Shown one piece after another: positions 1 to 64,000 of a stretch of 64,000 bases of DNA. A model generated the notes under the pieces. It did no database searches, was not told the DNA's origin, and saw only the letters and a program-made list of their open reading frames with translations. How positions within the stretch are numbered: position 1 is the first letter of the stretch; each line of letters starts with the position of its first letter. The stretch comes from SAR202 cluster bacterium Io17-Chloro-G2 (GTDB lineage: Bacteria; Chloroflexota; Dehalococcoidia; Lucifugimonadales; UBA3495): assembly GCA_002816875.1 (NCBI GenBank), contig MUCP01000012.1, positions 9,864 through 73,863 on the forward strand, written 5' to 3'. Position numbers and translations under genes: made by a program.

Positions 1-2090
1 TGCAATTCCTTTTCAGCTTGGGACAGCATCAATCCCCTTGGCGCGGCGGCGTCTTGGGTGGGAGGGGACCGGAGCAGACCGTCCAATATCCGGCCTTTGG
101 AGAACCCCTCCACGTTGCGAAACAAAAGCACTTGGGGATGATCGTATCCGGTCACGTTATCGTCGGCATATCCCAGGTTGAGACTGAAACCAACTTGTCC
201 CTTCGAATCTTCCTGAGGCAACGCCGGTTCGGCCCGGGCAAGGCCGGCATCCGCCAGGGGGTCGTCGCGGAATTCCACGCCAAGCAAAGAGGGATAAGAC
301 GTGAATCTCTTCTCCAACCGGTAGCCCAATTCACCGGCAAACAACCTTTGGTGATAATTGGTGCTAAATGGGAACCGCTGCGGGTCGCGGGAAACGCTGG
401 TGTAAGGGCGGTTGCTGTAAAACACCAGATAGTTAGATTCCGACAGCTTCTGAGCCAGGGTTTGCATCTTCGCCGGTGTCTCGCCTTCGTATAACGGATA
501 TTGCCACACCAGATAACTGTAAAGATCGGGCACGAACTCGTCCCAATGGTTATCGCTGACTATGGCTGAGCCCCGGGGAACATTTTGGTTGATCCAGTCC
601 GATGCCGCCACCGCCGGATGCTGCTGGGTGTAAACCCCCTGAAAGGCCAGGCTGTAGAATGCCGTGGCAGCCACGACCGCAAGGACAAATACCATGGGCG
701 CCCAAATCAAGAAGGCGGATAGGCCTCGCCGGCCCATCCTCAAGTCCAATCTCAATGGAGACATGGCGGCCGGCCTGCCAAGCTCCGCCAGCCAAACCGG
801 TTTGCCCGCCGCCCAACGTCCCGTTTCCACCATCCAGAGGAGCATCCGGGACCCCAGCAAGATCATGAAAGGCATCAACGGGAAAACGTAGCGCAAGAAC
901 CGGACCTCGAAGCTCTCCAAAAACACCAGGCTGCCCAGCAGCCAGGTCAAGATAAGCAGGTCCGCCCGTCTGGTTTTCCGGGGCCACAGCGAAAGGACCG
1001 CCGTAAATGGAATCGCCAACCAGGCGACAACGCCTAGGGGCAATCCCAAACCGAAGACCGCGCTCTGTTTGAACTGGTAGATGAATGGCTCAGTGCCGAC
1101 GTATTGCACCGTAAACGGCCATAGCCCGGCGTGACGCGCCATGTTACCCTGAGCCGCCACATCTCCGGCGAAAGATTGGAAATCCAACAGTGAATAGGGA
1201 GAGCTAACTAAAAAGACTGCAGCTGCCAACACCGCCGCCAAGGACCCGTGCCCGATGACCCGGCCGGCCGCAAGCCAGCGGTCGGATTGGGAGTACACTG
1301 AATCGCCTGGGGAATCTTCCTCCGGCGCGGAACCCGGCGCCCAGATGTCCCACAGCCGGTAGCCATAGGCCAATGCCAGGGGCAGCACCAGGGGCAATCC
1401 GCTAACCTTGGGGGCCATGGTCAATCCCACGGCCAGGCCCAGAAGAGCGGAATCCACCAGACGTTTCCGCTCCACCATCCGCAGCATCGCCCAGAAACTG
1501 ACCAAGGTGAACAGGACCGATAAGGTCTCGGGACGGAAGAAGTGGCTGTTCTGAACGTGGATCACCGCCATGGCGGTGAAGGCGGCGGCCAGCAACCCCA
1601 CCGCGCCGCCGTATAACCTCCGGCCCAACACAAAAACCATCAGCACCGAACCAACGTCGGCCAGCGCGGAGATGGTCCGCCCGGCGTAGCGCATGTCCAG
1701 GGCCGGGATGTCCGTGAACAGCTCCACGATGGAGCGTATCAAGACCATCAGGTAGACCAGCATGCTGCCCAGGGGAAACCAGTGGGGGTTTAACGGGCTC
1801 TTTTCCGGGTCCAGAAATACGCCGGGGCTGGGTATTCCGGGGACAGTCTGGGGTTCCGCGTTCAGATATCCGCAGGTGGCGTAACCGGGGTCTGAGCTCA
1901 ACGCCTCGTACATGCATCCGGCGCGCATGTAAATATCCCGCTCATCGGGGTGAAAACCGTAACCGGCGTCCCAGTTAAGGCCATGCAGCCGCAGCGCCAG
2001 GGCCAAGATGACAATCAGGGACAGGGCGATGAAGGTCCATGAAATACGCCGCTGCCGGATTAGCATTGCCGGGAGGGAAAGCTGGTGCAT
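1..2090 (-). CDS. Large polytopic membrane protein, GT-C/ArnT-PMT-like glycosyltransferase candidate; 3' end runs off the window
   Basis: ATG at 2090. Hand translation of the minus strand gives MHQLSLPAMLIRQRRISWTFIALSLIVILALALRLHGLNWDAGYGFHPDERDIYM... with many hydrophobic segments. The frame is still open at position 3 (...APRGLMLSQAEKEL). It is absent from the ORF track because no stop lies inside the window. Listed ORFs 550-987 and 1402-1917 are other frames and low complexity. Confidence 0.6.
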   Translation of the reverse strand, partial: MHQLSLPAMLIRQRRISWTFIALSLIVILALALRLHGLNWDAGYGFHPDERDIYMRAGCMYEALSSDPGYATCGYLNAEPQTVPGIPSPGVFLDPEKSPLNPHWFPLGSMLVYLMVLIRSIVELFTDIPALDMRYAGRTISALADVGSVLMVFVLGRRLYGGAVGLLAAAFTAMAVIHVQNSHFFRPETLSVLFTLVSFWAMLRMVERKRLVDSALLGLAVGLTMAPKVSGLPLVLPLALAYGYRLWDIWAPGSAPEEDSPGDSVYSQSDRWLAAGRVIGHGSLAAVLAAAVFLVSSPYSLLDFQSFAGDVAAQGNMARHAGLWPFTVQYVGTEPFIYQFKQSAVFGLGLPLGVVAWLAIPFTAVLSLWPRKTRRADLLILTWLLGSLVFLESFEVRFLRYVFPLMPFMILLGSRMLLWMVETGRWAAGKPVWLAELGRPAAMSPLRLDLRMGRRGLSAFLIWAPMVFVLAVVAATAFYSLAFQGVYTQQHPAVAASDWINQNVPRGSAIVSDNHWDEFVPDLYSYLVWQYPLYEGETPAKMQTLAQKLSESNYLVFYSNRPYTSVSRDPQRFPFSTNYHQRLFAGELGYRLEKRFTSYPSLLGVEFRDDPLADAGLARAEPALPQEDSKGQVGFSLNLGYADDNVTGYDHPQVLLFRNVEGFSKGRILDGLLRSPPTQDAAAPRGLMLSQAEKEL

Positions 2091-2322
2091 CAAATACGAG
2101 TCCAGCGGAGGAGATGAATCGGAATAGCCCAACCAGCAGCCTGGACTAGTCCGGCCGGGCTGGAAATCATGGGTTAAGTTGGCCGGCGATAGGAATCTCT
2201 GGCACGGTTACAGATGACCCGATCTTGGCCATAGGTGTAACGTTACGCCGGACCATGGGCCTCCGTCATTGGGGTCCCAAGCGCCGGCATTGGTTACCAA
2301 ATCTACGCACCAGCCGGGGAGA

Positions 2323-3336
2323 TCAGATGCCTTTTTCGCTCATCATGGCGCACAGGTCGGCGGTGCGGCAGGAGTAACCCCACTCGTTGTCGTACCATCC
2401 CATGATCTTCACCATCCGGTCCTGCATCACGATGGTGGATAGGGAATCGAAGATGCAGCTATGGGAGTTGCCGCGGCAGTCAGAACTGACCAACGGCTCG
2501 TCGGTATATTCCAATATCCCCTTCAACCCACCTTGGGCCGCCTTCGAGAAAGCCTCGTTGACTTCGTCCACCGTTACGTCCTTGGAAACGTTGGCCACGA
2601 AGTCGGTGATGGAGCCGGTAGCAGTGGGGACCCGGAAAGCGACTCCGTGGAGCTTGCCGTTCAACTCAGGCAGCACCAACCCCACGGCCCGGGCAGCGCC
2701 GGTATTGGTTGGGATGATGTTCATGGCCGCAGCGCGGGCCCGGCGCAGATCTGAGTGCCGCTGGTCCAAAATCGATTGGTCGTTGGTGTACGAGTGGATG
2801 GTGGACATCAAGCCGTGTTCGATGCCGAAGGAGTCGTGAAGCACTTTCACCATAGGAGCGAAGCAGTTGGTGGTGCAGGAGGCGTTGGAGATGATGGCGT
2901 GCTTATCCGCATCATACAGATGGTCGTTGACGCCTAGCACGATGGTCAGGTCTTCACCGGTGGCCGGCGCTGAGATCACAACCTTTTTAGCGCCACCGGC
3001 CAGGTGACCCCTGGCCTTTTCGGCGTCGGTAAAGATCCCGGTGGACTCTATCACCAGATCGACGCCCATCTCCGCCCAGGGGATCTGCGCCGGGTCCCGC
3101 TCGGAGAAGACTTTTATGCTGTGCCCGTCCACCACCAGGTCGCCGTTGTTGGCCTCAACGGTGCCCTCGTAGGGACCGTAGCTGGTGTCGTATTTATAAA
3201 GGTGGGCGTTGGTCTTGGCATCGGTCAGGTCGTTGACCGCCGCCACCTCAAGTTTATCGGGATGAAGGGAATTGGTAGCCCGAAGCACCAGCCGCCCTAT
3301 TCTGCCAAAACCGTTGATTCCCACTCGGGTAACCAT
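2323..3336 (-). CDS. gap: Type I glyceraldehyde-3-phosphate dehydrogenase
   Basis: 337 aa. Contains INGFGRIGR Rossmann motif and the catalytic SNASCTTNC motif. Confidence 0.97.
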
Positions 3337-3515
3337 TCTCTACCTCCACAGCTACAACGAATATTTTTCTAGACATAGACGTATGCCGATGGTTCTTGGT
3401 ATCCGGCCCATAATATAACGGACACCGGCGGTGGTCACAAGGGGTTTTTCCCGGAATCGTTCTTGGGATCGTTCTTGGCCCATGTCAACCGCCCCTAAAA
3501 CGGTCCACTGACCAT

Positions 3516-4847
3516 TCAGGCTAGCTTGATATGGGCGTAGGCATCCAGTCCGGCGTATGCGGCACGGTCACCCAACTGGGATTCGATACGCAACAGCCGG
3601 TTATACTTGGCCACCCTTTCAGACCTGGCCGGCGCGCCCGTCTTGATCTGGCGCACATCCCAGCCCACCGCCAGATCGGCGATGGTGGTGTCTTCGGTCT
3701 CCCCCGACCGGTGGCTCATGACCGTCCCCCATCCGGCGTTGCGGGCCATCTTGAACGCGTTATGGGTTTCGGTCAACGTGCCGATCTGATTGGGTTTTAG
3801 CAAGACCGCCGTACCCGCTTTGGTGTCGATACCGCGCTTGATCCGTTCCAGGTTGGTCACGAAAACATCGTCGCCCACTAGTTGAACGCCATCGCCGACA
3901 CGGCTGACCAGTTCCTGCCATCCTTCCCAATCGTCTTCGTCCAGCCCGTCCTCGATGCTGATTATGGGATACTGCCGCCGCCACACATCGTAAAGATCGA
4001 TGAGCTCGCCAGCCGTCAAGGTGGTTCCCTCCCTGGCCAAGACATATTTGCGCTGGCCCCGGTCAAAGAGTTCGGAAGCCGCCACATCCAGATTTATATA
4101 TACGTCGCTCCCAGGCCGGTATCCAGCCGATTCAATCGCCTTCACTACCAATTCCAAGGCATCCTGGTTGGAGGGCAGGCTGGGGGCGAAGCCGCCTTCA
4201 TCCCCCACGTTCAGGTTGTGGCCGCCGTCCCTAAGCAAACCCCGCAAAGCATGGTATATCTCCACCCCACACCTGAGGGCTTCTGAAAACGATGGCAATC
4301 CCGCCGGAGCCACCATGACCTCCTGAACATCGGTGGAGTCGGACGCGTGCCGGCCGCCGTTCAAGATATTGAACATCGGCACCGGGAGCGACACCCGGCC
4401 ACCCCGGGACAGGCGTTGCCACAGCCTTTCCTCGGTGGGATGGGCGTCGTTGGCCGACATGGCTCCAGCTTTGGCCACCGCCATGGAAACGGCCAGTATG
4501 GCGTTGGCCCCCAGGTTCCCCTTATTCGGCGTGCCGTCCAACTCTATCAGGTGTCCATCGATTTCGGCTTGGTCCAACGGAGACCGGCCGGCCAGCGCGG
4601 GGCCGATGACACGGTTCACGTTACCAACCGCCTTAGATACTCCCGCGCCGCCATACCGGCTGGAATCGCCATCCCGCAATTCAACCGCCTCATGGGTCCC
4701 GGTGCTGGCCCCCGAGGGAGCGGCGGCACGGGCAGTAATGCCGTTTGCAAGAACGACCTCCGCCTCGACGGTGGGATTGCCTCTAGAATCCAGGGTCTCC
4801 CGGCCTGTGACGGCGGCGATTTTCAGTCCGCCCGAGGATTGGGACAT
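3516..4847 (-). CDS. eno: Enolase (phosphopyruvate hydratase)
   Basis: 443 aa. N-terminal [13 protein letters not shown] and C-terminal [17 protein letters not shown] signatures. Confidence 0.97.
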
Positions 4848-4996
4848 TTTGTATCGTCCTTGATGGTGGGAACTTTAGGATCCCGGTCCGGCAGCGGGCG
4901 CATAAAAACGCCCTTGGCCTGCCCGTGGCCTCACGGAGATGTGCGGTCTACATCAAGCGTTCAGATTGGACCCGTCCGGGACTGGTGCATCGGGGC

Positions 4997-5491
4997 TTAG
5001 CCTCCCAGGTGGCGGGCGTTGGCTGCGGCCATTGCTTTGTCCACCGCGTCCACCGGGCCGGACGCCGGTATTATCGCGTCATCCACCGGCTGTCCGTCCC
5101 CGTTCCGGGACAGATTCCAAGTCTTTAAGCCTATTACAGGTATGCCATCGCCCAGGGCATGCCCAATCTCCGACAGAGTGCCGTACGCGCCGCCGATGGC
5201 GATGACCGCCTGTCCAGTCTTGACCACGATGACGTTACGCGAGTACCGCATCCCGGTGACAATGGAAATATCGACGTATTTGTTCGCCTCTTGGGAGGAC
5301 AGGCCAGGCAGTATCCCGATGGTCATACCGCCTTCTGCTTTGGCTCCCCGGCACACGGCTTCCATGATGCCGGTAAGACCCCCGCAAACAACCTGGACGC
5401 CCCGTTTGGCCAGTTCCCGGCCCACCTGCTCGGCCAATTCCACGTGTTCGGTGGTCGCGGGTCTACTGCTTCCAATCACCGCGATTATCAT
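4997..5491 (-). CDS. TIGR00725/LOG-like Rossmann-fold protein
   Basis: 164 aa. MIIAVIGSS..., VVCGGLTGIMEAVCRGA and AIGGAYGTLSEIGHAL resemble the LOG/TIGR00725 pattern as I recall it. Confidence 0.65.
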   Translation of the reverse strand: MIIAVIGSSRPATTEHVELAEQVGRELAKRGVQVVCGGLTGIMEAVCRGAKAEGGMTIGILPGLSSQEANKYVDISIVTGMRYSRNVIVVKTGQAVIAIGGAYGTLSEIGHALGDGIPVIGLKTWNLSRNGDGQPVDDAIIPASGPVDAVDKAMAAANARHLGG

Positions 5492-5620
5492 TGTTCCGGC
5501 CCGCCTCTCATGCCCTTGCCCAATCAGGGATCCCGCGCCTAGCAGCGCTTCATGATTATACCAAAGGCCAGGTAGAAATCCCCAACCTTTTCATACCGGC
5601 TGGGTACAGCGGTTGCGGCG

Positions 5621-7138
5621 TCATGCGCCGGGCAGGATCGCCTGGCTGGCCGCCTCGATCAGGTCCAACAACGGAGCAGGGTATACACCGGCCAACACCA
5701 CCGCCAGCATGCTTATTGCCAGCACGCCGAGCATCAAGAAGGACGGCGAAAGGTTCTGTTCAGGCTCATAAACAATTCCGTCTTCCCTTTCTGACCCGGC
5801 GGCCACATATTCCGGAACCGGTTCGATGTACATTTGCCGGATCACCTTGAGGTAGTAATAGATTGAGATCAGGCTGGCGAATATCGCTAAACCCGCAAGC
5901 CAGAGAAATCCTCCGGTGGCTACGGCGACGAATAGATAGAACTTGATGGCGAACCCGGCGAAGATGGGCAATCCGCCCAGTGAGAAGAACCCTATGGCGA
6001 TGCAGGCGGCCAGAAAGGGCTGCCGGTCGGCCAAGCCGGCCAGGTCAACTATCTCCTCTCTCCCGGTGAGGTTGAAGAATGCGATGATCGCGGCGAACAC
6101 CAAAAGGTTTGTGATTGAGTACCCCACCAGGTAAAGCATGACACCGTTGGAAGCCAGGACCGAAGACGGCGCAAGTGCGGCGATCCCCGCCAGCAGGAAC
6201 CCGACGTGGCCGATGGAAGAGTAGGCCATAAGACGTTTGAGATTCGTCTGGGCCAAGGCCACCAGGTTGCCCACCAGCATAGTGACCGCGGCCAGCACCG
6301 CGAATATGATCTGCCACTGGCTCCACAGGTCTTCGGCGGGAACGAACCCTTCGGCCACCAAACGTAATATCAACGCAAAGGCAGCCGCCTTGGAACCGAT
6401 GGCCAGGTAGGCTGTAACCGGCAACGGTGCGCCTTCGTACACGTCGGGCGCCCACATATGAAATGGCACGGCCGACACTTTAAAACCCAGTCCCACTACC
6501 AGCAACGCCAGGCCGGCCCACAGGGCGGGAGACACATCCCCAGCCGAGCCAAGGGCCAAACTGATATCGGCGAACCGGGTAACACCCACGCTGGAATAGA
6601 TCATGCTCACGCCATACAAGAGGATGGCCGACGAGAAAGCGCCGATGAGGATGTATTTCAGACCCGCTTCGTTGGATTTGGGCTCGCCCTTCGCGTAGGC
6701 GGCCATCACGTAGAGGCAAAAGCTCAAAAGCTCCAGGGCTATGTAGGCGGTAAGCAACTCACGGGATTGGGCCATGACGTTCATGCCCAATATCGAAAGC
6801 AACAATAGCCCGTAAAACTCGCCGGGATTATCCAACCTCCGGTCCACGTATTCCATTGAGGTGAAGATGATCAAGATCCCCAGGCCCAGAAAGAACACCT
6901 TGAAGAACAGGGAGAAGGCGTCAACGGCCAGGAGACCGCCGTAAAGCGTCTCCTGGCGTCCCCAAAGCATGTATAGGGACAGGGCGATGATCCCGGCTAA
7001 TCCCGCCGCCGAAAGCCAGGGCGTGACCTGTTTCTTGCCATCGGGCAGGAACAGGTCGATCGCCAGAATGCCCAGGGCCAATCCGGCCAGGGCGAACTCC
7101 GGAGACAAAAGGCCGATATTTTGGGTCAATTCAGGCAT
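5621..7138 (-). CDS. nuoN: NADH-quinone oxidoreductase subunit N
   Basis: 505 aa, polytopic antiporter-like subunit. Last gene of the nuo series. Confidence 0.9.
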   Translation of the reverse strand: MPELTQNIGLLSPEFALAGLALGILAIDLFLPDGKKQVTPWLSAAGLAGIIALSLYMLWGRQETLYGGLLAVDAFSLFFKVFFLGLGILIIFTSMEYVDRRLDNPGEFYGLLLLSILGMNVMAQSRELLTAYIALELLSFCLYVMAAYAKGEPKSNEAGLKYILIGAFSSAILLYGVSMIYSSVGVTRFADISLALGSAGDVSPALWAGLALLVVGLGFKVSAVPFHMWAPDVYEGAPLPVTAYLAIGSKAAAFALILRLVAEGFVPAEDLWSQWQIIFAVLAAVTMLVGNLVALAQTNLKRLMAYSSIGHVGFLLAGIAALAPSSVLASNGVMLYLVGYSITNLLVFAAIIAFFNLTGREEIVDLAGLADRQPFLAACIAIGFFSLGGLPIFAGFAIKFYLFVAVATGGFLWLAGLAIFASLISIYYYLKVIRQMYIEPVPEYVAAGSEREDGIVYEPEQNLSPSFLMLGVLAISMLAVVLAGVYPAPLLDLIEAASQAILPGA

Positions 7139-7144
7139 TTCAAC

Positions 7145-7300
7145 TTGGTAACTATCCCAAAAGGTGGTTCGACGGGCTCACCACGAACGGAGAGGATTCT
7201 TCTTACCCGTTCGTTCTGAGCTCCGACCGGAGGCCGCGAGTGGCGACAGAGTCGGACCTGTCGAAGGATGGTCCATCTTAGAGAGACGGTCTTGCGATAT
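7145..7300 (+). repeat. Dispersed intergenic repeat, long form (copy A), between nuoM and nuoN
   Basis: About 155 nt, nearly colinear with 31656-31822. Shared strings: ttggtaactatc, tcaccacgaacgg, cgttcgt(c/t)ctgagctcc, ggaggccgcgagt, gtcggacctgtcgaaggatggtccatctt. Confidence 0.85.
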
Positions 7301-7341
7301 ATTTTCACTACCAGTCGCCGCCCAGCCATAAATTCCTTCAT

Positions 7342-8853
7342 TTATATCCCCGGCAGGGAGGCCACGCCCACGTTGATGACGCGCATCATAGGCTCGGGCC
7401 ACACTCCCACGCCGATCAATATGACTACGAAAACACCGCCCACGGCTTTTTCCACCGGGCTGGCGTCGGTGAGGTGCTCCCACCGGGGGTCCATCTCGCC
7501 AAGGAACGTGCGGGCCAATAACCTCAAGATATATACCGCCGTCAACGCCGCCCCCACCACCGCCAGAATGGCCAGCGGCAGATAGGTGCGGAACGCCCCC
7601 GTGAATACCATGAATTCGGCGATGAAACCGCTGAGGCCTGGAAGCCCCAACGACGCCAAACCCGCGATGGCAAAGAAGAAGCTATTCACACGCATCCGGC
7701 CGAACAATCCATTCAAAACGTAGATGTCCCGGATGTGCGCCCGGTCGTACACCGCTCCCACCAAGAGGAACATAAGGGCCGTCATGATCCCATGGGAGAA
7801 CATCTGCAGCACCGCGCCGCCGACGCCGATGGGATCGAGGGTGGCAATGCCCATGAGCACGTACCCCATGTGGCTCACGCTGGAATAACCCACAACGTAT
7901 TTGAGGTCCGTCTGGGACATTGCCGATACGGCGCCGTATAGCACGTTGACCGTGCCCAGGGTGATCAACAGGGGCATCCAGTTCTCTGCGCCCTCGGGCA
8001 GGAGCACCATGCCCACCCGGATGATGCCGTAAGCGCCCAGCTTCATCAGTACGCCGGCATGCAGCATACTCACCCCCGTGGGCGCCGCTACGTGCCCGTC
8101 GGGCGACCAGGTGTGGAACGGCCATAGGCCCGCCAAAACACCAAATCCAACCATGAAGAGGGGGAAAACCCAAGTCTGGAACTCCTCGCTGATACTGCCG
8201 CTGGCGGCCAGGTTCCCCAAATCCTCCAACGAGAAAGTGGGCGTACCCAGGGTGGCCGATTTCACGTACAAAGCCAGGATACCGATCCAGACCAGAATGC
8301 TTCCCGCGATCAGATACAGGAACAGTTTCATCGCGCTGTATTCTTTGGTCCGCAGGAAGGAGCCAAAGTCGGTGCTGCTGCCCCATACGCCGATCAGCAG
8401 ATACATGGGAAGCACCGCCAGCTCGTAGAAGAAGAACAGGAAGAACAGGTCCCGTACCACGAAAACGCCGAAAACCCCCGCTCCCAGGGCTTGCAACAAC
8501 ACGAAAAAATCCCGGGTCCGGGTGCGGATGGTCTGGGAGATCAAGACCGCGCCCAAAAGCACCAAGCCGTTGAGCAAGATGAGCGGAGCGGAAATCCCGT
8601 CCACCGCCAGGGATAGATCGATATTTATCGGGGCTTCGAGCCACTGGAACGATCGGGCCAGTTGAAAGCCGCCCGCGCCATAGTCGTAGCTGACAAAGAT
8701 GTACAGGGACAACAGCAGGCAAACAACTGAAACGCCAATGGCGAAATACCAAGCGTCTCCCGGCCTATCCTTGGGCAAGAACATGGTCAACACAGCCCCC
8801 AGCAAGGGAACCATGATGATCAAGAACAACGCCGTCTGTTCCAAGCTGCTCAT
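7342..8853 (-). CDS. nuoM: NADH-quinone oxidoreductase subunit M
   Basis: 503 aa antiporter-like membrane subunit. Position in the operon fits. Confidence 0.9.
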   Translation of the reverse strand: MSSLEQTALFLIIMVPLLGAVLTMFLPKDRPGDAWYFAIGVSVVCLLLSLYIFVSYDYGAGGFQLARSFQWLEAPINIDLSLAVDGISAPLILLNGLVLLGAVLISQTIRTRTRDFFVLLQALGAGVFGVFVVRDLFFLFFFYELAVLPMYLLIGVWGSSTDFGSFLRTKEYSAMKLFLYLIAGSILVWIGILALYVKSATLGTPTFSLEDLGNLAASGSISEEFQTWVFPLFMVGFGVLAGLWPFHTWSPDGHVAAPTGVSMLHAGVLMKLGAYGIIRVGMVLLPEGAENWMPLLITLGTVNVLYGAVSAMSQTDLKYVVGYSSVSHMGYVLMGIATLDPIGVGGAVLQMFSHGIMTALMFLLVGAVYDRAHIRDIYVLNGLFGRMRVNSFFFAIAGLASLGLPGLSGFIAEFMVFTGAFRTYLPLAILAVVGAALTAVYILRLLARTFLGEMDPRWEHLTDASPVEKAVGGVFVVILIGVGVWPEPMMRVINVGVASLPGI

Positions 8854-8900
8854 CTACCGGTTATTTCCACCTGGATCGCCATCGGCGTTCCATTCCACGT

Positions 8901-10820
8901 TTAAACCGACCTCAACCACCACAACACGGCCAGCCCAACTGTGCCCAATACCATCGCCAGCGCGTAGCTGTATAAATGACCAGTTACGTGCAGGCGCAGT
9001 ACGAACCCCACGCGCCGCACCGTGTCGGCCGGTCCGTTGACCCCCACGTCGTTGACCACCGCCCGGTCGAATAGGGCCACGAATCCGGAAACGGTTAGCA
9101 CCAACCGGTCCACGGCCCATTGGTAGACCTCGTCGAAGTAATACTTGTTTTCCACCACCACGGCCAACCACGGCGCCTTTTGCCGCAGAATATCCGGCGA
9201 TATCCTTTCCCTCAGGTAGCAGAGGCTGGCCAGCCAGAACGCGCCCAAGGCCAAGACCGTGGAGAGGACCCCGATCCACAAGTTAAAGTGAAAATCCTCC
9301 GCCTCGTGGAAATAAATCAAGCCGCCAAACCCTGGAAACGCGCCGGGCCAGTTGAAATTGATCAGGCCAAATCCGGCGGCCAATACGGCGAGCATCATCA
9401 TGGGCGCGGTCATCAACCAGGGAGATTCGTGGGCGTGATCCAGCCCCTGGCGCAACTGGCCGAAAAACACCACGAACATGGCCCGGGCCATATAGAAGGC
9501 GCTCATGAACGCCACGACAAAAGCGGTGGCGATGAATACCGGATTGCGGTTTTGGCTGACCGCGTTGAGTATCTCGTCCTTGCTCCAAAACCCGGCAAGG
9601 AGGGGTATGCCCCCCAGAGACAGTGCGCCCACGGAAAATACTATGGCCGTGATGGGCATCACCTTGATCAATCCGCCCATCTGACGAATGTCCTGGGCCT
9701 CGGTGCTATGCATGACGCTGCCGGCCCCCAGGAACAATAGGGCCTTAGCGAACCCGTGGGCCAGAAGGTGAAAGATCGCCGCCGTGTAACCGAATGCCCC
9801 CAGGGAGAGCATCATCAATCCCAGGTGGCTGATAGTGGAATAGGCCAATATTCGCTTCAGGTCTACGGACACCAGGGCGATGGAGGCTGACATCAGCGCA
9901 GTGACCAGACCAACCACCGCCACCACCAACAGGGCATCGCCGTCGTAGGCCTGGAAGATAGGGAACGCCCGGGCCACCAGATAGACGCCGGCCACCACCA
10001 TGGTGGCGGCGTGGATCAGCGCGCTTACCGGCGTCGGTCCTTCCATCGCGTCGGGCAACCAAACGTGGAAGGGAAATTGGGCTGACTTTCCCATGGCCCC
10101 CAACAGCAGGAGCAACGCGGCCGTGGTGGTTACCCCCTCGCTCATCGCCCCGGTGGTGGCGGCATTGAACGCCTCGGACATGCTGAAACTGCCCACTTCG
10201 CTCCAGAGCAGCAATATGCCCACCAAAAGCCCCACGTCGCCGATGCGGGTGACAATGAACGCCTTCTTTGCCGCCTCTTTGGCCGCCGGCCGTTCGTGCC
10301 AGAAGCCTATGAGCAGGTAGGAGCAAATCCCGACCAATTCCCAGGCCATGTACAACAACAGGAAGTTATCGGCCAAAACCAGGGTCAGCATGGACCCGGC
10401 GAACATGGCGTGGACTGCGTAGTACCAGCCCAGGCGGGGGTCGCCCTTCATGTAGCCCAGGGAATATACCTGGACCATCAATGCTACGAAAGTGACCAGT
10501 CCCAACATCGCCAAAGTCAGCGGGTCGATCAGCGTACCCCAGGTCAGGGTCACGCTTTGATCCAAACTGGCCAGCCCGGCGTGGAACCACTCTTGCTGGT
10601 AATCACAGACCAGTGATCCGGTGTCAGCGCTCGTCTCGCAATGGGAAGAATCGGGACTTGCCCCCAAGAACCCGCTTAACACCGCCCAGAAGATCACGAA
10701 ACCCGCGGCGATGGCCAGGATTGCCAGGAACGAGCCTTTGCCCGGCAGCTTGGGGCCCAAGATCACGATCAAAGGCGCGGCGATAAAGCTCAAAACCGGT
10801 ATCAGCCAGGCCCATTCCAT
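8901..10820 (-). CDS. nuoL: NADH-quinone oxidoreductase subunit L
   Basis: 639 aa, the longest antiporter-like subunit. Position in the operon fits. Confidence 0.9.
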   Translation of the reverse strand: MEWAWLIPVLSFIAAPLIVILGPKLPGKGSFLAILAIAAGFVIFWAVLSGFLGASPDSSHCETSADTGSLVCDYQQEWFHAGLASLDQSVTLTWGTLIDPLTLAMLGLVTFVALMVQVYSLGYMKGDPRLGWYYAVHAMFAGSMLTLVLADNFLLLYMAWELVGICSYLLIGFWHERPAAKEAAKKAFIVTRIGDVGLLVGILLLWSEVGSFSMSEAFNAATTGAMSEGVTTTAALLLLLGAMGKSAQFPFHVWLPDAMEGPTPVSALIHAATMVVAGVYLVARAFPIFQAYDGDALLVVAVVGLVTALMSASIALVSVDLKRILAYSTISHLGLMMLSLGAFGYTAAIFHLLAHGFAKALLFLGAGSVMHSTEAQDIRQMGGLIKVMPITAIVFSVGALSLGGIPLLAGFWSKDEILNAVSQNRNPVFIATAFVVAFMSAFYMARAMFVVFFGQLRQGLDHAHESPWLMTAPMMMLAVLAAGFGLINFNWPGAFPGFGGLIYFHEAEDFHFNLWIGVLSTVLALGAFWLASLCYLRERISPDILRQKAPWLAVVVENKYYFDEVYQWAVDRLVLTVSGFVALFDRAVVNDVGVNGPADTVRRVGFVLRLHVTGHLYSYALAMVLGTVGLAVLWWLRSV

Positions 10821-10874
10821 GCTAAACCCGCTCCTCCACTGGCTGAGAGCAGACCACTGATAGCTGGCCGCTAT

Positions 10875-11195
10875 CTACCATTTCATCAGGTCGATCTCGT
10901 CCACGTTCACGGTGGACCGGTTGCGGTGGATGCGAAGGATGATAGCCAGACCCAGACCGACCTCGGCAGCGGCGACGGTGATCACGAATATGGCGATGAT
11001 CTGACCGTCGAACTGGGCAAAATTAGCCAACCCTTCCAGGTGAGAGGAGGCGGCGATGAGGTTGATGTTAACCGCGTTCAGCATCAACTCTATGGACATG
11101 ACTATAAGCACGGCGCTGCGCCGCGCCAAAACGCCGTAGAGGCCGATGGCGAAGAGGCCGGCGCTTACCAATTGGAAATAGGCCAAGGGAACCAA
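10875..11195 (-). CDS. nuoK: NADH-quinone oxidoreductase subunit K
   Basis: 106 aa with three TM helices. Contains SIELMLNAVNINL motif. Confidence 0.9.
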   Translation of the reverse strand: MVPLAYFQLVSAGLFAIGLYGVLARRSAVLIVMSIELMLNAVNINLIAASSHLEGLANFAQFDGQIIAIFVITVAAAEVGLGLAIILRIHRNRSTVNVDEIDLMKW

Positions 11196-11197
11196 GG

Positions 11198-11686
11198 TTA
11201 CCGCTCCTCCTCGTTGCTTCGTGCGATGATGATTGCGCCTATCAGGGCAACCAAAAGCACCAGGGAAGCCACCTCAAAGGGAATGGCCCACCGGGTGAAC
11301 AAGGAATTCCCCAGGCCGGCAAAAGCCGGACTGTGGAGCTGGGTCTCTTCAACCGGGCGGGTCAAGAACGCCGCTGAAAGCACCCCCAGCAGACCTAGGG
11401 CCGCAATGCCTGCCAGAGGCCACTGGCGGTTGTCGCTGATGCGCGGGTAGTCGGCCGACCGGGTGAGCATGATGGCGAAGAGCAAGACTATGATGATGGC
11501 CCCGCCGTAGATCAGGACCTGGACCAACGCCAGAAATTCGGCGAGCAAAATCAGGTACAGTCCCGCCACCGCCACCAACGATACCAGGAGGAACAGGGCG
11601 GCGTGGACCACGTTGCGGGTCAGGACCACACCCAGGCCTCCGCCCAAGGTTAGGAACGACAGTAGAATGAAAAGAAACCAGGACAT
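11198..11686 (-). CDS. nuoJ: NADH-quinone oxidoreductase subunit J
   Basis: 162 aa. Contains VHAALFLLVSL...QVLIYGGAI pattern. Its stop lies 2 nt from the nuoK start. Confidence 0.88.
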   Translation of the reverse strand: MSWFLFILLSFLTLGGGLGVVLTRNVVHAALFLLVSLVAVAGLYLILLAEFLALVQVLIYGGAIIIVLLFAIMLTRSADYPRISDNRQWPLAGIAALGLLGVLSAAFLTRPVEETQLHSPAFAGLGNSLFTRWAIPFEVASLVLLVALIGAIIIARSNEEER

Positions 11687-11824
11687 GCCCAGCTCACAGG
11701 TTATTTGATTGGTTCTGGTTGGCCGCCGCCTCTAGCTTGGCCACCGTTTCCGGCAAATAATGAGCCACCTAGATCGGCGGCTCAAAAATCCGTTTGCGGC
11801 GTCCCAACTGGCCATCCGGTGGGG

Positions 11825-12427
11825 TCAGCCATCGGCAGAATCTGCCGCAGCGGCAGGCTCTTCGTTGGCAGGCCCATCCTGAGCAACCTCTTCTTGGCCA
11901 GCTTCCTTGGCGGCCCGCTGTTTGGCCAAAACCGTCGGCGGCACCCATTCAGTCTCCTGTTGGAATTTCTTGCCTATATCCAGCAGGGCCGGCAGGTCCA
12001 CCCGGTCGCCGTTGCGCTGGTAGGTGCTCATCTCGTGCTCGTGGCTCATCACAATGGCGTCGAAATTACACACCTCGACGCAAATCCCGCATAGTATACA
12101 CCGGTTGAGGTTGATCTCGAAGCTCTCGACGATCTTACGCCTTGAGCTGCGCCCTTCCTGATGGGCGGGATTGTCGATCATTGTGGCCGACATGCATTGG
12201 GTCGGACATTGGCGTATGCAAACCATGCAGCTGGTGCAGAACGGTTCCTCCACCTCGCCGTCCCAGGTCAACGCCGGAAAACCCATGAACCGGTCTTGAA
12301 CCGGCGTGGGCCTCTTGTTCCTTTTCCACAGGGTCCCGGTTGACGGGTATTCGCGGGTCACCGGATCCCTCAGCCCGTTGACCGTAGAGACGAAAGTCAC
12401 CCACAATCCTTTGAGGCTATTCAGCAT
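11825..12427 (-). CDS. nuoI: NADH-quinone oxidoreductase subunit I (2x[4Fe-4S]) with acidic C-terminal tail
   Basis: Two ferredoxin motifs: CTSCMVCIRQCP and CILCGICVEVCN. I prefer ATG 12427 (MLNSLKGLWVTF), which overlaps the nuoH end by 11 nt, over the track start at 12511. The roughly 40-aa Ala/Glu-rich tail is atypical. Confidence 0.88.
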   Translation of the reverse strand: MLNSLKGLWVTFVSTVNGLRDPVTREYPSTGTLWKRNKRPTPVQDRFMGFPALTWDGEVEEPFCTSCMVCIRQCPTQCMSATMIDNPAHQEGRSSRRKIVESFEINLNRCILCGICVEVCNFDAIVMSHEHEMSTYQRNGDRVDLPALLDIGKKFQQETEWVPPTVLAKQRAAKEAGQEEVAQDGPANEEPAAAADSADG

Positions 12428-13601
12428 TGGCCGCCGCGCCTCTAGCAGGATCGTTGGCTTTCGCCTGGAGGGCCCTTTCTTGAGCCTGGGCGTGCTGCCG
12501 TGCCCGTACATCCGCCACCAGGTTGGCCGGGCCGACCATCCGCCGGTAGATCACGTAAGCCACCACCACCAGCCCGGCCGACGACATCAGAGTCAACGAC
12601 CAGGGAGGCCATAGGTAAAATTGGTAGACGGCGGTGATCACTATGGTCAGGAACGACATAGGCACCATTACCTTCCAGGCGAAGCCCATCAGTTGGTCGA
12701 TGCGGAGCCGGGGAAAGGTGCCTCGAATCCAGAAAACCACCAGGATCACGGCGTAGACCTTCACCAGGAACCAGATGACTACCCAGTTGCCCGATAGCAG
12801 CGGGCCCGACCATCCGCCCAAAAACAGCAACACCGTCAAGGCAGCGATAGCGAAGGTGTTGATGTATTCGGCCAGAAAGAACACCGACCAGTGAGCGCCG
12901 CTGTACTCCACAAAGGGGCCGCCCACGATCTCCGATTCAGCGAAATATATGTCAAAGGGCGTGCGCCCAACCTCTGCAAGGCCGGCGATAAAAAATATCA
13001 GCAGGCCCAACGGCTGCACCAGGGCGTAAGGATAGGGGTCCTGCTGGTCCACTATGTCTCTCAGATTAAGGGTTTGGGCCAGCATGGCCACGGCGATGAC
13101 CACCATGATGATGGGTATCTCATAGCTGATGAGTTGCGCGGCCGCCCTCAATCCGCCCAGGGTGCCGTATTTATTGGCCGAACCCCAGCCCGCCAAGACC
13201 AACCCCAATATGCCCACCACGGCAATGGCCGTTATGTAAAACAGGCCCAGGTCCAGGTTCTGCAACACAGCGTCATGGGATGCCGGTATGGTTACCCAAA
13301 TCATGAAGGCAGGGATCACGACGAGCACCGGCGCCAGCCAGAAAATGGCTTTCTCCGACGACGAAGGAACGATGTCTTCTTTGAGCAATAATTTGACGGC
13401 ATCGGCGATAGGTTGCATCAATCCCATCGGCCCAGTGCGGGTGGGCCCCAGCCGCCGTTGCAGGCGTCCCAAGACCTTCCGCTCCAACCATGTCAGCGAA
13501 AGCACCACCACCGAAAGGGCGGTGAACATGGCCAGCAATCCCGCCAGTGTCCAAAAAACCGCCGTTAGACTCACCGCCAAGATTGGAATTGACAAGATCA
13601 C
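12417..13601 (-). CDS. nuoH: NADH-quinone oxidoreductase subunit H
   Basis: 394 aa. Contains LERKVLGRLQRRLGPTRTGPMGLMQPIADAVKL signature. Overlaps the nuoD end by 4 nt. Confidence 0.93.
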   Translation of the reverse strand: MILSIPILAVSLTAVFWTLAGLLAMFTALSVVVLSLTWLERKVLGRLQRRLGPTRTGPMGLMQPIADAVKLLLKEDIVPSSSEKAIFWLAPVLVVIPAFMIWVTIPASHDAVLQNLDLGLFYITAIAVVGILGLVLAGWGSANKYGTLGGLRAAAQLISYEIPIIMVVIAVAMLAQTLNLRDIVDQQDPYPYALVQPLGLLIFFIAGLAEVGRTPFDIYFAESEIVGGPFVEYSGAHWSVFFLAEYINTFAIAALTVLLFLGGWSGPLLSGNWVVIWFLVKVYAVILVVFWIRGTFPRLRIDQLMGFAWKVMVPMSFLTIVITAVYQFYLWPPWSLTLMSSAGLVVVAYVIYRRMVGPANLVADVRARQHAQAQERALQAKANDPARGAAANAE

Positions 13602-14728
13602 CGGTCTACCTCGCCCAACACGATGTCCAGGGAGCCTAGGATCACAACGGAGTCGGCGATCCAGGTGTTCCGCAGGAGATGCCTGATGGCGGAAAGGTTA
13701 CAGAATGACGGCGGGCGCACCTTCAGCCTATAGGGCTTGTCCGTGCCGTCACTAACCAGGTACACACCCAGCTCGCCCCGGGGATTCTCAGCCCTGACGT
13801 ACACCTCGCCCTTCGGCGGCCGGATCAGGCGGCGGCCCAGGGAAGAGGCGATGTTGCCTTCTGCCATCTGCTCCAAGGCCTGTTCCACTATCTTCAACGA
13901 CTCGTACATCTCCTGGACCCGGACGTAATGCCGGTCCCAGCAGTCGCCGTCCAATCCCACGGGCACGTCGAATTCAAACCGGTCGTAGACCGAGTATGGC
14001 TGGGCTTTGCGCAGGTCATAGTCCACGCCGCAAGCCCTAAGGCACGGTCCCGTGAAACCGTAATCAAGGGCGTCTTCGGTTGAGATGGCGCCCACGTTCT
14101 TTAACCGGGCCAGAAATATCTCGTTGAATGTCAACAGCTTGTCCGACTCTTCAACGTCCGCTCTCAGCAGGGGCAGGAGTTCCCCAACCATCTCACCGAA
14201 ATTCTCAGGCAGGTCCTCCTTGATGCCGCCAACTCGGAAGTAGTTGTGCATCATCCGCGCCCCAGAGACCGCTTCAAAAAGTGCTTGGACCCGCTCCCTG
14301 CCTCGAAAGCAGATCATGGAAGGGGTCATGGCGCCGGCGTCCAGCCCCATGGTGGCGACGAAAAGAAGATGGCTGGCTATGCGGTTCAGCTCGCAAAGTA
14401 TCACCCGGACGTATTCCGCCCGTTCGGGGACGGTCAGGCCCATTAGCTTTTCCACCGCCATGCAGTACACCATTTCGTTGTTGAAATTAGCGATGTAATC
14501 CATGCGGTCGAAGAGGGTGATGACCTGGTGGTACTGCTCCCCTTCACACAGTTTTTCCGACCCCCGGTGCAGGTATCCTATATGTGGTTCGGAGTCCAGT
14601 ATCTTCTCTCCATCCACCTGCAGGACCATGCGGAAAACGCCGTGGGTAGACGGGTGTTGGGGCCCCATGTTCAAGAGCATTTCCATGGGCTCGCCCGCGG
14701 CAGCTATTTTGCTGGAAGCCTCAGTCAT
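13598..14728 (-). CDS. nuoD: NADH-quinone oxidoreductase subunit D
   Basis: 376 aa. Contains NMGPQHPSTHGVFR signature. Confidence 0.93.
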   Translation of the reverse strand: MTEASSKIAAAGEPMEMLLNMGPQHPSTHGVFRMVLQVDGEKILDSEPHIGYLHRGSEKLCEGEQYHQVITLFDRMDYIANFNNEMVYCMAVEKLMGLTVPERAEYVRVILCELNRIASHLLFVATMGLDAGAMTPSMICFRGRERVQALFEAVSGARMMHNYFRVGGIKEDLPENFGEMVGELLPLLRADVEESDKLLTFNEIFLARLKNVGAISTEDALDYGFTGPCLRACGVDYDLRKAQPYSVYDRFEFDVPVGLDGDCWDRHYVRVQEMYESLKIVEQALEQMAEGNIASSLGRRLIRPPKGEVYVRAENPRGELGVYLVSDGTDKPYRLKVRPPSFCNLSAIRHLLRNTWIADSVVILGSLDIVLGEVDR

Positions 14729-14732
14729 AATA

Positions 14733-14790
14733 ACGACCGTTCCTGCCGTTCGTCCTGAGCCTGTCGAAGGACATGCTTTCGGGTTTCACG
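14733..14790 (+). repeat. Dispersed intergenic repeat, short form (copy C), just upstream of nuoD
   Basis: acgaccgttcctgccgttcgtcctgagcctgtcgaaggacatgc carries the uninterrupted core gtcc-TGAGCCTGTCGAA-ggac. Confidence 0.75.
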
Positions 14791-14807
14791 GGATACTTGA
14801 ACAACCT

Positions 14808-15062
14808 CTATTCCACGAATTCCAGTTGGACCTCAGTATCATCTTCAACCCCGGGAAACCCGGCGTCCGCCAGCGTCTGGCCCAGCCCGCCCAGGCTGTC
14901 GATGCCGTCGTGATCTTGGATCCACGCCCTCACCACCTCTATCAGTTCGTCCTTGGCTACCTCCACCGAGTCGCCGGAGGCCTCCAGAGTCAGCTGATCC
15001 ACCTTGGCCACGTAGCATCCTTGATCCCAAGTGACATGGGCGGTCAACAGCACGGTTTCCAC
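14808..15062 (-). CDS. Small HicB-like/UPF0150-like protein embedded in the nuo operon
   Basis: 84 aa with a GTG start 5 nt after the nuoC stop. LLTAHVTWDQGCYVAKVDQLTLEASGDSVEVAKDELIEVVRAWI matches the HicB-type pattern (G-x-Y-V-A ... G-x-S-x-E-x-A ... W-I). Confidence 0.55.
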   Translation of the reverse strand: METVLLTAHVTWDQGCYVAKVDQLTLEASGDSVEVAKDELIEVVRAWIQDHDGIDSLGGLGQTLADAGFPGVEDDTEVQLEFVE

Positions 15063-15067
15063 TGCCT

Positions 15068-15694
15068 TTAGAACTCCTGATATTCGTGGAAGGGGAACTC
15101 CTTGCGGCCGGGGAACCCTTCGAATCCTTCATACAACAACAATGGCGCCAAGTCCGGATGGCCCTCGAACACCACCCCAAATAGATCGTGAGCCTCCCGC
15201 TCATACCAGTCCGCGGCACGCCACACCGATGCCACCGAAGGAGCTTTTGGCTGGTCGTAGGTGACGTCGGCCTTGATGACCATGGTCCCTTCGGGGTCGA
15301 TGGAATGGAGCATGTACACCAACTGGAAATATTCCTCGTAATCCACGCAGGCAAGGCACATCAGTTGACTTGCGCTGATCCCAGGGTCGTCCTTGAGCAC
15401 ACGGCAGACCTTGGCCAGGTCGGCGGACATCACGGTGACCTGGGGAAGGTCTTGAAGAGCGGCAACCTGGGGATGAAAATTCGCCAAGGCCAACTCCAAC
15501 CTGTTCAACAATTCTCGAGCCGGTGCAGCCAAACCGCTTAGGTCCGGTTGCGCGCTGACTTCGGCTTGCGTAGCTTCGGCTTGCGTAGCTTCGGCTTGCG
15601 TAGCTTCGGCTTGCGTAGCTTCGGCTTGCGTAGCTTCGGCTTGTGTAGAAGCAGCCGGTTGGACGTTATCCTGTTCCGCCACCGTCAACCGCAT
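15068..15694 (-). CDS. nuoC: NADH-quinone oxidoreductase subunit C with repeat-containing N-terminal extension
   Basis: The C-terminal two thirds is NuoC-like ([19 protein letters not shown]). Start chosen at ATG 15694; GTG 15682 is also possible. The track start at 15775 lies inside nuoB. Confidence 0.88.
15559..15648. repeat. Perfect 15-nt tandem repeat, 6 copies, in frame within nuoC
   Basis: cttcggcttgcgtag occurs 5 times, plus one copy with a single mismatch. It encodes (TQAEA)x5-TQAEV on the minus strand. Confidence 0.95.
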
Positions 15695-16202
15695 CCTGCA
15701 TGATTTTTTCCTGGAGCTTGATGATGCCGTAGAGCAGGGCTTCCGGCCTTGGCGGGCATCCCGGGACATATACATCCACGGGCACGATGTGGTCTACCCC
15801 CATGACCACGGAATAGGACCGGTAGTAAGGTCCGCCATTGGTGGCGCAACTGCCCATGGCTATGACCCATTTGGGGTCGGGCATCTGGTCATAAAGCAGC
15901 CGTATGGGGTCGGCCATCTTTTTAACCACGGTGCCGGCCACGATCATGACGTCGGATTGCCGGGGCGATGGCCATGTCACCACACCAAAACGGTCGAAAT
16001 CATAGTGGGCCATGTAGGTGGATATCATCTCTATGGCGCAGCAGGCAAGGCCGAAACTAAGGGTCCAAAGAGAGGATTTACGCGCCATGGCGAAAAGTTG
16101 TTCAGTGGTGGCGGTAATCACTCCAGGCACCTTTCCAGCGGTGGCCTGATGCAGCAGGTTGGGAGGAGGCCGGTTTCCGCCGCCGGGGGTTATCTCTGCC
16201 AT
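15666..16202 (-). CDS. nuoB: NADH-quinone oxidoreductase subunit B
   Basis: Contains [11 protein letters not shown] and [10 protein letters not shown] cluster-N2 motifs. ATG 16202 (MAEITPGG) overlaps the nuoA end. The track start at 16328 lies inside nuoA. Confidence 0.92.
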
Positions 16203-16612
16203 TCCAAAGCTCCCTTTTTCCAAGCGTAGACGATGGCGAAGAACAAGACACCCAAGAACAGCATCATGGCGTAAAATGGAACGGCGTTGGACTCGGCAAG
16301 CTTCTGGTCCATGAATATCACGGCCCAAGGAAACAGGAAAACCGCTTCCACGTCGAAGATCAAAAAGAGGATCGCGAAGATGTAGAACCGGACGTTGATG
16401 TTAGACCAGGTATAGGGCGTAGGCGGGATGCCGCACTCATAGGGGGACAGTTTGATCTCAGAGTGGCGCCGGGAGGAAATCAACCTGGAAGTGGCAAACA
16501 TTCCTAGGATAGCAATGGCGGCGACCACGGCGGACAGGGCGACCGCAGTCCAATTTGCAGCAAATATGCCGGGGTCGAAAGCCTGTAGCATTATTGCGGG
16601 TGTTACCCACAT
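16190..16612 (-). CDS. nuoA: NADH-quinone oxidoreductase subunit A
   Basis: 140 aa. Contains YECGIPP and [15 protein letters not shown] motifs. Confidence 0.92.
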
Positions 16613-16693
16613 AAGTTGAAGGTTAAGCGCCGGAATCCCGGGGGGTCAGCGAGACCAAAACCGGTACCAAATCATTGGGGAGAAAACGCCCCC

Positions 16694-16723
16694 AATATAC
16701 CATCGGGGCGTGAAGAGTGTCAA
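16694..16723 (-). promoter_or_regulatory. Sigma-70-like promoter candidate for the nuo operon
   Basis: The minus strand reads TTGACA (16723-16718), an 18-nt spacer, then TATATT (16699-16694). It lies about 80 nt upstream of nuoA. Confidence 0.5.
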
Positions 16724-16828
16724 TTTACGGCCGGCCGCTCCAAAGGACAATCACCTCCGCCATCCAAGCGGACTTAGCCAACAGCCCGGTCATGGTCCAT
16801 GCCTCCCCAGTCCATAGGCCAATCAATC

Positions 16829-17977
16829 TTAGGGAAGCCTATCTTGCGACCACGCCCGCAAAGCCGTTGACGATATATCCTCTCGGAACTGGGGCTCGGG
16901 AATCTCCTGGAAAAGCGGCTTAAATCCTTCGGGCACTGGAACATCCGCCAGGGTCTTGAATACTCCATCGTCCTCCCGGCCGGCCACCAGAAACCGGCAA
17001 CCGGCGGCCCATATCTCCGCCAGCGCGGTGAGCATATTGGAAGAGGAGCCGCCGTAATAGCGGGGCGCGACTAGGCGTACCGCCGTGTCCCACCCGATTA
17101 CGAAGGGGCAGCCGGGAAACAGATCTGCCTTCTTCCGGAAGGTTTCGGCCCTAGTCAACACCACGGTTGCCTTGCGGCCGAACTGGGTCAACCGGTCCCT
17201 GACCTCAGCCGCCTCCAGGGGAGGCTTGTCCACGTTCACCACCGAAAGTTCATAGACGGCCTGCCGGGCAGTGATGATTTTCGCTGCTTCCGCCAACCGT
17301 TGGTGCCCCTGGTGAAAGGGCCGGAAGGAGCCGGGCAATATAGCGGCGGACACCGGCTCATCGGCAGCCATGCTTCCGTCGGAATGAACAGTCACCATAC
17401 CGGCGCCGCCCGCCAAAAGGAGCTCGATCGGATCGGGGTGGCCGGCATGTTGGACCTCCAGATGGTCCCCATCGGTCAAACCCAAGTCAAGCTCCGCCTC
17501 GATTCCCGATGCAGCGGCCAAGGCCATTATCACAAGGCGGCTCACCAGTTCATCTTCACCCGCCCGGTCCCTCAGACCCTTATTCAACAGCAGTCCGTAT
17601 TCGGTGCAACCGGCCTGGTCCCACGCCGCCACATAGGCCCGGTGCTCGCCCCTTTTCTGCCGGTCGGTGGCTATGGTGGCAGTGCAGGCGATGCCCACCA
17701 CTGAATTGGCCTCTTCCCGCAAATCCAACGCCCGGCGGTAAGCCGCTCTCGCCATCTCCCGGGCGGTATCCCCGGAAACATACTGGTCTGGTTCGCTTCC
17801 CAAAAAACCGACCATGGAGAGCCTGCCGTAAGGGACCAATACCTCCAACAATGTCCGAGAAGCCCCGGCAACGCCCAACAACCAGGAAATGGACTGGTTG
17901 CCGGCGCCGGCGACGGCCAACACCGCCAGGGGCGTACTGTCATGGATTTGCTGGATTGTCTCTTGTAATTCGCTCAT
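16829..17977 (-). CDS. Fusion protein: CinA-C/PncC-like domain plus NadD-like nucleotidyltransferase domain
   Basis: 382 aa. The N-terminal half (LAVLAVAGAGNQSISWLLGVAGASRTLLEVLVPY) resembles the CinA C-terminal domain pattern. The C-terminal half has GSFRPFHQGH (HxGH-type) and a terminal ISSTALR motif typical of NMN/NaMN adenylyltransferases. Confidence 0.55.
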   Translation of the reverse strand: MSELQETIQQIHDSTPLAVLAVAGAGNQSISWLLGVAGASRTLLEVLVPYGRLSMVGFLGSEPDQYVSGDTAREMARAAYRRALDLREEANSVVGIACTATIATDRQKRGEHRAYVAAWDQAGCTEYGLLLNKGLRDRAGEDELVSRLVIMALAAASGIEAELDLGLTDGDHLEVQHAGHPDPIELLLAGGAGMVTVHSDGSMAADEPVSAAILPGSFRPFHQGHQRLAEAAKIITARQAVYELSVVNVDKPPLEAAEVRDRLTQFGRKATVVLTRAETFRKKADLFPGCPFVIGWDTAVRLVAPRYYGGSSSNMLTALAEIWAAGCRFLVAGREDDGVFKTLADVPVPEGFKPLFQEIPEPQFREDISSTALRAWSQDRLP

Positions 17978-18030
17978 AAGCTCCGGTATAGCCTAGCCGA
18001 GATCTTAGTGTCCCTTTCCTTTTCATCGAA

Positions 18031-18627
18031 TCAGGCGAGGTGAGTCAGGTCCGGGGTCAGATCGATCTGATTCATACGTGTTTTAGAGATCTCGATCTCG
18101 GCGGCGATCTTCCCGTCCCACTCTTCCATCCACCCGGCCGGCAACCGGCGCCGTGCCTCCCGCCACCACAGGGGCTCTCCTTCGGCCTGGGCTTCATGCA
18201 GGATATCACCATCAACCACGTCAGCCAAAAAACAGGTCATGTCTCCGCCGTCCATGGCGTTCACGACGCGGCAATCCAGATATCCCCAGCAATCTTGAAG
18301 CAACGGGTTGCCTGCCACCCCCAGCCGGAAGGGGACATCCTTCAATTTGTCCTTGTCCCGGCCTGACACAAACCCAAAGGTTTTGATCAGGTCCAACTGG
18401 TCCCGGCGCAGAAAATTCAACGCGAACCCGCCGCTGTTGTAGATCATGCCGTGGCTGTGGTTGGTTTTGTAGATCTGGAGCAGGACCCTGGGCATATCGG
18501 GGACGATGGACGCCGCGCTGATGGCCACGGCGATCTGAACATTACTCCGCTCTTGCCACCTGCTGGTGACAGCGGCTATGGGAGACCACAGGTTGCCCAT
18601 GATAGGGGCGATGCTGCGGTAGTTCAT
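18031..18627 (-). CDS. Flavin reductase-like FMN-binding protein
   Basis: 198 aa. The pattern ...ISAASIVP...ALNFLRRDQLDLIKTFGFVSGRDKDKL... recalls the flavin reductase domain. The start may be the internal Met at residue 10. Confidence 0.6.
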   Translation of the reverse strand: MNYRSIAPIMGNLWSPIAAVTSRWQERSNVQIAVAISAASIVPDMPRVLLQIYKTNHSHGMIYNSGGFALNFLRRDQLDLIKTFGFVSGRDKDKLKDVPFRLGVAGNPLLQDCWGYLDCRVVNAMDGGDMTCFLADVVDGDILHEAQAEGEPLWWREARRRLPAGWMEEWDGKIAAEIEISKTRMNQIDLTPDLTHLA

Positions 18628-18816
18628 GAAGCGTCCGGCGGCTCCTAGTCAGAAAACAGCAGTCAAACCCACGAGGTGGTGGGTAGTGTAACACCGGTAT
18701 TTAAAACCGGTCTACCGCGTGCCGGGAACGTGCCCAGGGAAAAGTCTGGAAGCCTGCCGGTCATCAAGCCCACACCGGTACGTCAGGCAGCAAGCCGTCG
18801 ACGAACCTGCCCTCGC

Positions 18817-20343
18817 CTAAAGCGGCTCTTCGGCGCCGCTGCTTACAACCGGCTCGGGCTCGGTGTAGCGGCGGATCAGGATATTGCGAACTCGTACGTC
18901 GTCCTGGGCGGCTATGATTCCCCAGGCGCCTGGGCTCTCCATGTCGCCGGGTGCGGAATCCGCACCGGATGCGTTGGCCCCCACCGCGGGCCAACCTGGC
19001 GGGCCAAATCCGGCCAGCGTATCGCTGTCCCAGAACTTCCCTTGAGTGGAGTTTACCGACCACAAGGCCAGGGCCTGCTTGCGCCATTGGTTCCTGGCGA
19101 TGGCAGCAGGATTGACACCATTGACAACCACGGCGCCACGCTGGTTCTTCATGATGTCGCCATCGTGACTGTAGCCCGAGCCACAGGAAGACTGGTGCGC
19201 CCGGTTGGCCGCGTAGTAGTGGACGGACTCCTCGCTGCCGCCGGCCCCGGAATTGACGAGATACCGGCCGGCCAGACCCGTGGTCATGTTGTTTGGAAAG
19301 CAATCGGTATGGTAGAACTCCGCCTCAATATAGGCGTCCCGCTCGTTCAGCTGGCGGCGCATGGACCCGGTATCGTTGTCGCCGGTGTCGATACGATAGG
19401 CCCCGAAGCCACCGTCATAGGTGAAAGCAGTGTAGCCGCTGCCGTGCCAATCGTCGCCGCGGCCCACCGCGTATGAACCGAGCTGGTTGGTCGCCCCCGA
19501 GTCATGCCAAAGATAGATGCTAGCCAGCGACGACGGCCCGGCGGGTAGTCCAGCGTTACCGTAATAAACGAAGTAGTCATCGTCCGAACTGCTAGGTACT
19601 ATGCCTGCCTGAAGCCTGAAGCGGACCTCAGTTGCGGCGGTATCACAAGACAAGACCTCCCGGTCAAGCTCGAAATAGATATCGGTGGACGCGTTCCACC
19701 AAAACACCCGCAAGTCGTCACAGTCGGCCTGCAGCTTGCCCCCCGCCACCAGGGCGGCCGTGTCGAATGGCGCAAGCCTAACGGTGTAGCCTTCGTATCC
19801 CCCCAATGGCGTGGCGGCTCCGGTTGTGACGGTGAGTCTTTGCCGGTAGTCACAGCTCCCGTTCCAACGTGATTCGAAGATTTTTTCAGCGGTTGTCCCG
19901 TTTGGTATGACCACTCTAAGCAGCAAGTCCTCATTGCCCAGGACTTTCACCGCACAGGATAGCGTCATCGTAATGTGGAGGGTATCACCCCTGTTCCATG
20001 GCAAGGCGGACTCTGTTAGGTCGCCGTACCAAGTTTTTGATGTCAGCCCATCGTTGTCATATATGAAGGCGTCGAGCCTATTTCCAGGCTGAATCAGGAA
20101 TATATCCGACTTTTCCAAAGCTGTTATAGGGGACAGGCCCACATTCTTGACCCAAGCCTCTATTGTGGTGGCGCCCATCTTTGCAGATACCGCCGACACC
20201 ACGATGCCGCTCTTCTTGGCGTCAAAGTCGATCTCAGCCACCGATTGGCTGCTGCCGCCGGCGGAGAACCCGAAGGTTATGACCGCCGCGGCGCCGGCCA
20301 AGGCGCCGATGGTCAGAATAGCTGTTACGATCGCCTTTTCCAT
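18817..20343 (-). CDS. Membrane-anchored or secreted protein: archaellin/FlaF-FlaG-like N-terminus, DUF2341-like domain, concanavalin/LamG-like domain
   Basis: 508 aa. N-terminal hydrophobic helix MEKAIVTAILTIGALAGAAAVITFGF, then GIVVSAVSAKMGATTIEAWVKNVGLSPI. The middle CDYRQRLTVTTGAATPLGGYEGYTVRLAPFDT...CDDLRVFWWN matches my recollection of DUF2341. Confidence 0.5.
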   Translation of the reverse strand: MEKAIVTAILTIGALAGAAAVITFGFSAGGSSQSVAEIDFDAKKSGIVVSAVSAKMGATTIEAWVKNVGLSPITALEKSDIFLIQPGNRLDAFIYDNDGLTSKTWYGDLTESALPWNRGDTLHITMTLSCAVKVLGNEDLLLRVVIPNGTTAEKIFESRWNGSCDYRQRLTVTTGAATPLGGYEGYTVRLAPFDTAALVAGGKLQADCDDLRVFWWNASTDIYFELDREVLSCDTAATEVRFRLQAGIVPSSSDDDYFVYYGNAGLPAGPSSLASIYLWHDSGATNQLGSYAVGRGDDWHGSGYTAFTYDGGFGAYRIDTGDNDTGSMRRQLNERDAYIEAEFYHTDCFPNNMTTGLAGRYLVNSGAGGSEESVHYYAANRAHQSSCGSGYSHDGDIMKNQRGAVVVNGVNPAAIARNQWRKQALALWSVNSTQGKFWDSDTLAGFGPPGWPAVGANASGADSAPGDMESPGAWGIIAAQDDVRVRNILIRRYTEPEPVVSSGAEEPL

Positions 20344-20561
20344 TTCGGCCGTTCGCCGCTAAGAGCTTCCCGTGCATTGAGCACGGCAGTGGAGCTTACC
20401 GGAACCCGCTATCAGGATAACCGGTCCAGTTGACGATTCAAATCTAGTGGCGAATATCAGCAAGTTCTTTACAAAATTACTTTCAACCCTATCAGATCTG
20501 TGAGTAGGGGAACTCAAAGACTGCCAATGAATGACGGCGGCGGCCATACACAAAGCCGCAG

Positions 20562-21605
20562 CTACCAGTTGGGAGAGTGATCCTCCGCCGTGTTGTTGGT
20601 CAAGCGGCGCTGTTGGCTGCCATCGGCGTTCATAACGAAGATCTCCGACTGGCCGTACAAGCTGGACACGAACGCGATCCGGCTGCCGTCGGAAGACCAG
20701 TCCGGGGCCAAATCATCGGCTTCGTTTTTAGTCAGCCGCCTCTGCTTTGAGCCGTCCACCCTCATGGAGTAGATCTCGGCGCTGCCGTCCCGGTAGGAAA
20801 CGAAGGCGATCTTTCGGGCGTCGGGCGACCAGTTGGGCGAAACATCATCGGCCTCGTGTTGGGTTAACCTGGTGATTTCCACCCCGTCTTGCCACGTCCC
20901 ATCGGCTAACTTCCGCATGACGAACAGATCAGCATTTCCGCCGTCCCAGCGCACGAATGCGATGTGCTTGCCATCCGGAGACCATACGGGGTCCCGGTCT
21001 TGGCCGGTTGTCATCCGCACCAGATTGACGCCGTCTGGGTTGCGCAGCCACAGTCCCCGCTCCTCAATTGCCCCCTCACTGTAGTACACCAGCCACTCCC
21101 CATTGGGCGACCAGTCTCCCAGAAGGTCTGGGGTCCCATTGGAGGTTATCCTGGTGACTGGGCCACCATCGGCGCCCATTAAATAGACTTCTGGCGTACC
21201 TTCTTGCTCGGATATGAATGCCAGGCGCTTGCCATCAGGAGACCACCTGGGAAAGCGGTCGTCGCCTCCGTTGTGTGTCAGGCGTTCGATGGATTTTCCA
21301 TCTGGGTCAACCACGTTGATTTCCATGTCTCCCGCCTGGTCTGACATGTAGACGATCTTCTTTCCGTCGGGCGACCATTGGGGAGATAAGTCGCGGCTGC
21401 GGTTATCGGTTATTGCGGATGCTTCTCCCGTTTTGGCGTCCACCACCACTATCTCAGGGTCGCCACCAACCATGGAGACGAACACCAAGCGGCCGCCGGC
21501 CGCCGGGTTGCACGCCGCCGCCATCAGGACCGCCAGCGAAAGCGCCATTACCAGAGCCATCAGTCCCCATATCTGAGTGTAGCCGAATAATCTCATTCCA
21601 CCCAC
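20562..21605 (-). CDS. TolB-like PD40 beta-propeller lipoprotein
   Basis: 347 aa. Signal sequence with lipobox-like LMAAAC. Repeated P(D/N)WSPDG(K/S)xIAFVS units occur about 6 times. Confidence 0.85.
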   Translation of the reverse strand: MGGMRLFGYTQIWGLMALVMALSLAVLMAAACNPAAGGRLVFVSMVGGDPEIVVVDAKTGEASAITDNRSRDLSPQWSPDGKKIVYMSDQAGDMEINVVDPDGKSIERLTHNGGDDRFPRWSPDGKRLAFISEQEGTPEVYLMGADGGPVTRITSNGTPDLLGDWSPNGEWLVYYSEGAIEERGLWLRNPDGVNLVRMTTGQDRDPVWSPDGKHIAFVRWDGGNADLFVMRKLADGTWQDGVEITRLTQHEADDVSPNWSPDARKIAFVSYRDGSAEIYSMRVDGSKQRRLTKNEADDLAPDWSSDGSRIAFVSSLYGQSEIFVMNADGSQQRRLTNNTAEDHSPNW

Positions 21606-21931
21606 CGCACGCTTCGTTGACAGTTGGCTCAGAAAGCCGTTACCACGGGGCGTTCAAACAGGCCCACTATTTACTGGAACGTATACCCAGTTGGATTCAA
21701 TTTTTACCTATTTCTTAAATTATAACCAATAATGATTTGAGACCCACATCTGAGACATTGCCGTGTTTATGTAAATTCAGGCCTCTTGCCCCGGGTCTAT
21801 TCCAGTAGCCCTTACACGATCTATGAAGGATTGCCGGTATGGCAGGCGCGAGTTTAAAACTCGCCCCGGCGTGTGGATTGTCCAGACCGGTACAAGATGA
21901 TAGAAAGATCATCACCAGGCCGCCTTGTATC

Positions 21932-21960
21932 TTGACAAGCCACACAGGGTTATTTAGCAT
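21932..21960 (+). promoter_or_regulatory. Sigma-70-like promoter candidate for the amidohydrolase gene
   Basis: TTGACA (21932-21937), 17-nt spacer, TAGCAT (21955-21960). A GGGAG motif lies about 8 nt before ATG 21996. Confidence 0.45.
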
Positions 21961-21995
21961 CCTGCTGATAACCTGTTGGAATCGGGAGATGGGAC

Positions 21996-23249
21996 ATGAA
22001 GGTATTGATGGGAGCCAACCTGATAGACGGTACCGGAGCGCCTGTATTGACGGACTCCGCGGTGCTCATCAACGGGGAGAGGATAGAATCCGTTAGCCCC
22101 AGGGCCGCAGCGGTATTTCCGGACGGCACTGAGATTCTCGATGTCTCTGGAATGACCCTCTTGCCGGGACTCATCGACTGCCACGACCACCTGGCGTCTA
22201 AAGACTACCGGCTGGAATCCCGGTGGGGTCTCAACGAGCCGGGCTCCCTTGGTCATCTGCGCACCGCCAAAGCGTTGGAAGAGACCCTGGCCGCCGGTTA
22301 CACCTGTGTCAGGGAAGCCGGCGGCCTGGACGCCGGATTCAAGCAGGCCATTGAGGAAGGACTTTATCCCGGTCCCCGGCTGATGCTTTCTGTGAACATC
22401 GTTTCCCCCACGGGAGGATTGGCCGACCGGGTGAGCGGTTCCGGCCATCACAGCCTTCACGACTCCGACCCCCGAATCCCCAATGGCGTTGCCGACGGTC
22501 CAGAAGCGGTGCGGGCAAAGGTCAGGGAAATGGTCAGGGTCGGCGCCGACGTCATAAAATTTGCCACCACCGGCGGGGCCAGTTCTCGCCCCGGCCACGG
22601 ACCGATGGACATCGAGTTCGGTCCCGACGAAGTAAAGGCGTTGATGGATGAGGCTAAAGCCCTGGGCAGGCGCACCATGTGCCACGCCGTGGGCGGACCC
22701 GGACTGCGCATGGCCATCGCCCACGGCGCTGGCTCGGTAGAACACGGGTGCTACCTTGCCGAAGACCCGGACTTGCTCAAGATGATGGCGGACCAAGGGA
22801 TCTTTATGGTGCCCACCTTTGAGGTATACGAGTTCCACTCCACCGTTAGCGCCCCGCACATGGTCCAGCGGGCCAGTTCCCTGATGCAAGTCCACCAGGA
22901 GAGCATGCACATGGCCCTTTCGGCCGGAGTGAAGGTGGTGGCCGGCACCGATGCCGGTGGGTTCGTCCACGGCGACAACGCGCGGGAAGTGGAAATTCTG
23001 GTGGACCGGGGTATGAGTCCGATGCAGGCCATCCAAGCCGCCACCGGCTGGGCCGCCGAATGTGTCGATCTTGCCAAGGACATCGGCACGGTGGCCGCCG
23101 GCAAGCTGGCCGACCTACTGGTGGTCGACGGAGACCCGCTGCGGGACATTGCGGTGTTGCGGGACCGGGAAAAGATCAAGCTGGTCATGAAGGGAGGCGA
23201 GGCCTTTATTAATAAGATACCTGCGGGTGTCCCCCAACCAGTGGCCTGA
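21996..23249 (+). CDS. Metal-dependent amidohydrolase family protein
   Basis: 417 aa. Contains LLPGLIDCHDHL (HxH metal motif) and a C-terminal GKLADLLVVDGDPL pattern. Confidence 0.85.
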   Translation: MKVLMGANLIDGTGAPVLTDSAVLINGERIESVSPRAAAVFPDGTEILDVSGMTLLPGLIDCHDHLASKDYRLESRWGLNEPGSLGHLRTAKALEETLAAGYTCVREAGGLDAGFKQAIEEGLYPGPRLMLSVNIVSPTGGLADRVSGSGHHSLHDSDPRIPNGVADGPEAVRAKVREMVRVGADVIKFATTGGASSRPGHGPMDIEFGPDEVKALMDEAKALGRRTMCHAVGGPGLRMAIAHGAGSVEHGCYLAEDPDLLKMMADQGIFMVPTFEVYEFHSTVSAPHMVQRASSLMQVHQESMHMALSAGVKVVAGTDAGGFVHGDNAREVEILVDRGMSPMQAIQAATGWAAECVDLAKDIGTVAAGKLADLLVVDGDPLRDIAVLRDREKIKLVMKGGEAFINKIPAGVPQPVA

Positions 23250-23359
23250 ACCCAACCCCGGAAACCTAATCATGATTCATCGTCAGGGACCCGGTAGCAT
23301 TCCGCCATCGGAAGGCCGGCTGCCGTCCCCCTGTTAGCCCATCGCGGTCTGACACGCCC

Positions 23360-24121
23360 ATGCGCTTTCACGTACTAACCCTCTTCCCCCAATCCTTCCC
23401 CGGACCGTTGGCCGACAGTATGGTGGGAATGGCTTGTCACCGGGGATTGATCTCAATCGAGGTCACCGACATCCGCAGTCACACCCACGATTCCCATGGC
23501 ACCGCCGACGACTACCAATTTGGGGGCGGCCCCGGCATGGTGATGAAGCCCGAGCCCATATTTGAGGCTGTGGAAGCTGTCTTAGCGGATTTGGACCTCT
23601 CTGAGCGAACTGGGGCCGGGGTGGTCCTACTTTCGCCTCAGGGACAGGTGTTCAATCAAAAAATGGCCGAAGATTTGGCCAACTCGTCTTCATTGGTGCT
23701 GATTTGCGGCCACTACGCGGGAGTGGATGAACGTGTCCGCCAGCATCTGGTCACCCAGGAAGTCAGCATCGGCGATTTCGTGCTGACAGGCGGAGAACTG
23801 GCCGCCATGGTCATGATAGATACCATATCAAGACTGGTGCCGGGGGTGGTGGGCTCAATGGACAACGTGACCCAGGACTCTATATCCTCCGGCTTGCTGC
23901 AACACCCCCTGTATACCCGGCCCGCCCAATTCCGGGATATGGCGGCGCCGGAGATACTGCTCTCGGGGCATCACGCCGAGATTGAAAAGTGGCGGAGGCA
24001 CGAGTCGTTGCGGCGGACCCTGGAGCGGCGGCCTGGCCTGCTGGAAACCGCCCAGCTTAGCCCCGAAGACATAGAGTATCTAGAATCCTTGGGGTACGGC
24101 CGGCCAAAGGCCCAATCCTAA
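23360..24121 (+). CDS. trmD: tRNA (guanine37-N1)-methyltransferase
   Basis: 253 aa. Contains MRFHVLTLFP...GGGPGMVMKPEP...LICGHYAGVDERV...SIGDFVLTGGE signature. Confidence 0.95.
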   Translation: MRFHVLTLFPQSFPGPLADSMVGMACHRGLISIEVTDIRSHTHDSHGTADDYQFGGGPGMVMKPEPIFEAVEAVLADLDLSERTGAGVVLLSPQGQVFNQKMAEDLANSSSLVLICGHYAGVDERVRQHLVTQEVSIGDFVLTGGELAAMVMIDTISRLVPGVVGSMDNVTQDSISSGLLQHPLYTRPAQFRDMAAPEILLSGHHAEIEKWRRHESLRRTLERRPGLLETAQLSPEDIEYLESLGYGRPKAQS

Positions 24122-24189
24122 GGGATGGCCGGAGCTTGGCATGTTGCTTGCCACCCAAGCGGGGCCCCTTTCGCTATGAAAGGTTGGCG

Positions 24190-24478
24190 CTATGGGTTGC
24201 CGGCGGCGTTGGCGTTGGAGTCAAGGGTAAAATAAAAGGTGGCGCCTCGATCGACCTCTCCCTCGGCCCAGACCTTTCCGCCTGACGCTGGATTATGCGC
24301 TGAACTGTGGCGAGCCCGATCCCGGCGCCTTCGAATTCCGACACGGTGTGTAGACGTTGGAATGCGCCGAAGAGTTTGTCCACTAGGCCATATCGAAGCC
24401 AGCCCCACCATCCCTGACAAAATACGCTTTGCTTCCATACACACTGGGAATCCCCCCCGATATCCAGGGGCCCACCCT
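24190..24478 (-). pseudogene. Remnant of a histidine-kinase HATPase_c domain, multiply frameshifted
   Basis: Three minus-strand frames together give [13 protein letters not shown](stop) / [36 protein letters not shown] / [21 protein letters not shown]. This is the canonical order of the G1-F-G2 region. No upstream kinase body is present. Confidence 0.75.
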
Positions 24479-24506
24479 TCATAGCGTAATTGGATCGTGA
24501 AGAGAT

Positions 24507-24995
24507 ATGAGCAAAGACAGCTTTAGATTTCACACCGGACTTCGGGTTAGATGGATGGAGTGCGACGCCCAAGGCATCGCGTTCAACGGGTCCTACCTGA
24601 ACTACTTGGAAGTGGGCCAGGCGGAATATTTCCGCAACCTGGGGTTCAGCATCTACCGGATTGCCCAACGGGGCTATTTCGATAGCGCAGTGGTTACGGT
24701 TACGGTGGCATACAAAGCCCCGGCCAGGGTGGAAGACGAGATTGACGTCTTCATCGGTGTGACCAACATAGGCAATACCAGCCTGACGCTGGATGCCGAG
24801 ATATATCCGCAAGGCCCGCAAAACTCAAGCCGGTTGTTGACCACAATCCAAGCCGTGTACGTCGGCTACGACGCTGCAACCGGAGAAACCCGCCCCGTCC
24901 CCGATGACATACGCCGGCTCATTAACCATTTCGAATCCACCGGCGAAGTCCTCCCCTTGGACCAGTTCCCGGAATTGGCTGAGGCGGCCGGCTGA
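24507..24995 (+). CDS. Acyl-CoA thioesterase, 4HBT/YbgC-like hotdog fold
   Basis: 162 aa. Contains [34 protein letters not shown] pattern. Confidence 0.8.
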
Positions 24996-25127
24996 GGCCT
25001 CAACGACCAATGCCTGTTGACGGAAACCGCCGCTGAATTTAGACTGAGTGGGCAATCAGCATTCGGCTCTATGGGCGCCCCAGCCGCGGGCAGCGCACTC
25101 ATATCTGGACCATATCTAAAATCTCAC

Positions 25128-25149
25128 TCTAGATCTCAATCTAGATCTC
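25128..25149. promoter_or_regulatory. Operator-like pair of 10-nt direct repeats containing overlapping palindromes
   Basis: tctagatctc occurs at 25128-25137 and 25140-25149 (12-nt register). Each holds TCTAGA/AGATCT. Preceded by two atatct motifs. Lies 65-85 nt upstream of the PHP gene. Confidence 0.25.
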
Positions 25150-25212
25150 CGGGGGACGGCTGTTGACTTGGAGCACGTGAGAAAGCTGGGCGCTGAAGGC
25201 TGATAACTGACC

Positions 25213-25923
25213 ATGGCTCGATTATTCGATCTACATATCCACACAACCAAGGGAAGCAGCGACAGCAGCCTTTCTCCTGAAGATTTGATCCTGGAAGCTG
25301 AGGGATTGGGATTGCGCGGCCTTTGCATCACCGAGCACAGCGGCCCATGGGACCGGCACGAGTTCAGGCGTTTTGCCGACAAACACAGTGTGGTCCTGAT
25401 CCGGGCGGCAGAGGTGGAGACCGACATGGGGCATATGCTGGCCTTTGGGGTAGACCAATATCAGCCCGGGTTCCACAAGGCTGAAGCCCTTTCGAAAGCC
25501 GCTAGGGCCGTGGGCGGTTTCGTGGTCACGGCCCATCCTTTCCGGGCGGTATTGAGCCAATCGGTCAGGGCCCGGGCCCTTTTGTACCAGGGCGAGGGTG
25601 ACGTGATCCCCCGATCCCCTGAAGATGCGGTAGAACATCCGGTGTTCAAGTTGGCCGACGCCGTCGAGGTTGCCAACGGCGGGACTGCCGACAATGAAAA
25701 CGCCTTCGCCATGAACGTCGCGGGCCTGCTGGGAATGCCGGTGACCGGTGGCAGCGACGCCCATTCAGTCCACGGAATAGGCAAGTTCGTCACTGCGTTT
25801 CGAGATGAGATCGCCAATGAGGCGGAATTCCTTGCGGCTCTCCACGCAGGAGCGTTCTACCCGGCGGTGGGTTTACGGTCGGGCCGCCTTCGTCCCTACA
25901 CGGTGACCGACAACCCGGATTGA
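25213..25923 (+). CDS. PHP-domain metal-dependent phosphoesterase
   Basis: 236 aa. Contains FDLHIHTTKGSSDS, ITEHS and GGSDAH motifs. Confidence 0.85.
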   Translation: MARLFDLHIHTTKGSSDSSLSPEDLILEAEGLGLRGLCITEHSGPWDRHEFRRFADKHSVVLIRAAEVETDMGHMLAFGVDQYQPGFHKAEALSKAARAVGGFVVTAHPFRAVLSQSVRARALLYQGEGDVIPRSPEDAVEHPVFKLADAVEVANGGTADNENAFAMNVAGLLGMPVTGGSDAHSVHGIGKFVTAFRDEIANEAEFLAALHAGAFYPAVGLRSGRLRPYTVTDNPD

Positions 25924-25993
25924 TGGGGTGTGATGTCCACGAATGCCGCCAAAGCCTTCCAAGCGTTGGGTTAAGGCGGCTTTGAGAGCCTAA

Positions 25994-26070
25994 TAAGTAA
26001 TTATCTTAAAAATGGTTCGTCCTAAGCTTGTGGAAGGACGGTCCATTTTGGATAGACGGGTTTGAGATGT
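25994..26070 (+). repeat. Dispersed intergenic repeat, minimal form (copy D)
   Basis: gtaattatcttaaaaatggttcgtcctaagcttgtggaaggacggtccattttggatagacgggtttgagatgt aligns end to end with the flanks of copies A and B but lacks their internal insertions. Confidence 0.75.
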
Positions 26071-26171
26071 ATCCTCAGCGCCGGGCCTAGGCGCCGCCTA
26101 TGCAATGACGGGAATGGCTTAAACCGGTCCTAAATGGATAGGGATACCAGGGCAGATGGGATGGGAGTGTA

Positions 26172-29096
26172 ATGGGGTTAAAGTACGGGGCGCCTGATCC
26201 TTTGCAGCAGGTCCACGTGGCATTGGACCTGGAAACCACCGGCCTTGATTCAAACAGAGACGCCATCATTGAGATTGGTGCGGTCAAGTTTCAAGGCGGC
26301 GAGGACATCGACACCTTCCAGACATTTATAAAGCCGGCCCGGCCCATCCCTGACTTCGTCCAGCGGCTGACCGGTATCTCTCCCGACCAGGTCAGCCGGG
26401 CGCCCTTGTTTTCCAGCGTGTCCCGGGATTTGGAAGACTTCATCGGCGCCAGCCCCGTTATCGGGCATAACGTTTCCTTCGATCTCCGCTTTTTGGACAG
26501 CCACGACCTCCCTCTGGCCAATACAACATACGACACCTGGGACTTGGCGTCGGTATTGTTGCCCCGCACAACCCAATATTCCCTGGGGTTTCTAGCTTCT
26601 CATTTCGGCGTGGTTCACGACAAAGCCCACCGGGCCCTGGACGACGCCAAGGCAACTCAGCACGTTTTTCTGGCTTTGCTACAGGAGGCGGCGGCTTTAG
26701 ACCCTGGTCTCCTGGCACACCTGGCCAATTTGGCCCAGCGCAGCGATTGGTCGATAGCCCCGCTCCTCATGGGGCTAGAACAAGCGCGCAACGGACCGGG
26801 TCCCAATGCCGCGGCCTCAGTGTTCGGTCTAACCGGCCTGGACCTGGAAAGTATCGGCTCGCGGCTGGGAAGGGTGGAAAAACGCCGTGCCGAACCCACA
26901 CTGGCATCAATGGACGAAGACAAGATCAGCGGGCTTCTCAGCTCAAACGGTCCCTTCTCCAAAGCCTTTGAGGGTTTCGAATACCGGCCGGAGCAAGAGC
27001 AGATGTTGGCGGCGGTGACCAATGCCATCTACCAGGGCCAACACCTGGTGGTGGAAGGCGGCACCGGCGTGGGCAAATCCATGGCCTATCTGCTGCCGGC
27101 CGCTTTATTCGCTGTGTCCCAAGGGCAAAGGGTGGTCATCTCAACTAATACCATCAACCTCCAAGAACAGTTGATGAGCAAAGACATCCCAGCCATGATC
27201 AGCGTGCTGGAGGACTCCGGCTTAGTCAGCACGGGAGTGATCAAGGCCGCCCAACTTAAGGGCCGCGCCAACTATCTATGCCTCAGGCGCTGGAATTTCC
27301 TGGCGTCGGCCGAGTCGCCCAGCGTAGACGACGCCCGGCTGCTGGGCAAAACGTCGGTTTGGCTGCAGAACACGGTCAACGGTGACCGTGGCGAGATAAA
27401 CCTTTCGGGACGGGACGCATTCACTTGGACCCGCGTTTCGGCCGGCGAGGGCGGATGGTGCCCCGGGCTTCGTGACGGAAGCCCCTGTTTTTTGAGGACC
27501 GCCCGGGAGAGGGCTGACCAAGCCCACCTCATCGTGGTCAACCATGCCCTGTTGATGTCGGACCTGGCCCGGGGCGGCAGCCTGATCCCCGACTACCAAC
27601 ACCTGATAATCGACGAGGCCCACAACTTAGAAGACGCCGCGACCCGCCAGTTGGGCTTCAAGGCCGGTCCCGATGGCCTGGACGATGCCCTGGAGACCCA
27701 CGGCCGTCTCATCACCCAGTTGCGCCTGGCCATGGCCGCCGAAGGGTTGGCCTCACCCGTGCGGCAAGAAGCCGAGAAAGTAGTGGGAGACGTGGAGGGG
27801 GCCGCGCCGCGCCTGCGTGAAGTATGGGCGCGGCTATGGTCGTCGGCGGAACGTTTTTTTACAGGGTCCCGGAAAGGCCGGGGAGAGGGTCCAGACGCTG
27901 GTCAAAGCACCGGCCAATCCTTGTTGTTGACCCAGGCGGGTTCCGGTAGCGGCGGCAGCCGGGACGGCCAGCAATGGGCTGAGTTGTCCCTGGATTGGGA
28001 GAACGCCGGCGCGGTCTTGCAGCAGACAGTTCAAGGCTTGGAGCGCATAGGCCGTTTCTTGCAAACCGACCCTTTGCCGGGGCCAACCGACGGGCCGACC
28101 CTGGCCATGGAGGCGGGCAACATTCAGGACAAACTGGAGCAGCTTCGCGTCCAGCTGGACTCCATTTTGGGCGGGCACGACCCTAAAGCGATCCACTGGA
28201 TGGACCGGGGAATGAACCGCGGGCAATCCCGGGACCAAGGGGGGGCCGACCTCTCGTTCAACTCCGCGCCTCTAGAGGTGGGCGCCACCTTGGCCGAGCA
28301 ACTGTTCGACAGCATGGATAGCGTGGTGTTGACCAGCGCCACTCTCAGCACCCAGTCGAACTTCGAATACATCCGGCACCGCACCGGCCTGCCTGAGGAG
28401 AGCGGGGAGTTGTTGGTGGGCTCGCCTTTCGATTATCAGAAGGCGGCGCTGCTGCTGATTCCCGACGACATGCCCGCGCCCAACCAAGACGGATATCTTG
28501 ACGCCATAACCAGAGTGTTGGGCAGTTTGGGCAAGACCCTGGATGGCCATACCATGGCCCTTTTCACGTCCTATTCGGCGCTGCGGGCAGTGGCCCAAAA
28601 GTTGCGGAGCCAGTTGGTGGTAGACGGAGTCGAGGTCTTGGCCCAGAGCGTGGATGGGTCGCCCCAGCAACTCTTATCTCGCTTCATAGCCAACCCGGCC
28701 AGCGTTTTGCTGGGCACCAGCAGCTTTTGGGAGGGTGTCGACCTTCCCCCGGGGGTGCTAAAAGCCCTGGTGTTGACCCGGTTGCCCTTCGGCGTGCCCA
28801 CAGACCCGATCATTAAAACCCGGTCGGAACAATACCAGGACCCATTCAAAGAGTTTTCCATTCCCCAGGCGGTGCTCCGGTTCCGCCAGGGCATTGGAAG
28901 ATTGATTCGAAACAAGGGCGATAAAGGAAGCATCATCGTCCTGGACCGGAGGATAACCGGCCGGTCCTACGGCGGGGCCTTTATGCAGTCCATTCCCCCT
29001 TGCACCCTGAAGCCCAGCAGTCTGTTCACGGTGGCCGACCTTTCGGCCGATTGGATCGGAAAGGGTGCTCCGGCCAATCCCGGAGTGAAGCGGTAG
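26172..29096 (+). CDS. dinG: DinG-family ATP-dependent helicase with N-terminal DnaQ-like 3'-5' exonuclease domain
   Basis: 974 aa. Exonuclease motifs ALDLETTGL and HNVSFD..., HRALDDA. Helicase motifs GTGVGKS, DEAHNL and a C-terminal FWEGVDLPG-like segment. Confidence 0.85.
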   Translation: MGLKYGAPDPLQQVHVALDLETTGLDSNRDAIIEIGAVKFQGGEDIDTFQTFIKPARPIPDFVQRLTGISPDQVSRAPLFSSVSRDLEDFIGASPVIGHNVSFDLRFLDSHDLPLANTTYDTWDLASVLLPRTTQYSLGFLASHFGVVHDKAHRALDDAKATQHVFLALLQEAAALDPGLLAHLANLAQRSDWSIAPLLMGLEQARNGPGPNAAASVFGLTGLDLESIGSRLGRVEKRRAEPTLASMDEDKISGLLSSNGPFSKAFEGFEYRPEQEQMLAAVTNAIYQGQHLVVEGGTGVGKSMAYLLPAALFAVSQGQRVVISTNTINLQEQLMSKDIPAMISVLEDSGLVSTGVIKAAQLKGRANYLCLRRWNFLASAESPSVDDARLLGKTSVWLQNTVNGDRGEINLSGRDAFTWTRVSAGEGGWCPGLRDGSPCFLRTARERADQAHLIVVNHALLMSDLARGGSLIPDYQHLIIDEAHNLEDAATRQLGFKAGPDGLDDALETHGRLITQLRLAMAAEGLASPVRQEAEKVVGDVEGAAPRLREVWARLWSSAERFFTGSRKGRGEGPDAGQSTGQSLLLTQAGSGSGGSRDGQQWAELSLDWENAGAVLQQTVQGLERIGRFLQTDPLPGPTDGPTLAMEAGNIQDKLEQLRVQLDSILGGHDPKAIHWMDRGMNRGQSRDQGGADLSFNSAPLEVGATLAEQLFDSMDSVVLTSATLSTQSNFEYIRHRTGLPEESGELLVGSPFDYQKAALLLIPDDMPAPNQDGYLDAITRVLGSLGKTLDGHTMALFTSYSALRAVAQKLRSQLVVDGVEVLAQSVDGSPQQLLSRFIANPASVLLGTSSFWEGVDLPPGVLKALVLTRLPFGVPTDPIIKTRSEQYQDPFKEFSIPQAVLRFRQGIGRLIRNKGDKGSIIVLDRRITGRSYGGAFMQSIPPCTLKPSSLFTVADLSADWIGKGAPANPGVKR

Positions 29097-29109
29097 GGAG
29101 GTGGGTTAA

Positions 29110-29988
29110 GTGGAGATAAAGACGGACCAACCCTTTGATTTGGCATCCTCGCTGGAGAGCGGGCAGGCCCACCGGTGGCGCCTGGACGGAGATTGGTACG
29201 CCGGGGTGGTCAGAGGAAATTTCATCAAGATGCGGCAAACCTGCGGAGGATTCGAGTTCCGGTCCCAACCCTCGGCAGAAGAAACTCTGGTCCCCATGCT
29301 TGAGGATTATTTCCGCCTGGACGACGATCTGCCGGCGATCTACGGAGAGATAAAGCAGGACCAGAGGGTAGCAACCATGGTGGACCAGTACCCCGGCCTG
29401 CGGGTGTTGCGCACAGAACCGTGGGAATGCTTGATTGCCTTCATCTGTTCCGCCAACAACAACATATCCCGCATCCACCAGTTGATGGAAAGGATGTCGG
29501 AGACGTTCGGCGAGCCCTTGCACTTGGACGGCCAGGTCCGGTACACCTTTCCCGGCCCGGCGGAACTGGCCGAGGGTGGTGAGATGGAGTTGCGCCGCCT
29601 GGGATTGGGTTTCCGGGCGCCCTACGTCGATCAGGCAGCCCGCCGGGTGCTGGAGGGCAACCTAGATCTAGACCAGCTTACCGTGGCTCCGTACCAAGAG
29701 GCCAAAGAGCGCCTGATGGAGTGCAAGGGCATTGGCTCGAAGATCGCCGATTGCATCGCCGTATTTTCCCTGGAAAAGTTAGAAGCATTCCCTATAGACG
29801 TTTGGATACGGCGGGCCCTGGCGGAATGGTATTTTCCAAACCAGAAAAAACCTTCGGATCGAGTACTTCTGGAGTGGGCCCAAAACTACTTCGGCCGCTA
29901 CGGAGGCTACTCGCAGCAGTACCTATTCCACGGTCGGCGGTTGGAGAAGGCACGACGGCAGGCAACTTCTTCCGAGACCGCGCAATAG
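29110..29988 (+). CDS. ogg: 8-oxoguanine DNA glycosylase/AP lyase (OGG1-type HhH-GPD)
   Basis: 292 aa, GTG start 13 nt after the dinG stop. Contains the HhH-GPD segment ECKGIGSKIADCIAVFSL...FPIDVWIRR with the Lys expected for bifunctional OGG. Confidence 0.75.
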   Translation: MEIKTDQPFDLASSLESGQAHRWRLDGDWYAGVVRGNFIKMRQTCGGFEFRSQPSAEETLVPMLEDYFRLDDDLPAIYGEIKQDQRVATMVDQYPGLRVLRTEPWECLIAFICSANNNISRIHQLMERMSETFGEPLHLDGQVRYTFPGPAELAEGGEMELRRLGLGFRAPYVDQAARRVLEGNLDLDQLTVAPYQEAKERLMECKGIGSKIADCIAVFSLEKLEAFPIDVWIRRALAEWYFPNQKKPSDRVLLEWAQNYFGRYGGYSQQYLFHGRRLEKARRQATSSETAQ

Positions 29989-30114
29989 ATCAGACCAGTT
30001 GGGGTACCATGAACGATCCCGCAGTCGAGGATCACATTTATACCAATTCCAGAATCGCACTGATACTCCTGACACCAGCTTCACATCTAACTGGCCACGT
30101 CAGGGTGTTGGGGC

Positions 30115-30357
30115 GTGATAAAATTCAAGGCAACGACAGAATCAACTAGGTTACGATGCCACGCAAAGACTGAATATAGAGGTCGGGGGAACAGGGGGCA
30201 AAATCCAATGAAGGTAAATTGGTTAAAAGCTTTGCCAGTCGGGTCTCACGTTAGAGAAACCTTGGAAGACATCAAAATCATCCGCTTCGGCGCCAGGAAA
30301 TCCAAGAAGGGTCCCGCGCGGCCTATTGCATACGAATCGAATCCCGTCAAACGGTGA
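30115..30357 (+). CDS. Hypothetical small basic protein in an AT-richer island (a shorter version from ATG 30208 is possible)
   Basis: ORF only, with no recognisable motif. Its TGA overlaps the GTG of the next small ORF (GTGA). Confidence 0.25.
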   Translation: MIKFKATTESTRLRCHAKTEYRGRGNRGQNPMKVNWLKALPVGSHVRETLEDIKIIRFGARKSKKGPARPIAYESNPVKR

Positions 30358-30509
30358 CACCCGAAGTTGTGGAAGCCTGGTTGAGGGTTGTGGCACGGGA
30401 TGTTATCACCGCGGCGTGTTTAGGGGCGGGCATTTGGCTGGTGGTTGTGCAGCAAACCGAATGGGGTTATAGCTTTATTACGTTCATTGCGGGATATTGG
30501 CTGAAATGA
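30354..30509 (+). CDS. Hypothetical 51-aa membrane peptide
   Basis: Hand-translated: VTPEVVEAWLRVVARDVITAACLGAGIWLVVVQQTEWGYSFITFIAGYWLK. It has two hydrophobic stretches and is below the ORF-track length cutoff. Confidence 0.2.
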   Translation: MTPEVVEAWLRVVARDVITAACLGAGIWLVVVQQTEWGYSFITFIAGYWLK

Positions 30510-30541
30510 GCAGCTTAGTAGTCTGATTCGCGGCTCGTTTC

Positions 30542-31576
30542 TTACGGCTTCAACAACAACTTCCCGAAGAAGTTGGTTTCTTCCATGGCTTGGTGAGCGG
30601 CGGCGGCTTCTTTCAGCGGGAACACCCGGTCTACCACGGGGTTTATGGTCCCCTGGTTCAGCACTGCCACGATCTGACGCATGTCCTCTTTTGTGCCCAT
30701 GAACGCTCCAAAGACCTCTATCTGGCGGCTGAACAGCAACCCCAGGTGCAATTCGGTTCGCAGGCCGGTGGTCGCGCCGCAGATGCCGTAGCGGCCGCCG
30801 GGTTTAAGGGAGCTGAATGCTTTGGCGAAGAAATCCGCGCCGACATGGTCCACCACCATATCCACTCCTCCACTGGTGAGGGCGCGGACCCGCTCGGTGA
30901 TGTCTTCCTCGTTATAGTTGATGACCTCATCGGCGCCCAGTTCTTTGGCCTTGGCCGCTTTCTCGGCGGTGCTGGTGGTGGCGATGACCCTGGCGCCGAT
31001 GACGTGTTTTGCCACCTGGATGGCCGCCGTACCCACGCCGGCGGATGCAGAAAGAACTAAAACCGTCTCCCACGGTTTAAGCTGGCCACGGCGAACCAAT
31101 ATGTTCCAAACCGGAAGAAACGTGGTGGGAACAGCGGCGGCCTGCTCGTAGGAAACCGCGTCTGCAATGGCGTGGGCGTTGACCGCCGGCACCACCGCCA
31201 GCTCGGCATAGCTGCCATCGGTAGCGCTGCCCATGAACCTGGGGCGCGGACAGAGATGGTCGTTCCCGGCAAGGCAGGCGGGACATTGCTGGCAGGTGAT
31301 CTTGGGATTTACCACCACCCGGTCACCGGTCTTGAGTCCGGAGACCTGTTCGCCCACTTCGACCACATCGCCGGCGCAATCACCGCCCAAGATCAAAGGC
31401 GGCGGGAACTCCCGTTGCAGTCCCCTCTCTCCTGCCCTGGTGTACAGGTCCAAGCGGTTCAATGCTGAAGCGTTGACTTTCACCATGACTTCGGCGGGAC
31501 CAACCGCCGGGTCGGGCCTTTCGCCAAAGGTCAAAACCTCGGGGCCGCCGTGGGCTTCGATATAAACGGCTTTCAT
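30542..31576 (-). CDS. Zinc-type alcohol dehydrogenase/quinone oxidoreductase (MDR family)
   Basis: 344 aa. Contains MKAVYIEAHGGPEVL..., a structural-zinc Cys cluster CQQCPACLAGNDHLC, and a nucleotide-binding segment (VLSASAGVGTAAIQVAK). Confidence 0.85.
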   Translation of the reverse strand: MKAVYIEAHGGPEVLTFGERPDPAVGPAEVMVKVNASALNRLDLYTRAGERGLQREFPPPLILGGDCAGDVVEVGEQVSGLKTGDRVVVNPKITCQQCPACLAGNDHLCPRPRFMGSATDGSYAELAVVPAVNAHAIADAVSYEQAAAVPTTFLPVWNILVRRGQLKPWETVLVLSASAGVGTAAIQVAKHVIGARVIATTSTAEKAAKAKELGADEVINYNEEDITERVRALTSGGVDMVVDHVGADFFAKAFSSLKPGGRYGICGATTGLRTELHLGLLFSRQIEVFGAFMGTKEDMRQIVAVLNQGTINPVVDRVFPLKEAAAAHQAMEETNFFGKLLLKP

Positions 31577-31655
31577 GGGCAGGTAACCTCAAATAATTTA
31601 GCGATCAGCCATCAGGTTCTCTTTAACTGTTCTTCTATGCCGGTGTCCCTAGAAT

Positions 31656-31822
31656 TTGGTAACTATCTCAAAAGATGGTTCGCCCCGATTACATCGGGGT
31701 CACCACGAACGGAGGAGGTTCTTTCCGTCCGTTCGTCCTGAGCTCCAACGGGAGGCCGCGAGTCGCGACAAAGTCGGACCTGTCGAAGGATGGTCCATCT
31801 TGGATACACGGTTTTGAGATGG
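31656..31822 (+). repeat. Dispersed intergenic repeat, long form (copy B)
   Basis: Colinear with copy A, plus an extra hairpin module ccccgattacatcgggg. Contains the interrupted core cctgagc[tccaacgggaggccgcgagtcgcgacaaagtcgga]cctgtcgaagga. Confidence 0.85.
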
Positions 31823-31876
31823 TTTCAAAGCCGTGACGAACCACACGTCGCAAATAGTTGATAGCTGAGTTCTGGT

Positions 31877-32098
31877 TTATGGCCTGCGGCCGTAGAAGCA
31901 GTCGTCGCAAAGAAACACGATAGCCAGCGCTTCCTCGTGGCTGCCGATGCGGCCGCACTGGGGCACTTGGCTTTCCTCGCTCCACGGTTGATGGAATTTC
32001 CCGCCACACAACTGGCATGACGCCTGGTGCACTTCATCCAGGGTGTCCCCGCAGATCACGCAGGTTTCGGCTTCCAATTCTTCATCCATGACCGGCAT
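31877..32098 (-). CDS. Small Cys-rich zinc-ribbon-like protein, overlapping the end of the CCA-enzyme gene
   Basis: About 70-73 aa. Contains CVICGD...CQLCGG...C...CDDC (four Cys pairs or sites). Candidate ATGs at 32098 and 32089. ATG 32089 overlaps the upstream TGA (ATGGATGA). Confidence 0.5.
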   Translation of the reverse strand: MPVMDEELEAETCVICGDTLDEVHQASCQLCGGKFHQPWSEESQVPQCGRIGSHEEALAIVFLCDDCFYGRRP

Positions 32099-33314
32099 CC
32101 CCAATAGCCTCGGCCCCCACGGGACCCACGATGGTATCAGCCATCAATTCCTGTACCAAACGCCGCCGGCCGGCATCGGCGCCAGCCCCGCCATCCAACC
32201 GCCCATCCAACACCTCATCGCGCAACCGGCCCAAGATGCGGCCGACCAGGGGTCCCGGAGGCACACCGAGCTGCAACAAGTCCCGTCCGTCCAACCCAGG
32301 TTTAACGTGCCGCAGCTCAGTCAAAAACCGGTGCAGCCCCTGATTGACCCAGGCGTCTTCGCTGGTCAAGCCCATGGCCGCCACGGCTACCACGGAAACG
32401 TCTTCCAGAAGGCGAACCAAGCGTGATGGAGAGATAGATTCATCATTCAATTCGGCCGCCATACCCTGAAGCCTGATGGAGTCGCGGACGATACGGCGCC
32501 AACCCTCGGGCATGTTCAGGCGGCCGATCAAGTCCTCCCCTTCCTGTTCGGAAAGGTCCGAGACCAACGCCGCCAGATATACCATCGGAATCTCCGCTTC
32601 GATTTCGGCGCCAATATCGCCGATACCGGCGGCCAACCGCTGTAGTTTTCCCAGATCGTTAAGGGCGGGATGTACCGCCTGCAAAACTTCCAGATCCAAG
32701 CAACGGGCGAACGCAGGTGCGGGATTTTCTTCTTCCAGGATCCGCTGGATCTCGTGGCGAAGCCGGTCCGGGCTCAGGACGGCAACAAGACCCTGATCCA
32801 CTGAGTTTTTTAGGTGGGCAAGGGTCTGTTGGTCGATACGAAAGTCCAGGCGTTGCTCGTAGCGGATTGCCCGGAATACCCGGGTGGGGTCGTCGATGAA
32901 GCTGCAGTCGTGGAGGGTGCGCACTACGCCCAGCCGCAGGTCTTCCAATCCTCTCCAATGATCCAGGACCTCAGCGGCATCTCCCGCCAATGGTATTGCC
33001 ATGGCGTTGATAGAGAAATCACGGCGGGCCAAATCGTCCCGAATGCCGCTGGGAGTCACCTGGGGCAAAGCGCCGGGGTGCGTATAAGTCTCCCGCCGGG
33101 CGGTCACCAAGTCGATTCGCGTGCCCCCGGCAATCACGGTGGCGGTGCCGAACCGGGGGTGAACGATGGTTTTGCCGGCCAATTCGGCGGCCACCCGCTG
33201 GGCCAGCGCCGGAGCGTCGCCTTCCACCGAGAAATCCAAGTCTTTGACGGGCCGCCCCAAAAGAGCGTCGCGAACCGGTCCGCCCACAAGATAAACGGGC
33301 GAGTGTTGGTCCAA
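32082..33314 (-). CDS. cca: CCA-adding tRNA nucleotidyltransferase/poly(A) polymerase family protein
   Basis: 410 aa. Contains YLVGGPVRDALLGRPVKDLDF head-domain motif. The frame stays open for 38 codons upstream of TTG 33314 with no ATG/GTG/TTG, and that stretch (NLEALDALRRCAL) still looks family-like, so the start is uncertain. Confidence 0.8.
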   Translation of the reverse strand: MDQHSPVYLVGGPVRDALLGRPVKDLDFSVEGDAPALAQRVAAELAGKTIVHPRFGTATVIAGGTRIDLVTARRETYTHPGALPQVTPSGIRDDLARRDFSINAMAIPLAGDAAEVLDHWRGLEDLRLGVVRTLHDCSFIDDPTRVFRAIRYEQRLDFRIDQQTLAHLKNSVDQGLVAVLSPDRLRHEIQRILEEENPAPAFARCLDLEVLQAVHPALNDLGKLQRLAAGIGDIGAEIEAEIPMVYLAALVSDLSEQEGEDLIGRLNMPEGWRRIVRDSIRLQGMAAELNDESISPSRLVRLLEDVSVVAVAAMGLTSEDAWVNQGLHRFLTELRHVKPGLDGRDLLQLGVPPGPLVGRILGRLRDEVLDGRLDGGAGADAGRRRLVQELMADTIVGPVGAEAIGDAGHG

Positions 33315-33434
33315 CGCGCAACGGCGAAGGGCATCTAATGCCTCTAGGTTGCCGCCGCCGGTGTTTCGCTGGATGAATCCCAGGGGGTCGCCGATGTGGT
33401 GGAGCTTGTCCGTGGAGGGCCTCCGGTGTCAAAC

Positions 33435-33443
33435 ATTATAGCA
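33435..33443 (-). promoter_or_regulatory. Extended -10 promoter candidate (TGcTATAAT) for the cca gene
   Basis: The minus strand reads tgctataat. There is no convincing -35 hexamer. Confidence 0.35.
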
Positions 33444-33535
33444 TAGGGGCGCTTCTGGCCTCTTGATTCCAGGCATATTCCACCCTTGCGCCGGCAGCCG
33501 GTCACGCCAATTCCAACAACCCTGATCTTATGGTT

Positions 33536-33563
33536 TTGACAACCCAATCACAGGTGGTAAAAT
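33536..33563 (+). promoter_or_regulatory. Sigma-70-like promoter candidate for the DsbA-like/rnc/TIR/ftsY operon
   Basis: TTGACA (33536-33541), 16-nt spacer, TAAAAT (33558-33563). Confidence 0.5.
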
Positions 33564-33623
33564 CTTTGCAGGCAATCGCCCAATCCGGCAATTGCCCATC
33601 ACACGACTGTAGGAGGCGCAACA

Positions 33624-34262
33624 ATGGTTGAGGCAGCATTCACCACCTACTACGATTTTCGTTGACCCTTCGTATACAATGCCGCCATGTGGCTGGCAAA
33701 AGTGGAATCGAGCACGGGGTCCAAGGTTGAAGTAGACTGGCAGCCCTTCGCCCTGGCCCAGGTCAACGCAGACAAAGATGCGGAACTAAAGGTCTGGGAA
33801 AGGCCGGATGTATTAGACGGGACCGATCCGATTTTCCTGGCCCACCGGTCGGGTCTGGCGGCCAAACGCCAGGGTAAAGAGGCCTTCGAGGCTTTCTTCA
33901 TCGCCCTGCTGAAGCAGCGCCACGAGGAAAAGGCCGACTTGAACGATCCCGACGTGATGAAGGCAGCGGCCACGACGGCCGGCTTGGACTTGGCTCGTTT
34001 TCTGGAAGACCAGGCCGACCCCGATCTACTCAAAGAGATTGGGGACAGCCACACCAAAGCGGTGGAAGAGTACGGCGCATTTGGGGTGCCCACATTTATC
34101 TTGCCCGGAGGCAAGACCGCTTTCGTGAAAATGTTCATACCTCCCGAAGAACAGGCGAGCGATATATACGACACCCTGACACATGTGATCAGCGAGTTTG
34201 ATCACGTAGGTGAAGTAAAGCGCCCGCAGCCGCCGTGGCCTCACGGAGTGATCAAGGGATAA
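33624..34262 (+). CDS. DsbA-family (FrnE/mycoredoxin-like) thioredoxin-fold protein with in-frame TGA at 33663-33665; candidate selenoprotein
   Basis: ATG 33624 is preceded by AGGAGG (33611-33616). Translation: MVEAAFTTYYDFR-TGA-PFVYNAAMWLAKVESS..., continuous with track ORF 33687-34262. The TGA sits where family members carry the CP(F/W)x redox Cys. Confidence 0.6.
33681..33697 (+). promoter_or_regulatory. SECIS-like hairpin
   Basis: GCCGCC-AUGU-GGCuGGC: 6 bp with one bulged U. It starts 15 nt after the TGA. Confidence 0.45.
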
Positions 34263-34265
34263 CAC

Positions 34266-34967
34266 GTGGCGAATCGGCTTCTAGAAGCGGATTTAGGCGT
34301 AAAGTTTCGTGAACCAGGGCTGCTCCAGCAAGCCCTGGTTCACCGTTCTTACCTCAACGAACAGGGCGGAAAGCCCTCGGACTCCTACGAACGGCTGGAA
34401 TTCCTGGGCGACGCAGTCATAGAACTGGCTGTGTCCACCCGGCTGTATGAGTTCTTGCCCAACCATTCCGAAGGCGACCTCACCAAGGCCCGCGCCACTT
34501 TGGTTTGCGGTGAAAGTCTGGCCGTGATCGCCCGCCGGCTGCGTCTAGGCGATCACGTCCTGTTGGGCAAGGGAGAGGAGGCCACCGGAGGCAGGGACAG
34601 AGAGTCCACTCTGGCCGCCACCATGGAAGCCGTCGTGGCCGCGGTATACCAGGATCAAGGCTTCGAAGCGGCTCGCAGCTTCGTTCTTCGCATCATGGCC
34701 CCGGAATTGGACCAATTCTTACTCCAAGGAACGGCGGCGGACAATCCCAAGTCCCGTCTCCAAGAACACATCCAGGGCCTGGGCCGCGCCACACCAAAGT
34801 ACCAACTTGCCTCAAGCACGGGGCCCGACCACGATCCCTGGTTTGAAGTGGAAGTCCTGGTGGAAAGCCAGGTGATCGGCAAAGGCCAAGGCGGGAAGAA
34901 GGCCGACGCCGAACGGGCGGCCGCCAACGACGCCCTGAACCGCATCGCGTCAGAACCAATCACCTAA
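34266..34967 (+). CDS. rnc: Ribonuclease III
   Basis: 233 aa. Contains ERLEFLGDAVIELAV catalytic signature and a C-terminal dsRBD-like segment. Confidence 0.95.
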   Translation: MANRLLEADLGVKFREPGLLQQALVHRSYLNEQGGKPSDSYERLEFLGDAVIELAVSTRLYEFLPNHSEGDLTKARATLVCGESLAVIARRLRLGDHVLLGKGEEATGGRDRESTLAATMEAVVAAVYQDQGFEAARSFVLRIMAPELDQFLLQGTAADNPKSRLQEHIQGLGRATPKYQLASSTGPDHDPWFEVEVLVESQVIGKGQGGKKADAERAAANDALNRIASEPIT

Positions 34968-34997
34968 AGTTTAAAAACCTCGGGGTCCGCTTAAACC

Positions 34998-36467
34998 ATG
35001 CCCCACCCACCACCCATGGCGTTCATGAGCTACGTGCGGTCCGACGACCAGCACGAGAACGGGCGTTTGACCCAGTTGCGGGAGCGCCTAAGCGCCGAAG
35101 TGCGGATGCAGACCGGGGAAGAGTTCCCGATCTTCCAAGACCGCGACGACATCCAGTGGGGCCAGAACTGGCGCCGCCGCATCGAAGAATCCGTCGACGA
35201 AGTCACTTTCTTCATCCCAATCATCACCCCTAGCTTTTTCCGGAGTGACGGCTGTTGCGATGAGCTCCGACAGTTCATCCAACGAGAGCTAGACCTTAAC
35301 CGGGACGACCTCATACTCCCTGTCTACTATGTCGATTGCCCTGTCCTGAATTCTCCCGAAGGGCGAGCAAACAACGATTTAGCCAGCGCGATAGCGAATC
35401 ATCAGTATACCGACTGGCGGGACCTTAGGTTTGAGCCCCTTACATCGCCGGATGTGGGTCGAATGTTTGCCAAGATGGCCGTCCAAATTCGGGACGCCTT
35501 GAACCGGGTACGCGATTCGCAACCGGCTGATATTGCCGCCGGTCCAACAGTTAACCTTAGCCTGCCTGACCCGGTAACCCAACCGGTACCGAACCTAGCA
35601 GAATCCTTAGCACAAATGGCAGAGGCTGCCCAAGGACCGTCTCCGAAGACTGAGACCCCCACCCGAATCGTAGACCCCATGGGCCGAGCCGATCACATCA
35701 CTATATCCGAGGCCATCCACGCGGCTGACCCCGGAGATAGGATTTTGGTCCGCCCTGGCCTCTACCAAGAGGGCCTGATAATCGACAAACCGTTGGAAAT
35801 AATCGGAGACGGCCCCCGTGACGACATTGTGGTGCAGGCGGTTAGAACTAATACACTATCCTTTCAAACGACCACAGGCAGAGTTTCTAACCTTAGTCTG
35901 CGCCAGACTAGCGGCAGTGGGTTTTGCGTGTACATAATTCAGGGATGGCTGTTGCTGGATAACTGCGACATCACAAGTGAGAGTCTGGCCTGTGTGGCTA
36001 TCCTCGGCGGCGCCGACCCCCGGCTTGTCCGTAACCGCATCCACGACGGGAACCGCAACGGAGTCTTTATCTACCAACGCGGCCTAGGGACCTTGGAAAA
36101 TAACGACATCTTTGGCAACGCATTTGCCGGTGTGGCGATTAGCAACTATGGCAATCCTGTTCTACGCCACAACCGTATCCACGACGGGAAAACGACTGGT
36201 ATCTCCGTGTATGACAACGGACTAGGCGCTTTGGAAGACAACGACATCTTCGGCAATATTTGGTCCGGCCTTTTAATCAGAAACGAAGGAAATCCCACCG
36301 TACGAGGGAACCGTATCAACAAGAATGGGTGCCACGGCGTATGTGTCATTGAAAGCGGCGGCGGCACAGTAGTAGACAACGACCTCCGGGACAACGCCCT
36401 TGGCGCATGGAGGATCTCAGAAGACAGTGAGCCCTTAGTCAAACGCGCCCGCAACCTGGAAGAATGA
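34998..36467 (+). CDS. TIR-domain protein fused to right-handed parallel beta-helix (PbH1/CASH-like) repeats
   Basis: 489 aa. Residues ~8-135, AFMSYVRSDD...IFQDRDDIQWGQNW...FFIPIITPSFFRSDGCCDELRQF, fit the bacterial TIR_2 pattern. Residues ~225-489 start with ITISEAIHAADPGDRILVRPGLYQEGLIIDKPLEIIG, followed by repeated GNxxxGVxIxNxGNPVLRxNRIHDG units. Confidence 0.75.
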   Translation: MPHPPPMAFMSYVRSDDQHENGRLTQLRERLSAEVRMQTGEEFPIFQDRDDIQWGQNWRRRIEESVDEVTFFIPIITPSFFRSDGCCDELRQFIQRELDLNRDDLILPVYYVDCPVLNSPEGRANNDLASAIANHQYTDWRDLRFEPLTSPDVGRMFAKMAVQIRDALNRVRDSQPADIAAGPTVNLSLPDPVTQPVPNLAESLAQMAEAAQGPSPKTETPTRIVDPMGRADHITISEAIHAADPGDRILVRPGLYQEGLIIDKPLEIIGDGPRDDIVVQAVRTNTLSFQTTTGRVSNLSLRQTSGSGFCVYIIQGWLLLDNCDITSESLACVAILGGADPRLVRNRIHDGNRNGVFIYQRGLGTLENNDIFGNAFAGVAISNYGNPVLRHNRIHDGKTTGISVYDNGLGALEDNDIFGNIWSGLLIRNEGNPTVRGNRINKNGCHGVCVIESGGGTVVDNDLRDNALGAWRISEDSEPLVKRARNLEE

Positions 36468-36490
36468 GCACCGCCATCTTAAGGAAATAA

Positions 36491-37447
36491 ATGTTCGGCC
36501 TGTTTAAACGCAATCAAGAGGAAAACCAGCGGCAGACCCGGGAAGGGGTCAAGCGCAGCCAGGAACGCTGGTTCGGGCGGATCATGGGGCTTTTGCAATC
36601 TTCCCGGTTGGACGACGCCCTTTGGGATGAGTTGGAAGAGATCCTTATTTCCGCCGACGTGGGAGTATCCACCACCCAGAGCATCATCGAAGACCTGCGC
36701 GGCCAGGTGGACGGCAAGAGATTGGAGGACCCCGGCCAGGTCTTCGATAGCCTGAAGGAATCTTTGACCCGGGACTTGGCGAATCAGGAATCGCCGGACA
36801 TTTGGCTGGACGACGAGGACGCCCCGTCGCCTTACGTGATCCTGGTGGTGGGGGTCAATGGGGTGGGAAAGACCACCAGTATCGCCAAGCTGGCCCACCA
36901 TTTCAAACAGGCGGGCAAGAAGGTCGTGTTGGGGGCGGCGGACACATTTCGGGCTGCCGCCAGCGATCAACTAGAGATCCTGGGCGAGCGGGTAGGCGTA
37001 GATGTAATAAGCCATCAGTCCGGCTCCGACCCCGGCGCGGTGGCCTACGACGCCTATCAGGCCAGTCAAGCCAGGGGGGCCGACGTGCTGATCGTCGACA
37101 CCGCCGGCCGGTTGCACACCAGGTCCAACCTGATGGAAGAGTTGAAAAAGGTGCAGCGGGTCCTGACCAGGTTGGATTCCACCGCGCCTCATCAAGTGAT
37201 CCTCACGTTGGACGCCACCACCGGCCACAACGGCCTGGCCCAGGCCAAATCGTTCAAGGAAGCCGTGGGCTGCACCGGTATCTTCCTGGCCAAGCTGGAC
37301 GGAACGGCCCGCGGCGGCATAGCTCTGGCCATCACCCAGGAGCTGCAGGTGCCAATACTGTTCATCGGCACGGGAGAGGGCTTGGACGACATGGCCCCGT
37401 TCGACACCAAGGATTTCATCGAGTCCTTGCTGGCGCCGGTGGCCTGA
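36491..37447 (+). CDS. ftsY: Signal recognition particle receptor FtsY
   Basis: 318 aa. Contains GVNGVGKTTSIAKLA, DTAGRL and AKLDGTARGG GTPase motifs. Confidence 0.95.
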   Translation: MFGLFKRNQEENQRQTREGVKRSQERWFGRIMGLLQSSRLDDALWDELEEILISADVGVSTTQSIIEDLRGQVDGKRLEDPGQVFDSLKESLTRDLANQESPDIWLDDEDAPSPYVILVVGVNGVGKTTSIAKLAHHFKQAGKKVVLGAADTFRAAASDQLEILGERVGVDVISHQSGSDPGAVAYDAYQASQARGADVLIVDTAGRLHTRSNLMEELKKVQRVLTRLDSTAPHQVILTLDATTGHNGLAQAKSFKEAVGCTGIFLAKLDGTARGGIALAITQELQVPILFIGTGEGLDDMAPFDTKDFIESLLAPVA

Positions 37448-37545
37448 TAGAGCAAGGGCAGCTCAATGTCAACGCGCCGGGGTTGATTACGCCTGGGCCG
37501 TTGGTCCACCGCCGAAAAAGAATCCCGCTCCCGGTTTTATAAAAC

Positions 37546-40002
37546 GTGTTCGACGCTTTAGTTTGGATCTTAGCCGTTGAGCTGCTGGGTCTGCTGGCCT
37601 TTCCGCTGGCCTTCGTTCTTTTTCACCGGTTGCCCGACCGGGGATTCACCGTTGCCAAGCCGCTGGCGTTGATACTGTTCTCCTATGCGCTTTGGATCTT
37701 GGGGTTGACCCACCTCATTGCCAACACACGGTTCACCATCGTCGGAATCCTGGCGGTCTGCGCGGTCATATCCGCCTTGGTATTGAAGAACCAGGCCCAA
37801 AATATCAAGGCGTTCTTCAAAATGGAATGGCGTTTGGTGGCGGCCGGCGAGGCTGTATTTCTGCTGTTCTTCGTGCTGTGGGCTGCCATAGCTTCGGAAT
37901 CCCCGGCCATAACCCACACTGAAAAACCCATGGATTTCGGGTTTCTCAACGCCGTACTCCAGAGCCGCTTCTTCCCCCCAGAAGACCCTTGGCTGGCCGG
38001 CCACTCCATCAGCTATTACTATTTCGGACACTTCACCATGGCATTGGTGGTCAAGCTCACCGGGATTTCATCCGCCGTGGGATATAACCTGGCGGTCTCG
38101 CTGGTCCCGGCCCTGTTGGCCACCGGGGCCATGGGTTTGCTGTATAACCTGATCCGCCTATCCGGGGCGGGCAGGCCTCGGGCGGTGTTTTTCGCCCTGG
38201 CGGCGCCGGCAATGATAATCCTTCTTGGAAATTTGGAAGGCACCCTGGAGTTTGTCCACCTTCGGGGTTGGGGGAGCGCTGGATTCTGGGATTGGGCCGG
38301 CATAAAAGGGCTTACCGGTTTGAATGGCGCCACGGCCTCAGGCCTGTTCCCCAGCGACCCCTGGTGGTGGTGGCGGGCCACCCGGGTCATTGACACAGTG
38401 GCCGGCGGGCATAGCTTGGATTACACCATCACCGAGTTTCCATTCTTCAGCTTCTTGCTGGGCGACCTTCACCCCCACGTCCTGGGCCTGCCCTTCGTGG
38501 TGCTCGGCATTTCCTTATGTTTTAACCTGTTTCTGATCCGCGATGCGCCGGGCTTGAGCTGGCTGAGGAAGCATCCGCTGGAATCCCTGGCGATGGCCTT
38601 CTTCGTAGGGTCCTTGGCCTTCATCAACACATGGGACTTTCCCCTGCTTGCCGGGATCCTAGGGGCCGTGATCCTGGCCAGAAGCTATGCAGCCCAGAAT
38701 GGAGCTCTGGGCAGGGCCGCGTCCCAGGCCGCCATCATGTTTGCTCCTCTCTTGGTCTTGTCGGTGGCGATGTTTCTGCCTTTTTACCTGGGCTTCGGCT
38801 CCCAGGCTTCGGGGATATTGCCTTTGCAAGACCACCCAACCCGGCCCGTCCTGTTTTTTCTGGTGATGGGTCTGTTTTCCTTCGTGGGGATTTCCTTCGT
38901 TTTGGGCCAGTTGGGGAACCTGGGCCTTACCCGTTTGAGCTTTCGCGGCATTCTCCGCGCGCGCCAGGGGGAGGACATACAGGATGAAGGTTCTGAATAT
39001 GACGCGCCGGCGGCCCTGGCGATCGGCCTGTTCACCCTGGCGCCCTTGGCACTATGGATCGCCTTGGTCTGGGTTTGGACGCTGTTCACCGGCGGGCCGG
39101 CGGCGGCAATCGCAGAGGTGGCGGGCCGAACGGTCTGGGTCCTGCCAGGTTTGGCTCTGGTGGCCATGGCCGGATACAGCGCTATACGCCTGTCCCGACT
39201 GGAAAAAGATTTGGCTTCCGCTTTCCCGTTGGTCCTCTTCGCCGCCGCTTTTTTCCTCATCGCCGGCGCCGAGTTATTTTACGTGGCCGACTCCTTCGGC
39301 GGGGGATACCGCCGGATGAACACTGTTTTCAAGGTTTACTATCAGGGTTGGCTGCTGTTGGGGTTGGTGGCTGCCTACGGAATCTATCACTGGTTTTCCA
39401 GCCCGGAAACCAACGGAGATTCACCGGCCAATAGTGTTCGGGTCTGGGCCGGGAAGGCAGGCCGGGGCCTCTGGGCCGGGAGCTTGGTCTTACTGGTCTT
39501 GGCGTCGCTATACTATCCGGCGGGAGCCGCGCTGGACCGAACCGGCTGGCTGGGACGAAACCATACGCTGTCCGCCAACACCCTCGACGGCCTGGATTTT
39601 CTGAAAAGCCAGCAGCCGGGGGAATACGCCGCCATCCAATGGCTGCGGGACGACGCCCCATGGGGCAGGCTGGCCGAGGCGGTGGGCAGCGACTACTCGG
39701 ACTACGGCCGAATATCCTCCAGCACTGGCCTGCCCGCCATTCTGGGCTGGAAGGGCCATGAGCTCCAGTGGCGGGGCTCGTCGCGGCTCTTTGACGGCCG
39801 GGAGACGGATGTCGCGAAGATATACCAGAGCCCAAGTGAAGAAGAGGTCCGGCAGATCCTAGAGAGATATCAGGTGCGCTACGTCTATCTGGGACACAGG
39901 GAGATCTCCAGTTACGGAGGGGAAACATTGGCGGGATTCGCCAACTTGTTAAGAACCGCCTTCACCGCCGATGGCGTAATAATCTACGAGAGGTTACCCT
40001 GA
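37546..40002 (+). CDS. DUF2298/Chlor_Arch_YYY (TIGR03662-type) integral membrane protein
   Basis: 818 aa, highly hydrophobic. Contains TEKPMDFGFLNAVLQSRFFPPEDPWLAGHSISYYYFGH with the family-defining YYYxG motif. Confidence 0.8.
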   Translation: MFDALVWILAVELLGLLAFPLAFVLFHRLPDRGFTVAKPLALILFSYALWILGLTHLIANTRFTIVGILAVCAVISALVLKNQAQNIKAFFKMEWRLVAAGEAVFLLFFVLWAAIASESPAITHTEKPMDFGFLNAVLQSRFFPPEDPWLAGHSISYYYFGHFTMALVVKLTGISSAVGYNLAVSLVPALLATGAMGLLYNLIRLSGAGRPRAVFFALAAPAMIILLGNLEGTLEFVHLRGWGSAGFWDWAGIKGLTGLNGATASGLFPSDPWWWWRATRVIDTVAGGHSLDYTITEFPFFSFLLGDLHPHVLGLPFVVLGISLCFNLFLIRDAPGLSWLRKHPLESLAMAFFVGSLAFINTWDFPLLAGILGAVILARSYAAQNGALGRAASQAAIMFAPLLVLSVAMFLPFYLGFGSQASGILPLQDHPTRPVLFFLVMGLFSFVGISFVLGQLGNLGLTRLSFRGILRARQGEDIQDEGSEYDAPAALAIGLFTLAPLALWIALVWVWTLFTGGPAAAIAEVAGRTVWVLPGLALVAMAGYSAIRLSRLEKDLASAFPLVLFAAAFFLIAGAELFYVADSFGGGYRRMNTVFKVYYQGWLLLGLVAAYGIYHWFSSPETNGDSPANSVRVWAGKAGRGLWAGSLVLLVLASLYYPAGAALDRTGWLGRNHTLSANTLDGLDFLKSQQPGEYAAIQWLRDDAPWGRLAEAVGSDYSDYGRISSSTGLPAILGWKGHELQWRGSSRLFDGRETDVAKIYQSPSEEEVRQILERYQVRYVYLGHREISSYGGETLAGFANLLRTAFTADGVIIYERLP

Positions 40003-40124
40003 CTCTTCCGGGTTTACGAAAGGCCGCGAAACCTCTGATATTAGGACCCTGAGCCATCAGCACTCAAGCCGATACAACCCCTTCGCCCGCTCCCCAAGCA
40101 ACCAACGTCCGGGAAAATAAAACC

Positions 40125-42728
40125 ATGCCGGGTATGTTGCTAAGGTTGGCGGGCCGCCTGCGCCTGGGATGGACCGAGGCGGGGTTTTTGGCATTGGTTT
40201 TGGGCGCTCTGGGGTTGCGGCTTTGGGAACTAGATGGCCGGGCGATGCACTACGACGAGGCCATCCACCTTCAAGCGTCGTGGCGTTTGGCCGAGGGCCA
40301 CGAGTATCTGCATTCGGCCTGGATGCACGGCCCCTTTCAGATAGAATTCACCGCGCTCATCTTTTGGATGTTCGGCGATACCGACTTCACGGCCCGGGTG
40401 GGCTACGCCCTTTTTGGCGCGGCCCTGGTGGGCCTGCCCTACTTTCTTAAGGATCATATGGGACGCACTGGCGCGCTTTTCACCGGAGTTCTGCTGGCGC
40501 TGTCGCCATCCCTGCTCTACTTCAGCCGGTTCGGCCGAAACGACATCATCATGGCATTTTGGGCCGCGTCGCTCTTGGTGCTGATGTGGCGTTACTTCCA
40601 TGATGGCCGGGACGGGGAGGGCCGCACCAGGTATTTATTCATGGCGTCGGCTGTCCTGGCCTTCATGTTCGCCACCAAGGAAACCGCCTACATCGTGACG
40701 CCGATCTTCATGGGTATCGCGTTCTTGCTGGCGTTGCCTGACCTGGCCCCCCTATTCCTCAAGCGGGTCCGGCTGTCACAACTCGCCGGGCCGGCGGGAT
40801 TCTTCCTATTGCTGGTGACCCTGACCCTGCCCCAATGGATGGCCTTTTTTAGCCTGTTCCAGAGTCCAATTGGGCTGGTGCTAGCCAACCGGGAGGGGGC
40901 CGCGGGTGGATTGGTGGGCGCTCCCCAGTGGGCCGGCCCCAACGTCATCATCCCATTTTTCGCCGGGCCCTGGTGGTTCCACGGCGTGGCAGCATTGCTG
41001 GCAGCGCTCGCCCTGGGGTGGCTACCCACAAGGCATGGAGGCCCAGGTATTTGGGTCCGCCGGCTGGCGCCTCGCATCGGCGTTCCCATTGCGGTCACCG
41101 CCGCCACCATACTGGCCGTGCTCAGACCCCTGGGAAGCTGGGCCGGAGCCACGGCGGCCGAGATGGCCTTAGCGGGGGTCCTAGTGGTATTGGCGCTGGC
41201 GGTCTTGGCCGTCTCCAGGCATCCCTGGCGCAAAAGCTGTTTGTTGTTTCTGGCTCCGGCGGTGTTGACGGCGTTGTATCTGGCCGTGTTCACCCACGCG
41301 GTAGATGTGGAGTCTGTGGTCCACTGGATCTTGCCCAACAGCGTGAGGGTCGACGCCGGCCCGGGAGCGATTCCGGTCAACTACCTATTGGCCGGGGGCC
41401 TGCTGCTGGGTGCGCTGGCGTTGTCTGTATATTTGGGCGTGCGTTGGATGGGTGGCCGATGGTTGGGCATGGCGGCCATCTTCTACACCATCTGGATCAC
41501 GCTGTACACCACTTTCTTCACCAACCTGGCGGGGGTCTTCAGCGGCGTTTGGCAGGGCGTGGGATATTGGATCGCCCAACAGGACGTGGCCAGGGGCAAC
41601 CAGCCTTGGTATTACTACTTCGTGGGGCTCTCGGTGTACGAGTTCTTGCCGGTGTTCTTTGGCGTGGCCGGCGCGGTATATTTCATCAAAAAGGGCCATC
41701 TATTAGGGGTGGCGGTCACCGTGTGGGCAGCGATGAGCACGCTGATATACACCATTACCAGCGAGAAGATGCCCTGGCTTTTGGTCAACGTAGCCCTGCC
41801 GTTCATCTTCCTGGCGGGGATGTATCTGGGAGACCTGGCAAATAGGGTGCAATGGCGCCAGGCCGGCGCCCGTGCGACGGGCTCGATTCTGGTGCTTATG
41901 CCCCTGCTTGGGGCGGCGGGCCTGTACCTGGTATATGCCTTATTGGATCAGGATCAAGTATTTGGTCTATCCCAATGGGGATTGTTGGCCAGCGCCGCCT
42001 TGGTCTGTCTAGCTGCCGCATTTTTGGTTCGCATCGCAACTCCGAGACAGGGCATGGCAATGGTGGGTTTAGGAATGGCAGCGCTTTTGCTGGCCTTAGG
42101 TGTTTGGGCGTCCTTGCGCGCGTCATACACCTATGACGACTCCAATGTGGAGATACTGGTCTACGCCCAAGGCGCGGACGACCTGCGTGACACCTTTAAC
42201 CGGTTGAACAGCCGGGTGTTCCACCAAGACACCCAGGGCGCGGCGGATGCCCCAGACGTCAACGTCGTGGTGGACTACGACGTCTGGTACCCCTTCCAAT
42301 GGTATGTGCGCAACGCCCAGGATGATGGGGAGCTGTCATTCGCCTGTTTCAAAGGGGAGTCGGAAGATGGCTGGAACGACAGTTGCAAAAGGGTGTCCGA
42401 TGGGCCCACAGCCTCGGCCCGTGTGTTGACCATGGGTCACGGAGACCGGGACGGGGAATACCTGGCGCAGTTCGAGAAGCGGGGACCCCTGCAAAACCTG
42501 CTGTGGTTCCCCGAGAGCTATAGGAGGCCCGACGAGAACCGCCAGGCCGAAGGTTCATTTTGGGGATTTCGCGGAGTTCCCAGCAAAGAGCAATTCACTA
42601 AAGACCTGGGGTTCTTCCGGTCCTCTGCAATCAGCCGCGATTCCTGGTTCCGAGTTCTAGACTACTGGTTGTTCAGGCAGCTGGAACGGGACTGGTACGA
42701 CGCCAAGTATTACAGTTACCTGCCCTGA
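40125..42728 (+). CDS. TIGR03663-type membrane protein (PMT/GT39-like N-terminus)
   Basis: 867 aa, polytopic. Shows the invariant family features as I recall them: DE dipeptide (MHYDEAIH) and HGP tripeptide (WMHGPFQ) near the N-terminus. Confidence 0.75.
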   Translation: MPGMLLRLAGRLRLGWTEAGFLALVLGALGLRLWELDGRAMHYDEAIHLQASWRLAEGHEYLHSAWMHGPFQIEFTALIFWMFGDTDFTARVGYALFGAALVGLPYFLKDHMGRTGALFTGVLLALSPSLLYFSRFGRNDIIMAFWAASLLVLMWRYFHDGRDGEGRTRYLFMASAVLAFMFATKETAYIVTPIFMGIAFLLALPDLAPLFLKRVRLSQLAGPAGFFLLLVTLTLPQWMAFFSLFQSPIGLVLANREGAAGGLVGAPQWAGPNVIIPFFAGPWWFHGVAALLAALALGWLPTRHGGPGIWVRRLAPRIGVPIAVTAATILAVLRPLGSWAGATAAEMALAGVLVVLALAVLAVSRHPWRKSCLLFLAPAVLTALYLAVFTHAVDVESVVHWILPNSVRVDAGPGAIPVNYLLAGGLLLGALALSVYLGVRWMGGRWLGMAAIFYTIWITLYTTFFTNLAGVFSGVWQGVGYWIAQQDVARGNQPWYYYFVGLSVYEFLPVFFGVAGAVYFIKKGHLLGVAVTVWAAMSTLIYTITSEKMPWLLVNVALPFIFLAGMYLGDLANRVQWRQAGARATGSILVLMPLLGAAGLYLVYALLDQDQVFGLSQWGLLASAALVCLAAAFLVRIATPRQGMAMVGLGMAALLLALGVWASLRASYTYDDSNVEILVYAQGADDLRDTFNRLNSRVFHQDTQGAADAPDVNVVVDYDVWYPFQWYVRNAQDDGELSFACFKGESEDGWNDSCKRVSDGPTASARVLTMGHGDRDGEYLAQFEKRGPLQNLLWFPESYRRPDENRQAEGSFWGFRGVPSKEQFTKDLGFFRSSAISRDSWFRVLDYWLFRQLERDWYDAKYYSYLP

Positions 42729-42883
42729 CCCCGTGGCCATTGCGTGTCACATTGCCCGGAACTTTGGCTTGTTTGGCCCAACCAGCCTCAATTATACTGG
42801 CACCCTCGTGTTGTCCCCGTCACTACGCACCAACGATAGGCAGACCGGCGAGACGAAATTAACCTGGCAAGGGAACAGATCGT

Positions 42884-43984
42884 TTGTTTTTGCGTGATTG
42901 GCGCTTCTGGATCGGCGCTGCGGTCAGTGTCCTGTTCCTGGGCATCCTGGTTTACCAGGTGGATTTCGGCGAAATCAAGCAGTCCCTGCGGCAGGCCAAC
43001 TACCTTTACGTGATTCCGGCCGTGACCGTGTACTTCATAGCCGTCTATTTCCGGGCGGTCCGCTGGCGGTACCTGCTGTCTCCCATCGCGTCCTTTCGAG
43101 TGAGGCGGTTATATCCGGTGGTGGTCATCGGGTACATGGCCAACAACCTTTTACCCGCCCGGCTGGGAGAATTGGTACGATCCTACTATCTCTCCCAAAG
43201 GGAGAATTGCCCCGCCAGCACGGCCCTGGCGACGGTGATGGTGGAACGGGTTTACGACGGCTTGACCCTGCTGTTGTTCGCGGTGGTCGCCGCACCGGTG
43301 TTGTTGATGCTTGGCCGGTTCCAAGGCTACGGGAACCTTTCCGGCGGCGCCGCCTCCGTGTTGGCCGCCGGGGTGGTGGCCATCTTTGTGGCCGCATTAT
43401 TGGTGTTGACGCTCCTGGCCAAAACCTCCGCCGACGGGGCCCTGGCCGGTTGGTTTTTACGTCTGGCGCCCACCGCCGGGGCCAGAGATAAGGTCCGCGA
43501 CCTGGTCCACGCTTTCATCGAGGGCTTGGGAATCCTAAATTCTCCGGGCAAGCATCTGGTCCTGCTGCTGTTTTCCATCCCAATCTGGCTGCTGGAAAGC
43601 TCCATGTACTTGCTAGTCGGGTATTCTTTTGGACTGGACGGTTTATTCCCTTCGATCTGGGTGTTTGTGCTGGCCGCGTTGTTGCTTACCGCGACATCAA
43701 ACCTGGTGACGTCATTGCCCACTGCCATGGGAGGTATCGGTCCCTTCGAATTGGTGGCTCAGCAGACTCTCGTGGCTCTGGGAGCTGGTGCTTCCGTGGC
43801 CGGAGCTTACGCCGGATTCCTGCATATCGTTGCGTTGTGGCTGCCCGTCAACCTGGTGGGGTTGGCGCTTTTATTCGCCCAAAACATATCCCTCAAACAA
43901 CTCACGTCAGCGCCGAAGGTCTCAGGATCTGAAGCCGTCCTTTCAACGTCAACTGAACTCTCCGGGCCCAGCGAGGGCCTATAG
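42884..43984 (+). CDS. UPF0104/lysylphosphatidylglycerol-synthase-TM-region-like (flippase-like) membrane protein
   Basis: 366 aa. Contains YFRAVRWRYLL...GYMANNLLPARLGELVRSYYL, the family-typical loop. Confidence 0.7.
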   Translation: MFLRDWRFWIGAAVSVLFLGILVYQVDFGEIKQSLRQANYLYVIPAVTVYFIAVYFRAVRWRYLLSPIASFRVRRLYPVVVIGYMANNLLPARLGELVRSYYLSQRENCPASTALATVMVERVYDGLTLLLFAVVAAPVLLMLGRFQGYGNLSGGAASVLAAGVVAIFVAALLVLTLLAKTSADGALAGWFLRLAPTAGARDKVRDLVHAFIEGLGILNSPGKHLVLLLFSIPIWLLESSMYLLVGYSFGLDGLFPSIWVFVLAALLLTATSNLVTSLPTAMGGIGPFELVAQQTLVALGAGASVAGAYAGFLHIVALWLPVNLVGLALLFAQNISLKQLTSAPKVSGSEAVLSTSTELSGPSEGL

Positions 43985-45309
43985 TGAAGGTTGGAATCAT
44001 CGGCGGCGGCGCGGCGGGGCTGGCGGCTGCCTACGAGCTGACCAAGAGGGGCCACCACGCAGAGGTGTTCGAGCGGGCCCCATTTTTGGCGGGCCAGGCT
44101 TCCACATTTCCGGTGGGCGGAGGCCAACTGGAAAAAGGGTATCACCACCTGTTCGTCAGCGACACCGACATGGTGGACCTGATCCACGAGCTGGGTCTGG
44201 GAGACAAGCTTGAATGGTTGGAATCCAAGGTGGGCGTCTACTACGGAGGCAGGATCTGGGATTTCGCCACACCGATGGACCTGTTGCGGTTCACACCCTT
44301 GTCTCTAGCCCAGAGGCTGCGGGTGGGTTTTTGGACCTTTGTCCTTCAAAAGACCTCCAACTGGCGTAAGTTCGAAAACATCACCGCCAGGGACTGGATC
44401 GTGAACCACATGGGGGAGCGGGTATACCAGGTGATCTGGGAGCCCTTGCTCCGGGGCAAGTTCGGCGAATACTTCGACCAGGTAAGCATGACATGGCTAT
44501 GGGGCAAAATCTATCTTCGGGTTGCCTCCCGGGGGAAAGGCTTGCAGAAAGAGCGCCTGGGATACCCCATGGGAAGCTTCGGCGAGGTTTTCGACGTTTT
44601 GGGCCAGCGCGTGGTCCAACAAGGCGGACAGGTTCACCTTTCGGCGTCGGTCAACCGGATCTCGGTTGAAGGCGGGGTGGCCAAGGGGCTGGAAATCCAG
44701 TTGGAGGGCCAAGACCCTGAAGTAAAGACATACGACGCGGTCATCGCCACCACGCCCTCATACGTCTTTACCAGACTGGTTCCTGAGCTGCCCCAGGACT
44801 ACCGTGAACTTCTTGAGAGCACCAGATACCTGTCGGCGGTGTTGATGATCCTGGAGTTGGACCGGCCCCTCTCGTCCAAATACTGGCTGAACGTAGCCGA
44901 CCGAGACCTTCCCTTCGTGGCAGTCATCGAGCACACCAACATGATCGACCGATCCCTGTACGGCGGCAGGCACATCGTGTATTTCAGCAACTACCCCAGC
45001 CGGGACAGCGAGATGTACCAGAAAACCGGTGACGAACTCTTGGAGGATTTCATCCCCCACCTGCAGAAGATCAATCCCGAGTTCGAACGTTCCTGGATCT
45101 TGGATTACCACCATCACAAGGTGGATGGAGCACAACCCATAATCGGAGTGAACTACAGCCAGCGCATACCCGACCACCGGACGCCCATCAAGGACCTCTA
45201 CCTGGCCAACACCACCCAGATATACCCCGAAGACCGGGGCACTAACTATTCGGTGCGCATGGGCCGAAGGGTGGCCCAGATGGTGTTGGATGACCAAAAA
45301 GGGGCTTGA
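43984..45309 (+). CDS. NAD(P)/FAD-dependent oxidoreductase (amine oxidase/phytoene desaturase-like)
   Basis: 441 aa. Contains the dinucleotide fold MKVGIIGGGAAGLAAAYELTKRGHHAEVFE. Its GTG start overlaps the upstream TAG by 1 nt. Confidence 0.75.
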   Translation: MKVGIIGGGAAGLAAAYELTKRGHHAEVFERAPFLAGQASTFPVGGGQLEKGYHHLFVSDTDMVDLIHELGLGDKLEWLESKVGVYYGGRIWDFATPMDLLRFTPLSLAQRLRVGFWTFVLQKTSNWRKFENITARDWIVNHMGERVYQVIWEPLLRGKFGEYFDQVSMTWLWGKIYLRVASRGKGLQKERLGYPMGSFGEVFDVLGQRVVQQGGQVHLSASVNRISVEGGVAKGLEIQLEGQDPEVKTYDAVIATTPSYVFTRLVPELPQDYRELLESTRYLSAVLMILELDRPLSSKYWLNVADRDLPFVAVIEHTNMIDRSLYGGRHIVYFSNYPSRDSEMYQKTGDELLEDFIPHLQKINPEFERSWILDYHHHKVDGAQPIIGVNYSQRIPDHRTPIKDLYLANTTQIYPEDRGTNYSVRMGRRVAQMVLDDQKGA

Positions 45310-45468
45310 CGCCCTAAAGCTCTCATCAGAGCCTTTGCATTTTCATCGGTACCAGATAGAATCTATGGTGTCATTTGTACCGGGACCAACCGGCTAACGT
45401 TCCCAGGTCATGTTTATCGGCAATCAACGGCCCACGCCTGGGCCGTAGCTCATCCAAAGGAGCCCACC

Positions 45469-45663
45469 GTGGCAAACGAGAGTTCCCCTTCCCAAACCAA
45501 AGGCCAATCCCGCCGCAACTTCCTGGCCAAGTTGGGCCTGGGCACCGCAGCCCTAGCCCTCGTTTCCGTCCCGTTCTTCTCCTGGGGGCGAAACAAGACC
45601 GGCCAGGCCACGGCATCAAAGGACGGTATGCCGGAAGAGGACTCCATCTTCCACCCCCGCTAG
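45469..45663 (+). CDS. 64-aa protein consisting mostly of a twin-arginine (Tat) signal peptide
   Basis: GTG start preceded by AAGGAG with a 6-nt spacer. Contains SRRNFLAKLGLGTAALALV, which fits the S/T-R-R-x-F-L-K Tat consensus. Confidence 0.55.
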   Translation: MANESSPSQTKGQSRRNFLAKLGLGTAALALVSVPFFSWGRNKTGQATASKDGMPEEDSIFHPR

Positions 45664-45731
45664 CGAATACCCGCTGCCGATTGGTCTCGGTCCCCGGCCT
45701 GCAGCAGCCCCTAGATTTGCGAGACCCACTC

Positions 45732-45840
45732 CCGCTCATGGTGAGCTTGTCGAACCACGGCGATGAAGTTTGCAGTTACTTCGATCATTGGCGCTTGCCT
45801 CTATTAAGAACTGGTCCTTCGACAAGCTCAGGATGAGCGG
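45732..45840. repeat. Inverted pair of the dispersed-repeat core (locus E) in a convergent intergenic zone
   Basis: The left arm is ccgctcatggtgagcttgtcgaaccac. The right arm is the reverse complement of ccgctcatcctgagcttgtcgaaggaccag. The arms are about 52 nt apart. Confidence 0.85.
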
Positions 45841-45936
45841 TTTTGGTCATCCGCAATAGGTTATGGCATGCGGGGCGTTGATTTATCGGATTAGCTTGCC
45901 CATCGTAAACGCATGAGCAATCGCCCCAACCGAACT

Positions 45937-45966
45937 CCGCTCATGGTGAGCCCGTCGAAACGCACA
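45937..45966 (+). repeat. Solo degenerate copy of the repeat core (locus F)
   Basis: ccgctcatggtgagcccgtcgaaacgcac. Confidence 0.6.
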
Positions 45967-46085
45967 CGGCGGACTTGAATCTAACCCTGGGTAAACCGAC
46001 CCTCTCCCCAGCACTGGGCGGGCCCATCAAACCATCGACGTTGGGCTTTCTGGAATGGGATTCTAAATCAACAGCCCGTTGTAAC

Positions 46086-47861
46086 CTACCGCCGGCCGAA
46101 CTCCCGCTCCATGTGGTAGGAGCTGAAATGGATCATGGTCGGGCGGCCGTGGGGGCAGGTGTGGGGATTGTCGGCCGCCTCCAATTGCTCCAACAGAGAG
46201 GTCATCTCGCCTTCGGTCAGGCCCTTGCCGGCCCGGATGGCGCCGTGGCAGGCGATGGACGCCGCTAGGACGTCTTCTTGCTGCCGCAGCATCCCTTCAA
46301 AGGCCACCATGTCCAGCACATCCACCAGGGATTTTCCAGGGTCTCCTTGGCCTTGTGAGGCGAGGACGCCGGGCACCGCCCGCAGCAGGTAGCTGTTGTC
46401 CCCGAAATGCTCCACCCCGAAGCCGTAATCTTTTAAAAATCCGCCATGTTCCCGAAGGACATCCACCTGAGCCGGCGACAATTCCACCGCTACCGGCTCC
46501 AACAGGGGCTGGGACAGGGGCTCCTTCTCTTGGGACCCTTGCCTCAACCGGTCGAACAATACTCTCTCGTGGGCGGCGTGCTGGTCCACCAGGAACATCC
46601 CTTCCGGGCCTTCCGCTACGATATAGGTCAATTTTAGTTGGCCCACGACTTTGAGGGCCGGACCAGCGGGCCTGGGCATGGCTGGATCTAACGTTTCCAG
46701 TTGGGATGGATAGGGTACATCGTGGCCGCCACTGCCTTGTTCCCCGCCGGCTTGGCCTCCACCTCGGCCTCCGCCTTGGCCGCCGAAAGAGATACGCGGA
46801 AAGAACGAAGGCGCCGCGGCAGCCGCATGGCCTGGCGCCGGCTGCGGCGGCCGCATCTGGGGCACGGGAGAATCAGCCACCAGAACCGCCCGCACCGCCC
46901 GTTGCAGCGTGGAGAAAGCCTTGCCTTCCTGGTGGAAGCGGACTTCACGTTTGGAGGGATGGGAGTTGACGTCCACCTGGCTGTAGGGGATGTCCAGGTT
47001 TAACGCCGCCAGGGGATAACGCCTTTCCGGCAGCAGGCCGTGGTACGCCTCTTCCAGGGCGAAAGAAAGCATTCGGCTTTGGATCCAACGCCGGTTGACG
47101 AAAAATGTCATATGGGTGCGGTTGGCCCGGTTCAGGCCGGGAGGGCTGATGAACCCGTCCACCCCATAGCCCGACTCGGCAGCCTCTCCGTGGACCTCCA
47201 GCATATGTTCCGCCACGCCCGCGCCGTATACCGCCGCCAGGGCGTCTTTGGGACTGCCGCTGCCCGGGGTGAGCAACTGCTGCTTGCCATCGACGGTCAG
47301 TTGAAACCGTGTCTGGGGATAAGCCAGAGCATAGCGGCTAACCAGTTCCTGAACTCGGGAGGCTTCGGTGGAAGTCGTGCGCAAGAATTTACGGCGGGCG
47401 GGAAGGTTGCCGAAGAGGTCCGACACCGTTACCGAGGTGCCTTCCGCTGCTCCCTGGGCGCCGGAATGGGTGAAGTCGCCCCATTTTAGACGCACCGTGT
47501 GCCCAGCGCCGGATTCGGCCGGACGGGTGGTGAGGGTTAGTTCTGAGACCGCGGCAATGCTGGGCAGGGCTTCACCCCGGAACCCCAGGGTGCTCATGGC
47601 CTCCAATTGCTCCTGGCTCTCCAACTTGCTGGTGGCGTGACGCTGGAAGGCCAGCTCCACCTGGTCCCCGGGAATGCCGTGGCCGTCGTCGGTGATGCGT
47701 ATCTGCTGAATGCCGCCACCTTGGATCTCGACGGTGATGTGAGAAGAGCCGGCGTCCAACGAATTCTCCACCAACTCTTTAACCACCGACGCCGGGCGTT
47801 CCACCACTTCGCCAGCGGCGATCTTGCTGGCCAGGTCCGGCGGAAGCAACTTTATGGGCAT
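46086..47861 (-). CDS. mutL: DNA mismatch repair protein MutL
   Basis: 591 aa. Contains IAAGEVVERPASVVKELVENSLDAG and GFRGEAL motifs, and a C-terminal CPHGRP motif. Confidence 0.95.
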   Translation of the reverse strand: MPIKLLPPDLASKIAAGEVVERPASVVKELVENSLDAGSSHITVEIQGGGIQQIRITDDGHGIPGDQVELAFQRHATSKLESQEQLEAMSTLGFRGEALPSIAAVSELTLTTRPAESGAGHTVRLKWGDFTHSGAQGAAEGTSVTVSDLFGNLPARRKFLRTTSTEASRVQELVSRYALAYPQTRFQLTVDGKQQLLTPGSGSPKDALAAVYGAGVAEHMLEVHGEAAESGYGVDGFISPPGLNRANRTHMTFFVNRRWIQSRMLSFALEEAYHGLLPERRYPLAALNLDIPYSQVDVNSHPSKREVRFHQEGKAFSTLQRAVRAVLVADSPVPQMRPPQPAPGHAAAAAPSFFPRISFGGQGGGRGGGQAGGEQGSGGHDVPYPSQLETLDPAMPRPAGPALKVVGQLKLTYIVAEGPEGMFLVDQHAAHERVLFDRLRQGSQEKEPLSQPLLEPVAVELSPAQVDVLREHGGFLKDYGFGVEHFGDNSYLLRAVPGVLASQGQGDPGKSLVDVLDMVAFEGMLRQQEDVLAASIACHGAIRAGKGLTEGEMTSLLEQLEAADNPHTCPHGRPTMIHFSSYHMEREFGRR

Positions 47862-47870
47862 GGCTTTGCC

Positions 47871-48308
47871 TTAAAAAAGAGGTACTGTGGAACCCTTGGC
47901 CCGGTACTGCTTGTCTTCAGAGGTACCGGTGGTGATGAAGTCTCGCACTATGCGGTAGATGCGGTCCATCTGCTGGTCGAAGCTGCGCTTGAAGAAGTAA
48001 GGCGGCACCCAGACACCCCCGAAAGCGGCAACCACTTCGGGGTAGTCGTCGATGACGAATTCTGGCTCAAAGGGCACACCCAACTCCTCCAAACGCTCAT
48101 GGAAATGGTGGGTTGGTTTCTCGTAGACTCCGTTGATCAGGGGCTTCAGGTTGTGTTTTTCCACAACTTCCCAGCGTTCCCCCATGCCGGACCATATATA
48201 TATCTCGTTGCCGTCATCTTTAAGCTGTGTCAGGGTTTCGATGGTGCCCGGCCGCAGGCTGTCATCCAGGCCGAGGATGGTGTAGTCGACATCGAAAAAT
48301 ATCTTCAT
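47871..48308 (-). CDS. HAD-superfamily-like small hydrolase
   Basis: 145 aa. Contains the N-terminal FFDVDYT (DxDxT) motif. Confidence 0.55.
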   Translation of the reverse strand: MKIFFDVDYTILGLDDSLRPGTIETLTQLKDDGNEIYIWSGMGERWEVVEKHNLKPLINGVYEKPTHHFHERLEELGVPFEPEFVIDDYPEVVAAFGGVWVPPYFFKRSFDQQMDRIYRIVRDFITTGTSEDKQYRAKGSTVPLF

Positions 48309-48499
48309 TTACGATATGAAGTCCTTTTTAGCAAGCTGGAATATTGCCCCTGCCCTCGGGCCGGCAACATAACGCCACACATTATATCGTAACGAAGGCG
48401 ACGATAACACGCTAACCCGCAAGCAAAATAGGTCCCTCTTCACCCCCTGGCCGTCACGGGTTCGCATCTTTGTGGACCGATCCCCGGATCTAGCTAGTC

Positions 48500-48853
48500 C
48501 TAACCCGCCAGGGCGGCCTCCATGACCTTCATACTGGCTCCCACCACCAGCTTGCCGCCGATGCGAACCAGGGGCCTGCGAATCAATCTGGGCTCTTGGA
48601 GCATGAGGTCCATCATCTGGCTTTCCGGGAGGTCTTGTCCGTCGAGGCCCAACTTTTTCAGGCTTGGGCTGCGCCGGGCGAACAGATTGCCCAGGCCCTC
48701 TTCTTTAGCCAGGGCCTGCAGCTCATCCCGGCTAAACGGCTCTTTGAAGAAGTCCCGCTCTTCGACTTCCATACCTCTTTGTAAGAGCAACTCTCTTACC
48801 TTGCGGCAGGACGATCAACTACGCCACCAGTAGAGTGTAACCTTGTCGCTCAT
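48500..48853 (-). CDS. Spx/ArsC/YffB-family protein with in-frame TGA (48817-48815) at the first position of the CxxC motif; candidate selenoprotein
   Basis: ATG 48853 is preceded by GAGG. Translation: MSDKVTLYWWRS-TGA-SSCRKVRELLLQRGMEVEERDFF..., continuous with track ORF 48500-48790. Spx reads MVTLYTSPSCTSCRKA, so the TGA aligns with the first Cys. Total length 117 codons, typical for the family. Confidence 0.7.
48781..48799 (-). promoter_or_regulatory. SECIS-like hairpin
   Basis: GUAAGAG-AGUUG-CUCUUAC: a perfect 7-bp stem starting 15 nt after the TGA. Confidence 0.5.
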
Positions 48854-49028
48854 ATCAACCTCTCGATAGTAGTTGCCTTCATTGTATGACCCGGGTTCGG
48901 CACGAACCTGATTCGGGTGACCTCTGGGCAAGTGAGGCCCAACGGTTCTGATCCACATGCCGTTCTGCGTCAACCTGCCGCACTTCCACGGCGGAGTTAG
49001 TGGTTGGCCACCGGCTGTTGTTAACAAC

Positions 49029-49112
49029 CAATCCTTCGACAAGCTCAGGGCGAACGGATTCAGGCATTTTTACTGGTCGTGGTGACCCCGATGCAATCGG
49101 GGCGAACCATCG
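49029..49112 (-). repeat. Dispersed intergenic repeat (locus G), immediately downstream of mutS
   Basis: The minus strand reads ggttcgccccgattgcatcggggtcaccacgacc...ccgttcgccctgagcttgtcgaaggattgg. Confidence 0.8.
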
Positions 49113-49125
49113 TTCGAACCGGTTT

Positions 49126-51807
49126 CTATTGGTCAAGGGCGATTCGCGATTCGCAGCCTTCGGATTCACGTAATTGTTCCTGTAGTTGGTAGAGTTTATT
49201 GATCGCTTCCAAAGGGGTAAGGTTTGGTATATCCAACCGGCGCAACTGGTCGGCCATCGTATCCGCTGGATTAAACAGTTGCATCTGCTGGGCCGGCGCC
49301 ACGGTTTTCTTTCCTTTGCCGGGGCTTGTGATCTGGTGGCCGTCACGCTCCAGGTCTTCCAGCACCTCCCAGGCCCGGTTCACAACCCCCCTGGGCAACC
49401 CGGCAAGCTGGGCCACGTGGACGCCGTAGCTCTTGTCGGCCCCTCCGGGCACTATTCGGTGTAGGAACACCACGTCGCCGTCCTCCTCGGCCACCGCCAC
49501 GCTAAAGTTGCGCACACCCGGCAGGATGCCGGCCAGGCCGGTGAGTTCATGGTAGTGGGTGGCGAACAGGGTCTTGCAACCCAACCGGGGGTCGTTGTGA
49601 AGGTGCTCGATCACAGACCGGGCGATGGACAACCCGTCATAGGTGCTGGTGCCCCGGCCGACCTCGTCGAGGATCACCAGGGACCTGGAGGTCGCCTGGT
49701 TCAAGATGGCGGCCGTCTCCACCATCTCCACCATGAAGGTGGACTGGCCGGTGGCCAGATCGTCTTGCAGGCCGACCCTGGTGAAGATGCGGTCCGTTAA
49801 TCCGATGGTGGCCTGGGACGCCGGGACGAAGCTGCCGATCTGTGCCATGAGGGTGATGATGGCCACCTGGCGGATGAATGTGGACTTTCCGGCCATGTTG
49901 GGCCCGGTGAGCACGACAACAGGGCATTCGCCCGTCACCAGGCTGACGTCGTTAGGAACGTAGGCCCCGGGGTCCAGCACTAGCTCGACAACGGGATGGC
50001 GGCCGGCCTGAATGGCTATGGTGTTGCCCAAATTCAACTCGGGCCGGACATATCCGTGATTCACTGCCACCTCGGCCAGATTGGCAAAAACGTCGGCCTG
50101 AGCCACCGCCTGGGCCAGGGCAGTTATGGCCCCGCCCGACTCCCCCACCTGGGCGCACACCCGGCGGTAGATGGCCCGCTCGGTCTCCTCGATACGTTCC
50201 CTGGCGTTTAGCACCAGGGACTCGTACTCCTTCAGTTCGGGAACTATGTACCGCTCTGCGTGGGTCAGGGTCTGGCGCCGAATGTAGTCGTCGGGCGTCT
50301 GCCCGGAATTCACCTTACTCACCTCGATGTAATAGCCAAACACCTGGTTGTATCCTACTTTCAGGCCCCTGATCCCAGTCCTATCCCGCTCCCGCTGTTC
50401 CAAACCCGCGATGAACCGGCGGGCGTCGCTGGCCCCGGATTTCAGTTGGTCCAACTCCGGCGCGAACCCTTCCTGGATGACGTTGCCATCGCCCACCGCG
50501 CCCGATGGCTCGGCGACGATGGCGGTTCGAATAAGGGCAGACACGTCCGGCAGCGGCGTGAGTTGCCGCCGAAGCCATTCCACCGCACCGGCGGACCGGT
50601 CTGCCTGGTCTTGGGGGCCTGGCCCGTTAGCAACCTCGGGTGCGGCGGCGCTGGGGTCTTTGGCCAACAGCCGGGACAGTTCGTCCACGGCCTCTAGCCC
50701 ATGGGCCATGGCCACCAAATCCCTGGGAAGCACGGAGCCCGCTTGCACCCGGCTCCGAATCCGTTCCAGGTCGGGGATCTTACGCAGCAAAGCAGACGTA
50801 TTGGCCCTGAGAATGGCATCCTGAAAGAAATATTCCACCGCGTCCAACCGTTGAGCCAAGGGTTCGACTTCCAACAGCGGCTGGCCCAGCCACCGGCGCA
50901 GCAGTCGGCCGCCCATGGGCGTGCGGGTCTGGTCCAGGGTGGAAAGCAACGACAATTGCCCCGTGCCCCAGCGTCCCGCTTGAAACAACTCTAGATTCCG
51001 GCGGGTCTGCACGTCCAGGGTCATGAACGATTGGGTGGAGTACACCGCCAGATTAGCCAGCGGCAGTTCAGACTGTTTTTGGGTCAGTCCCAAATAGTGG
51101 AGGATGGCCCCGGCGGCGCGGACCGCCAAGGGCAAATCCTGGCAGCCAAGGGACTCCAGAGACAGGATCCCGTACAGGCACAGAAGGTCGCGGGTGCAGC
51201 TTTCTAGGTCAAAAGCCGATGGTTCCACCTGGGTCAACATACATCCAGATATGCCATCCCCGTTGGAGGCCCACAAAGGCGGCTCCTCGGCCGCCGGGGT
51301 CAGCGCCTCGGCGGCGCCGATCCGTTCCAGTTCCAGGGCCAGGCGGCGAGGGTCCAATTGGGTGGCGGCAAACTCCCCGGTGGAGATATCTGCGTAGGCC
51401 AACCCGGCTGATCCGCCTTCCTCCACCACCGCGGCCAGGTAATTGTTAGAGTTCTGCGCCAGAAGGGCCGGCTCGGTGACCGTGCCCGGCGTGACCACCC
51501 GGACCACGCCCCGGTCAACTAGGCCTTTGGAGGCCGAGGGCTCGGTGAGTTGCTCGCAGATGGCCACTTTGTGTCCCCGTTTGATCAAACGGGCCAGGTA
51601 GTTCTCCAGCGAGTGGGCGGGCACCCCGGCCATGGGAACGCGGAGGTCCTTGCCCATGCTGCGAGAGGTGAGGGTAATCTCCAGTTCCTGGGCGGCGATG
51701 CGGGCGTCGTCGTCGAAGGTCTCGTAAAAATCCCCCAACCGGAACAGGACGATGGCGTCGGGATAAGAGTGTTTGACCTTGAGATATTGGCGGCGGATCG
51801 GCGTCAC
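49126..51807 (-). CDS. mutS: DNA mismatch repair protein MutS
   Basis: 893 aa. N-terminal MTPIRRQYLKVKHSYPDAIVLFRLGDFYETF, a Walker A motif TGPNMAGKST, and DEVGRGTSTYDG. Confidence 0.96.
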   Translation of the reverse strand: MTPIRRQYLKVKHSYPDAIVLFRLGDFYETFDDDARIAAQELEITLTSRSMGKDLRVPMAGVPAHSLENYLARLIKRGHKVAICEQLTEPSASKGLVDRGVVRVVTPGTVTEPALLAQNSNNYLAAVVEEGGSAGLAYADISTGEFAATQLDPRRLALELERIGAAEALTPAAEEPPLWASNGDGISGCMLTQVEPSAFDLESCTRDLLCLYGILSLESLGCQDLPLAVRAAGAILHYLGLTQKQSELPLANLAVYSTQSFMTLDVQTRRNLELFQAGRWGTGQLSLLSTLDQTRTPMGGRLLRRWLGQPLLEVEPLAQRLDAVEYFFQDAILRANTSALLRKIPDLERIRSRVQAGSVLPRDLVAMAHGLEAVDELSRLLAKDPSAAAPEVANGPGPQDQADRSAGAVEWLRRQLTPLPDVSALIRTAIVAEPSGAVGDGNVIQEGFAPELDQLKSGASDARRFIAGLEQRERDRTGIRGLKVGYNQVFGYYIEVSKVNSGQTPDDYIRRQTLTHAERYIVPELKEYESLVLNARERIEETERAIYRRVCAQVGESGGAITALAQAVAQADVFANLAEVAVNHGYVRPELNLGNTIAIQAGRHPVVELVLDPGAYVPNDVSLVTGECPVVVLTGPNMAGKSTFIRQVAIITLMAQIGSFVPASQATIGLTDRIFTRVGLQDDLATGQSTFMVEMVETAAILNQATSRSLVILDEVGRGTSTYDGLSIARSVIEHLHNDPRLGCKTLFATHYHELTGLAGILPGVRNFSVAVAEEDGDVVFLHRIVPGGADKSYGVHVAQLAGLPRGVVNRAWEVLEDLERDGHQITSPGKGKKTVAPAQQMQLFNPADTMADQLRRLDIPNLTPLEAINKLYQLQEQLRESEGCESRIALDQ

Positions 51808-52192
51808 AAACCACCCACGATCTGACCGGCTAGCTAGAAAATTACGTTAGACGATTACGCCAGCAATTCTATCCCACGGGAGACCCTGGGGGAAGCGTCG
51901 CCATGACAGCGCAGTCTTACAATGGGTAACCAGTCTTGGTTTTCCGTTGGCCTTGGGGACTTCGGCTCGGTTCAGAACCGGCTTATCTAGGGGCCAGATA
52001 GGGCGCCATCAGGCAAATGCAGCCGCCAAACCTCGATCCATAAGCCGGCCAGCCTGTAATGGAGGGCCCGCCGCGGGGAATGGGTGGAAAGCTTGATTTC
52101 CCAGGGATAAATCAAATCCGCCGTTGGTGGTTCGACATGCTCTGACGATGGACCGCCGTCAGAGGTTGCGGTATCCGCTGTGCCGAGGCAGT

Positions 52193-52351
52193 GGTTCGCC
52201 CCAATTGCATCGGGGTCACCATGAGCAGTGTGAGGCCGGGCCGGCTGGTTTCGGGTCGCCGGCCGCGAGGCTCGCCTCCTTGGCCGGCGGCTGTTAGCCA
52301 TCACTGAGCACCAAAACCACTCATCTTGAACTTGTCGAAGGACTGTCCATC
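52193..52351 (+). repeat. Dispersed intergenic repeat (locus H)
   Basis: ggttcgccccaattgcatcggggtcaccatgagc ... ggccgcgagg ... ctcatcttgaacttgtcgaaggactgtccatc. Confidence 0.75.
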
Positions 52352-52528
52352 AATGACAGCATCCGCCTAAGGTTGAAGTATGCTCAGGCCCGAGAGTCAT
52401 GGGTCGACTAGCTTATCCTGATCAGCCTGCGGTGGCCGGAGCTCGCCATGACCGATGGTTGATGGGCGCCCACCCATATTCACAAGGTTTTATCGCAAGG
52501 TTTCCGTGGCCGCCGGATATGACCCGGT

Positions 52529-53251
52529 TTACGCCTTCCAGAACCGCTCTTCGATGAATTTCCAGCCCTTGGGCGGGATCTTGGCTTTCACGTCTTCGAT
52601 CATCCCTGGATGGCCACAGGTGTAAACCCTGGTGTCGTCCATGGGCAGTTCAAATGTTTCCAGGAATTCCTCGGCAACGGCATTGACCCGCCCCTTGACG
52701 CCGGTCCACTCTGAGTTGCGCTCCTCACCGGGACGGCTCACCGTGGGCACGAATTTTATAACGTAGGGATGCTGGGCGGCCATTTCGGCCAACTCCTTGT
52801 CATAGGTCAGTTCGTCGGCGTAACTGGCCCCCAGCAACACGTAAAATTTATGGCCCTCTCCTCCGTCGTGGAGGTAGCTGCGGATCATGCTGATGTATGG
52901 GGCTACCCCGGTTACGGTGGCCAGCATGAAATGGTGATGCACCTTACGGTCTAACAGAAATAAGCCTTTGGGGCGGGGCCGAATGGAGATGGTATCTCCC
53001 GAGTTCATCTTCCACAAAAGGGGCGTCAAAGCGCCGTCGGGAACCAGCTCAACGAATATCTCCAGAAACGGCTCGTGGGGCGCCGAGACGATGGAATACG
53101 CCCGCTCGATGCCTTCCAACCCCAGGGTGCAGTATTGACCCGGCTTGAAGACGAAAGGGCCCTCTTCAGGCTCCAGTTTAATGATCATCAGATCGCTGGT
53201 GATGTCTGAGCGTTCCGCCAGCTTAGCCGTGGGTAATTTCACTTTAAGCAC
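52529..53251 (-). CDS. Ferredoxin-NADP reductase-like FAD/NAD(P)-binding oxidoreductase
   Basis: 240 aa. Contains RAYSIVS (RxYS FAD motif) and the MLATVTGVAPYISM NAD(P) segment. Confidence 0.8.
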   Translation of the reverse strand: MLKVKLPTAKLAERSDITSDLMIIKLEPEEGPFVFKPGQYCTLGLEGIERAYSIVSAPHEPFLEIFVELVPDGALTPLLWKMNSGDTISIRPRPKGLFLLDRKVHHHFMLATVTGVAPYISMIRSYLHDGGEGHKFYVLLGASYADELTYDKELAEMAAQHPYVIKFVPTVSRPGEERNSEWTGVKGRVNAVAEEFLETFELPMDDTRVYTCGHPGMIEDVKAKIPPKGWKFIEERFWKA

Positions 53252-53396
53252 TATCCTGCCCTTCCTGCCAACGGCTTATTCTTCGCTTCTTCCAGCACTT
53301 GTGACCATGAGCCATTTTCCCTCCGAGCCGTGGCTTGCCTTACACCGCCGGGGATGCCCTGACCGGCTTCCCGGTGCTGTAAAGGATTCGACAACT

Positions 53397-56282
53397 TCAT
53401 TCCCCAGGTTCCCCACTGGAGTTATCCGGTTCAACAGGTTCGGATGGCCCACCAGCTTTGACCAGCGCCGCCGGTACGATCCGCAACCCCGGGACCCTGG
53501 AAGCCGGGTCCCACTCCTCGCTGGACTGGAGGTCCACCGCCAATTGTCCAAACAAACCCGTGGTGGCAATCACGCCCGCGGGCACCGAATCGGTTAGCCA
53601 AGCCACACCCTCCAGGCGTGGGCCGGCGGTTTGCACTTCTAACCTGTCCCCGGCCTCTATGGCCCAGGAATGGGCATCCGCGGGGTTTAATTCGAGGCGT
53701 TCCTCCCGGACGATTTGGTTACGCCGCCCCTTGACCACTTCTATCTCCCTATCGGCCTGCAACAAGACCCGGCCGGGAACCAACCACACCGGGAATTCCA
53801 GGCTGGGCTGCCGGCCGTCGAGACGGAACTCGGGGGTGACGGGTTGAGCTTTTTCCAAGGGAAATCCATCTTGATACAGCACCGGCGTACTTGGGTGGTC
53901 AGCATCCGGGCAGGGCCACTGGATGCCGGAATACTCCTTCCCGGCGTAGAGCACCTGCGTCGGCTGAGGGCTTTCCGCATTGGTGCGCAAGATCATTTTC
54001 CCTTCCGATTCTAACCTCGCGTAGGAAACGCCCCCGTAAATAGGTGTTAGCCTGGCGATCTCATCCATTGTCTCAGCCGCGGACCTTAAGTTAAAGCCGG
54101 AAGCGTTCATCCGGTTCGCCGCCTCACATATCAACCAACTATCGGGCCTGGTCCCATGGTTGCTGCTTTGCAACGCCGGCCGAAGACGCTGTATGCGCCT
54201 TTCCAGGTTGGTGAAGGTCCCTTCTTTTTCGGCAAAGGTGACCCTTGGGAGTACTAGGTGGGCCCTTTGGGCGGCCGGGCTGAGATGGGATGCGTGGACC
54301 GCCAAAAATTCCAGACCGCCAAGGGCCGCCAGCCCATTGCCGCCGGATTCTAGTTCCAGATCATCCAGCGAGGCGCCGTCTCCGAGGAGGAGGATAGCCT
54401 TGACCTGGCCGTTGGCTGCGGCTTCCAACGCGCTGTAAAGGCCAAGACCGGGGGCTTCGGGAATAGCGCATCCCCAAATGTCTTCAACTTCCCGCCGGGC
54501 GTCAGCATCGTCCACCCGCCGGTAGCCAGGGAGCTGGTGCGGGATGCAGCCGGTGTCCCAGGCGCCTTGCTCGTTGGCTGCCCGCCGCATGGGGTAGAGG
54601 CCGCTTCCCGGTTTGCCAAGGTTTCCGGTGACCAGGGCCAAATCTGCCAGGACGCGTACGCAATCCCTTTGGAGTTGGCGTGAGACGTTGTCCAGCCCGT
54701 AGACGATGGCGCTGGTGTCCGCCTCGCCATAAATCCGGGCGGCCTCGGTGATGGATTCTTGAGAGACACCGGTGGCGCGGACCACTTCATCCATGTCCAG
54801 ATTGTTGACTGCGTACCGCAGGGTGGCCGGGCTTTCACAGTGTTCTTCCAGCCAATCTGCCTTTTCCAGCCCCTGGTCGACCAACGACCGCAGTATGCCC
54901 CCAAGCAACAGCAGTTCCGAACCTGGGGCCGGACGCAGCCACAGGGTTGCGTAGCGGGTGAGCTCCACCTCCCGGGGGTCGATGACCAGGAGTTTGGCGC
55001 CATTTTTGGCTGCCCGTTTTATGGGGACGGCCACTACGTTTTGCTCCTCGGTGACGTTGGTGTTGAACACCAGGGTGCATCCGGCATGCTCCAACTCCCA
55101 GATGGAGTTGGTGGCCGCGGCGTAACCCAGGGAGCTCTCCAATGCCAACACCAACTCCGGATGGGTGTTGGAACTTTGGTCGACGTTGTTGGTGCCCATG
55201 ACAGTCCGGGCGAATTTTTGGGCCAGATAGTTTTCCTCATTGGTGCCGTCGGCCGCCGTGAGCAGGGCGAAGGAATCCCCTTTATACGCGCTCAATTTTT
55301 CGGCCAGAAGATCCAGGGCTTCGTCCCACGTGGCCTCCACCAACTGGCCGCCGCGGCGGACCAGAGGGGTTTCCAACGCGCCTGGATTATTTACGAACTC
55401 CAGTCCAAACTTACCTTTGAAACAGGCTTGACCCCGGTTGGCCGGTGAGTTTAGCTCCGGCACGGCCCTGATCAGTTTTCCACGGGAACTGATCTCCAGG
55501 TTCATCTGACAGCCCACCGGGCAGTGGGGACAGATGGTTCGCTCCACCTTGGCCGCCTTTTCCCATTTGTGGTCCCTTTCGGTCAGCGCCCCCACCGGAC
55601 AGACATCGATGCACGCGCCGCAGAATTCGCAGCCCGACTCCAATAGAGAGGTGCCAAAGGATGTGCCCACCAAGGCCGTGCCGCTGCGCTCGGTGAAACA
55701 GATGGCGTCGTCTCCCCGCAGTTCCTCGCATGCTCTCACACACCGCCCGCAAACGATGCACAAGTTGTAGTCCCGGTCGTAGAAAGGGTCGCCTACTTCC
55801 AGCGGGATACCCCGGTATTTATATTCCAAGGGCGATTCCAGGCTCATACCCAGATAACGCACTGTGTCCTTCAATTCGCAGCGTTCGTTTTTGGGACAGG
55901 TGACACACCGGTCATTGACTGAAACGTGGCGAAGGCACACGTCGTCGGGGCCGCAGATATCGACCCTGTGACAGGTAAGGCAACCGTCGGGATGCTCGGC
56001 GATCAACATCTCCATCACCGACTTGCGCAACTGATGGACATCCCCGGTCTCGCTGTGGACCTTCATGCCGTCCTGTACCGGCAGGGTGCAGGCGGCGGGA
56101 AAGCCTCGGCCTCCCTCCACACTTACCACGCACATCCGGCAGGCGGCGTAGGGCTTCATGCCGGGGTGGTAACAAAGATAGGGCACGTACACGCCGGCCT
56201 CGATAGCGGCATCCAGGACCATCTTGCCGGCCTGGGTCTTTACCTCAACACCGTCTATGGTGATGGTGATCTCATCAGCCAT
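53397..56282 (-). CDS. NuoG/FdsA-like Fe-S plus molybdopterin-fold subunit without a recognisable catalytic Cys/Sec
   Basis: 961 aa. It has an N-terminal 2Fe-2S segment (CYHPGMKPYAACRMC), several 4Fe-4S motifs, then an MopB-like body. The stretch TNNVDQSSNTHPELVLAL replaces the FDH motif NNVDxxARxC/UH. Confidence 0.8.
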   Translation of the reverse strand: MADEITITIDGVEVKTQAGKMVLDAAIEAGVYVPYLCYHPGMKPYAACRMCVVSVEGGRGFPAACTLPVQDGMKVHSETGDVHQLRKSVMEMLIAEHPDGCLTCHRVDICGPDDVCLRHVSVNDRCVTCPKNERCELKDTVRYLGMSLESPLEYKYRGIPLEVGDPFYDRDYNLCIVCGRCVRACEELRGDDAICFTERSGTALVGTSFGTSLLESGCEFCGACIDVCPVGALTERDHKWEKAAKVERTICPHCPVGCQMNLEISSRGKLIRAVPELNSPANRGQACFKGKFGLEFVNNPGALETPLVRRGGQLVEATWDEALDLLAEKLSAYKGDSFALLTAADGTNEENYLAQKFARTVMGTNNVDQSSNTHPELVLALESSLGYAAATNSIWELEHAGCTLVFNTNVTEEQNVVAVPIKRAAKNGAKLLVIDPREVELTRYATLWLRPAPGSELLLLGGILRSLVDQGLEKADWLEEHCESPATLRYAVNNLDMDEVVRATGVSQESITEAARIYGEADTSAIVYGLDNVSRQLQRDCVRVLADLALVTGNLGKPGSGLYPMRRAANEQGAWDTGCIPHQLPGYRRVDDADARREVEDIWGCAIPEAPGLGLYSALEAAANGQVKAILLLGDGASLDDLELESGGNGLAALGGLEFLAVHASHLSPAAQRAHLVLPRVTFAEKEGTFTNLERRIQRLRPALQSSNHGTRPDSWLICEAANRMNASGFNLRSAAETMDEIARLTPIYGGVSYARLESEGKMILRTNAESPQPTQVLYAGKEYSGIQWPCPDADHPSTPVLYQDGFPLEKAQPVTPEFRLDGRQPSLEFPVWLVPGRVLLQADREIEVVKGRRNQIVREERLELNPADAHSWAIEAGDRLEVQTAGPRLEGVAWLTDSVPAGVIATTGLFGQLAVDLQSSEEWDPASRVPGLRIVPAALVKAGGPSEPVEPDNSSGEPGE

Positions 56283-56427
56283 TTCAACGCTCTCAGTGGT
56301 GCGCTTAGAATCTCAAAGGTCTTGGTTCGCCAAAGATTGGGTTAGCGTCGATATAAGCTCTCATCGGGTCGGCCCTGGGAACCAAGCTTGTCTTCAAAAG
56401 TGATTTGTGATCAACCTTGGGCTGAAA

Positions 56428-58161
56428 TCATCTGCGGGTTTGGGAGGGAGAGTACCGGGAGGCCAGGCAGCGCCCGGTAGGGCAGGTCCGGCCATTGATA
56501 TGGGCGTCGAACTCATCTCCAAAGTACTTCAGGGCGGACGATACCGGATTGAACCCCAATTGCCCGTGGCCACACAGGGAGCCGGCCTGCATGTTCTCTC
56601 CGATGTTGCGCATCAAGGCCAGGTCTTCCGCGCCGCCTTCCAGCCGGCAGATGCGCTCCAACACCTCCAGCAGGTGGCTCATGCCCATGCGGCAGGGGAA
56701 ACATTTACCGCATGACTCGTACTGGCAGAAGGCAATGAGGGCACGGGTCAGATCCACCACGCAGGTGTCTTCGTCGGCGGCGATGATCCCGCCGGACCCC
56801 AGAATGGCGCCGGCGTTGCGGAAAACCTCAAAGTCCAGCAACAGGTCCACGTCTTCCGCGCCCAGGACGCCACCCAGGGGACCGCCGGTCTGCACCAGCT
56901 TCAGGTCCTTGCCGCCGGGTACACCCCCGGCCACATTAAAGAGCACGTCCTTCAGGCTCACACCCATGGGCAGCTCCACCATGCCGGTGTAATTCAGGTC
57001 GCCTGTCAGGCAGAGGATGGCGGTGCCGGTACTTTGTTCGTGGCCTATCCCCGCGAACCATTCCCCGCCCTGGGAAATGATCTCGGGAACGTAGGACAGG
57101 GTTTTGACGTTGTTGATGTTGGTGGGCTTGCCGAAGAGGCCCACCTGAGCGGGAAATGGGGGCCGGTAGCGGGGCATGGCCCGGCCACCCTCGATGGCAT
57201 CCATCAGGGCGGTTTCCTCTCCAGCAACGTAGGAGTCTCCGGTGAGGGCGACTTCCAGTTCAAAGTCGAAATCCGACCCAAAGATGCTGTTTCCTAGGAT
57301 CCCCAATTCCTGAGCCTGCTGGACCGCCTCTCGCGCCCGCTCTATCGGCCCATCGTGGCCGTGGCGTATGAAGATATAGCCGTGGGCGGCCCCGGTGGCG
57401 TAACCGGCCAGCAATATCCCCTCAACCAGGGTATGGGGGTCGCTTTCGACAATCGCTTTGTCATTGAAAGCGCCGGGGTCCCCTTCTTCGCAATTGCAAA
57501 GGATGTATTTAACCGGCGCGTTGGAACCCGATAAGAATCGCCATTTCGTTGCGGCGGGAAACGCGGCCCCGCCACGCCCCCTGAGTCCCGCTGTAGCGAC
57601 CTCCTCCAGGGTTTGCTCCGGGGTCATGGAGGTCAGGGCTTTGTGCAGCGCCTGATAACCGCCAACGGCCAGGTATTGGTAGATATCGCCAGGGTCTATG
57701 TTGCCGGCGTTGCGCAGGGCTATCCGCTTCTCCAAGACACGCATGGGATGCAGATTCAGATCGGGAATACCCTCGGGCGGCTCTTCTCCCGCGGCGGCAT
57801 CGGGGTTGCTCAGGAACCCCAGGGCTAGAGGGGTCACTGGGTTGCCCTCCCGAAGATGGACGGAGACGATCCTATTCACTGATTCGGGGGTCACGTTTCC
57901 GTAGAAGATGCGGGGACCGTTGGGAAACTGCACGTCCAGCAATGGTTCGGCGAAACAAAGGCCCAGGCAACCCACGTGGCTAACGTTGCCCTCCACTCCA
58001 TGGCGTTCCATGGCTGATTCCAGGGCATCCAGCACTTCCTCGCAACCGGCAGCCTGGCCGCACAGAGCCGAGCCCACGCGAACCCAGGGCAGGTTTCCGG
58101 AGGTCAAACTTCGCCATCGGGAACCGGCCTGGGCATTTATATCTTGGTAGCTGAGGACCAT
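56428..58161 (-). CDS. NuoF/FdsB-like NADH-binding flavoprotein subunit with N-terminal thioredoxin-like 2Fe-2S domain
   Basis: 577 aa. Contains GLRGRGGAAFPAATKW (FMN/NADH site), ESCGKCFPCR (N3 cluster) and an N-terminal C...C...CLGLC segment. Confidence 0.88.
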   Translation of the reverse strand: MVLSYQDINAQAGSRWRSLTSGNLPWVRVGSALCGQAAGCEEVLDALESAMERHGVEGNVSHVGCLGLCFAEPLLDVQFPNGPRIFYGNVTPESVNRIVSVHLREGNPVTPLALGFLSNPDAAAGEEPPEGIPDLNLHPMRVLEKRIALRNAGNIDPGDIYQYLAVGGYQALHKALTSMTPEQTLEEVATAGLRGRGGAAFPAATKWRFLSGSNAPVKYILCNCEEGDPGAFNDKAIVESDPHTLVEGILLAGYATGAAHGYIFIRHGHDGPIERAREAVQQAQELGILGNSIFGSDFDFELEVALTGDSYVAGEETALMDAIEGGRAMPRYRPPFPAQVGLFGKPTNINNVKTLSYVPEIISQGGEWFAGIGHEQSTGTAILCLTGDLNYTGMVELPMGVSLKDVLFNVAGGVPGGKDLKLVQTGGPLGGVLGAEDVDLLLDFEVFRNAGAILGSGGIIAADEDTCVVDLTRALIAFCQYESCGKCFPCRMGMSHLLEVLERICRLEGGAEDLALMRNIGENMQAGSLCGHGQLGFNPVSSALKYFGDEFDAHINGRTCPTGRCLASRYSPSQTRR

Positions 58162-58250
58162 CTTAAGAATTCAACCTTCGGACCTTAACAACACAGTTAG
58201 GCGCCTGGCATCCCATTCCGAGGGAGACCTGTCCTCCACCGCGCTGCAAA

Positions 58251-58742
58251 CTATTGGCCATGGCCGTCTTCTGGTTTTGGCAGGGCCGATAGGCCGGATA
58301 CCCTTCGGGCAGCGGTTTCCGGAGAAACCCGGCCCACAAGCCGGTGGTTGACGGATATCACCGGCGCTTGGGAACAGGCGCCCAGGCAGGTGTTGTAGCC
58401 TACGGACAAGAATTTATCCGGGGTGTCGCCCGCCTCACGCAAACCCGCCGTATCCAGCACAGATTTCATGACCGGCATCGCCCCCACCAGGTGACAGGTC
58501 GTGCCCCAGCAAACCTCCACCGTGTGCTGGCAAAGAGGCTCAAACTTAAAATTAGGGTAGAAGGACGCCACCGCCCAGATGTCGTTCACCGTTTTTCCGG
58601 TGAAGGCAGCGACCTCTTCCAAGGCTTCCTTTGGAATGTATCCGATGGCGTCTTGCACCGCCAAGAGGCTGGAGAGTACTGTTACTGTGGGCTGGGATTG
58701 GCCGTGGACCGCTTCGGTTATGGTCTGCCTGAGCCGGTCCAT
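58251..58742 (-). CDS. NuoE/FdsG-like 2Fe-2S subunit
   Basis: Contains C-x4-C ... C-x3-C (CQHTVEVCWGTTCHLVG...CLGACSQAP). I prefer ATG 58742, which has GGAG 8 nt upstream, over the TTG at 58769. Confidence 0.85.
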   Translation of the reverse strand: MDRLRQTITEAVHGQSQPTVTVLSSLLAVQDAIGYIPKEALEEVAAFTGKTVNDIWAVASFYPNFKFEPLCQHTVEVCWGTTCHLVGAMPVMKSVLDTAGLREAGDTPDKFLSVGYNTCLGACSQAPVISVNHRLVGRVSPETAARRVSGLSALPKPEDGHGQ

Positions 58743-58916
58743 GGGCGGAGCTCCTGGAGGAGTTTCCAATGAAAGAGATTAGGGAAACCAAGGGAAGAAA
58801 AGTTCGTGAATTCGGTAACAATCGGCCATATTTTATCACAAGGGCAGTCCACCCTCAACCACAAGGGCCGGCATCGTGACCTTCAACTCCCCGTGACCTG
58901 AGCCGCCAAACAAGCA

Positions 58917-58944
58917 GAAAGGGGCGGACAATGCCGCCCCTTTC
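58917..58944 (-). terminator. Intrinsic-terminator-like hairpin downstream of the UGSC-motif gene
   Basis: gaaaggggcgg-acaatg-ccgcccctttc: an 11-bp stem. The minus-strand tail ctgcttgttt is only moderately T-rich. Confidence 0.5.
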
Positions 58945-58976
58945 TAGAGGTGCAGAGTTAACGGTTACCGGCCCTG

Positions 58977-59546
58977 CTACACTGCCTGTTTAGCGGCGCT
59001 GCCCACGAGGATCCGCTCCACCTCCGGAGCGATCTCTTCGGCCCGTTGCTGACATTCCTCGTCGGTCAAACTGGACAGGGGATGCTGGGCCACCACGAAC
59101 TGGTAATCGGGCACGCCCATCATGCGGGTCATGGCTTTGGCCGTATTCAGGAAAACGTGGGTGATTATGGACGCGGTGGGTATCCCCAACCTCTCCATCT
59201 CGATCCCGTCGTGCACACTGCACGAACTGCAGCTGCCTCAATCGCCTATCCCGGTGATCAACACATCCACTTTGTCGAGCAACTGCTGGACCGTTTCCGG
59301 CTTGGTGGGGAGCGATGCGCTGTGTTTGCTCAAGTAGACCACGTCTTTCAGGTCGTACTTCTCTTTGAGCATGGTGCCCAAAATATGCAGGACCTTATCG
59401 GAGTTGGCCTTGTGGTTCTCCAACAAACCCAAGGTCATGCCGTTGAGGTCGGCGGGGCGGTCGTTAAGGTGAAATTCTCCCGACGACAGATCGGTGCCAG
59501 TGGGGTTCACCAACCGCATGTTCCTTACCGTTACAGTCTCCGCCAT
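58977..59546 (-). CDS. U-G-S-C-S-S-C motif protein (UxxCxxC as in GrdB/PrdB-type selenoproteins) with in-frame TGA at 59240-59238; candidate selenoprotein
   Basis: ATG 59546 is preceded by AAAGGAGG. Track ORFs 59238-59660 and 58977-59216 lie in one frame: ...VDVLITGIGD-TGA-GSCSSCSVHDGIEMERLGIP.... Total length 189 aa. Confidence 0.7.
59209..59225 (-). promoter_or_regulatory. SECIS-like hairpin
   Basis: UCGUGCA-GUG-UGCACGA: a perfect 7-bp stem starting 12 nt after the TGA. An alternative, mutually exclusive hairpin GCAGCUGCA-GUUCG-UGCAGU(g)UGC starts 1 nt after the TGA. Confidence 0.4.
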
Positions 59547-59660
59547 GATGCCTCCTTTAATGTCTGGCATAGGGGAAATGAGTCCCGTTTTGAAGCTCCT
59601 ACCATCATACACGCCGCTTGACCGGTTGCAAAGGTGAGTGTACGGCGGCTCCGGCGGCAT

Positions 59661-60701
59661 CTAAACCGCCGGCGTGTCTATCTTGGTGGTGCGGATCCGG
59701 TATCCCGTCGTGTCCAGTATGGAACTATTGCGCCCGCCGGTGCCGCCGCCCATGAATACCAAGATGTCCTCGGGGTCTCTGGCGCAATGGCGGAACAATT
59801 GGTCGTCGCCGGGCTTCTCGGGCCCTTGGGCGATGCCCAAACGGATCAACTCGCTCAATGGCCGGACGGCGTTCTCCATCAGATAGTCCTGGATGTTCCG
59901 GCGGGTCCAGCCGTCTTGGTTCAAGGTTATGGCGTGCTCCGGTCCGATGGCCAGGACCCATTGGGACGGGAAGCGAAAGGCCAGGGCGGCCGACTTCAAC
60001 GTGTCGGCTATGGAAAGCAAGATGCTCTCGCCGGTGTGGCCGTAGGCGTTGTTCACCGTTATGGGGTTATAGGCCACCGCGATCGTGACGCAGCTGTCAT
60101 CGGGTTGAAACCCCCTGGCCACGTGGTTGGGCTCCCAGGGAGAGTCCTCTTCGTTTTCGGCCACGCACAGGGTGTACTTGCTGGGGTTGCCCATGGTGCC
60201 CCGGTCCAGGGTGCCCGGCCGGGCATCGAAGCCGTTCATGAAGCACAAGCGCACGGAACGTCCCACGCAGGAGTTGGCCCGGAAACCCGGCCCGAACAAT
60301 CCGTCCCGGAAATTCATGCCGATCTGATGCCGGATGGGACCGTTGACCAGCGTTAGGATCGCGGGGCTGCTGGTGGAGGCCGAAGCCATGTGGACGAAGT
60401 TCTTCTCCTCGTCCAAGGTCTTCAACGTGGCGACCAGCACCGGGAAGTATTCGGGAAGGCACCCGGCCATCACGGCGTTGGCGGCGGCGTTCTCCGAGGT
60501 CAGGACCCGGCGGCGCATGTCCAGCGACAGCAACTCCTCTTCCCCGGTCATGCCCACATACTGGAGCATCTCACGGACCTTATAGTCCACCGGCGGGATC
60601 ACGGGCAGGCCGTCGCTCCAGCCCATGCGATAGCATTCTTCGATGGCCTCCAGAGTATCGCTGGCCTCCACGAGCTTGGACCTTTCTGAGTTTGTTGTCA
60701 T
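59661..60701 (-). CDS. Conserved-looking hypothetical protein (no family recognised)
   Basis: 346 aa with even composition. Contains the motif CYRMGWSDGLPVIPP. Lies directly upstream of the UGSC-motif gene. Confidence 0.6.
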   Translation of the reverse strand: MTTNSERSKLVEASDTLEAIEECYRMGWSDGLPVIPPVDYKVREMLQYVGMTGEEELLSLDMRRRVLTSENAAANAVMAGCLPEYFPVLVATLKTLDEEKNFVHMASASTSSPAILTLVNGPIRHQIGMNFRDGLFGPGFRANSCVGRSVRLCFMNGFDARPGTLDRGTMGNPSKYTLCVAENEEDSPWEPNHVARGFQPDDSCVTIAVAYNPITVNNAYGHTGESILLSIADTLKSAALAFRFPSQWVLAIGPEHAITLNQDGWTRRNIQDYLMENAVRPLSELIRLGIAQGPEKPGDDQLFRHCARDPEDILVFMGGGTGGRNSSILDTTGYRIRTTKIDTPAV

Positions 60702-60749
60702 TCGGATATTCCTCCGGTGCTGATTACTGGCGGTGCTAATTACTGGCGT

Positions 60750-61646
60750 CTAACCCCCCGGCAATCTCAACTGCACGCCTGACTTTTCCTCTTGTATCCT
60801 GGCCACCGCGTCGGAATCCTCGGGGCCCCAACCCCGAAGCATCGCTTCCACGTGGCGTTGGTCCACCAGGTTGGACAGCTCCATGGGGATGCCGTACTCC
60901 CGCCCCAGATCGGTGGCCAACCGCACGTCTTTGGCTGCCAGCGCAGTGGCGAACCCCGGGTCGAAATTGCCCTGGAATAGGAAGCGGGGGAATTTTTCGG
61001 TCAGCCGCCGGTTCCCTCCGGAACTGTTGGCGATGACGTCGGCCAAAACAGCAAGGTCAACCCCTGCCTTGACCCCCATGGTCAACGCCTCGGACATCAA
61101 GACGCCGATGCCCATGCTCAGCAGATTGTTGCAGATCTTACACACCGCCCCATTACCAATGGGACCGCAATACACCACGTGGGTGCCGATGGAGTCCAGC
61201 GCGGGCTTTACCTTGTTGAAAGTACCCTCGTCGCCGCCCACCATTACCGCCAGGGTGCCGGCGGCCGCGCCATAAACGCCTCCACTGACCGGAGCGTCCA
61301 GCACGGCAACGCCCTTCTGAGCGCAGGTTTGGTGGATGCTACGGATCATGGTTGGGGAATTTGTGGAAAGGTCCACATATATGGTTTCAGGAGTGGCCCC
61401 TTCCAGAACCCCGTTCTCTCCCAGGGCCACGGCTTCAACATCCCTGGGCACGGGCAGCGACGTAAACACGATGGCGCTGCCGGGGACCGTGTCTTTAGGG
61501 CTGTCAGCCCACGTGGCGCCCATCTCCAGGAGATTGGTGGCCGACTCCCGGCGAAGATCATGGACCACCAGTTCATGGCCGCCTTTTATCAAGTTCGCCG
61601 CCATGGGGTTCCCCATGTTGCCGGTGCCGATGAATCCTAGTTTCAT
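60750..61646 (-). CDS. NAD(P)-dependent 3-hydroxyisobutyrate/6-phosphogluconate dehydrogenase-family oxidoreductase
   Basis: MKLGFIGTGNMGNPMAANL Rossmann start at ATG 61646 (the track start at 61739 is upstream). Also contains DAPVSGG. Confidence 0.85.
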   Translation of the reverse strand: MKLGFIGTGNMGNPMAANLIKGGHELVVHDLRRESATNLLEMGATWADSPKDTVPGSAIVFTSLPVPRDVEAVALGENGVLEGATPETIYVDLSTNSPTMIRSIHQTCAQKGVAVLDAPVSGGVYGAAAGTLAVMVGGDEGTFNKVKPALDSIGTHVVYCGPIGNGAVCKICNNLLSMGIGVLMSEALTMGVKAGVDLAVLADVIANSSGGNRRLTEKFPRFLFQGNFDPGFATALAAKDVRLATDLGREYGIPMELSNLVDQRHVEAMLRGWGPEDSDAVARIQEEKSGVQLRLPGG

Positions 61647-61864
61647 TGCTATTGCTCCTTGTGACCGTTTCGATATGGTCGGCCTGAGTGTTCTTACGAA
61701 GAAGACCCAAACTGAACCCGGCTTGGCCGAAAAATACAAGGCGCCCGGCGGGACTTATATTTCCGAGCCCACCGGACGCCATATCTACAGTTTCAATTTG
61801 GTGGTCTTAGCGCGACAGCCGTGGTTACCACGAGCAGCCGGCTGATCGGGCCAACACGGTTGCG

Positions 61865-62734
61865 TTAAATCCCCTGCCAGTACCGGCGGCCCTCGCGGCT
61901 AACCACTTTGCCTATATGGTCCGCGGGAGCAAAGTGCCCGGCCGCCACGACCGAATCATCCCGTTCCGCCCGCTCTAGCAGATCCACCCGGCTCTTGGCG
62001 CTCAAGTCTTTATCCGTGTCAACTCCGGCACACCAGCCAGGCTCCTGGACCTGGGCTTTGTTATGAAGGACGTCGCCGGCGATGATTGCCGTTTGGCCTT
62101 GGGACTTGATCAATATCGACTGATGTCCCGGCGTGTGTCCCGGCGTGGGAAAGGTGCTCACTTCATCGGTGATGTTGTGTTCACCTTCTATCAGATCCAT
62201 CTTCCGCAGCCGCCGCAAGGGCATCACCTGCAGTTTCACGTGAGGCGCCGAGTCGATGACATCGGCTGCGGTGAAATGGTCCCAATCCAGCTTGGGCACC
62301 AGATACCTGGCCCGGCGGAAGGTCGGAGCGGGCATGCCTCCCTGGTACCGAAGGTTCCACCCCACATGGTCTCCATGGAGGTGGGTATGGACCACTATAT
62401 CGATCTCGTCTGAGGGAGAGATGTTGGTGTTTTGGGTATTGTCCGGCGAGGCCAAGACGGGACGTAAGTTCTCGTACAGATCGCCGGTAACGTTGCCCCG
62501 GTCCGGATGGGGTCCCGGACCCATTCCCGTGTCCACCAAGATCAACTGGCCCTGGGACTTGACCACGAAAACGCCGTAGTACAGTTGCAACTGTCCGTTT
62601 TCCAACGCGTCCTGGTGCTGAGCCCAGTCACCGGCGTTGGTGGTGGGAAACATCATCGACGGTTCCCGGGATGGCGGCACCATGTCTAGCACCGCCGTGA
62701 TCTCCACATTTCCTACTGTGACTTTATCAGCCAT
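61865..62734 (-). CDS. MBL-fold metallo-hydrolase
   Basis: 289 aa. Contains the HTHLHGDHVGW metal-binding motif. Confidence 0.85.
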   Translation of the reverse strand: MADKVTVGNVEITAVLDMVPPSREPSMMFPTTNAGDWAQHQDALENGQLQLYYGVFVVKSQGQLILVDTGMGPGPHPDRGNVTGDLYENLRPVLASPDNTQNTNISPSDEIDIVVHTHLHGDHVGWNLRYQGGMPAPTFRRARYLVPKLDWDHFTAADVIDSAPHVKLQVMPLRRLRKMDLIEGEHNITDEVSTFPTPGHTPGHQSILIKSQGQTAIIAGDVLHNKAQVQEPGWCAGVDTDKDLSAKSRVDLLERAERDDSVVAAGHFAPADHIGKVVSREGRRYWQGI

Positions 62735-62864
62735 CTTTCACTCCATCTATACATGAATTTGAACCCTGGGATTTGACGTTCGGGATTATAATTCCCGGAA
62801 TTACCGTCCGCGATCTCAAGTGCGCGAATTGTTGCCCTTGTTTTTCTGGCCTGCGGATCTCGGG

Positions 62865-63377
62865 TCAATATCTAACCAGAGAAAATAGGTCGTACCCTTT
62901 CAATTGGCTGCGCCCATCCAGGTCGGTAAGTTCGATCACGACGCCTATCCCGGCAATGACCCCTCCGGCCTTTTCCACTAGGCGGGCCGTCGCCGCCAAC
63001 GTCCCCCCCGTTGCCAGAAGGTCATCCAATATCAGCACCCTTTGCCCAGGGGTTAACCCATCCACGTGAATCTCCATTGTATTAGTGCCGTACTCAAGGG
63101 TGTATTCGGTGGAATGGGTGGCCGAAGGTAGTTTGCCGGGCTTGCGCACTGGCACCAGGGGCTTACCCATTCCATACGCCATTGGCGCGCCAAATAGAAA
63201 ACCCCTGGATTCTATCGGCACTATCACGTCGAAATCTGACGTGTTGAAGTGCTCCCGCAGCTGGTCCACAGCGAATGCGAACGCGGCGGTATTTTGAAGC
63301 AACGGAGTGATGTCGCGAAAGAGGATTCCCGGTTCAGGAAAGTCTGGAATATCCCTGATAAAGGACTTTAGCTCCAT
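62865..63377 (-). CDS. apt: Adenine phosphoribosyltransferase
   Basis: ATG 63377 gives MELKSFIRDIPDFPEPGILFRDITPLL. PRPP motif VLILDDLLATGGT. The track start at 63467 is upstream. Confidence 0.93.
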   Translation of the reverse strand: MELKSFIRDIPDFPEPGILFRDITPLLQNTAAFAFAVDQLREHFNTSDFDVIVPIESRGFLFGAPMAYGMGKPLVPVRKPGKLPSATHSTEYTLEYGTNTMEIHVDGLTPGQRVLILDDLLATGGTLAATARLVEKAGGVIAGIGVVIELTDLDGRSQLKGYDLFSLVRY

Positions 63378-63578
63378 CGATAATCGACTCTCAATCACGC
63401 ACTGGGCCCAACATGAGCCATGAATCTGGCTGATAATTGCCGGTTGGGCGGCGCTGATACCATTCACACGCCTCTCAGGAGGCCCCGAAGCAGTGTAAAA
63501 TAAGGGGAGTGGGCCGTCAAGCTAGCCCAAACAGATCAGCCGCAAGAACCGCCTGGGATCTGCCATTCTTAGCCTCAG

Positions 63579-63780
63579 GGCAATCGCGATTTAACCCAGG
63601 CCTTTAGGATGACGCAGCCTCCTGACATCCGGCCCTGACCGTCATTCCGGCGCATGCCGGAATCCAGAGACCTTCTTGAGCACCGAACTTTGCCCATGAG
63701 AACAATGGCACGCTTGACCTCCGGCGTTCGCCGGAGTGACGAAGCTGGGCCAACCGGTCTCATTTAAGACGCGATTGCCC
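63579..63780. mobile_element. MITE-like element, about 202 bp, bounded by 17-bp imperfect terminal inverted repeats
   Basis: Left end gggcaatcgcgatttaa, right end ttaagacgcgattgccc (15/17 complementary). Two internal hairpins: ttccggc-gcat-gccggaa and ctccggc-gttc-gccggag. No coding capacity. Confidence 0.55.
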
Positions 63781-63801
63781 GGTTCTCAGCCCCTCTCACG
63801 A

Positions 63802-63830
63802 TTGACTTTTTACTCCTGAATATTTATAAT
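63802..63830 (+). promoter_or_regulatory. Near-consensus sigma-70 promoter candidate
   Basis: TTGACT (63802-63807), 17-nt spacer, TATAAT (63825-63830). Confidence 0.55.
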
Positions 63831-63860
63831 TTAGGTCGTATCTCAGGCTCCCTGGTGAAC

Positions 63861-63888
63861 CGGCCCCATTACCACGGGGCCGTTTTAT
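63861..63888 (+). terminator. Intrinsic-terminator-like hairpin with U-tract
   Basis: cggcccc-attaccac-ggggccg, followed by ttttat. Confidence 0.55.
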
Positions 63889-63916
63889 AGTGTCTTAGCC
63901 ACCCGGCATCCTCTAT

Positions 63917-63991
63917 GCCCCGGTGGCGCAATGGAAGCGCAGTCGACTTGTAATCGACAGGTTAGGGGTTCGAATCCCCTCTGGGGCTCCA
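63917..63991 (+). tRNA. tRNA-Thr, anticodon UGU, with genomically encoded CCA
   Basis: Hand-folded cloverleaf: acceptor gccccgg/ctggggc, D arm gcgc-aatggaa-gcgc, anticodon arm gtcga-cTTGTAa-tcgac, T arm agggg-ttcgaat-cccct, discriminator t, then cca. Confidence 0.9.
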
Positions 63992-64000
63992 AAATGAACC

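What the first reader, a model, noticed from the sequence alone, without database searches (positions are those of the whole stretch)
7145..7300. A modular, nested, hairpin-forming dispersed repeat family occurs at 8 or more loci, with compensatory stem changes
Loci: 7145-7300, 14733-14790, 25994-26070, 31656-31822, 45732-45840 (inverted pair), 45937-45966, 49029-49112 (minus strand) and 52193-52351. The minimal copy (25994-26070) aligns with the two ends of the long copies. The long copies look like the same unit with insertions: a ggttcg-CCCCGAT-trc-ATCGGGG-tcaccacgaacgg module after ggttcg, and a tccgac...gtcgga hairpin splitting the core cctgagc|ctgtcgaagga. An outer stem covaries: aaGatgg/ccatCtt in copy B, aaAatgg/ccatTtt in copy D, and a G-U pair in copy A. 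The inner stem flips as well: tcc-TGAGCYTGTCGAA-gga versus tgg-TGAGCTTGTCGAA-cca, while the 13-nt loop stays constant. A conserved loop with a covarying stem suggests a structure-specific ligand, such as a REP/RAYT-like or IS200/IS605-like ssDNA recognition site or a structured RNA, rather than junk. All copies are intergenic, and several lie at gene 3' ends.
Basis: seen in the sequence. Interest (0 to 1): 0.6.

Follow-up and report, generated by a model that had tools for sequence, protein, structure and literature searches.

The report
Pan-bacterial REP-like hairpin repeat family
The eight loci are real copies of a small hairpin-forming intergenic repeat of the REP (repetitive extragenic palindrome) kind. 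Its 24-base core recurs almost letter for letter in many bacterial phyla, I could not find it catalogued, and what copies it is unknown.

Summary
The basic unit is CCGTTC, a 4-bp variable stem, an invariant 13-nt TGAGCYTGTCGAA, the matching stem, and optionally GAACGG. The stem covaries strongly across 124 independent units. The source is a SAR202 Chloroflexota genome. There the units sit inside 75-165-nt composite palindromes, with extra small hairpins nested in the unit loops. Two relatives have an empty nuoM|nuoN spacer, so copy A is an insertion.

The core is not specific to this genome. It occurs in Alpha-, Beta- and Gammaproteobacteria, Chloroflexota, Cyanobacteria, Nitrospirota and other phyla. 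It appears mostly as head-to-head doublets whose two units carry different stems, without target duplications, and more often between convergent than divergent genes. That is REP/BIME/REPIN-like behaviour.

It lacks the GTAG and CGTC tags of the described REP superfamilies and matches no Rfam family. No RAYT gene flanked by it was found, and one RAYT gene is disrupted by it. Solitary units show no bias in orientation relative to transcription.

Best reading: an uncatalogued REP-class family whose mobilising agent is unknown. Moderate interest.

The parts
7149..7301 (+). Copy A: composite palindromic element between nuoN (5621-7138, -) and nuoM (7342-8853, -)
   Evidence: Sequence. The site is empty in relatives L220 and L222 and filled in L219. 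Predicted to fold as nested hairpins.
7164..7190 (-). Copy A, unit 1, with the invariant 13-mer on the minus strand: GTGG-TTCGACGGGCTCA-CCAC-GAACGG
   Evidence: R1 hit 7156-7192(-), 41.2 bits, E 6.8e-9. This sequence was a row of the training alignment, so the hit is by construction.
7207..7269 (+). Copy A, unit 2: CCGTTC-GTTC-TGAGC-[35-nt hairpin TCCGAC..GTCGGA, about 7222-7256]-CTGTCGAA-GGAT
   Evidence: The hairpin is absent from the orthologous unit in L219.
14746..14772 (+). Copy C: solitary unit CCGTTCGTCCTGAGCCTGTCGAAGGAC. It lies 18 nt upstream of the nuoD start, inside the nuo operon, which is transcribed on the minus strand.
   Evidence: R1 45 bits, E 6.6e-10. The 22-nt core is identical at the orthologous site of L222, while the flanks have diverged. 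It is a deletion remnant of a full composite.
25994..26070 (+). Copy D: minimal composite, made of the outer stems plus one degenerate unit GGTTCG-TCC-TAAGCTTGTGGAA-GGA
   Evidence: R1 hit 26011-26047, E 0.01. Fold.
31656..31832 (+). Copy B: composite with outer inverted repeats TTGGTAACTATCTCAAAA / TTTTGAGATGGTTTCAAA
   Evidence: 85% identical to copy A over 126 nt (family D2).
31674..31712 (-). Copy B, unit 1 variant. On the minus strand it reads GTGG-TGA-[CCCCGAT-GTA-ATCGGGG]-CGAA-CCATC: the apex is replaced by a hairpin while TGA...CGAA is kept.
   Evidence: R1 hit 31667-31714(-), E 0.06.
31729..31791 (+). Copy B, unit 2: CCGTTC-GTCC-TGAGC-[hairpin]-CTGTCGAA-GGAT
   Evidence: R1 E 0.0086.
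45732..45840 (+). Head-to-head doublet: CCGCTCATGG-TGAGCTTGTCGAA-CCAC, a 55-nt spacer, then GTCC-TTCGACAAGCTCA-GGAT-GAGCGG. It lies between the convergent 3' ends of an amine oxidase gene and mutL.
   Evidence: R1 hits at 45730(+) and 45806(-), E about 1e-8; both sequences were training rows. Pfam context.
45937..45963 (+). Solitary unit CCGCTCATGG-TGAGCCCGTCGAA-ACGC (3' arm decayed)
   Evidence: R1 E 8.6e-6; a training row.
49029..49112 (-). Copy F: hairpin-variant unit (49073-49108) plus a standard unit (49032-49057). The copy ends 13 nt from the mutS stop codon (mutS is 49126-51807, -).
   Evidence: R1 hit 49023-49059(-), E 8.9e-9. MutS identified.
52193..52351 (+). Copy E: hairpin-variant unit (52193-52229), a GC-rich central palindrome, and the unit CCACTCATCT-TGAACTTGTCGAA-GGAC (52317-52343)
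   Evidence: R1 hit 52315-52351, E 2.8e-5.

Best explanation
The loci are copies of a REP-class (repetitive extragenic palindrome / BIME / REPIN-like), non-coding, non-autonomous repeat.

Its elementary unit is a hairpin: a conserved foot CCGTTC, a 4-bp stem of free sequence, an invariant 13-nt TGAGCYTGTCGAA, the complementary stem, and, in solitary complete copies, GAACGG, which closes a 10-bp stem. The 13-mer can close itself with U:A, tandem sheared G.A/A.G (both strands have the YGAR context) and G:C, leaving a 5-nt apex. This is inferred, not shown.

The hairpin forms in single-stranded nucleic acid, and that pairing is what keeps the stem complementary. Units usually come as head-to-head doublets whose two members carry different stems, so each folds locally instead of forming one perfect long palindrome.

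In this SAR202 (Chloroflexota) genome the units are embedded in a lineage-specific 75-165-nt composite palindrome. That composite has inserted into intergenic spacers, including two inside the nuo operon. Small GC hairpins have since nested into the unit loops.

Shown here: family membership, stem covariation, presence/absence at orthologous sites, heterodimer bias, absence of target duplications around simple doublets, and enrichment between convergent genes.

Inferred: spread occurs through a single-stranded DNA hairpin intermediate, handled by a trans-acting enzyme or by host replication and repair rather than by a linked gene. New hairpins tend to enter exposed loops or the centres of existing palindromes. 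Once transcribed, the hairpins act like other REPs, as 3'-end barriers that affect segmental mRNA stability or termination.
For: Family and anatomy. There are 290 units with at most 1 mismatch in the 13-mer in 953 kb of loci plus the window. TGAGCTTGTCGAA occurs 135 times and TGAGCCTGTCGAA 108 times.

Stem. 244 of 290 units have the three inner pairs, against a shuffle mean of 74 and maximum of 92. On 124 units not constrained by the search pattern, the covariation score is 0.354 against 0.153 for shuffles (0 of 500 reach it) and at most 0.143 for slid partners. Each of the four pairs shows 3-5 standard pair types.

Breadth. Taxa include Alpha-, Beta- and Gammaproteobacteria, Dehalococcoidia and Anaerolineae, cyanobacteria, Nitrospirota, Myxococcota, Desulfuromonadales, Campylobacterota and Dadabacteria.

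Arrangement. At up to 2 mismatches in the 13-mer (459 matches, some of them chance), there are 97 head-to-head pairs with spacers mostly of 12-60 nt, 32 tail-to-tail, 39 tandem, and 172 units with no neighbour within 300 nt. Only 6 of 114 doublets have two units with the same stem type, against 21.6 expected by permutation (no permutation as low in 5000).

No abutting direct repeat of 3 nt or more in 106 of 109 simple doublets (85 have none at all), and no flank motif.

Location. 53 clusters are co-directional, 29 convergent and 14 divergent, against a background of 322/105/108.

Mobility and turnover. The nuoM|nuoN spacer is 203 nt with the element in the window and 176 nt in L219, but 29 and 36 nt without it in L220 and L222. 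Hairpin modules differ between orthologous copies. The DUF1489|rpoN spacer of seven Sphingobium chromids holds a doublet, a single unit, a loop-expanded unit, or a CGTC-type REP, depending on the strain. In Crenothrix a composite is inserted into a coding gene, with 24-nt inverted ends and a TA duplication.

No recurrent neighbouring gene family.

Published REP biology matches. Head-to-head heterodimers, a 3'-end and convergent location, REP dimers nested in longer palindromes, and a cross-phylum superfamily (CGTC) with no dedicated transposase are all described (PMC3733652).
Against: No mobilising enzyme was identified, so 'REP-class' rests on anatomy and behaviour only.

In classical REPs the stem is conserved and the loop is free. 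Here it is the reverse.

Identity of a 24-mer across phyla is more extreme than is usual for REPs. It could instead reflect a conserved host ligand or frequent horizontal transfer. Neither was tested.

The tandem G.A closure is a reading of the sequence. ViennaRNA simply predicts an 11-bp stem with an 11-nt loop. One orthologous variant (L219) has lost the 5' TGA.

The RNA-level effects are inferred from other REPs and were not measured.

Gene calls used for the location statistics were crude: 31 of 149 clusters fell inside 'predicted' ORFs.
Confidence: 0.6

Rival explanations
1. REPIN/REP-RAYT system. The units are REPs mobilised by a single-copy REP-associated tyrosine (Y1/HUH) transposase encoded elsewhere in each genome. 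The enzyme would recognise the hairpin and its 5' foot on single-stranded DNA.
For: Inverted doublets of hairpins without target duplications are the REPIN design (PMC3337134 and PMC3116915, listed). The SAR202 loop-replaced variant reads GTGG-TGA-hairpin on one strand. This resembles the GTGGTGA foot listed for a Pseudomonas fluorescens REP in the supplement of PMC6006769. RAYTs are usually single-copy, so missing one in sampled loci is expected.
Against: There is no GT[AG]G foot in most units (GCCC, GTCC, GGGC, GTGC stems). phmmer with E. coli RayT against every ORF of about 1.8 Mb of loci found one RAYT only. It is split at its HUH motif by the element and has GTAG-type REPs of its own. The RAYT genes on a Chloroflexota plasmid and in one Anaerolineae-type locus (L227) are flanked by GTAG REPs. 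The Methylomonas plasmid locus and two further Anaerolineae-type loci hold no unit of this family. R1 finds no unit in 73 kb around the Anaerolineae-type RAYTs. Sphingobium chromids with up to 14 copies carry no RAYT. REP families normally differ between species, whereas this core is the same across phyla.
Confidence: 0.12
2. Primarily a functional RNA element. The hairpin would be kept because a conserved RNA-binding factor or RNase reads it in mRNA, for example as an operon-internal stabiliser, processing site or U-tract-less terminator.
For: Copies sit inside the nuo operon and within 13-50 nt of stop codons. The 22-nt unit is identical at the orthologous nuoC|nuoD site of a relative whose NuoN is 81% identical, while the flanks have diverged. 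There is an excess between convergent genes. G.U-compatible pairs outnumber A.C 111 to 31 in the stem.
Against: No Rfam family matches. Solitary units show no orientation preference relative to the flanking genes (9 sense, 11 antisense). The G.T excess is confined to one pair (92 to 14). Different palindrome families replace each other at the same site, which argues against a sequence-specific RNA role at that site. The hairpin is predicted to be equally stable in both orientations.
Confidence: 0.15
3. Ordinary DDE-transposase MITE. The inverted repeats would be terminal inverted repeats bound as double-stranded DNA by an IS630/Tc1-like or other transposase, and the hairpin potential would be incidental.
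For: The Crenothrix insertion has 24-nt imperfect terminal inverted repeats and a TA duplication. The SAR202 composites have outer inverted repeats (AACYATCTCAAAA / TTTTGAGAT) and show presence/absence polymorphism.
Against: The outer repeats differ between genomes, and even between two copies in Crenothrix, while the core is constant. At most, MITEs carry the core. 85 of 109 simple doublets have no abutting direct repeat, and only 3 have one of 3 nt or more. Compensatory changes within each 4-bp stem are not expected for a double-stranded DNA binding site. No transposase recurs near the copies.
Confidence: 0.1
4. IS200/IS605-type palindrome-associated element. The hairpins would be the subterminal left- and right-end structures recognised by a TnpA(IS200) enzyme.
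For: The hairpins carry conserved sequence, there is no target duplication, and single-stranded DNA logic fits.
Against: The doublets are symmetric, with the same unit on both strands, whereas IS200/IS605 ends lie on one strand. There is no conserved 4-5-nt target next to one end. No tnpA or tnpB lies near the copies.
Confidence: 0.04
5. No ligand at all. The stems stay complementary through a mutational mechanism, namely template switching between the arms of quasi-palindromes during replication. The family would be selfish or neutral DNA spread by horizontal transfer.
For: Covariation shows only that the arms pair. One strain (MM15) shows a correlated change between the two units of a doublet. 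Perfect long palindromes are avoided, which is a DNA-level signature. There is rapid turnover at orthologous sites.
Against: It does not explain why the non-palindromic 13-mer and the CCGTTC foot are at least 90% invariant at nearly every position across phyla. Nor does it explain why loop-expanded variants usually keep TGA...CGAA.
Confidence: 0.12

Closest known systems
CGTC-tagged REP superfamily (Di Nocera, De Gregorio & Rocco 2013, BMC Genomics 14:522; includes Neisseria dRS3 and Rickettsia RPE-4/6)
   Same: Short intergenic hairpin repeats nearly identical across several phyla and most abundant in Alphaproteobacteria. Predominantly head-to-head dimers, often heterodimers. Located after genes. 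No dedicated transposase. Dimers sometimes sit in the centre of longer palindromes. A CGTC REP occupies, in some Sphingobium strains, the very spacer that this family occupies in others. There is local sequence resemblance: CGTC-AT-GCTGAAC-TTG-GTTCAGC versus CGTTC-GC-CCTGAGC-TTG-TCGAAGG.
   Different: The foot is CCGTTCG, not CGTC. The stem is 4 bp of free sequence (10 bp with the foot), not 8-9 bp beginning with AT. There is an invariant 13-nt non-palindromic segment instead of a 4-5-nt loop, and no CCA tail. The motif is absent from that paper's text and supplements. It is also common in Beta- and Gammaproteobacteria and in Chloroflexota.
GTAG REPs / REPINs with RAYT (TnpA-REP), and E. coli BIMEs
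   Same: Hairpin units occur in inverted pairs. The two members of a pair are of different types, as with Y/Z REPs. There are no target duplications. The location is 3'-proximal. The long hairpin is imperfect, with bubbles.
   Different: No GT[AG]G foot. No flanked RAYT was found. RAYT loci carry other REPs, and one RAYT is a victim of insertion. The core is shared across phyla rather than being lineage-specific.
IS630/Tc1-type MITEs such as Neisseria Correia elements
   Same: The composite forms have terminal inverted repeats, a size of 75-165 nt, and intergenic insertion including within operons. One insertion shows a TA duplication.
   Different: The conserved part is the internal core, not the termini. 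The termini are lineage-specific. Simple doublets have no duplication.
Small dispersed repeats nested in other repeats in cyanobacteria (Elhai et al. 2008; recalled from memory, not checked here)
   Same: Very small hairpin-forming elements are found inserted inside other repeats.
   Different: Those are restricted to cyanobacteria and have different sequences. No comparison was run.

Membership tests
REP/REPIN-RAYT system | 5' GT[AG]G tetranucleotide at the foot of the hairpin | tested here: not met
   The foot is CCGTTC. The position next to the 13-mer is GCCC, GTCC, GGGC, GTGG, GTGC or GGCC and pairs with the 3' arm.
REP/REPIN-RAYT system | A RAYT (Y1_Tnp, PF01797) gene flanked by the same repeats (REPtron) | tested here: not met
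   No RAYT locus examined was flanked by this family. Crenothrix L117, the Chloroflexota plasmid L225 and L227 carry GTAG-type REPs. The Methylomonas plasmid L226 and L229-231 hold no unit. In L117 the gene is interrupted by the element. Whole genomes could not be scanned.
REP/REPIN-RAYT system | Two hairpin units in inverted orientation forming an imperfect long hairpin, with no target duplication | tested here: met
   97 head-to-head pairs. No abutting direct repeat of 3 nt or more in 106 of 109 doublets. Stems mismatch between partners.
CGTC REP superfamily | Unpaired CGTC (TGTC/CCTC) tag, 8-9-bp stem starting with A-T pairs, 4-5-nt loop, CCA tail | tested here: not met
   Unit anatomy, compared with the description in PMC3733652.
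CGTC REP superfamily | Predominantly head-to-head dimers, often heterodimers, with no associated transposase | tested here: met
IS200/IS605 palindrome-associated elements | Different left- and right-end hairpins on the same strand, with a conserved 4-5-nt target abutting the left end | tested here: not met
   The doublets are symmetric and the flank logo shows no motif.
DDE-type MITE | Family-wide terminal inverted repeats plus a target-site duplication of fixed length | tested here: inconclusive
   Met for one composite in Crenothrix (24-nt inverted ends, TA). Not met for simple doublets. The boundaries of the window composites could not be fixed to the base.
Described RNA families (Rfam 15) | Match to a curated covariance model | tested here: not met
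   Only tRNA reached the gathering score in the window and in 18 loci from other phyla. An E-value scan of copy B gave only one chance-level hit.
Integron attC sites | R''(RYYYAAC)...R'(GTTRRRY) order, within cassette arrays next to intI | tested here: not met
   The order here is GTT...AAC (CCGTTCG...CGAACGG). Copies are dispersed between housekeeping genes. The family is abundant in Alphaproteobacteria, which are reported to lack integrons (from memory).

The most novel reading that the evidence does not exclude
This is a third, pan-bacterial REP superfamily ('CCGTTCG-foot'). Its invariant 13-nt segment would form a G.A-zippered hairpin read by an as yet unidentified, widely conserved structure-specific protein: either a new kind of single-stranded DNA mobilising enzyme or a universal host factor. 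The obligate pairing of two stem classes in each doublet would be part of that recognition.
Probability: 0.2. Interest if true: 0.75.

Novelty: new variant of a known kind. Interest (0 to 1): 0.45.

Why it matters
REP-type repeats are among the commonest non-coding features of bacterial genomes. Only the GTAG class has a known enzyme; the CGTC class has none.

A further family may exist with an even more widely conserved core and an unusual design. Its 'loop' is invariant, its stem is free, and its doublets are always heterodimers. Such a family would sharpen the open question of how transposase-less palindromic repeats spread and why they are kept.

There is also a practical side. Its translation gives recurrent spurious peptides, such as FDKLRANG, VRPELVEG, LSLSKG and LTTNG. 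This is derived by translating the consensus, and I recall such peptides from 'hypothetical proteins' (from memory, not tested). A model of the family would therefore help to clean gene calls in metagenome-assembled genomes.

For this window specifically, the family explains eight intergenic oddities. It also shows that two of them are insertions inside the nuo operon of a SAR202 bacterium.

Tried and rejected
- Rfam. A gathering-threshold scan of the window and of 18 loci, and an E-value scan of copy B, gave nothing.
- Literature. Full-text searches for the 12-13-mers and for the peptides the repeat encodes found no relevant paper.
- Metagenome scan for the outer part of the SAR202 composite: 0 hits. 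The outer stems could therefore not be tested on more copies.
- Viral contigs: only 89 stretches, many within phage-like head-tail (structural) gene clusters. Viruses are not an obvious vector.
- Unbiased clustering of ORFs near the copies: no recurrent partner gene. Genes lying between neighbouring copies are ordinary.
- RAYT hunt by phmmer, by tblastn of plasmids, by a protein-database search and by four context look-ups. RAYTs have their own GTAG REPs.
- Loop-to-loop pairing within doublets. The variable Y/R position is statistically independent between partners (TA 31, TG 21, CA 17, CG 10), so no selection for the long hairpin is seen there.
- Complementarity or similarity of the 13-mer to the E. 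coli rRNA operon: none beyond chance.
- K-turn, hammerhead, attC, LexA-box and tRNA-like readings were considered from the sequence and dropped, because the defining positions do not fit.
- Fixing a target duplication for window copy A from the empty sites: ambiguous.
Full report
1. WHAT IS IN THE WINDOW

The window has 59% G+C. It comes from a SAR202-cluster Chloroflexota bacterium: its NuoN protein is 100% identical to one from 'SAR202 cluster bacterium Io17-Chloro-G2', and nuoD lies on an ENA metagenome scaffold.

Reading the eight reported loci and scanning for the core confirms a repeat family. All copies are intergenic.
- Copy A (about 7149-7301) lies between nuoN and nuoM.
- Copy C (14746-14772) lies 18 nt upstream of nuoD. 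It follows a conserved 84-codon ORF that itself follows nuoC.
- Copy D (25994-26070) lies between a PHP-domain gene and a DinG-like helicase gene.
- Copy B (31656-31832) lies between an alcohol dehydrogenase gene and a CCA-adding-enzyme-like gene.
- 45732-45963 lies between the convergent ends of an amine oxidase gene and mutL.
- Copy F (49029-49112) ends 13 nt from the mutS stop codon.
- Copy E (52193-52351) lies between mutS and a ferredoxin-reductase-like gene.

2. THE UNIT

The elementary unit is 5'-CCGTTC-(R)NNN-TGAGCYTGTCGAA-N'N'N'(Y)-3'. Solitary complete copies continue with GAACGG, so the foot pairs as well and the stem becomes 10 bp.

The 'ggttcg...tcaccacgaacgg' part of the long copies is therefore not an insertion. 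It is a second unit in the opposite orientation: GG-TTCGACRRGCTCA-CC-ACGAACGG.

Copies A and B are tail-to-tail pairs of units inside outer inverted repeats (AACYATCTCAAAA-GATGG ... CCATC-12 nt-TTTTGAGAT). Copy D has the same outer parts around one degenerate unit.

Three units (31677, 49080 on the minus strand, 52193) have the six central bases of the 13-mer replaced by CCCCGAT-TRC-ATCGGGG. Two units (in A and B) have a 35-nt hairpin between TGAGC and CTGTCGAA.

3. THE FAMILY IS NOT SPECIFIC TO THIS GENOME

The taxa are:
- Sphingomonadales, Burkholderiales, Nitrosomonadales, Methylococcales, Moraxella and Lysobacterales;
- Dehalococcoidia, Anaerolineae and other Chloroflexota;
- cyanobacteria, Nitrospirota, Anaeromyxobacter, Desulfuromonadales, Sulfuricurvum and Dadabacteria;
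- one Eubacteriales MAG.

In 953 kb of these loci plus the window there are 290 units with at most one mismatch in the 13-mer. 243 of them carry one of the two exact 13-mers.

Viral contigs hold only 89 matching stretches. Plasmid records hold 28, mostly Sphingobium chromids of about 1 Mb, and none is annotated.

4. IS THE HAIRPIN REAL?

Among the 290 units, 244 can form the three pairs next to the 13-mer. Shuffled partners give a mean of 74 and a maximum of 92.

My search pattern fixed part of the stem. I therefore aligned 124 distinct units that the pattern had not selected (alignment A1) and counted pairs. Counting outward from the 13-mer, the four inner pairs are CG 77/GC 35, GC 89/CG 18/AU 4, UA 54/GC 38/CG 17 and GC 59/GU 26/AU 10. 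The covariation score is 0.354, against 0.153 for shuffles (0 of 500 reach it) and at most 0.143 when the partner is slid by 1-3 columns.

The outer six pairs (CCGTTC/GAACGG) hold in about a third of the units, namely the solitary complete hairpins.

Every position of the 13-mer except the sixth (Y) is at least 90% conserved.

The consensus 33-mer folds far better than shuffles, both as RNA (-20.6 kcal/mol, z -5.1) and as DNA (-13.1, z -5.3), and in both orientations.

Four of the eleven window hits were rows of A1 and match by construction.

The claimed covariation in the outer stem is one G-C to A-T double change in copy D, plus a G.T in copy A. With three copies and one ortholog it cannot be evaluated.

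5. A READING OF THE 13-MER (INFERENCE)

TGAG and CGAA both have the YGAR context in which tandem sheared G.A pairs are stable. This is established nucleic-acid chemistry, recalled rather than tested.

The 13-mer could therefore close as U:A, G.A, A.G and G:C around a 5-nt apex, CYTGT.

In favour: variants with expanded loops usually keep the flanks and change the apex. Examples are:
- TGA-[CCCCGATGYAATCGGGG]-CGAA in the window;
- TGAGC-[hairpin]-CTGTCGAA in A and B;
- TGA-[27 nt]-CTTGTCGAA in L222;
- TG-[hairpin]-TGTCGAA in Sphingobium MM7A.

Against: one variant (L219) has lost the 5' TGA, and the folding programs do not predict the closure.

A sister motif, TGAGCGCAGCGAA / TGAGCGAAGTCGAA, was seen in several loci.

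6. ARRANGEMENT

These counts use matches to the 13-mer with up to 2 mismatches, 459 in all, some of which are chance matches outside the family.

Neighbouring units are head-to-head (foot outward) in 97 cases, with spacers mostly of 12-60 nt. They are tail-to-tail in 32 and tandem in 39. A further 172 have no neighbour within 300 nt.

The two units of a doublet almost never carry the same stem: 6 of 114, against 21.6 expected by permutation, with no permutation as low in 5000. The usual pair is a CCC/TCC-type unit with a GGC/TGC/TGG-type unit. Only 2 of 80 doublets are perfect palindromes through the stems.

The one variable loop position is statistically independent between partners. Local hairpins, not the long hairpin, are therefore what is conserved.

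Simple doublets have no flanking motif. 85 of 109 have no abutting direct repeat, and only 3 have one of 3 nt or more. The flanks are merely G-poor upstream and C-poor downstream.

With rough gene calls, 53 clusters lie between co-directional genes, 29 between convergent genes and 14 between divergent genes. The background is 322, 105 and 108. Solitary units have the 13-mer on the sense strand 9 times and on the antisense strand 11 times.

G.T pairs outnumber A.C pairs 111 to 31 in the stem. Almost all of this excess is at the outermost of the four pairs (92 to 14). I regard it as suggestive only.

7. MOBILITY AND TURNOVER

The nuoM|nuoN spacer is 203 nt in the window and 176 nt in a relative with 90% NuoN identity (L219), and both contain the composite. 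It is 29 nt in Io17-Chloro-G9 (L220, L221) and 36 nt in L222, without it. Copy A is therefore an insertion.

The window and L219 copies are orthologous, yet they differ by hairpin modules in the unit loops. The 35-nt hairpin is present only in the window. A TCCGCC-TTA-GGCGGA hairpin is present only in L219. This confirms that the nesting is dynamic.

At nuoC|nuoD, L222 has a full composite. The window keeps a 27-nt remnant whose 22-nt core is identical to that of L222, while the flanks are about 50% identical.

In seven Sphingobium chromids the DUF1489|rpoN spacer is conserved up to both stop codons. Between them it holds, depending on the strain, a doublet, a doublet plus an extra half unit, one unit, a loop-expanded unit, or a different palindrome, cgTCATGCTGAACTTGGTTCAGCATCCA. 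The last fits the published CGTC REP description.

In Crenothrix sp. D3 a composite of about 125 nt, with 24-nt imperfect terminal inverted repeats and a TA duplication, interrupts a RAYT gene exactly at ..LLPDHL|HCIWTLP... A second doublet 450 nt away has different outer repeats. The outer layers are therefore lineage-specific, or even copy-specific, while the core is constant.

8. WHAT MOBILISES IT?

No partner was found.
- Clustering all ORFs near the copies gives no recurrent family apart from phage structural genes contributed by the viral loci.
- Genes between neighbouring copies are ordinary, for example FtsZ, a short-chain dehydrogenase and a cyclophilin (assigned by eye from the translations).
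- phmmer with E. coli RayT against 12,306 ORFs from about 1.8 Mb finds only the disrupted Crenothrix gene.
- tblastn of plasmids finds RAYTs in Methylomonas, a Chloroflexota plasmid and others, but none on Sphingobium chromids.
- The Chloroflexota plasmid RAYT and one Anaerolineae-type RAYT (L227) are flanked by GTAGGGTGCG-type REPs. Model R1 finds no unit in 73 kb around the Anaerolineae-type RAYT loci.

The RAYT hypothesis is thus not supported. It cannot be excluded, because whole genomes could not be scanned.

9. COMPARISON WITH WHAT IS KNOWN

Rfam 15 has no matching family. Full-text searches for the motif and for its encoded peptides return nothing relevant.

The closest description is by Di Nocera et al. 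(2013; PMC3733652). They define two REP superfamilies, GTAG and CGTC. The CGTC REPs are very similar across five phyla, mostly alphaproteobacterial, arranged as head-to-head and often heterodimeric pairs, sometimes nested in longer palindromes, and without a dedicated transposase.

The present family shares that behaviour. It fails the structural definition on the tag, on the 8-9-bp stem starting with AT, on the 4-5-nt loop and on the CCA tail. It does not occur in that paper's text or supplements, nor in the REP table of Quentin et al. 2018.

Those authors note that families with unpaired residues would have escaped their search. I therefore file it as an uncatalogued variant of the REP kind, not as a member of either described superfamily. 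One caveat applies: subscription-only literature was not searchable.

10. VERDICT

The family is REP-like and structure-constrained, but no evidence ties it to RAYT or IS200/IS605 enzymes or to a discrete RNA.

The most likely account has four parts. It is a non-autonomous hairpin repeat that pairs in single-stranded nucleic acid. It spreads in trans by an unknown agent. In SAR202 it is carried within a composite palindrome. Once transcribed, it behaves like other REPs.

The strangest features remain unexplained and deserve a genome-scale follow-up:
- near-identity of a 24-mer across phyla;
- an invariant 'loop' with a free stem;
- obligate heterodimers.

Noticed in passing
window 15544-15663: Eight tandem copies of a 15-nt unit (CTTCGGCTTGCGTAG, 98-100% identical) lie at the 5' end of, or just upstream of, the nuoC-like gene on the minus strand. 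If translated, they would add a pentapeptide repeat to the N-terminus of the 235-codon ORF. The gene call on the ENA contig starts inside the array.
   Followed up: no
window 14808-15062 (-); L222 1922-2167: A conserved 81-84-codon ORF sits between nuoC and nuoD. It is about 75% identical between the window and a relative whose NuoN is 81% identical. Its only Pfam hit is a sub-threshold match to UPF0150-like (E 0.0045). This is an unusual extra gene inside a nuo operon.
   Followed up: partly
L117 (Crenothrix sp. D3) 4386-5024: A RAYT (REP-associated tyrosine transposase) gene is split at its HUH motif by a MITE-like element of about 125 nt that carries the repeat core, with a TA duplication. 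The gene's own neighbouring REPs are GTAG-type (ctGTAGGTCGGGCAACG...).
   Followed up: yes
L124, L125 (Sphingobium TomTYG46/65), about 700-830; also L019, L042: Other cross-phylum palindromic repeat families co-occur with or replace this one. They include CGTC-type REPs (CGTCATGCTGAACTTGGTTCAGCATCCA) and a TGAGCGCAGCGAA / TCATTCTGAGCGCAGCGAAGAATC type that contains the GCGAAGC mini-hairpin motif.
   Followed up: partly
window 26172-29096, 29110-29988, 46086-47861, 49126-51807: Several repeat copies flank DNA-repair genes (a DinG-like helicase-exonuclease fusion, OGG, MutL and MutS). Di Nocera et al. remarked on REPs in or near repair genes. This may be coincidence here.
   Followed up: no
window 20657-21398: Diverged internal repeats of about 130-290 nt periodicity lie inside the ORF 20562-21605 (-). 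They correspond to PD40/Tricorn-type beta-propeller blades according to the gene call on the ENA contig.
   Followed up: no
L006 (cyanobacterium), L052, L100, L108, L095: In some genomes the unit occurs as short tandem arrays (3-5 head-to-tail copies with a period of about 24-37 nt or longer) rather than as inverted doublets.
   Followed up: no
window 63917-63988: A tRNA gene (Rfam 69 bits) is the only Rfam hit in the window.
   Followed up: no

What the first reader, a model, noticed from the sequence alone, without database searches (positions are those of the whole stretch)
33611..34262. An in-frame TGA sits at the redox-cysteine position of a DsbA-family gene: candidate selenoprotein missed by ORF calling
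The track ORF starts at ATG 33687, which has no ribosome-binding site and yields a DsbA-like protein without its N-terminal active site. In the same frame, 63 nt upstream, ATG 33624 has a perfect AGGAGG 7 nt upstream and a TTGACA-N16-TAAAAT promoter about 60 nt further up. The reading is MVEAAFTTYYDFR-TGA-PFVYNAAMWLAKV. DsbA/FrnE/mycoredoxin-like proteins begin with a beta strand followed by (F/Y)xDxxCP(F/W)x(Y/W). The TGA therefore replaces exactly the nucleophilic Cys, giving a U-P-F-V single-Sec variant. A bulged 6-bp hairpin (33681-33697) starts 15 nt after the TGA. The alternative explanation is a recent nonsense mutation.
Basis: partly seen in the sequence, partly recalled or inferred. 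Interest (0 to 1): 0.7.

Follow-up and report, generated by a model that had tools for sequence, protein, structure and literature searches.

The report
Selenocysteine DsbA-like gene, mis-called as truncated
The in-frame TGA is almost certainly a selenocysteine codon at the active site of a small cytoplasmic redox protein that gene callers truncate across the SAR202/Dehalococcoidia bacteria; it is real and well supported, but it belongs to a kind of selenoprotein that is already known.

Summary
ATG 33624 has AGGAGG 7 nt upstream, an in-frame TGA lies at 33663-33665, and the called ORF starts at ATG 33687.

The TGA is not a recent mutation. All 101 related loci that carry this form have TGA at the same codon. 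These include 80 species-representative Dehalococcoidia/SAR202 genomes, and the coding sequences are only 60-100% identical at the nucleotide level.

Codons on both sides of the TGA keep their amino acids while third positions drift, so translation runs through the TGA. Ten full-length homologs have Cys exactly there (FYDFR-C-PFVYNA), and one of them sits in the same gene neighbourhood.

A 7-bp hairpin lies 14 nt after the TGA (33680-33698). It is kept in every TGA form through compensatory changes (UA/CG and GC/AU, with no broken pairs). The five Cys forms examined have only a weaker 5-bp hairpin.

TGA is otherwise the commonest normal stop codon here.

The protein is a DsbA-like thioredoxin fold closest to the single-Cys protein DR_2335 (PDB 7DK9). 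Sec is its only redox residue.

The Sec machinery could not be checked in the same genome. Published work lists Dehalococcoidia MAGs among the bacteria richest in selenoproteins.

Verdict: interpretation supported; a new member of a known kind.

The parts
33536..33563 (+). Sigma-70-type promoter-like site, TTGACA-N16-(TG)TAAAAT
   Evidence: 11 of 12 matches and the only hit in 33250-34350 (shuffles gave 0.4 on average). A similar TTGACA-N17-TACAAT lies upstream of the Cys ortholog in L084. Function is inferred, not shown.
33611..33616 (+). Shine-Dalgarno sequence AGGAGG, 7 nt before the true start codon
   Evidence: An SD-like motif lies within 20 nt of the equivalent start codon in 99 of 101 related loci.
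33624..34262 (+). Full-length gene of 212 codons plus stop: a DsbA-like thioredoxin-fold protein with Sec at codon 14
   Evidence: PF01323 at 62.7 bits; PF22234 Rv2466c-like at 41.3 bits. In relatives the start codon 13 codons before the TGA is ATG in 80 loci and GTG in 21. PDB 7DK9 matches at E = 6e-19.
33663..33665 (+). In-frame TGA, the candidate Sec codon, in the motif D-F-R-U-P-F-V
   Evidence: TGA is present in 101 of 101 loci of this form. Ten full-length homologs have Cys (TGT or TGC) at the same codon. In the AlphaFold model of a Cys ortholog, the equivalent Cys14 caps helix alpha-1 directly after strand beta-1.
33660..33666 (+). Invariant local context CGU-UGA-C
   Evidence: the Arg codon before the TGA is CGT in all 89 distinct TGA sequences. 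CGT makes up only about 10% of Arg codons in window genes, other invariant Arg sites in this gene vary, and Cys forms use CGC in 4 of 5 cases. The base after the TGA is always C. A role in recoding efficiency is inferred.
33680..33698 (+). SECIS-like hairpin: 7 bp, a bulged U at 33694 and an AUGU loop at 33687-33690, starting 14 nt after the TGA
   Evidence: Pair 18-36 is UA in 56 sequences and CG in 21, with none unpaired. Pair 22-31 is GC in 45 and AU in 32, with none unpaired. All 22 distinct TGA-form variants fold to a 7-bp stem (-8.4 to -10.3 kcal/mol), against 5 bp (-4.5 to -7.0 kcal/mol) in the 5 Cys forms.
33687..34262 (+). ORF as called by standard gene finders (191 aa): an N-terminally truncated artefact lacking beta-1 and the active site
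   Evidence: Of the 120 best database homologs, 109 are similarly truncated calls of 176-196 aa. One cluster (P0033, 147 members) was called with TGA read as W.
34266..34967 (+). RNase III gene (rnc) starting 4 nt after the stop; a conserved downstream neighbour that is probably co-transcribed (context only)
   Evidence: the order DSBA then Ribonuclease_3 is conserved in Sec-form and Cys-form loci.

Best explanation
The gene at 33624-34262 encodes a 212-residue cytoplasmic DsbA-like thioredoxin-fold protein, and codon 14 (UGA, 33663-33665) is read as selenocysteine.

**How the recoding works.** A 19-nt hairpin starts 14 nt downstream of the UGA (33680-33698) and acts as the bacterial SECIS element. 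It would recruit SelB carrying GTP and Sec-tRNA(Sec) to the ribosome paused at the UGA. An invariant CGU-UGA-C context may favour insertion over termination.

**How the protein works.** The Sec sits at the N-terminal cap of helix alpha-1, directly after strand beta-1, in the motif D-F-R-U-P-F-V. That is the place of the nucleophilic Cys in CxxC proteins. The protein has no resolving Cys and no other Cys at all. Catalysis must therefore use a single selenol that forms a selenenylsulfide (or selenenic acid) with a substrate. An external thiol, either a low-molecular-weight thiol or a partner reductase, would then regenerate it. This is a monothiol-type thiol/disulfide oxidoreductase or thiol-transferase mechanism.

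**Shown here:** conservation of the TGA, in-frame translation across it, Cys orthologs, hairpin covariation, the fold, and the residue position.

**Inferred:** SelB-dependent Sec insertion, the role of the context, the chemistry, and the physiological substrate.
For: 1. TGA is conserved in 80 of 80 Dehalococcoidia/SAR202 species loci and in all further loci of this form. That is 101 loci and 89 distinct sequences, with coding-sequence identity of 60-100% (median 70%).
2. Codons -3 to -1 and +1 to +6 are invariant at the amino-acid level but vary at third positions; Val at +3 uses all four codons. The frame is therefore translated on both sides of the TGA.
3. Ten homologs have Cys at that codon. 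The Cys-form locus L084 has the same gene order as the window. An NJ tree suggests at least 2 Sec/Cys switches.
4. The hairpin shows two perfectly covarying pairs, and pair 18-36 switched several times on the tree. Synonymous sites inside the stem are frozen. The stem is weaker in Cys forms.
5. TGA is the commonest ordinary stop codon: 16 of 37 long ORFs in the window and 358 of 705 in related loci. The codon is therefore not reassigned genome-wide.
6. The DSBA Pfam score rises by 18 bits with the N-terminal extension.
7. The closest structure, DR2335 (7DK9), has its single Cys aligned to the TGA. The AlphaFold model of the Cys ortholog (pLDDT 89) places that residue at the cap of helix alpha-1.
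8. BSepDB lists only species in which it identified SelA, SelB and SelD. It ranks two Dehalococcoidia MAGs, with 49 and 46 selenoprotein genes, among the ten richest bacteria (PMC13326102). DsbA-like selenoproteins are an established family (PMC1088965, PMC13188914).
Against: - No selA, selB, selD or tRNA-Sec lies in the 64-kb window or in about 1.9 Mb of related loci. The selB-like hits were EF-Tu and BipA. The machinery is therefore not shown for this genome.
- The hairpin loop (AUGU) has its G at the third position. The published consensus places G at the first or second loop position (PMC13582414). Only the GUGU variants meet that rule.
- RNAalifold on the ungapped alignment did not recover the stem, because the bulge shifts register between clades.
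- No Rfam family matches and no NCBIfam selenoprotein model matches.
- Much of the hairpin sequence is also constrained by conserved residues (M/V-W-L).
- There is no experimental evidence of selenium incorporation.
Confidence: 0.88

Rival explanations
1. Recent nonsense mutation or pseudogene: the TGA inactivates a formerly Cys-containing gene, and the downstream ORF is a remnant.
For: A single window cannot exclude this. The called ORF lacks a ribosome-binding site.
Against: TGA is present at the same codon in 101 of 101 loci from at least 80 species, down to 60% nucleotide identity. There is purifying selection on both sides, a conserved start codon and a conserved SD.
Confidence: 0.01
2. 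Two cistrons: a 13-residue leader peptide ends at the TGA, and translation restarts at ATG or GTG 33687. The product would be a 191-aa protein without the active-site motif, and the hairpin would serve coupling or regulation.
For: Codon +8 is always ATG or GTG, both possible start codons, in TGA forms. Gene callers choose it.
Against: - The six codons between the TGA and that codon (P-F-V-Y-N-A) are invariant at the amino-acid level with free synonymous change. They would be untranslated under this model.
- The 13 upstream codons are homologous to the N-terminus of the Cys forms and to beta-1 of the DSBA profile.
- A product starting at residue 22 would lack beta-1 and the first turns of alpha-1.
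- There is no SD before 33687, and the start codon would be buried in the hairpin loop.
Confidence: 0.02
3. The UGA is recoded, but to an amino acid other than Sec. One route is Cys delivered by a tRNA(Sec)-like tRNA(Cys) with a UCA anticodon and SelB. Another is Trp or Gly by near-cognate read-through of the leaky UGA-C context.
For: The Sec machinery is not shown in this genome. SelB-dependent Cys insertion at UGA has been described in the literature (Vargas-Rodriguez et al. 2018, cited in PMC13582414). UGA followed by C is a weak termination context (own knowledge).
Against: - Trp or Gly at the catalytic Cys position would inactivate the protein, yet the gene is under strong purifying selection.
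- Holding a UGA plus a SECIS-like hairpin for this long only to insert Cys is unparsimonious when TGT and TGC forms exist.
- Dehalococcoidia MAGs are reported to carry SelA, SelB and SelD and dozens of selenoproteins (PMC13326102).
Confidence: 0.06

Closest known systems
DsbA-like selenoproteins (Zhang, Fomenko and Gladyshev 2005, Sargasso Sea; 'DsbA-like protein form 1', PF01323, motif UxxC)
   Same: Both have the PF01323 DsbA-like thioredoxin fold. Sec replaces the N-terminal nucleophilic Cys, a bacterial SECIS lies just downstream, and Cys homologs are widespread (PMC1088965, PMC13188914).
   Different: Form 1 keeps the resolving Cys (UxxC) and was assigned to COG2761 (FrnE-like). This protein reads U-P-F-V and has no Cys anywhere, so a dithiol/selenol-thiol exchange within the motif is impossible.
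'DsbA-like protein form 2', PF01323, motif DxxUP (review PMC13188914, citing Peng et al. [quoted passage not shown]
   Same: The motif matches exactly: D11-F-R-U14-P15, in a PF01323 domain with a single Sec.
   Different: I could not retrieve the exemplar sequence. Its database name suggests a different, possibly longer or fused, protein. Whether it is the same family as the SAR202 gene was not tested.
DR_2335 of Deinococcus radiodurans (PDB 7DK9; C24S mutant 7DKA): a single-Cys cytoplasmic DsbA-like protein
   Same: It is the best match by sequence and by fold (E = 6e-19; Foldseek TM 0.77; 33% identity). It has the same F-D-F-x-C-P-[FY] motif with one conserved Cys aligned to the TGA, and a shared C-terminal R-R/K-P-x-P element.
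   Different: It uses Cys, not Sec, and comes from a different phylum. No function or expression data are reported for it (PMC8945050, PMC6300522), so it gives no functional transfer.
Rv2466c (mycothiol-dependent reductase of M. tuberculosis), and the kappa-class GST / HCCA isomerase / FrnE / DsbM group of cytosolic DsbA-like proteins
   Same: They share a cytosolic DsbA-like fold. PF22234 scores 41.3 bits against a cut-off of 27. Foldseek gives E of about 1e-6 to 1e-7 and TM 0.66-0.70. These proteins depend on an external low-molecular-weight thiol.
   Different: Rv2466c has CPWC with a resolving Cys. Kappa GST uses Ser. Identity is only about 18-20%.

Membership tests
Bacterial selenoprotein gene (Sec-UGA recoding) | In-frame UGA conserved among orthologs, with coding conservation on both sides | tested here: met
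   All 101 loci have TGA. Residues -3 to -1 and +1 to +6 are invariant with synonymous variation. The start codon and SD are conserved.
Bacterial selenoprotein gene (Sec-UGA recoding) | Homologs with Cys aligned to the UGA | tested here: met
   Ten 210-aa homologs have FYDFRCPFVYNA. Their codons are TGT or TGC. One is syntenic with the window.
Bacterial selenoprotein gene (Sec-UGA recoding) | SECIS stem-loop immediately downstream of the UGA, with the apical loop about 16-37 nt from the UGA | tested here: met
   A 7-bp hairpin lies at +18 to +36, with the loop 21 nt after the UGA. It has two covarying pairs and none broken, and it is stronger in TGA forms than in Cys forms.
Bacterial selenoprotein gene (Sec-UGA recoding) | [quoted passage not shown] | tested here: inconclusive
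   The loop is GUGU in 37 of 89 distinct sequences, which meets the rule. It is AUGU or AUGUG in the rest, including the window, with G at the third position. bSECISearch was not available.
Bacterial selenoprotein gene (Sec-UGA recoding) | selA, selB, selD and tRNA-Sec present in the same genome | not testable with these tools
   None is present in the window or in related loci. The only support is class-level literature (PMC13326102).
Bacterial selenoprotein gene (Sec-UGA recoding) | UGA is otherwise a stop codon in the organism | tested here: met
   TGA ends 16 of 37 long ORFs in the window and 358 of 705 in related loci.
DsbA-like thioredoxin domain (Pfam PF01323) | Profile match above the gathering score, and a thioredoxin fold with a helical insertion | tested here: met
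   The score is 62.7 bits against a cut-off of 25.6. The AlphaFold model of the Cys ortholog has pLDDT 89.2. The top 50 Foldseek PDB matches listed are DsbA-like thioredoxin-fold proteins (DsbA, FrnE, Rv2466c, YjbH, kappa GST, HCCA isomerase and similar).
Classical DsbA/FrnE dithiol oxidoreductases | CxxC motif with a resolving second Cys | tested here: not met
   The motif is U-P-F-V. The window protein has no Cys anywhere, and no other Cys column is conserved.
DsbA-like selenoprotein form 2 (DxxUP) | DxxUP motif in a PF01323 domain | tested here: met
   The motif is D11-F-R-U14-P15.
DR_2335-like single-Cys DsbA-like proteins | A single conserved Cys at the alpha-1 cap, plus significant sequence and fold similarity | tested here: met
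   phmmer gives E = 6e-19 over residues 8-203, with the Cys aligned to the TGA position. Foldseek gives E = 9e-13 and TM 0.77.
Rv2466c-like (PF22234) | Profile match above the cut-off, plus a CPWC redox pair | tested here: not met
   The profile scores 41.3 bits against a cut-off of 27, but the second Cys is absent.

The most novel reading that the evidence does not exclude
This may be a distinct subfamily that is not yet catalogued. It would be a DR_2335-type DsbA-like protein that uses one selenol and no cysteine at all, and it is fixed across the abundant SAR202/Dehalococcoidia lineage. It would carry its own minimal recoding signal: an invariant CGU-UGA-C context plus a 19-nt hairpin whose loop contains the codon that gene callers mistake for the start. 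If so, it offers a compact natural SECIS and a clean single-selenol model enzyme for a fold whose Cys version has no known function.
Probability: 0.3. Interest if true: 0.5.

Novelty: new member of a known kind. Interest (0 to 1): 0.4.

Why it matters
**Annotation.** In public databases the gene is systematically truncated. Of the 120 closest database entries, 109 start after the TGA, and one cluster of 147 sequences was translated with TGA read as Trp. The active site of a widely conserved SAR202 protein is therefore invisible in annotation. Correcting it adds one selenoprotein per genome across a very abundant group of ocean and groundwater bacteria.

**Biology.** A DsbA-like protein whose only redox residue is Sec is a useful natural case for asking what selenium buys over sulfur in a monothiol mechanism. 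Sec and Cys orthologs exist side by side in the same genomic context.

**Limits.** DsbA-like selenoproteins and selenoprotein-rich Dehalococcoidia are both already documented, so this extends known biology and does not overturn it.

Tried and rejected
- **Sec machinery in the held sequence.** ARAGORN and Rfam on the window found only tRNA-Thr. I ran tblastn with E. coli SelA, SelB and SelD, plus ARAGORN, on the window and on 81 loci. The only hits were EF-Tu (L010) and BipA (L027, L031).
- **Other selenoprotein genes.** I scanned the window and about 1.7 Mb of related loci for further TGA read-through candidates using a codon-usage score. Only the DsbA-like gene passed in the window. Hits in the loci were ordinary in-frame neighbouring genes.
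- **RNAalifold on the 82-sequence alignment.** It returned a weak alternative fold (-1.0 kcal/mol), because the bulge changes register between clades. I replaced it with explicit pair counting and per-sequence folding.
- **Rfam at E up to 10 around the site.** Only chance matches appeared.
- **NCBIfam.** No model matched.
- **Metagenome scan with a Cys-form query.** I hoped to collect many Cys-form DNAs, but it returned 18 loci; the 15 that cover the site all have TGA. Cys-form DNA came from five exact look-ups instead.
- **Outer stem predicted for the window alone** (33664-33672 with 33709-33721). The downstream arm is not conserved in relatives, so I do not count it as part of the element.
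- **Literature on 7DK9 / DR_2335.** No functional data were found.

Full report
**1. The observation**

- AGGAGG lies at 33611-33616, followed by 7 nt and ATG at 33624.
- Thirteen sense codons follow (MVEAAFTTYYDFR), then TGA at 33663-33665, then PFVYNAA.
- ATG at 33687 begins the 191-codon ORF that a standard ORF list reports, and TAA at 34260-34262 ends it.
- A promoter-like TTGACA-N16-TAAAAT lies at 33536-33563. It matches 11 of 12 positions and is the only hit in the 1.1-kb region scanned.
- No Shine-Dalgarno sequence precedes ATG 33687.

With Cys written in place of the TGA, the Pfam DSBA (PF01323) score rises from 44.3 to 62.7 bits. The match then begins at profile position 4 instead of position 29. 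The upstream 21 codons are therefore part of the domain.

**2. Is the TGA an accident?**

No. A protein search found 401 relatives. Of the 120 best, 109 are 176-196 aa long and begin just after the TGA position, as MWLAKV... or MYNAAVWL... Ten are 210 aa long and read FYDFR-C-PFVYNA, with Cys exactly where the window has TGA. One 210-aa cluster of 147 members shows W there. Its DNA has TGA, so a gene caller used a code in which TGA means Trp.

A scan of one genome per species returned 80 loci, all from Dehalococcoidia, Chloroflexota or SAR202 MAGs. Every one has TGA at that codon and an ATG or GTG 13 codons upstream. Fifteen further metagenome loci that cover the site also have TGA.

Over 101 loci (89 distinct sequences) the amino acids at codons -3 to -1 and +1 to +6 never change, while third positions vary freely. 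Val at +3 uses all four codons. An SD-like motif precedes the upstream start in 99 of 101 loci. The coding sequences are 60-100% identical at the nucleotide level, with a median of 70%. This pattern means the frame is translated on both sides of a TGA that has been kept for a long time. It excludes a recent nonsense mutation, and it also excludes a genuine start at Met22.

**3. Is TGA reassigned?**

No. TGA ends 16 of the 37 long non-overlapping ORFs in the window and 358 of 705 in the related loci. It is the commonest stop codon in both sets.

**4. The RNA element**

A hairpin starts fourteen nucleotides after the TGA, at 33680-33698: UGCCGCC-AUGU-GGC(U)GGCA. It has 7 bp and one bulged U.

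On the 82-sequence alignment, two pairs covary.
- The pair between alignment columns 18 and 36 is U-A in 56 distinct sequences and C-G in 21, and is never unpaired. Both columns are third codon positions.
- The pair between columns 22 and 31 is G-C in 45 and A-U in 32, and is never unpaired. Here GCC changed to AAC together with a synonymous CUG to UUG.
- The observed covariation score was reached in none of 500 shuffles, and it falls when the 3' partner is slid.

Where the middle of the stem seems broken in one register, the sequence pairs in a neighbouring register because the bulge moves. Folding each variant alone gives a 7-bp stem for all 22 distinct TGA-form variants, at -8.4 to -10.3 kcal/mol. 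The five Cys-form genes fold only to a different 5-bp stem, at -4.5 to -7.0 kcal/mol.

On an NJ tree built from the rest of the gene, the UA/CG switch needs about 4-6 changes. The GC/AU switch marks one large clade. Synonymous sites inside the stem are frozen, including the third positions of codons +7 and +10.

Position and size fit a bacterial SECIS: the loop begins 21 nt after the UGA. One published rule, G at loop position 1 or 2 (PMC13582414), is met only by the GUGU variants. The window's AUGU loop has G at position 3. No Rfam model matches. The ATG that gene callers take as the start is the first three bases of the loop.

**5. Local context**

The Arg codon before the TGA is CGT in all 89 distinct TGA sequences. 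CGT accounts for only about 10% of Arg codons in eight window genes, and two other invariant Arg sites of this same gene use CGC, CGG, CGT and CGA. Cys forms use CGC in 4 of 5 cases. The base after the TGA is always C. I read CGU-UGA-C as a selected recoding context. That is an inference.

**6. The protein**
- The closest solved structure by sequence is 7DK9 (E = 6e-19), which is DR2335 of Deinococcus radiodurans. Its motif FDFL-C-PYAW aligns its single Cys with the TGA, and the depositors also solved the C24S mutant.
- An AlphaFold model of the syntenic Cys ortholog P0057 (pLDDT 89.2) has beta-1 at residues 6-10, Cys14 at the cap, and helix alpha-1 at residues 15-31. This is the canonical nucleophile position.
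- Foldseek ranks DR2335 first (TM 0.77). Rv2466c, YjbH, kappa-class GST, HCCA isomerase, FrnE and DsbM follow, and all are cytosolic DsbA-like proteins.
- The window protein has no Cys at all, and no other Cys column is conserved. I saw no N-terminal signal-like segment when reading the sequence, but I did not run a predictor.
- DR_2335 is described as a predicted cytoplasmic DsbA-like protein with a single conserved Cys and no functional data (PMC8945050, PMC6300522).

The most likely mechanism is therefore a single-selenol, monothiol-type oxidoreductase or thiol-transferase that an external thiol regenerates. The substrate is unknown.

Gene context gives little help. The order CCA-adding enzyme (divergent), then DSBA, rnc, ftsY and DUF2298 is conserved in both Sec and Cys forms. 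In one Cys-form contig the gene sits between a peroxiredoxin and an OsmC gene, which hints at oxidative-stress defence.

**7. The open point**

The Sec machinery was not found in the window or in the loci held. The selB-like hits are EF-Tu and BipA. I could not reach the rest of any genome.

The support is indirect. BSepDB catalogues selenoproteins only in species where it identified SelA, SelB and SelD. It lists Dehalococcoidia bacterium UBA1141 (49 selenoprotein genes) and a second Dehalococcoidia MAG (46) among the ten richest bacteria (PMC13326102).

**8. Comparison with what is known**

DsbA-like selenoproteins were first reported from the Sargasso Sea with a UxxC motif (PMC1088965). A 2026 review also lists a 'form 2' with motif DxxUP in PF01323 (PMC13188914). 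The window gene has D-F-R-U-P, so it fits form 2 by motif. I could not compare it with the exemplar sequence. It fails the CxxC/UxxC criterion of form 1 and of classical DsbA and FrnE.

I therefore file it as a new member of a known kind. It is possibly already present in BSepDB, and it is clearly mis-annotated in the general databases.

**9. Verdict**

Interest is moderate. The case is solid and wide-reaching for annotation, with neat covariation evidence, but a selenoprotein specialist would not be surprised by it.

Noticed in passing
window 33660-33666: The Arg codon just before the TGA is CGT in all 89 distinct TGA-form sequences. CGT is a minor Arg codon here (about 10%), and Cys-form orthologs mostly use CGC. 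The base after the TGA is always C. This suggests a selected CGU-UGA-C context for Sec insertion.
   Followed up: partly
window 34998-36467 (+): A 489-aa protein with TIR_2 plus NosD/beta-helix domains sits between rnc and ftsY. In the relatives L084 and L108-L111, rnc is followed directly by ftsY. It therefore looks like a lineage-specific insertion, possibly a defence gene.
   Followed up: no
L085 313-945 (protein cluster P0033, 147 members): A public gene call translated the same TGA as Trp, apparently using genetic code 4 or 25. The result is a full-length but wrong protein with 'RWPF' at the active site.
   Followed up: yes
L105 4-1810: In one Cys-form contig the DsbA-like gene is flanked by an AhpC/Redoxin-family gene and an OsmC-family gene. 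This is a peroxide-defence neighbourhood that the Sec-form loci do not share.
   Followed up: no
window 31877-32104 (-): A small Cys-rich ORF of 73-75 aa, with CxxC...CxxC...CxxC-like spacing, overlaps the 3' end of the CCA-adding enzyme gene. It is called as a gene in the relatives too (for example L001 8191-8412), and it has no Pfam hit.
   Followed up: no
window 33687-33689: The start codon chosen by ORF callers for the truncated gene is the first three bases of the apical loop of the SECIS-like hairpin. In other clades the same codon is GTG.
   Followed up: yes

What the first reader, a model, noticed from the sequence alone, without database searches (positions are those of the whole stretch)
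34998..36467. A TIR domain fused to beta-helix repeats is embedded in the rnc-ftsY housekeeping operon: candidate single-gene NAD-targeting or immune-like module
The N-terminal ~130 aa fit the bacterial TIR pattern, including a Glu in CCDELRQF at the position of the (W/C)xxE motif that supplies the catalytic Glu in NAD-cleaving TIR domains. After a Pro-rich linker of about 90 aa, the C-terminal ~260 aa are right-handed parallel beta-helix repeats, a fold typically used for carbohydrate or surface binding and hence a plausible sensor. The gene has no signal peptide. It sits 30 nt after rnc and 23 nt before ftsY, on the same strand and apparently driven by the promoter at 33536. No partner gene such as a ThsA-like or other effector is nearby, and this is not a classical defence island. 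I do not know of a characterised system with a TIR plus beta-helix architecture.
Basis: partly seen in the sequence, partly recalled or inferred. Interest (0 to 1): 0.75.

Follow-up and report, generated by a model that had tools for sequence, protein, structure and literature searches.

The report
Stand-alone TIR enzyme with beta-helix sensor
A real, uncharacterised gene wedged between two housekeeping genes of a SAR202 (Chloroflexota) bacterium joins an NAD-cleaving-type TIR domain to a repeat "beta-helix" with one fast-evolving face; it belongs to a large family scattered across bacteria and archaea that looks like a one-protein immune receptor, though its function has never been tested.

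Summary
ORF 34998-36467 (+) encodes 489 aa: a TIR domain (aa 7-174), a disordered linker of about 45 aa (not about 90), and a capped right-handed CASH/FBXO11-like beta-helix (aa 220-489). It lies 30 nt after rnc and 23 nt before ftsY.

Glu89 aligns with the catalytic Glu135 of flax L6/L7 TIR, and Cys86 with plant Cys132. Both are invariant in 150 clade representatives.

The gene is an accessory insertion. One SAR202 relative keeps rnc-TIR-ftsY. Three others have the same backbone with the slot empty, non-coding, or holding a toxin-antitoxin-like pair.

The architecture is not unique. I found at least 1659 homologous 90% clusters in at least 153 species, including Streptomyces, Acidobacteriota, cable bacteria and methanogenic archaea. 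None has a conserved partner gene.

The same TIR clade is fused to many unrelated C-terminal modules (WD40, TPR, FGE-sulfatase and others). The same beta-helix also occurs alone or fused to EAD1. One face of the helix is hypervariable (dN/dS about 0.9, against about 0.2 elsewhere).

Best reading, confidence 0.5: a self-contained sensor-effector in which ligand binding switches on TIR NAD+ cleavage.

Against it: no defence-island, phage or plasmid association, and no biochemical data. I found no paper on this architecture.

The parts
34998..36467 (+). Whole TIR-linker-beta-helix gene (489 aa plus stop). NCBI calls the start at Met7 (35016).
35016..35519 (+). TIR domain, aa 7-174 (beta-A 7-11 to the long alpha-E helix 151-173).
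   Evidence: Pfam TIR_2/TIR. AF2 TIR-only model, pLDDT 86.4. Foldseek top hits RPPT, L6, SNC1, SPARTA TIR-APAZ, RPP1, SARM1, AbTir.
35253..35264 (+). Cys86-Cys87-Asp88-Glu89. Invariant C-x-x-E; Glu89 is the predicted catalytic Glu, and Cys86 is the equivalent of plant L7 Cys132.
   Evidence: Alignments to L6/L7, AtTIR and 7uxr. Invariant in A1, A2 and A3. Roles of L7 C132/E135 from bioRxiv 10.1101/2021.11.09.467869.
35520..35654 (+). Disordered, moderately Pro-rich linker, aa 175-219. Length and sequence vary across the family.
   Evidence: pLDDT below 50 for 175-219. Poorly aligned columns in A1.
35655..36032 (+). N-terminal cap and first coils of the right-handed beta-helix, aa 220-345 (TRIVDP..GDRILVRPGLY..PLEIIGDG..CDITS..).
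36033..36446 (+). Three 46-aa double CASH repeats, aa 346-483 (NRIHDGxxxGVxVxxxGxGxLExNDIFGNxxxGVxIxxxGNPxLRx). Hypervariable outward positions lie on the GVxVxx strand face.
   Evidence: Repeat entropy. dN/dS 0.92 at variable positions against 0.20 at scaffold positions.
36447..36467 (+). Family-conserved C-terminal end ...RNLE(E)-COOH and the stop codon.
   Evidence: A1 alignment: nearly all members stop right after R-x-x-N-x-E.
34266..34967 (+). rnc (RNase III), upstream flank. It ends 30 nt before the gene.
   Evidence: Pfam, sequence
36491..37447 (+). ftsY (SRP receptor), downstream flank. It starts 23 nt after the gene.
   Evidence: Pfam, sequence
33536..33563 (+). Sigma-70-like promoter match upstream of the dsbA-like gene. 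It may drive dsbA-rnc-TIR-ftsY-DUF2298. Consensus match only.
   Evidence: No terminator-like site on the + strand between 34000 and 37590.

Best explanation
The gene encodes a cytoplasmic, self-contained sensor-effector protein of a biological-conflict (immune-like) type.

The N-terminal TIR domain is the enzymatic effector. It is predicted to cleave NAD(P)+, using Glu89, once TIR domains are brought together. The C-terminal CASH beta-helix is the regulatory or recognition module. Its scaffold is rigid and conserved, but one face carries fast-evolving residues that would bind an invader-derived or danger ligand, more likely a protein or polymer than a small molecule.

Ligand binding would release autoinhibition and/or drive oligomerisation through the flexible linker. 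That would switch on NAD+ depletion, causing growth arrest or abortive infection, and possibly production of ADPR-derived or 2',3'-cNMP products.

In this SAR202 lineage the gene was acquired horizontally into a variable slot between rnc and ftsY. It is probably co-transcribed constitutively with them.

**Shown:** gene, folds, catalytic-residue conservation, accessory and inserted status, lack of partner genes, modular domain swapping, variable face.

**Inferred:** enzymatic activity, activation by ligand-induced assembly, immune role.
For: 1. **TIR identity and active site.** Pfam hits are above cut-off. The structure matches NADase-type TIRs. Glu89 and Cys86 align with L7 E135 and C132. Both are invariant in the 150 best clade representatives. 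The TIR is under purifying selection, dN/dS 0.17.
2. **Constant effector with variable partner.** The TIR-only search gave 4195 representatives. Of the best 150 (up to 70% identical in the TIR), only 30 carry the beta-helix. The other 120 have mostly mutually unrelated C-terminal regions, including WD40, TPR, FGE-sulfatase and NB-ARC-like P-loops. FGE-sulfatase and WD40 are described as sensors of bacterial STAND receptors in PMC13581612.
3. **Variable face on the beta-helix.** Among 591 unique repeat units, positions 8, 9, 12, 14 and 31, 35, 37, 38 have about 3 bits of entropy, while scaffold positions are near-invariant. Between the two syntenic SAR202 orthologues these positions are 17% identical with dN/dS 0.92, against 70% and 0.20 for the remaining repeat positions.
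4. **CASH precedent.** In FBXO11 the CASH beta-helix is the substrate-recognition module (PMC8825234). JGI pipelines label many family members 'F-box protein 11'.
5. **Accessory, horizontally spread gene.** It is present in the window and in L085. It is absent from the same slot in L088 (empty), L090 (non-coding) and L089 (DUF4258 plus an MqsA-like pair). Distribution is patchy, at 45-68% identity, across bacterial phyla and archaea. Several genomes carry 2-3 paralogues.
6. **Single-gene system.** No conserved neighbour appears in 84 loci. No defence partner lies in the 64-kb window.
7. **Module in conflict-type systems.** The same beta-helix module is also fused to EAD1, an adaptor of predicted conflict systems (PMC7159879).
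Against: - There are no biochemical or genetic data for any member, and I found no paper on it.
- There is no defence-island signal. Only scattered, mostly generic PADLOC hits occur among 289 nearest-neighbour ORFs of about 75 loci.
- The family was not found in IMG/VR viral contigs. No full-length copy occurs on PLSDB plasmids.
- PADLOC and NCBIfam place it in no known system.
- Sequence conservation across phyla is unusually high for an immune receptor.
- The hypervariable face could simply be unconstrained surface. An omega of about 0.9 on 36 codons, with dS near saturation, is not proof of positive selection.
- The EAD1 fusion could mean the beta-helix is itself an effector rather than a sensor.
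Confidence: 0.5

Rival explanations
1. Signal-generating TIR, ThsB-like. The protein senses a trigger through the beta-helix and makes a cADPR-isomer or other nucleotide signal. That signal activates an effector encoded elsewhere in the genome.
For: The catalytic Glu is intact. NCBIfam gives weak TIR-level similarity to Thoeris type III ThcB4 and to the retron-TIR model. Many bacterial TIRs are signal producers (established knowledge of Thoeris).
Against: No ThsA, SIR2, SLOG, Macro or caspase-like partner lies in the window. No conserved neighbour appears in 84 loci. The PADLOC ThsB hit has E 0.018 and falls in the beta-helix, not the TIR. Prokaryotic signal and effector pairs are normally linked.
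Confidence: 0.15
2. The beta-helix is the working end, as an enzyme or a sequestering or binding effector. The N-terminal TIR serves mainly as a homotypic adaptor or oligomerisation domain that plugs the protein into multi-component conflict networks, as EAD1 does in the sister architecture.
For: The same capped beta-helix is fused to EAD1 (P0232, P0223; 61 bits against a cut-off of 24.2). According to PMC7159879, EAD1 mostly carries effectors. The beta-helix also exists alone (P0158, P0192). Invariant non-glycine residues in the cap and first coils (Q303, C323, D324, S327) could form a site.
Against: Cys and Glu of the TIR active site are invariant in all 150 representatives, which argues for catalysis rather than a pure adaptor. 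The TIR clade is combined with dozens of unrelated C-terminal modules, the signature of a constant effector. No carbohydrate-active family is matched above its cut-off: AlgG 12.6 against 700 bits, NosD family 42 against 300 bits.
Confidence: 0.15
3. A non-immune, NAD-linked stress or programmed-cell-death switch, for example kin or colony-level control in filamentous or aggregate-forming prokaryotes. It would respond to an endogenous ligand rather than an invader.
For: There is no defence-island, phage or plasmid association. In Pyrinomonadaceae the gene is stably syntenic next to pyrimidine-catabolism genes. Many hosts are filamentous or multicellular: Streptomyces, cable bacteria, Methanothrix. 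This echoes the bias reported for related systems in PMC7159879.
Against: The hypervariable recognition face, the paralogue expansions and the patchy horizontal distribution fit an arms race better than sensing of a conserved endogenous ligand.
Confidence: 0.13
4. A housekeeping partner of RNase III or FtsY, acting in RNA processing or protein targeting, because it sits inside their operon.
For: Tight spacing on the same strand (30 nt and 23 nt). One Streptomyces genome also has a homologue about 1.5 kb downstream of rnc.
Against: Three SAR202 relatives with the same backbone lack it. Only 1 of 84 other loci has rnc nearby, and none has ftsY.
Confidence: 0.02
5. A secreted or surface carbohydrate-binding or carbohydrate-degrading protein (NosD/AlgG/pectate-lyase type) with a decorative TIR.
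For: The beta-helix fold matches AlgE4, Pel9A, pectin methylesterases and phage tailspikes.
Against: There is no signal peptide or TM segment, and the TIR begins at residue 7 (direct reading). All specific carbohydrate-enzyme and NosD models score far below their cut-offs. The fold matches show 10-18% identity only.
Confidence: 0.02

Closest known systems
Bacterial and archaeal TIR NADase effectors of antiphage systems (Thoeris ThsB, SPARTA TIR-APAZ, TIR-STING/TIR-SAVED, PycTIR, AbTir-type proteins)
   Same: TIR fold. The catalytic Glu is at the equivalent position at the start of helix alpha-C. Structural matches to SPARTA TIR-APAZ and AbTir. Activation by assembly is expected.
   Different: No Argonaute, STING, SAVED, cyclase or ThsA partner. 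The TIR is N-terminal to a CASH beta-helix. No PADLOC or NCBIfam system model is met. It carries the plant-like Cys at position -3, where 7uxr has Thr; AbTIR also has Thr there.
Plant TIR immune receptors (TNLs such as L6/L7, RPP1, SNC1; TIR-only RBA1)
   Same: These are the best sequence and structure matches for the TIR. They share the C-x-x-E signature (L7 C132/E135). The logic is the same: an N-terminal TIR plus a C-terminal solenoid repeat with variable surface positions.
   Different: No NB-ARC NTPase lies between the TIR and the repeats. The repeat is a right-handed beta-helix, not an LRR. TIR identity is only about 18%. The host is prokaryotic.
FBXO11/FBXO10 CASH beta-helix (substrate receptor of SCF E3 ligases)
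   Same: The same type of 23-aa/46-aa CASH repeat. JGI's KO-based annotation calls many members 'F-box protein 11'. Both are modelled on or match AlgG. In FBXO11 the CASH domains recognise protein substrates (PMC8825234).
   Different: No F-box or UBR domain; a TIR sits at the N-terminus instead. I did not align directly to FBXO11 because no sequence was available in the tools.
EAD- and TIR-containing 'conflict systems of multicellular prokaryotes' (Kaur, Burroughs, Iyer & Aravind 2020/2021)
   Same: The same beta-helix module is fused to EAD1. The TIR clade is fused to WD40, TPR and FGE-sulfatase, as in those systems. Host range overlaps (Streptomyces, cyanobacteria, Chloroflexota).
   Different: No vWA-MoxR, STAND or GTPase core is next to the gene. 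The two papers do not mention a beta-helix or CASH module.
FxsC (TIR-like protein of the FxSxx-COOH system)
   Same: It is the best NCBIfam hit for the TIR part (aa 6-138, E 2e-12).
   Different: It scores 47.4 bits against a cut-off of 130. No FxsA, FxsB or FxsD genes are nearby.

Membership tests
TIR domain superfamily (Pfam TIR_2 / TIR) | Profile match above the curated gathering score | tested here: met
   TIR_2 41.1 bits (cut-off 28); TIR 26.2 bits (cut-off 21.3).
TIR domain superfamily (Pfam TIR_2 / TIR) | Flavodoxin-like TIR fold | tested here: met
   AF2 TIR-only model, pLDDT 86.4. Foldseek probability 1.00 to L6, SNC1, RPP1, SPARTA, SARM1 and AbTir TIRs.
Catalytic (NAD+-cleaving) TIR domains | Conserved catalytic Glu at the start of helix alpha-C | tested here: met
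   Glu89 aligns with L7/L6 Glu135 and the Glu of AtTIR and 7uxr. Invariant in A1-A4.
Catalytic (NAD+-cleaving) TIR domains | Measured NAD(P)+ hydrolase or cyclase activity abolished by the Glu mutant | not testable with these tools
   Needs biochemistry.
Thoeris (ThsB plus ThsA) | ThsB-family TIR with an adjacent ThsA (SIR2/SLOG or Macro/TM) effector | tested here: not met
   The PADLOC ThsB hit has E 0.018 and lies in the beta-helix region. No ThsA-like gene in the window. No conserved neighbour in 84 loci.
Right-handed parallel beta-helix / CASH repeat proteins | Beta_helix/PbH1 repeat profile and fold | tested here: met
   Beta_helix 133 bits, TIGR03804 with 5 repeats. Foldseek hits AlgE4, Pel9A and pectin methylesterases.
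NosD (periplasmic N2O-reductase maturation) | Family model above cut-off, signal peptide, nos operon context | tested here: not met
   TIGR04247 scores 42 bits against a cut-off of 300. No signal peptide (direct reading). No nos genes nearby.
FxsC (FxSxx-COOH system) | NF040588 above cut-off and Fxs operon | tested here: not met
   47.4 bits against a cut-off of 130. Flanking genes are rnc and ftsY.
Anti-phage defence genes in general (guilt by association) | Enrichment next to known defence genes, or carriage on mobile elements | tested here: inconclusive
   289 nearest-neighbour ORFs of about 75 loci gave only scattered, mostly generic PADLOC hits. No viral-contig hits and no full-length plasmid hits. 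However, the SAR202 slot holds a TA-like pair in a relative. Only two genes per side were sampled.
EAD-coupled conflict systems (Kaur et al. 2020) | EAD domain on the protein and a cognate EAD on a neighbouring core NTPase or vWA component | tested here: not met
   The window protein has no EAD. EAD1 occurs only in sister proteins P0232 and P0223. There is no core system in the window.

The most novel reading that the evidence does not exclude
TIR-CASH proteins are a large, so far unrecognised class of NTPase-less, single-chain pattern-recognition receptors of bacteria and archaea.

- An FBXO11-type beta-helix with one hypervariable face would play the role that LRRs play in plant TNLs. It would directly bind invader proteins or polymers.
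- A plant-like C-x-x-E TIR would then destroy NAD+ or make 2',3'-cNMP or cADPR-type products.
- The family would also mark the prokaryotic source of the eukaryotic FBXO10/11 substrate-recognition domain.
- It would show that such receptors can live as constitutive passengers inside housekeeping operons rather than in defence islands.
Probability: 0.3. Interest if true: 0.8.

Novelty: new variant of a known kind. Interest (0 to 1): 0.55.

Why it matters
If the model is right, this is a new sensor type (a CASH beta-helix) for TIR-based immunity. It occurs in at least 150 species of bacteria and archaea, yet current defence-finding tools miss it because it is a lone gene outside defence islands.

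It would widen the set of prokaryotic one-protein receptors. It would give a tractable system for asking how a solenoid sensor switches on a TIR without an NTPase. It would also link plant-type TIR chemistry (C-x-x-E) and the animal FBXO11 recognition domain to prokaryotic ancestors.

For SAR202 biology, it shows that the rnc-ftsY junction is a small hotspot for accessory and conflict genes.

Tried and rejected
- **Conserved partner gene.** I clustered all ORFs of 84 homologous loci (±10 kb). Only shadow ORFs of the gene itself and abundant families (ABC ATPase, SDR, Zn-ADH, thymidine phosphorylase) recur, at variable distances. Rejected.
- **Synteny with rnc/ftsY outside SAR202.** Only Streptomyces sp. 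SLBN-118 has rnc nearby, and none has ftsY. I treat this as coincidence.
- **Defence-island association.** PADLOC on the other 50 ORFs of the window gave only generic DinG, DEDDh and similar hits. PADLOC on 289 neighbour ORFs gave no signal.
- **Phage or plasmid carriage.** None found. Structural matches to viral proteins are generic tailspike or depolymerase beta-helices.
- **Recent horizontal transfer by composition.** GC 0.560 and GC3 0.642 against gene means of 0.594 and 0.700 (z -1.5 and -0.7) is not an outlier.
- **Literature.** Seven full-text searches, plus targeted reading of five papers for a TIR plus beta-helix/CASH architecture (the TIR survey, the two Aravind-lab papers, the 2026 STAND paper and the FBXO11 paper), found no description of it.
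- **AFDB fold search.** The library was unavailable.
- **Beta-helix proteins without a Pfam TIR.** Several (P0122, P0124, P0133, P0163) turned out to be N-terminally truncated TIRs rather than new architectures.
Full report
**1. The observation**

The ORF 34998-36467 (+) is real and encodes 489 aa. An identical protein, called from Met7 at 483 aa, is deposited as a hypothetical protein of 'SAR202 cluster bacterium Io17-Chloro-G2'.

Pfam gives four hits above their cut-offs:
- TIR_2: 41.1 bits (cut-off 28), aa 27-141.
- TIR: 26.2 bits (cut-off 21.3), aa 9-175.
- Beta_helix: 133 bits.
- NosD: 52 bits.

- a DsbA-like gene, 33687-34262
- rnc, 34266-34967
- ftsY, 36491-37447
- a DUF2298 membrane protein, 37546-40002
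- a divergent CCA/poly(A)-polymerase-type gene, 32082-33314 (-)

The gaps of 30 nt and 23 nt are exact. A sigma-70-like match (TTGACA-16-TAAAAT) lies at 33536. No terminator-like site lies on the + strand inside the cluster apart from a weak one at 33977.

The AlphaFold model (pLDDT 83.9) shows three parts:
- a TIR domain, aa 7-174
- a disordered linker, aa 175-219
- a right-handed beta-helix, aa 220-489

There is no signal peptide, because the TIR beta-A strand begins at residue 7.

**2. The TIR domain**

By sequence, the closest solved structures are the flax L6/L7 TIRs, a bacterial TIR (7uxr) and AtTIR.

In these alignments, and in a profile built from 120 relatives:
- Glu89 pairs with the Glu of 'WCLMEL', 'WCLDEL' and 'WTEYEL'.
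- Cys86 pairs with the plant Cys.

According to bioRxiv 10.1101/2021.11.09.467869:
- L7 Glu135 is the NADase catalytic residue.
- AbTIR has Thr at that position.

A TIR-only model (pLDDT 86.4) matches RPPT, L6, SNC1, SPARTA TIR-APAZ, RPP1, SARM1 and AbTir.

**3. The family**

*Size and spread.*
- The full-length search found 1659 clusters with E ≤ 1e-3 among the scored candidates. The best 120 all have TIR_2 plus Beta_helix, cover 94-100% of the query, and are 42-68% identical.
- A scan of one genome per species found at least 153 species.
- Hosts include Dehalococcoidia, Anaerolineae, many Acidobacteriota, Streptomyces and other Actinomycetota, cable bacteria (Electronema, Electrothrix), Bradyrhizobium, Pseudomonas botevensis, Massilia, Cyanobacteria and Verrucomicrobiota.
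- Archaeal hosts include Methanoperedens, Methanothrix, Methanosarcinales and Hadesarchaea.
- Several genomes hold 2-3 copies.

*Sequence features.*
- Members differ mainly in the number of 46-aa double repeats and in the linker.
- Nearly all end at ...R-x-x-N-x-E-COOH.
- JGI pipelines name many of them 'F-box protein 11'.
- In FBXO11 the CASH beta-helices are the substrate-recognition domains and are modelled on AlgG (PMC8825234). AlgG is also the best PDB sequence hit here.

**4. Genomic context**

*No partner gene.* I clustered all ORFs in 84 loci (±8-10 kb). No conserved partner appears; only shadow ORFs and abundant families recur. In Pyrinomonadaceae the gene is vertically syntenic downstream of pyrimidine-catabolism genes.

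*rnc and ftsY.* rnc is nearby only in Streptomyces sp. SLBN-118, and ftsY is nearby nowhere. The gene is therefore not tied to rnc/ftsY.

*Within SAR202.* The closest homologue (P0065, 68% identity) sits on a 1.7-kb contig whose ends encode the tail of rnc and the start of ftsY. The arrangement is therefore inherited within a sublineage.

Three other relatives have the same cca(-)-dsbA-rnc-[slot]-ftsY-DUF2298 backbone but a different slot:

| Locus | Slot length | Content |
|---|---|---|
| L088 | about 130 bp | a 15-bp tandem repeat |
| L090 | about 400 bp | non-coding, repeat-like |
| L089 | 1.3 kb | DUF4258 gene plus an MqsA/YgiT-like zinc-ribbon gene (toxin-antitoxin-like) |

*Age of the insertion.* Composition is only mildly lower than the neighbours (GC 0.560 against 0.594). 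This fits an old acquisition.

**5. Modularity**

*TIR searched alone.*
- Against 1.84 billion representatives the TIR has 4195 relatives, 734 of them at E ≤ 1e-30.
- Of the best 150, only 30 carry the beta-helix.
- The other 120 carry C-terminal (sometimes N-terminal) regions that are mostly unrelated to one another.
- All 120 hit TIR_2. After that come WD40 (5), FGE-sulfatase (3), TPR (3) and more than 100 other families at low counts.
- By eye the extras include NB-ARC-like P-loops, a GGDEF-like region, TM segments and extra TIR copies.
- Cys and Glu of the C-x-x-E motif are invariant in all 150.

*Beta-helix searched alone.* The same capped beta-helix also occurs on its own (P0158, P0192). 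It is also fused to EAD1 (P0232, P0223). EAD1 is described as a homotypic adaptor of predicted conflict systems (PMC7159879).

A constant TIR with swappable partner domains is the pattern expected for an effector joined to alternative sensor or regulatory modules. FGE-sulfatase and WD40 domains are shown as sensors of bacterial STAND receptors in PMC13581612.

**6. The repeat surface**

I took 591 unique 46-aa units from 120 proteins.
- Scaffold positions are almost invariant: N1, I3, G10, V11, G17, G19, E22, N24, N29, G33, I36, P42 and R45.
- Positions 8, 9, 12, 14 and 31, 35, 37, 38 reach about 3 bits of entropy.
- In the model these variable positions are the outward residues of the stacked 'GVxVxx' strands plus the preceding turn, which together form one face.
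- The conserved charged residues on the other two faces (R2/D25, E22/R45) alternate from coil to coil. They are probably salt-bridge ladders (inference from the DSSP pattern).

Comparison of the window gene with its syntenic orthologue:

| Region | dN/dS | aa identity |
|---|---|---|
| TIR | 0.17 | not computed here |
| Cap | 0.22 | not computed here |
| Scaffold repeat positions | 0.20 | 70% |
| Hypervariable positions (36 codons) | 0.92 | 17% |

This fits a diversifying or unconstrained recognition face. With dS near 1 and few codons, it does not prove positive selection.

**7. Evidence against an immune role**

- PADLOC on the other 50 ORFs of the window finds only generic hits such as a DinG-DEDDh helicase.
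- PADLOC on 289 nearest-neighbour ORFs of about 75 family loci finds scattered, mostly generic hits: ATPases, MotB, a cysteine desulfurase, and one unrelated TIR effector.
- No relatives occur in IMG/VR viral contigs, and no full-length copy occurs on PLSDB plasmids.
- The protein meets no PADLOC or NCBIfam system model.
- I found no publication on the architecture.

**8. Conclusion**

The most likely reading (confidence 0.5) is a stand-alone sensor-effector:
- a catalytic, plant-like C-x-x-E TIR
- held in check and then activated through a CASH beta-helix that recognises a variable ligand
- causing NAD+ loss or nucleotide-signal production

In this SAR202 lineage the gene was acquired long ago into a small variable slot of the rnc-ftsY cluster and is probably co-transcribed with it.

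The rivals are:
- a ThsB-like signal producer with an unlinked effector (0.15)
- the beta-helix as the real effector, with the TIR as adaptor (0.15)
- a non-immune NAD-linked death or stress switch (0.13)
- housekeeping or secreted carbohydrate roles (about 0.02 each, essentially excluded)

The family is a new variant of a known kind, a TIR joined to a sensor, rather than a new category. Its interest lies in its breadth, its conservation, its unusual sensor fold and its invisibility to island-based defence discovery.

Noticed in passing
L089:6700-8000 (SAR202-like metagenome contig Ga0194132_10002645): The rnc-ftsY slot of a relative holds a DUF4258 ORF (7406-7576, 26.3 bits) and an MqsA/YgiT-like zinc-ribbon ORF (7730-7960, below cut-off). 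This is a toxin-antitoxin-like pair at the very place where the window has the TIR gene.
   Followed up: partly
L088:735-805 and L090:6712-7100: In two other relatives the slot is non-coding. L088 has a 15-bp tandem repeat (CAGTAATCCCACCAA, 4-5 copies) right after the rnc stop. L090 has about 400 bp with a GC-rich palindromic, MITE-like element.
   Followed up: no
L002:5620-10118 (Streptomyces sp. SLBN-118, VFNP01000001.1): A 705-aa family member also lies in the rpmF-rnc-fpg-...-smc neighbourhood, about 1.5 kb downstream of rnc. It is the only such case among 84 non-SAR202 loci, so it is probably coincidence. It is still a second independent occurrence near rnc.
   Followed up: partly
window:36447-36464 and alignment A1: Nearly all family members terminate exactly after a conserved ...V-K-R-A-R-N-x-E motif, so the free C-terminus seems to be part of the conserved cap. 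Its significance is unknown.
   Followed up: no
proteins P0232, P0223 (Chloroflexota and metagenome): The same capped beta-helix is fused to EAD1 (PF19955) in place of the TIR. The contigs are too short to see whether an EAD1-bearing core system is adjacent.
   Followed up: partly
proteins P0241, P0242, P0319, P0336: Members of the same TIR clade carry two or three tandem TIR domains in one polypeptide.
   Followed up: no
L050:9965-11863; proteins P0122, P0124, P0133, P0163: One homologue is split by a frameshift. Several database entries lack the N-terminal half of the TIR. These are either decaying copies or miscalled starts.
   Followed up: no
L001/L003/L007/L008/L013/L014/L016/L020 (Pyrinomonadaceae): In this family the gene is stably syntenic just downstream of dihydropyrimidine dehydrogenase-type genes (preT/preA-like). 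It also lies near a Carb_kinase (NAD(P)HX dehydratase-type) gene. This indicates vertical inheritance, and a link to nucleotide or NAD metabolism was not examined.
   Followed up: no
window:34998-35018: There is start-codon ambiguity. NCBI starts the protein at Met7 (483 aa). The upstream ATG gives MPHPPPM..., and the same MPxPPPM prefix is conserved in the orthologue on L085.
   Followed up: partly
window:31877-32104 (-): A 75-aa Cys-rich ORF (several CxxC pairs, zinc-ribbon-like) lies between the Zn-ADH gene and the CCA-adding enzyme gene. I did not analyse it.
   Followed up: no
window:26172-29096 (+): A 974-aa fusion of a DEDDh (RNase T-type) exonuclease to a DinG-type helicase, followed by an OGG1-like glycosylase (29110-29988). 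It gives the only strong PADLOC hits in the window (typeIV_DinG/DEDDh models), but it looks like a housekeeping DinG.
   Followed up: partly
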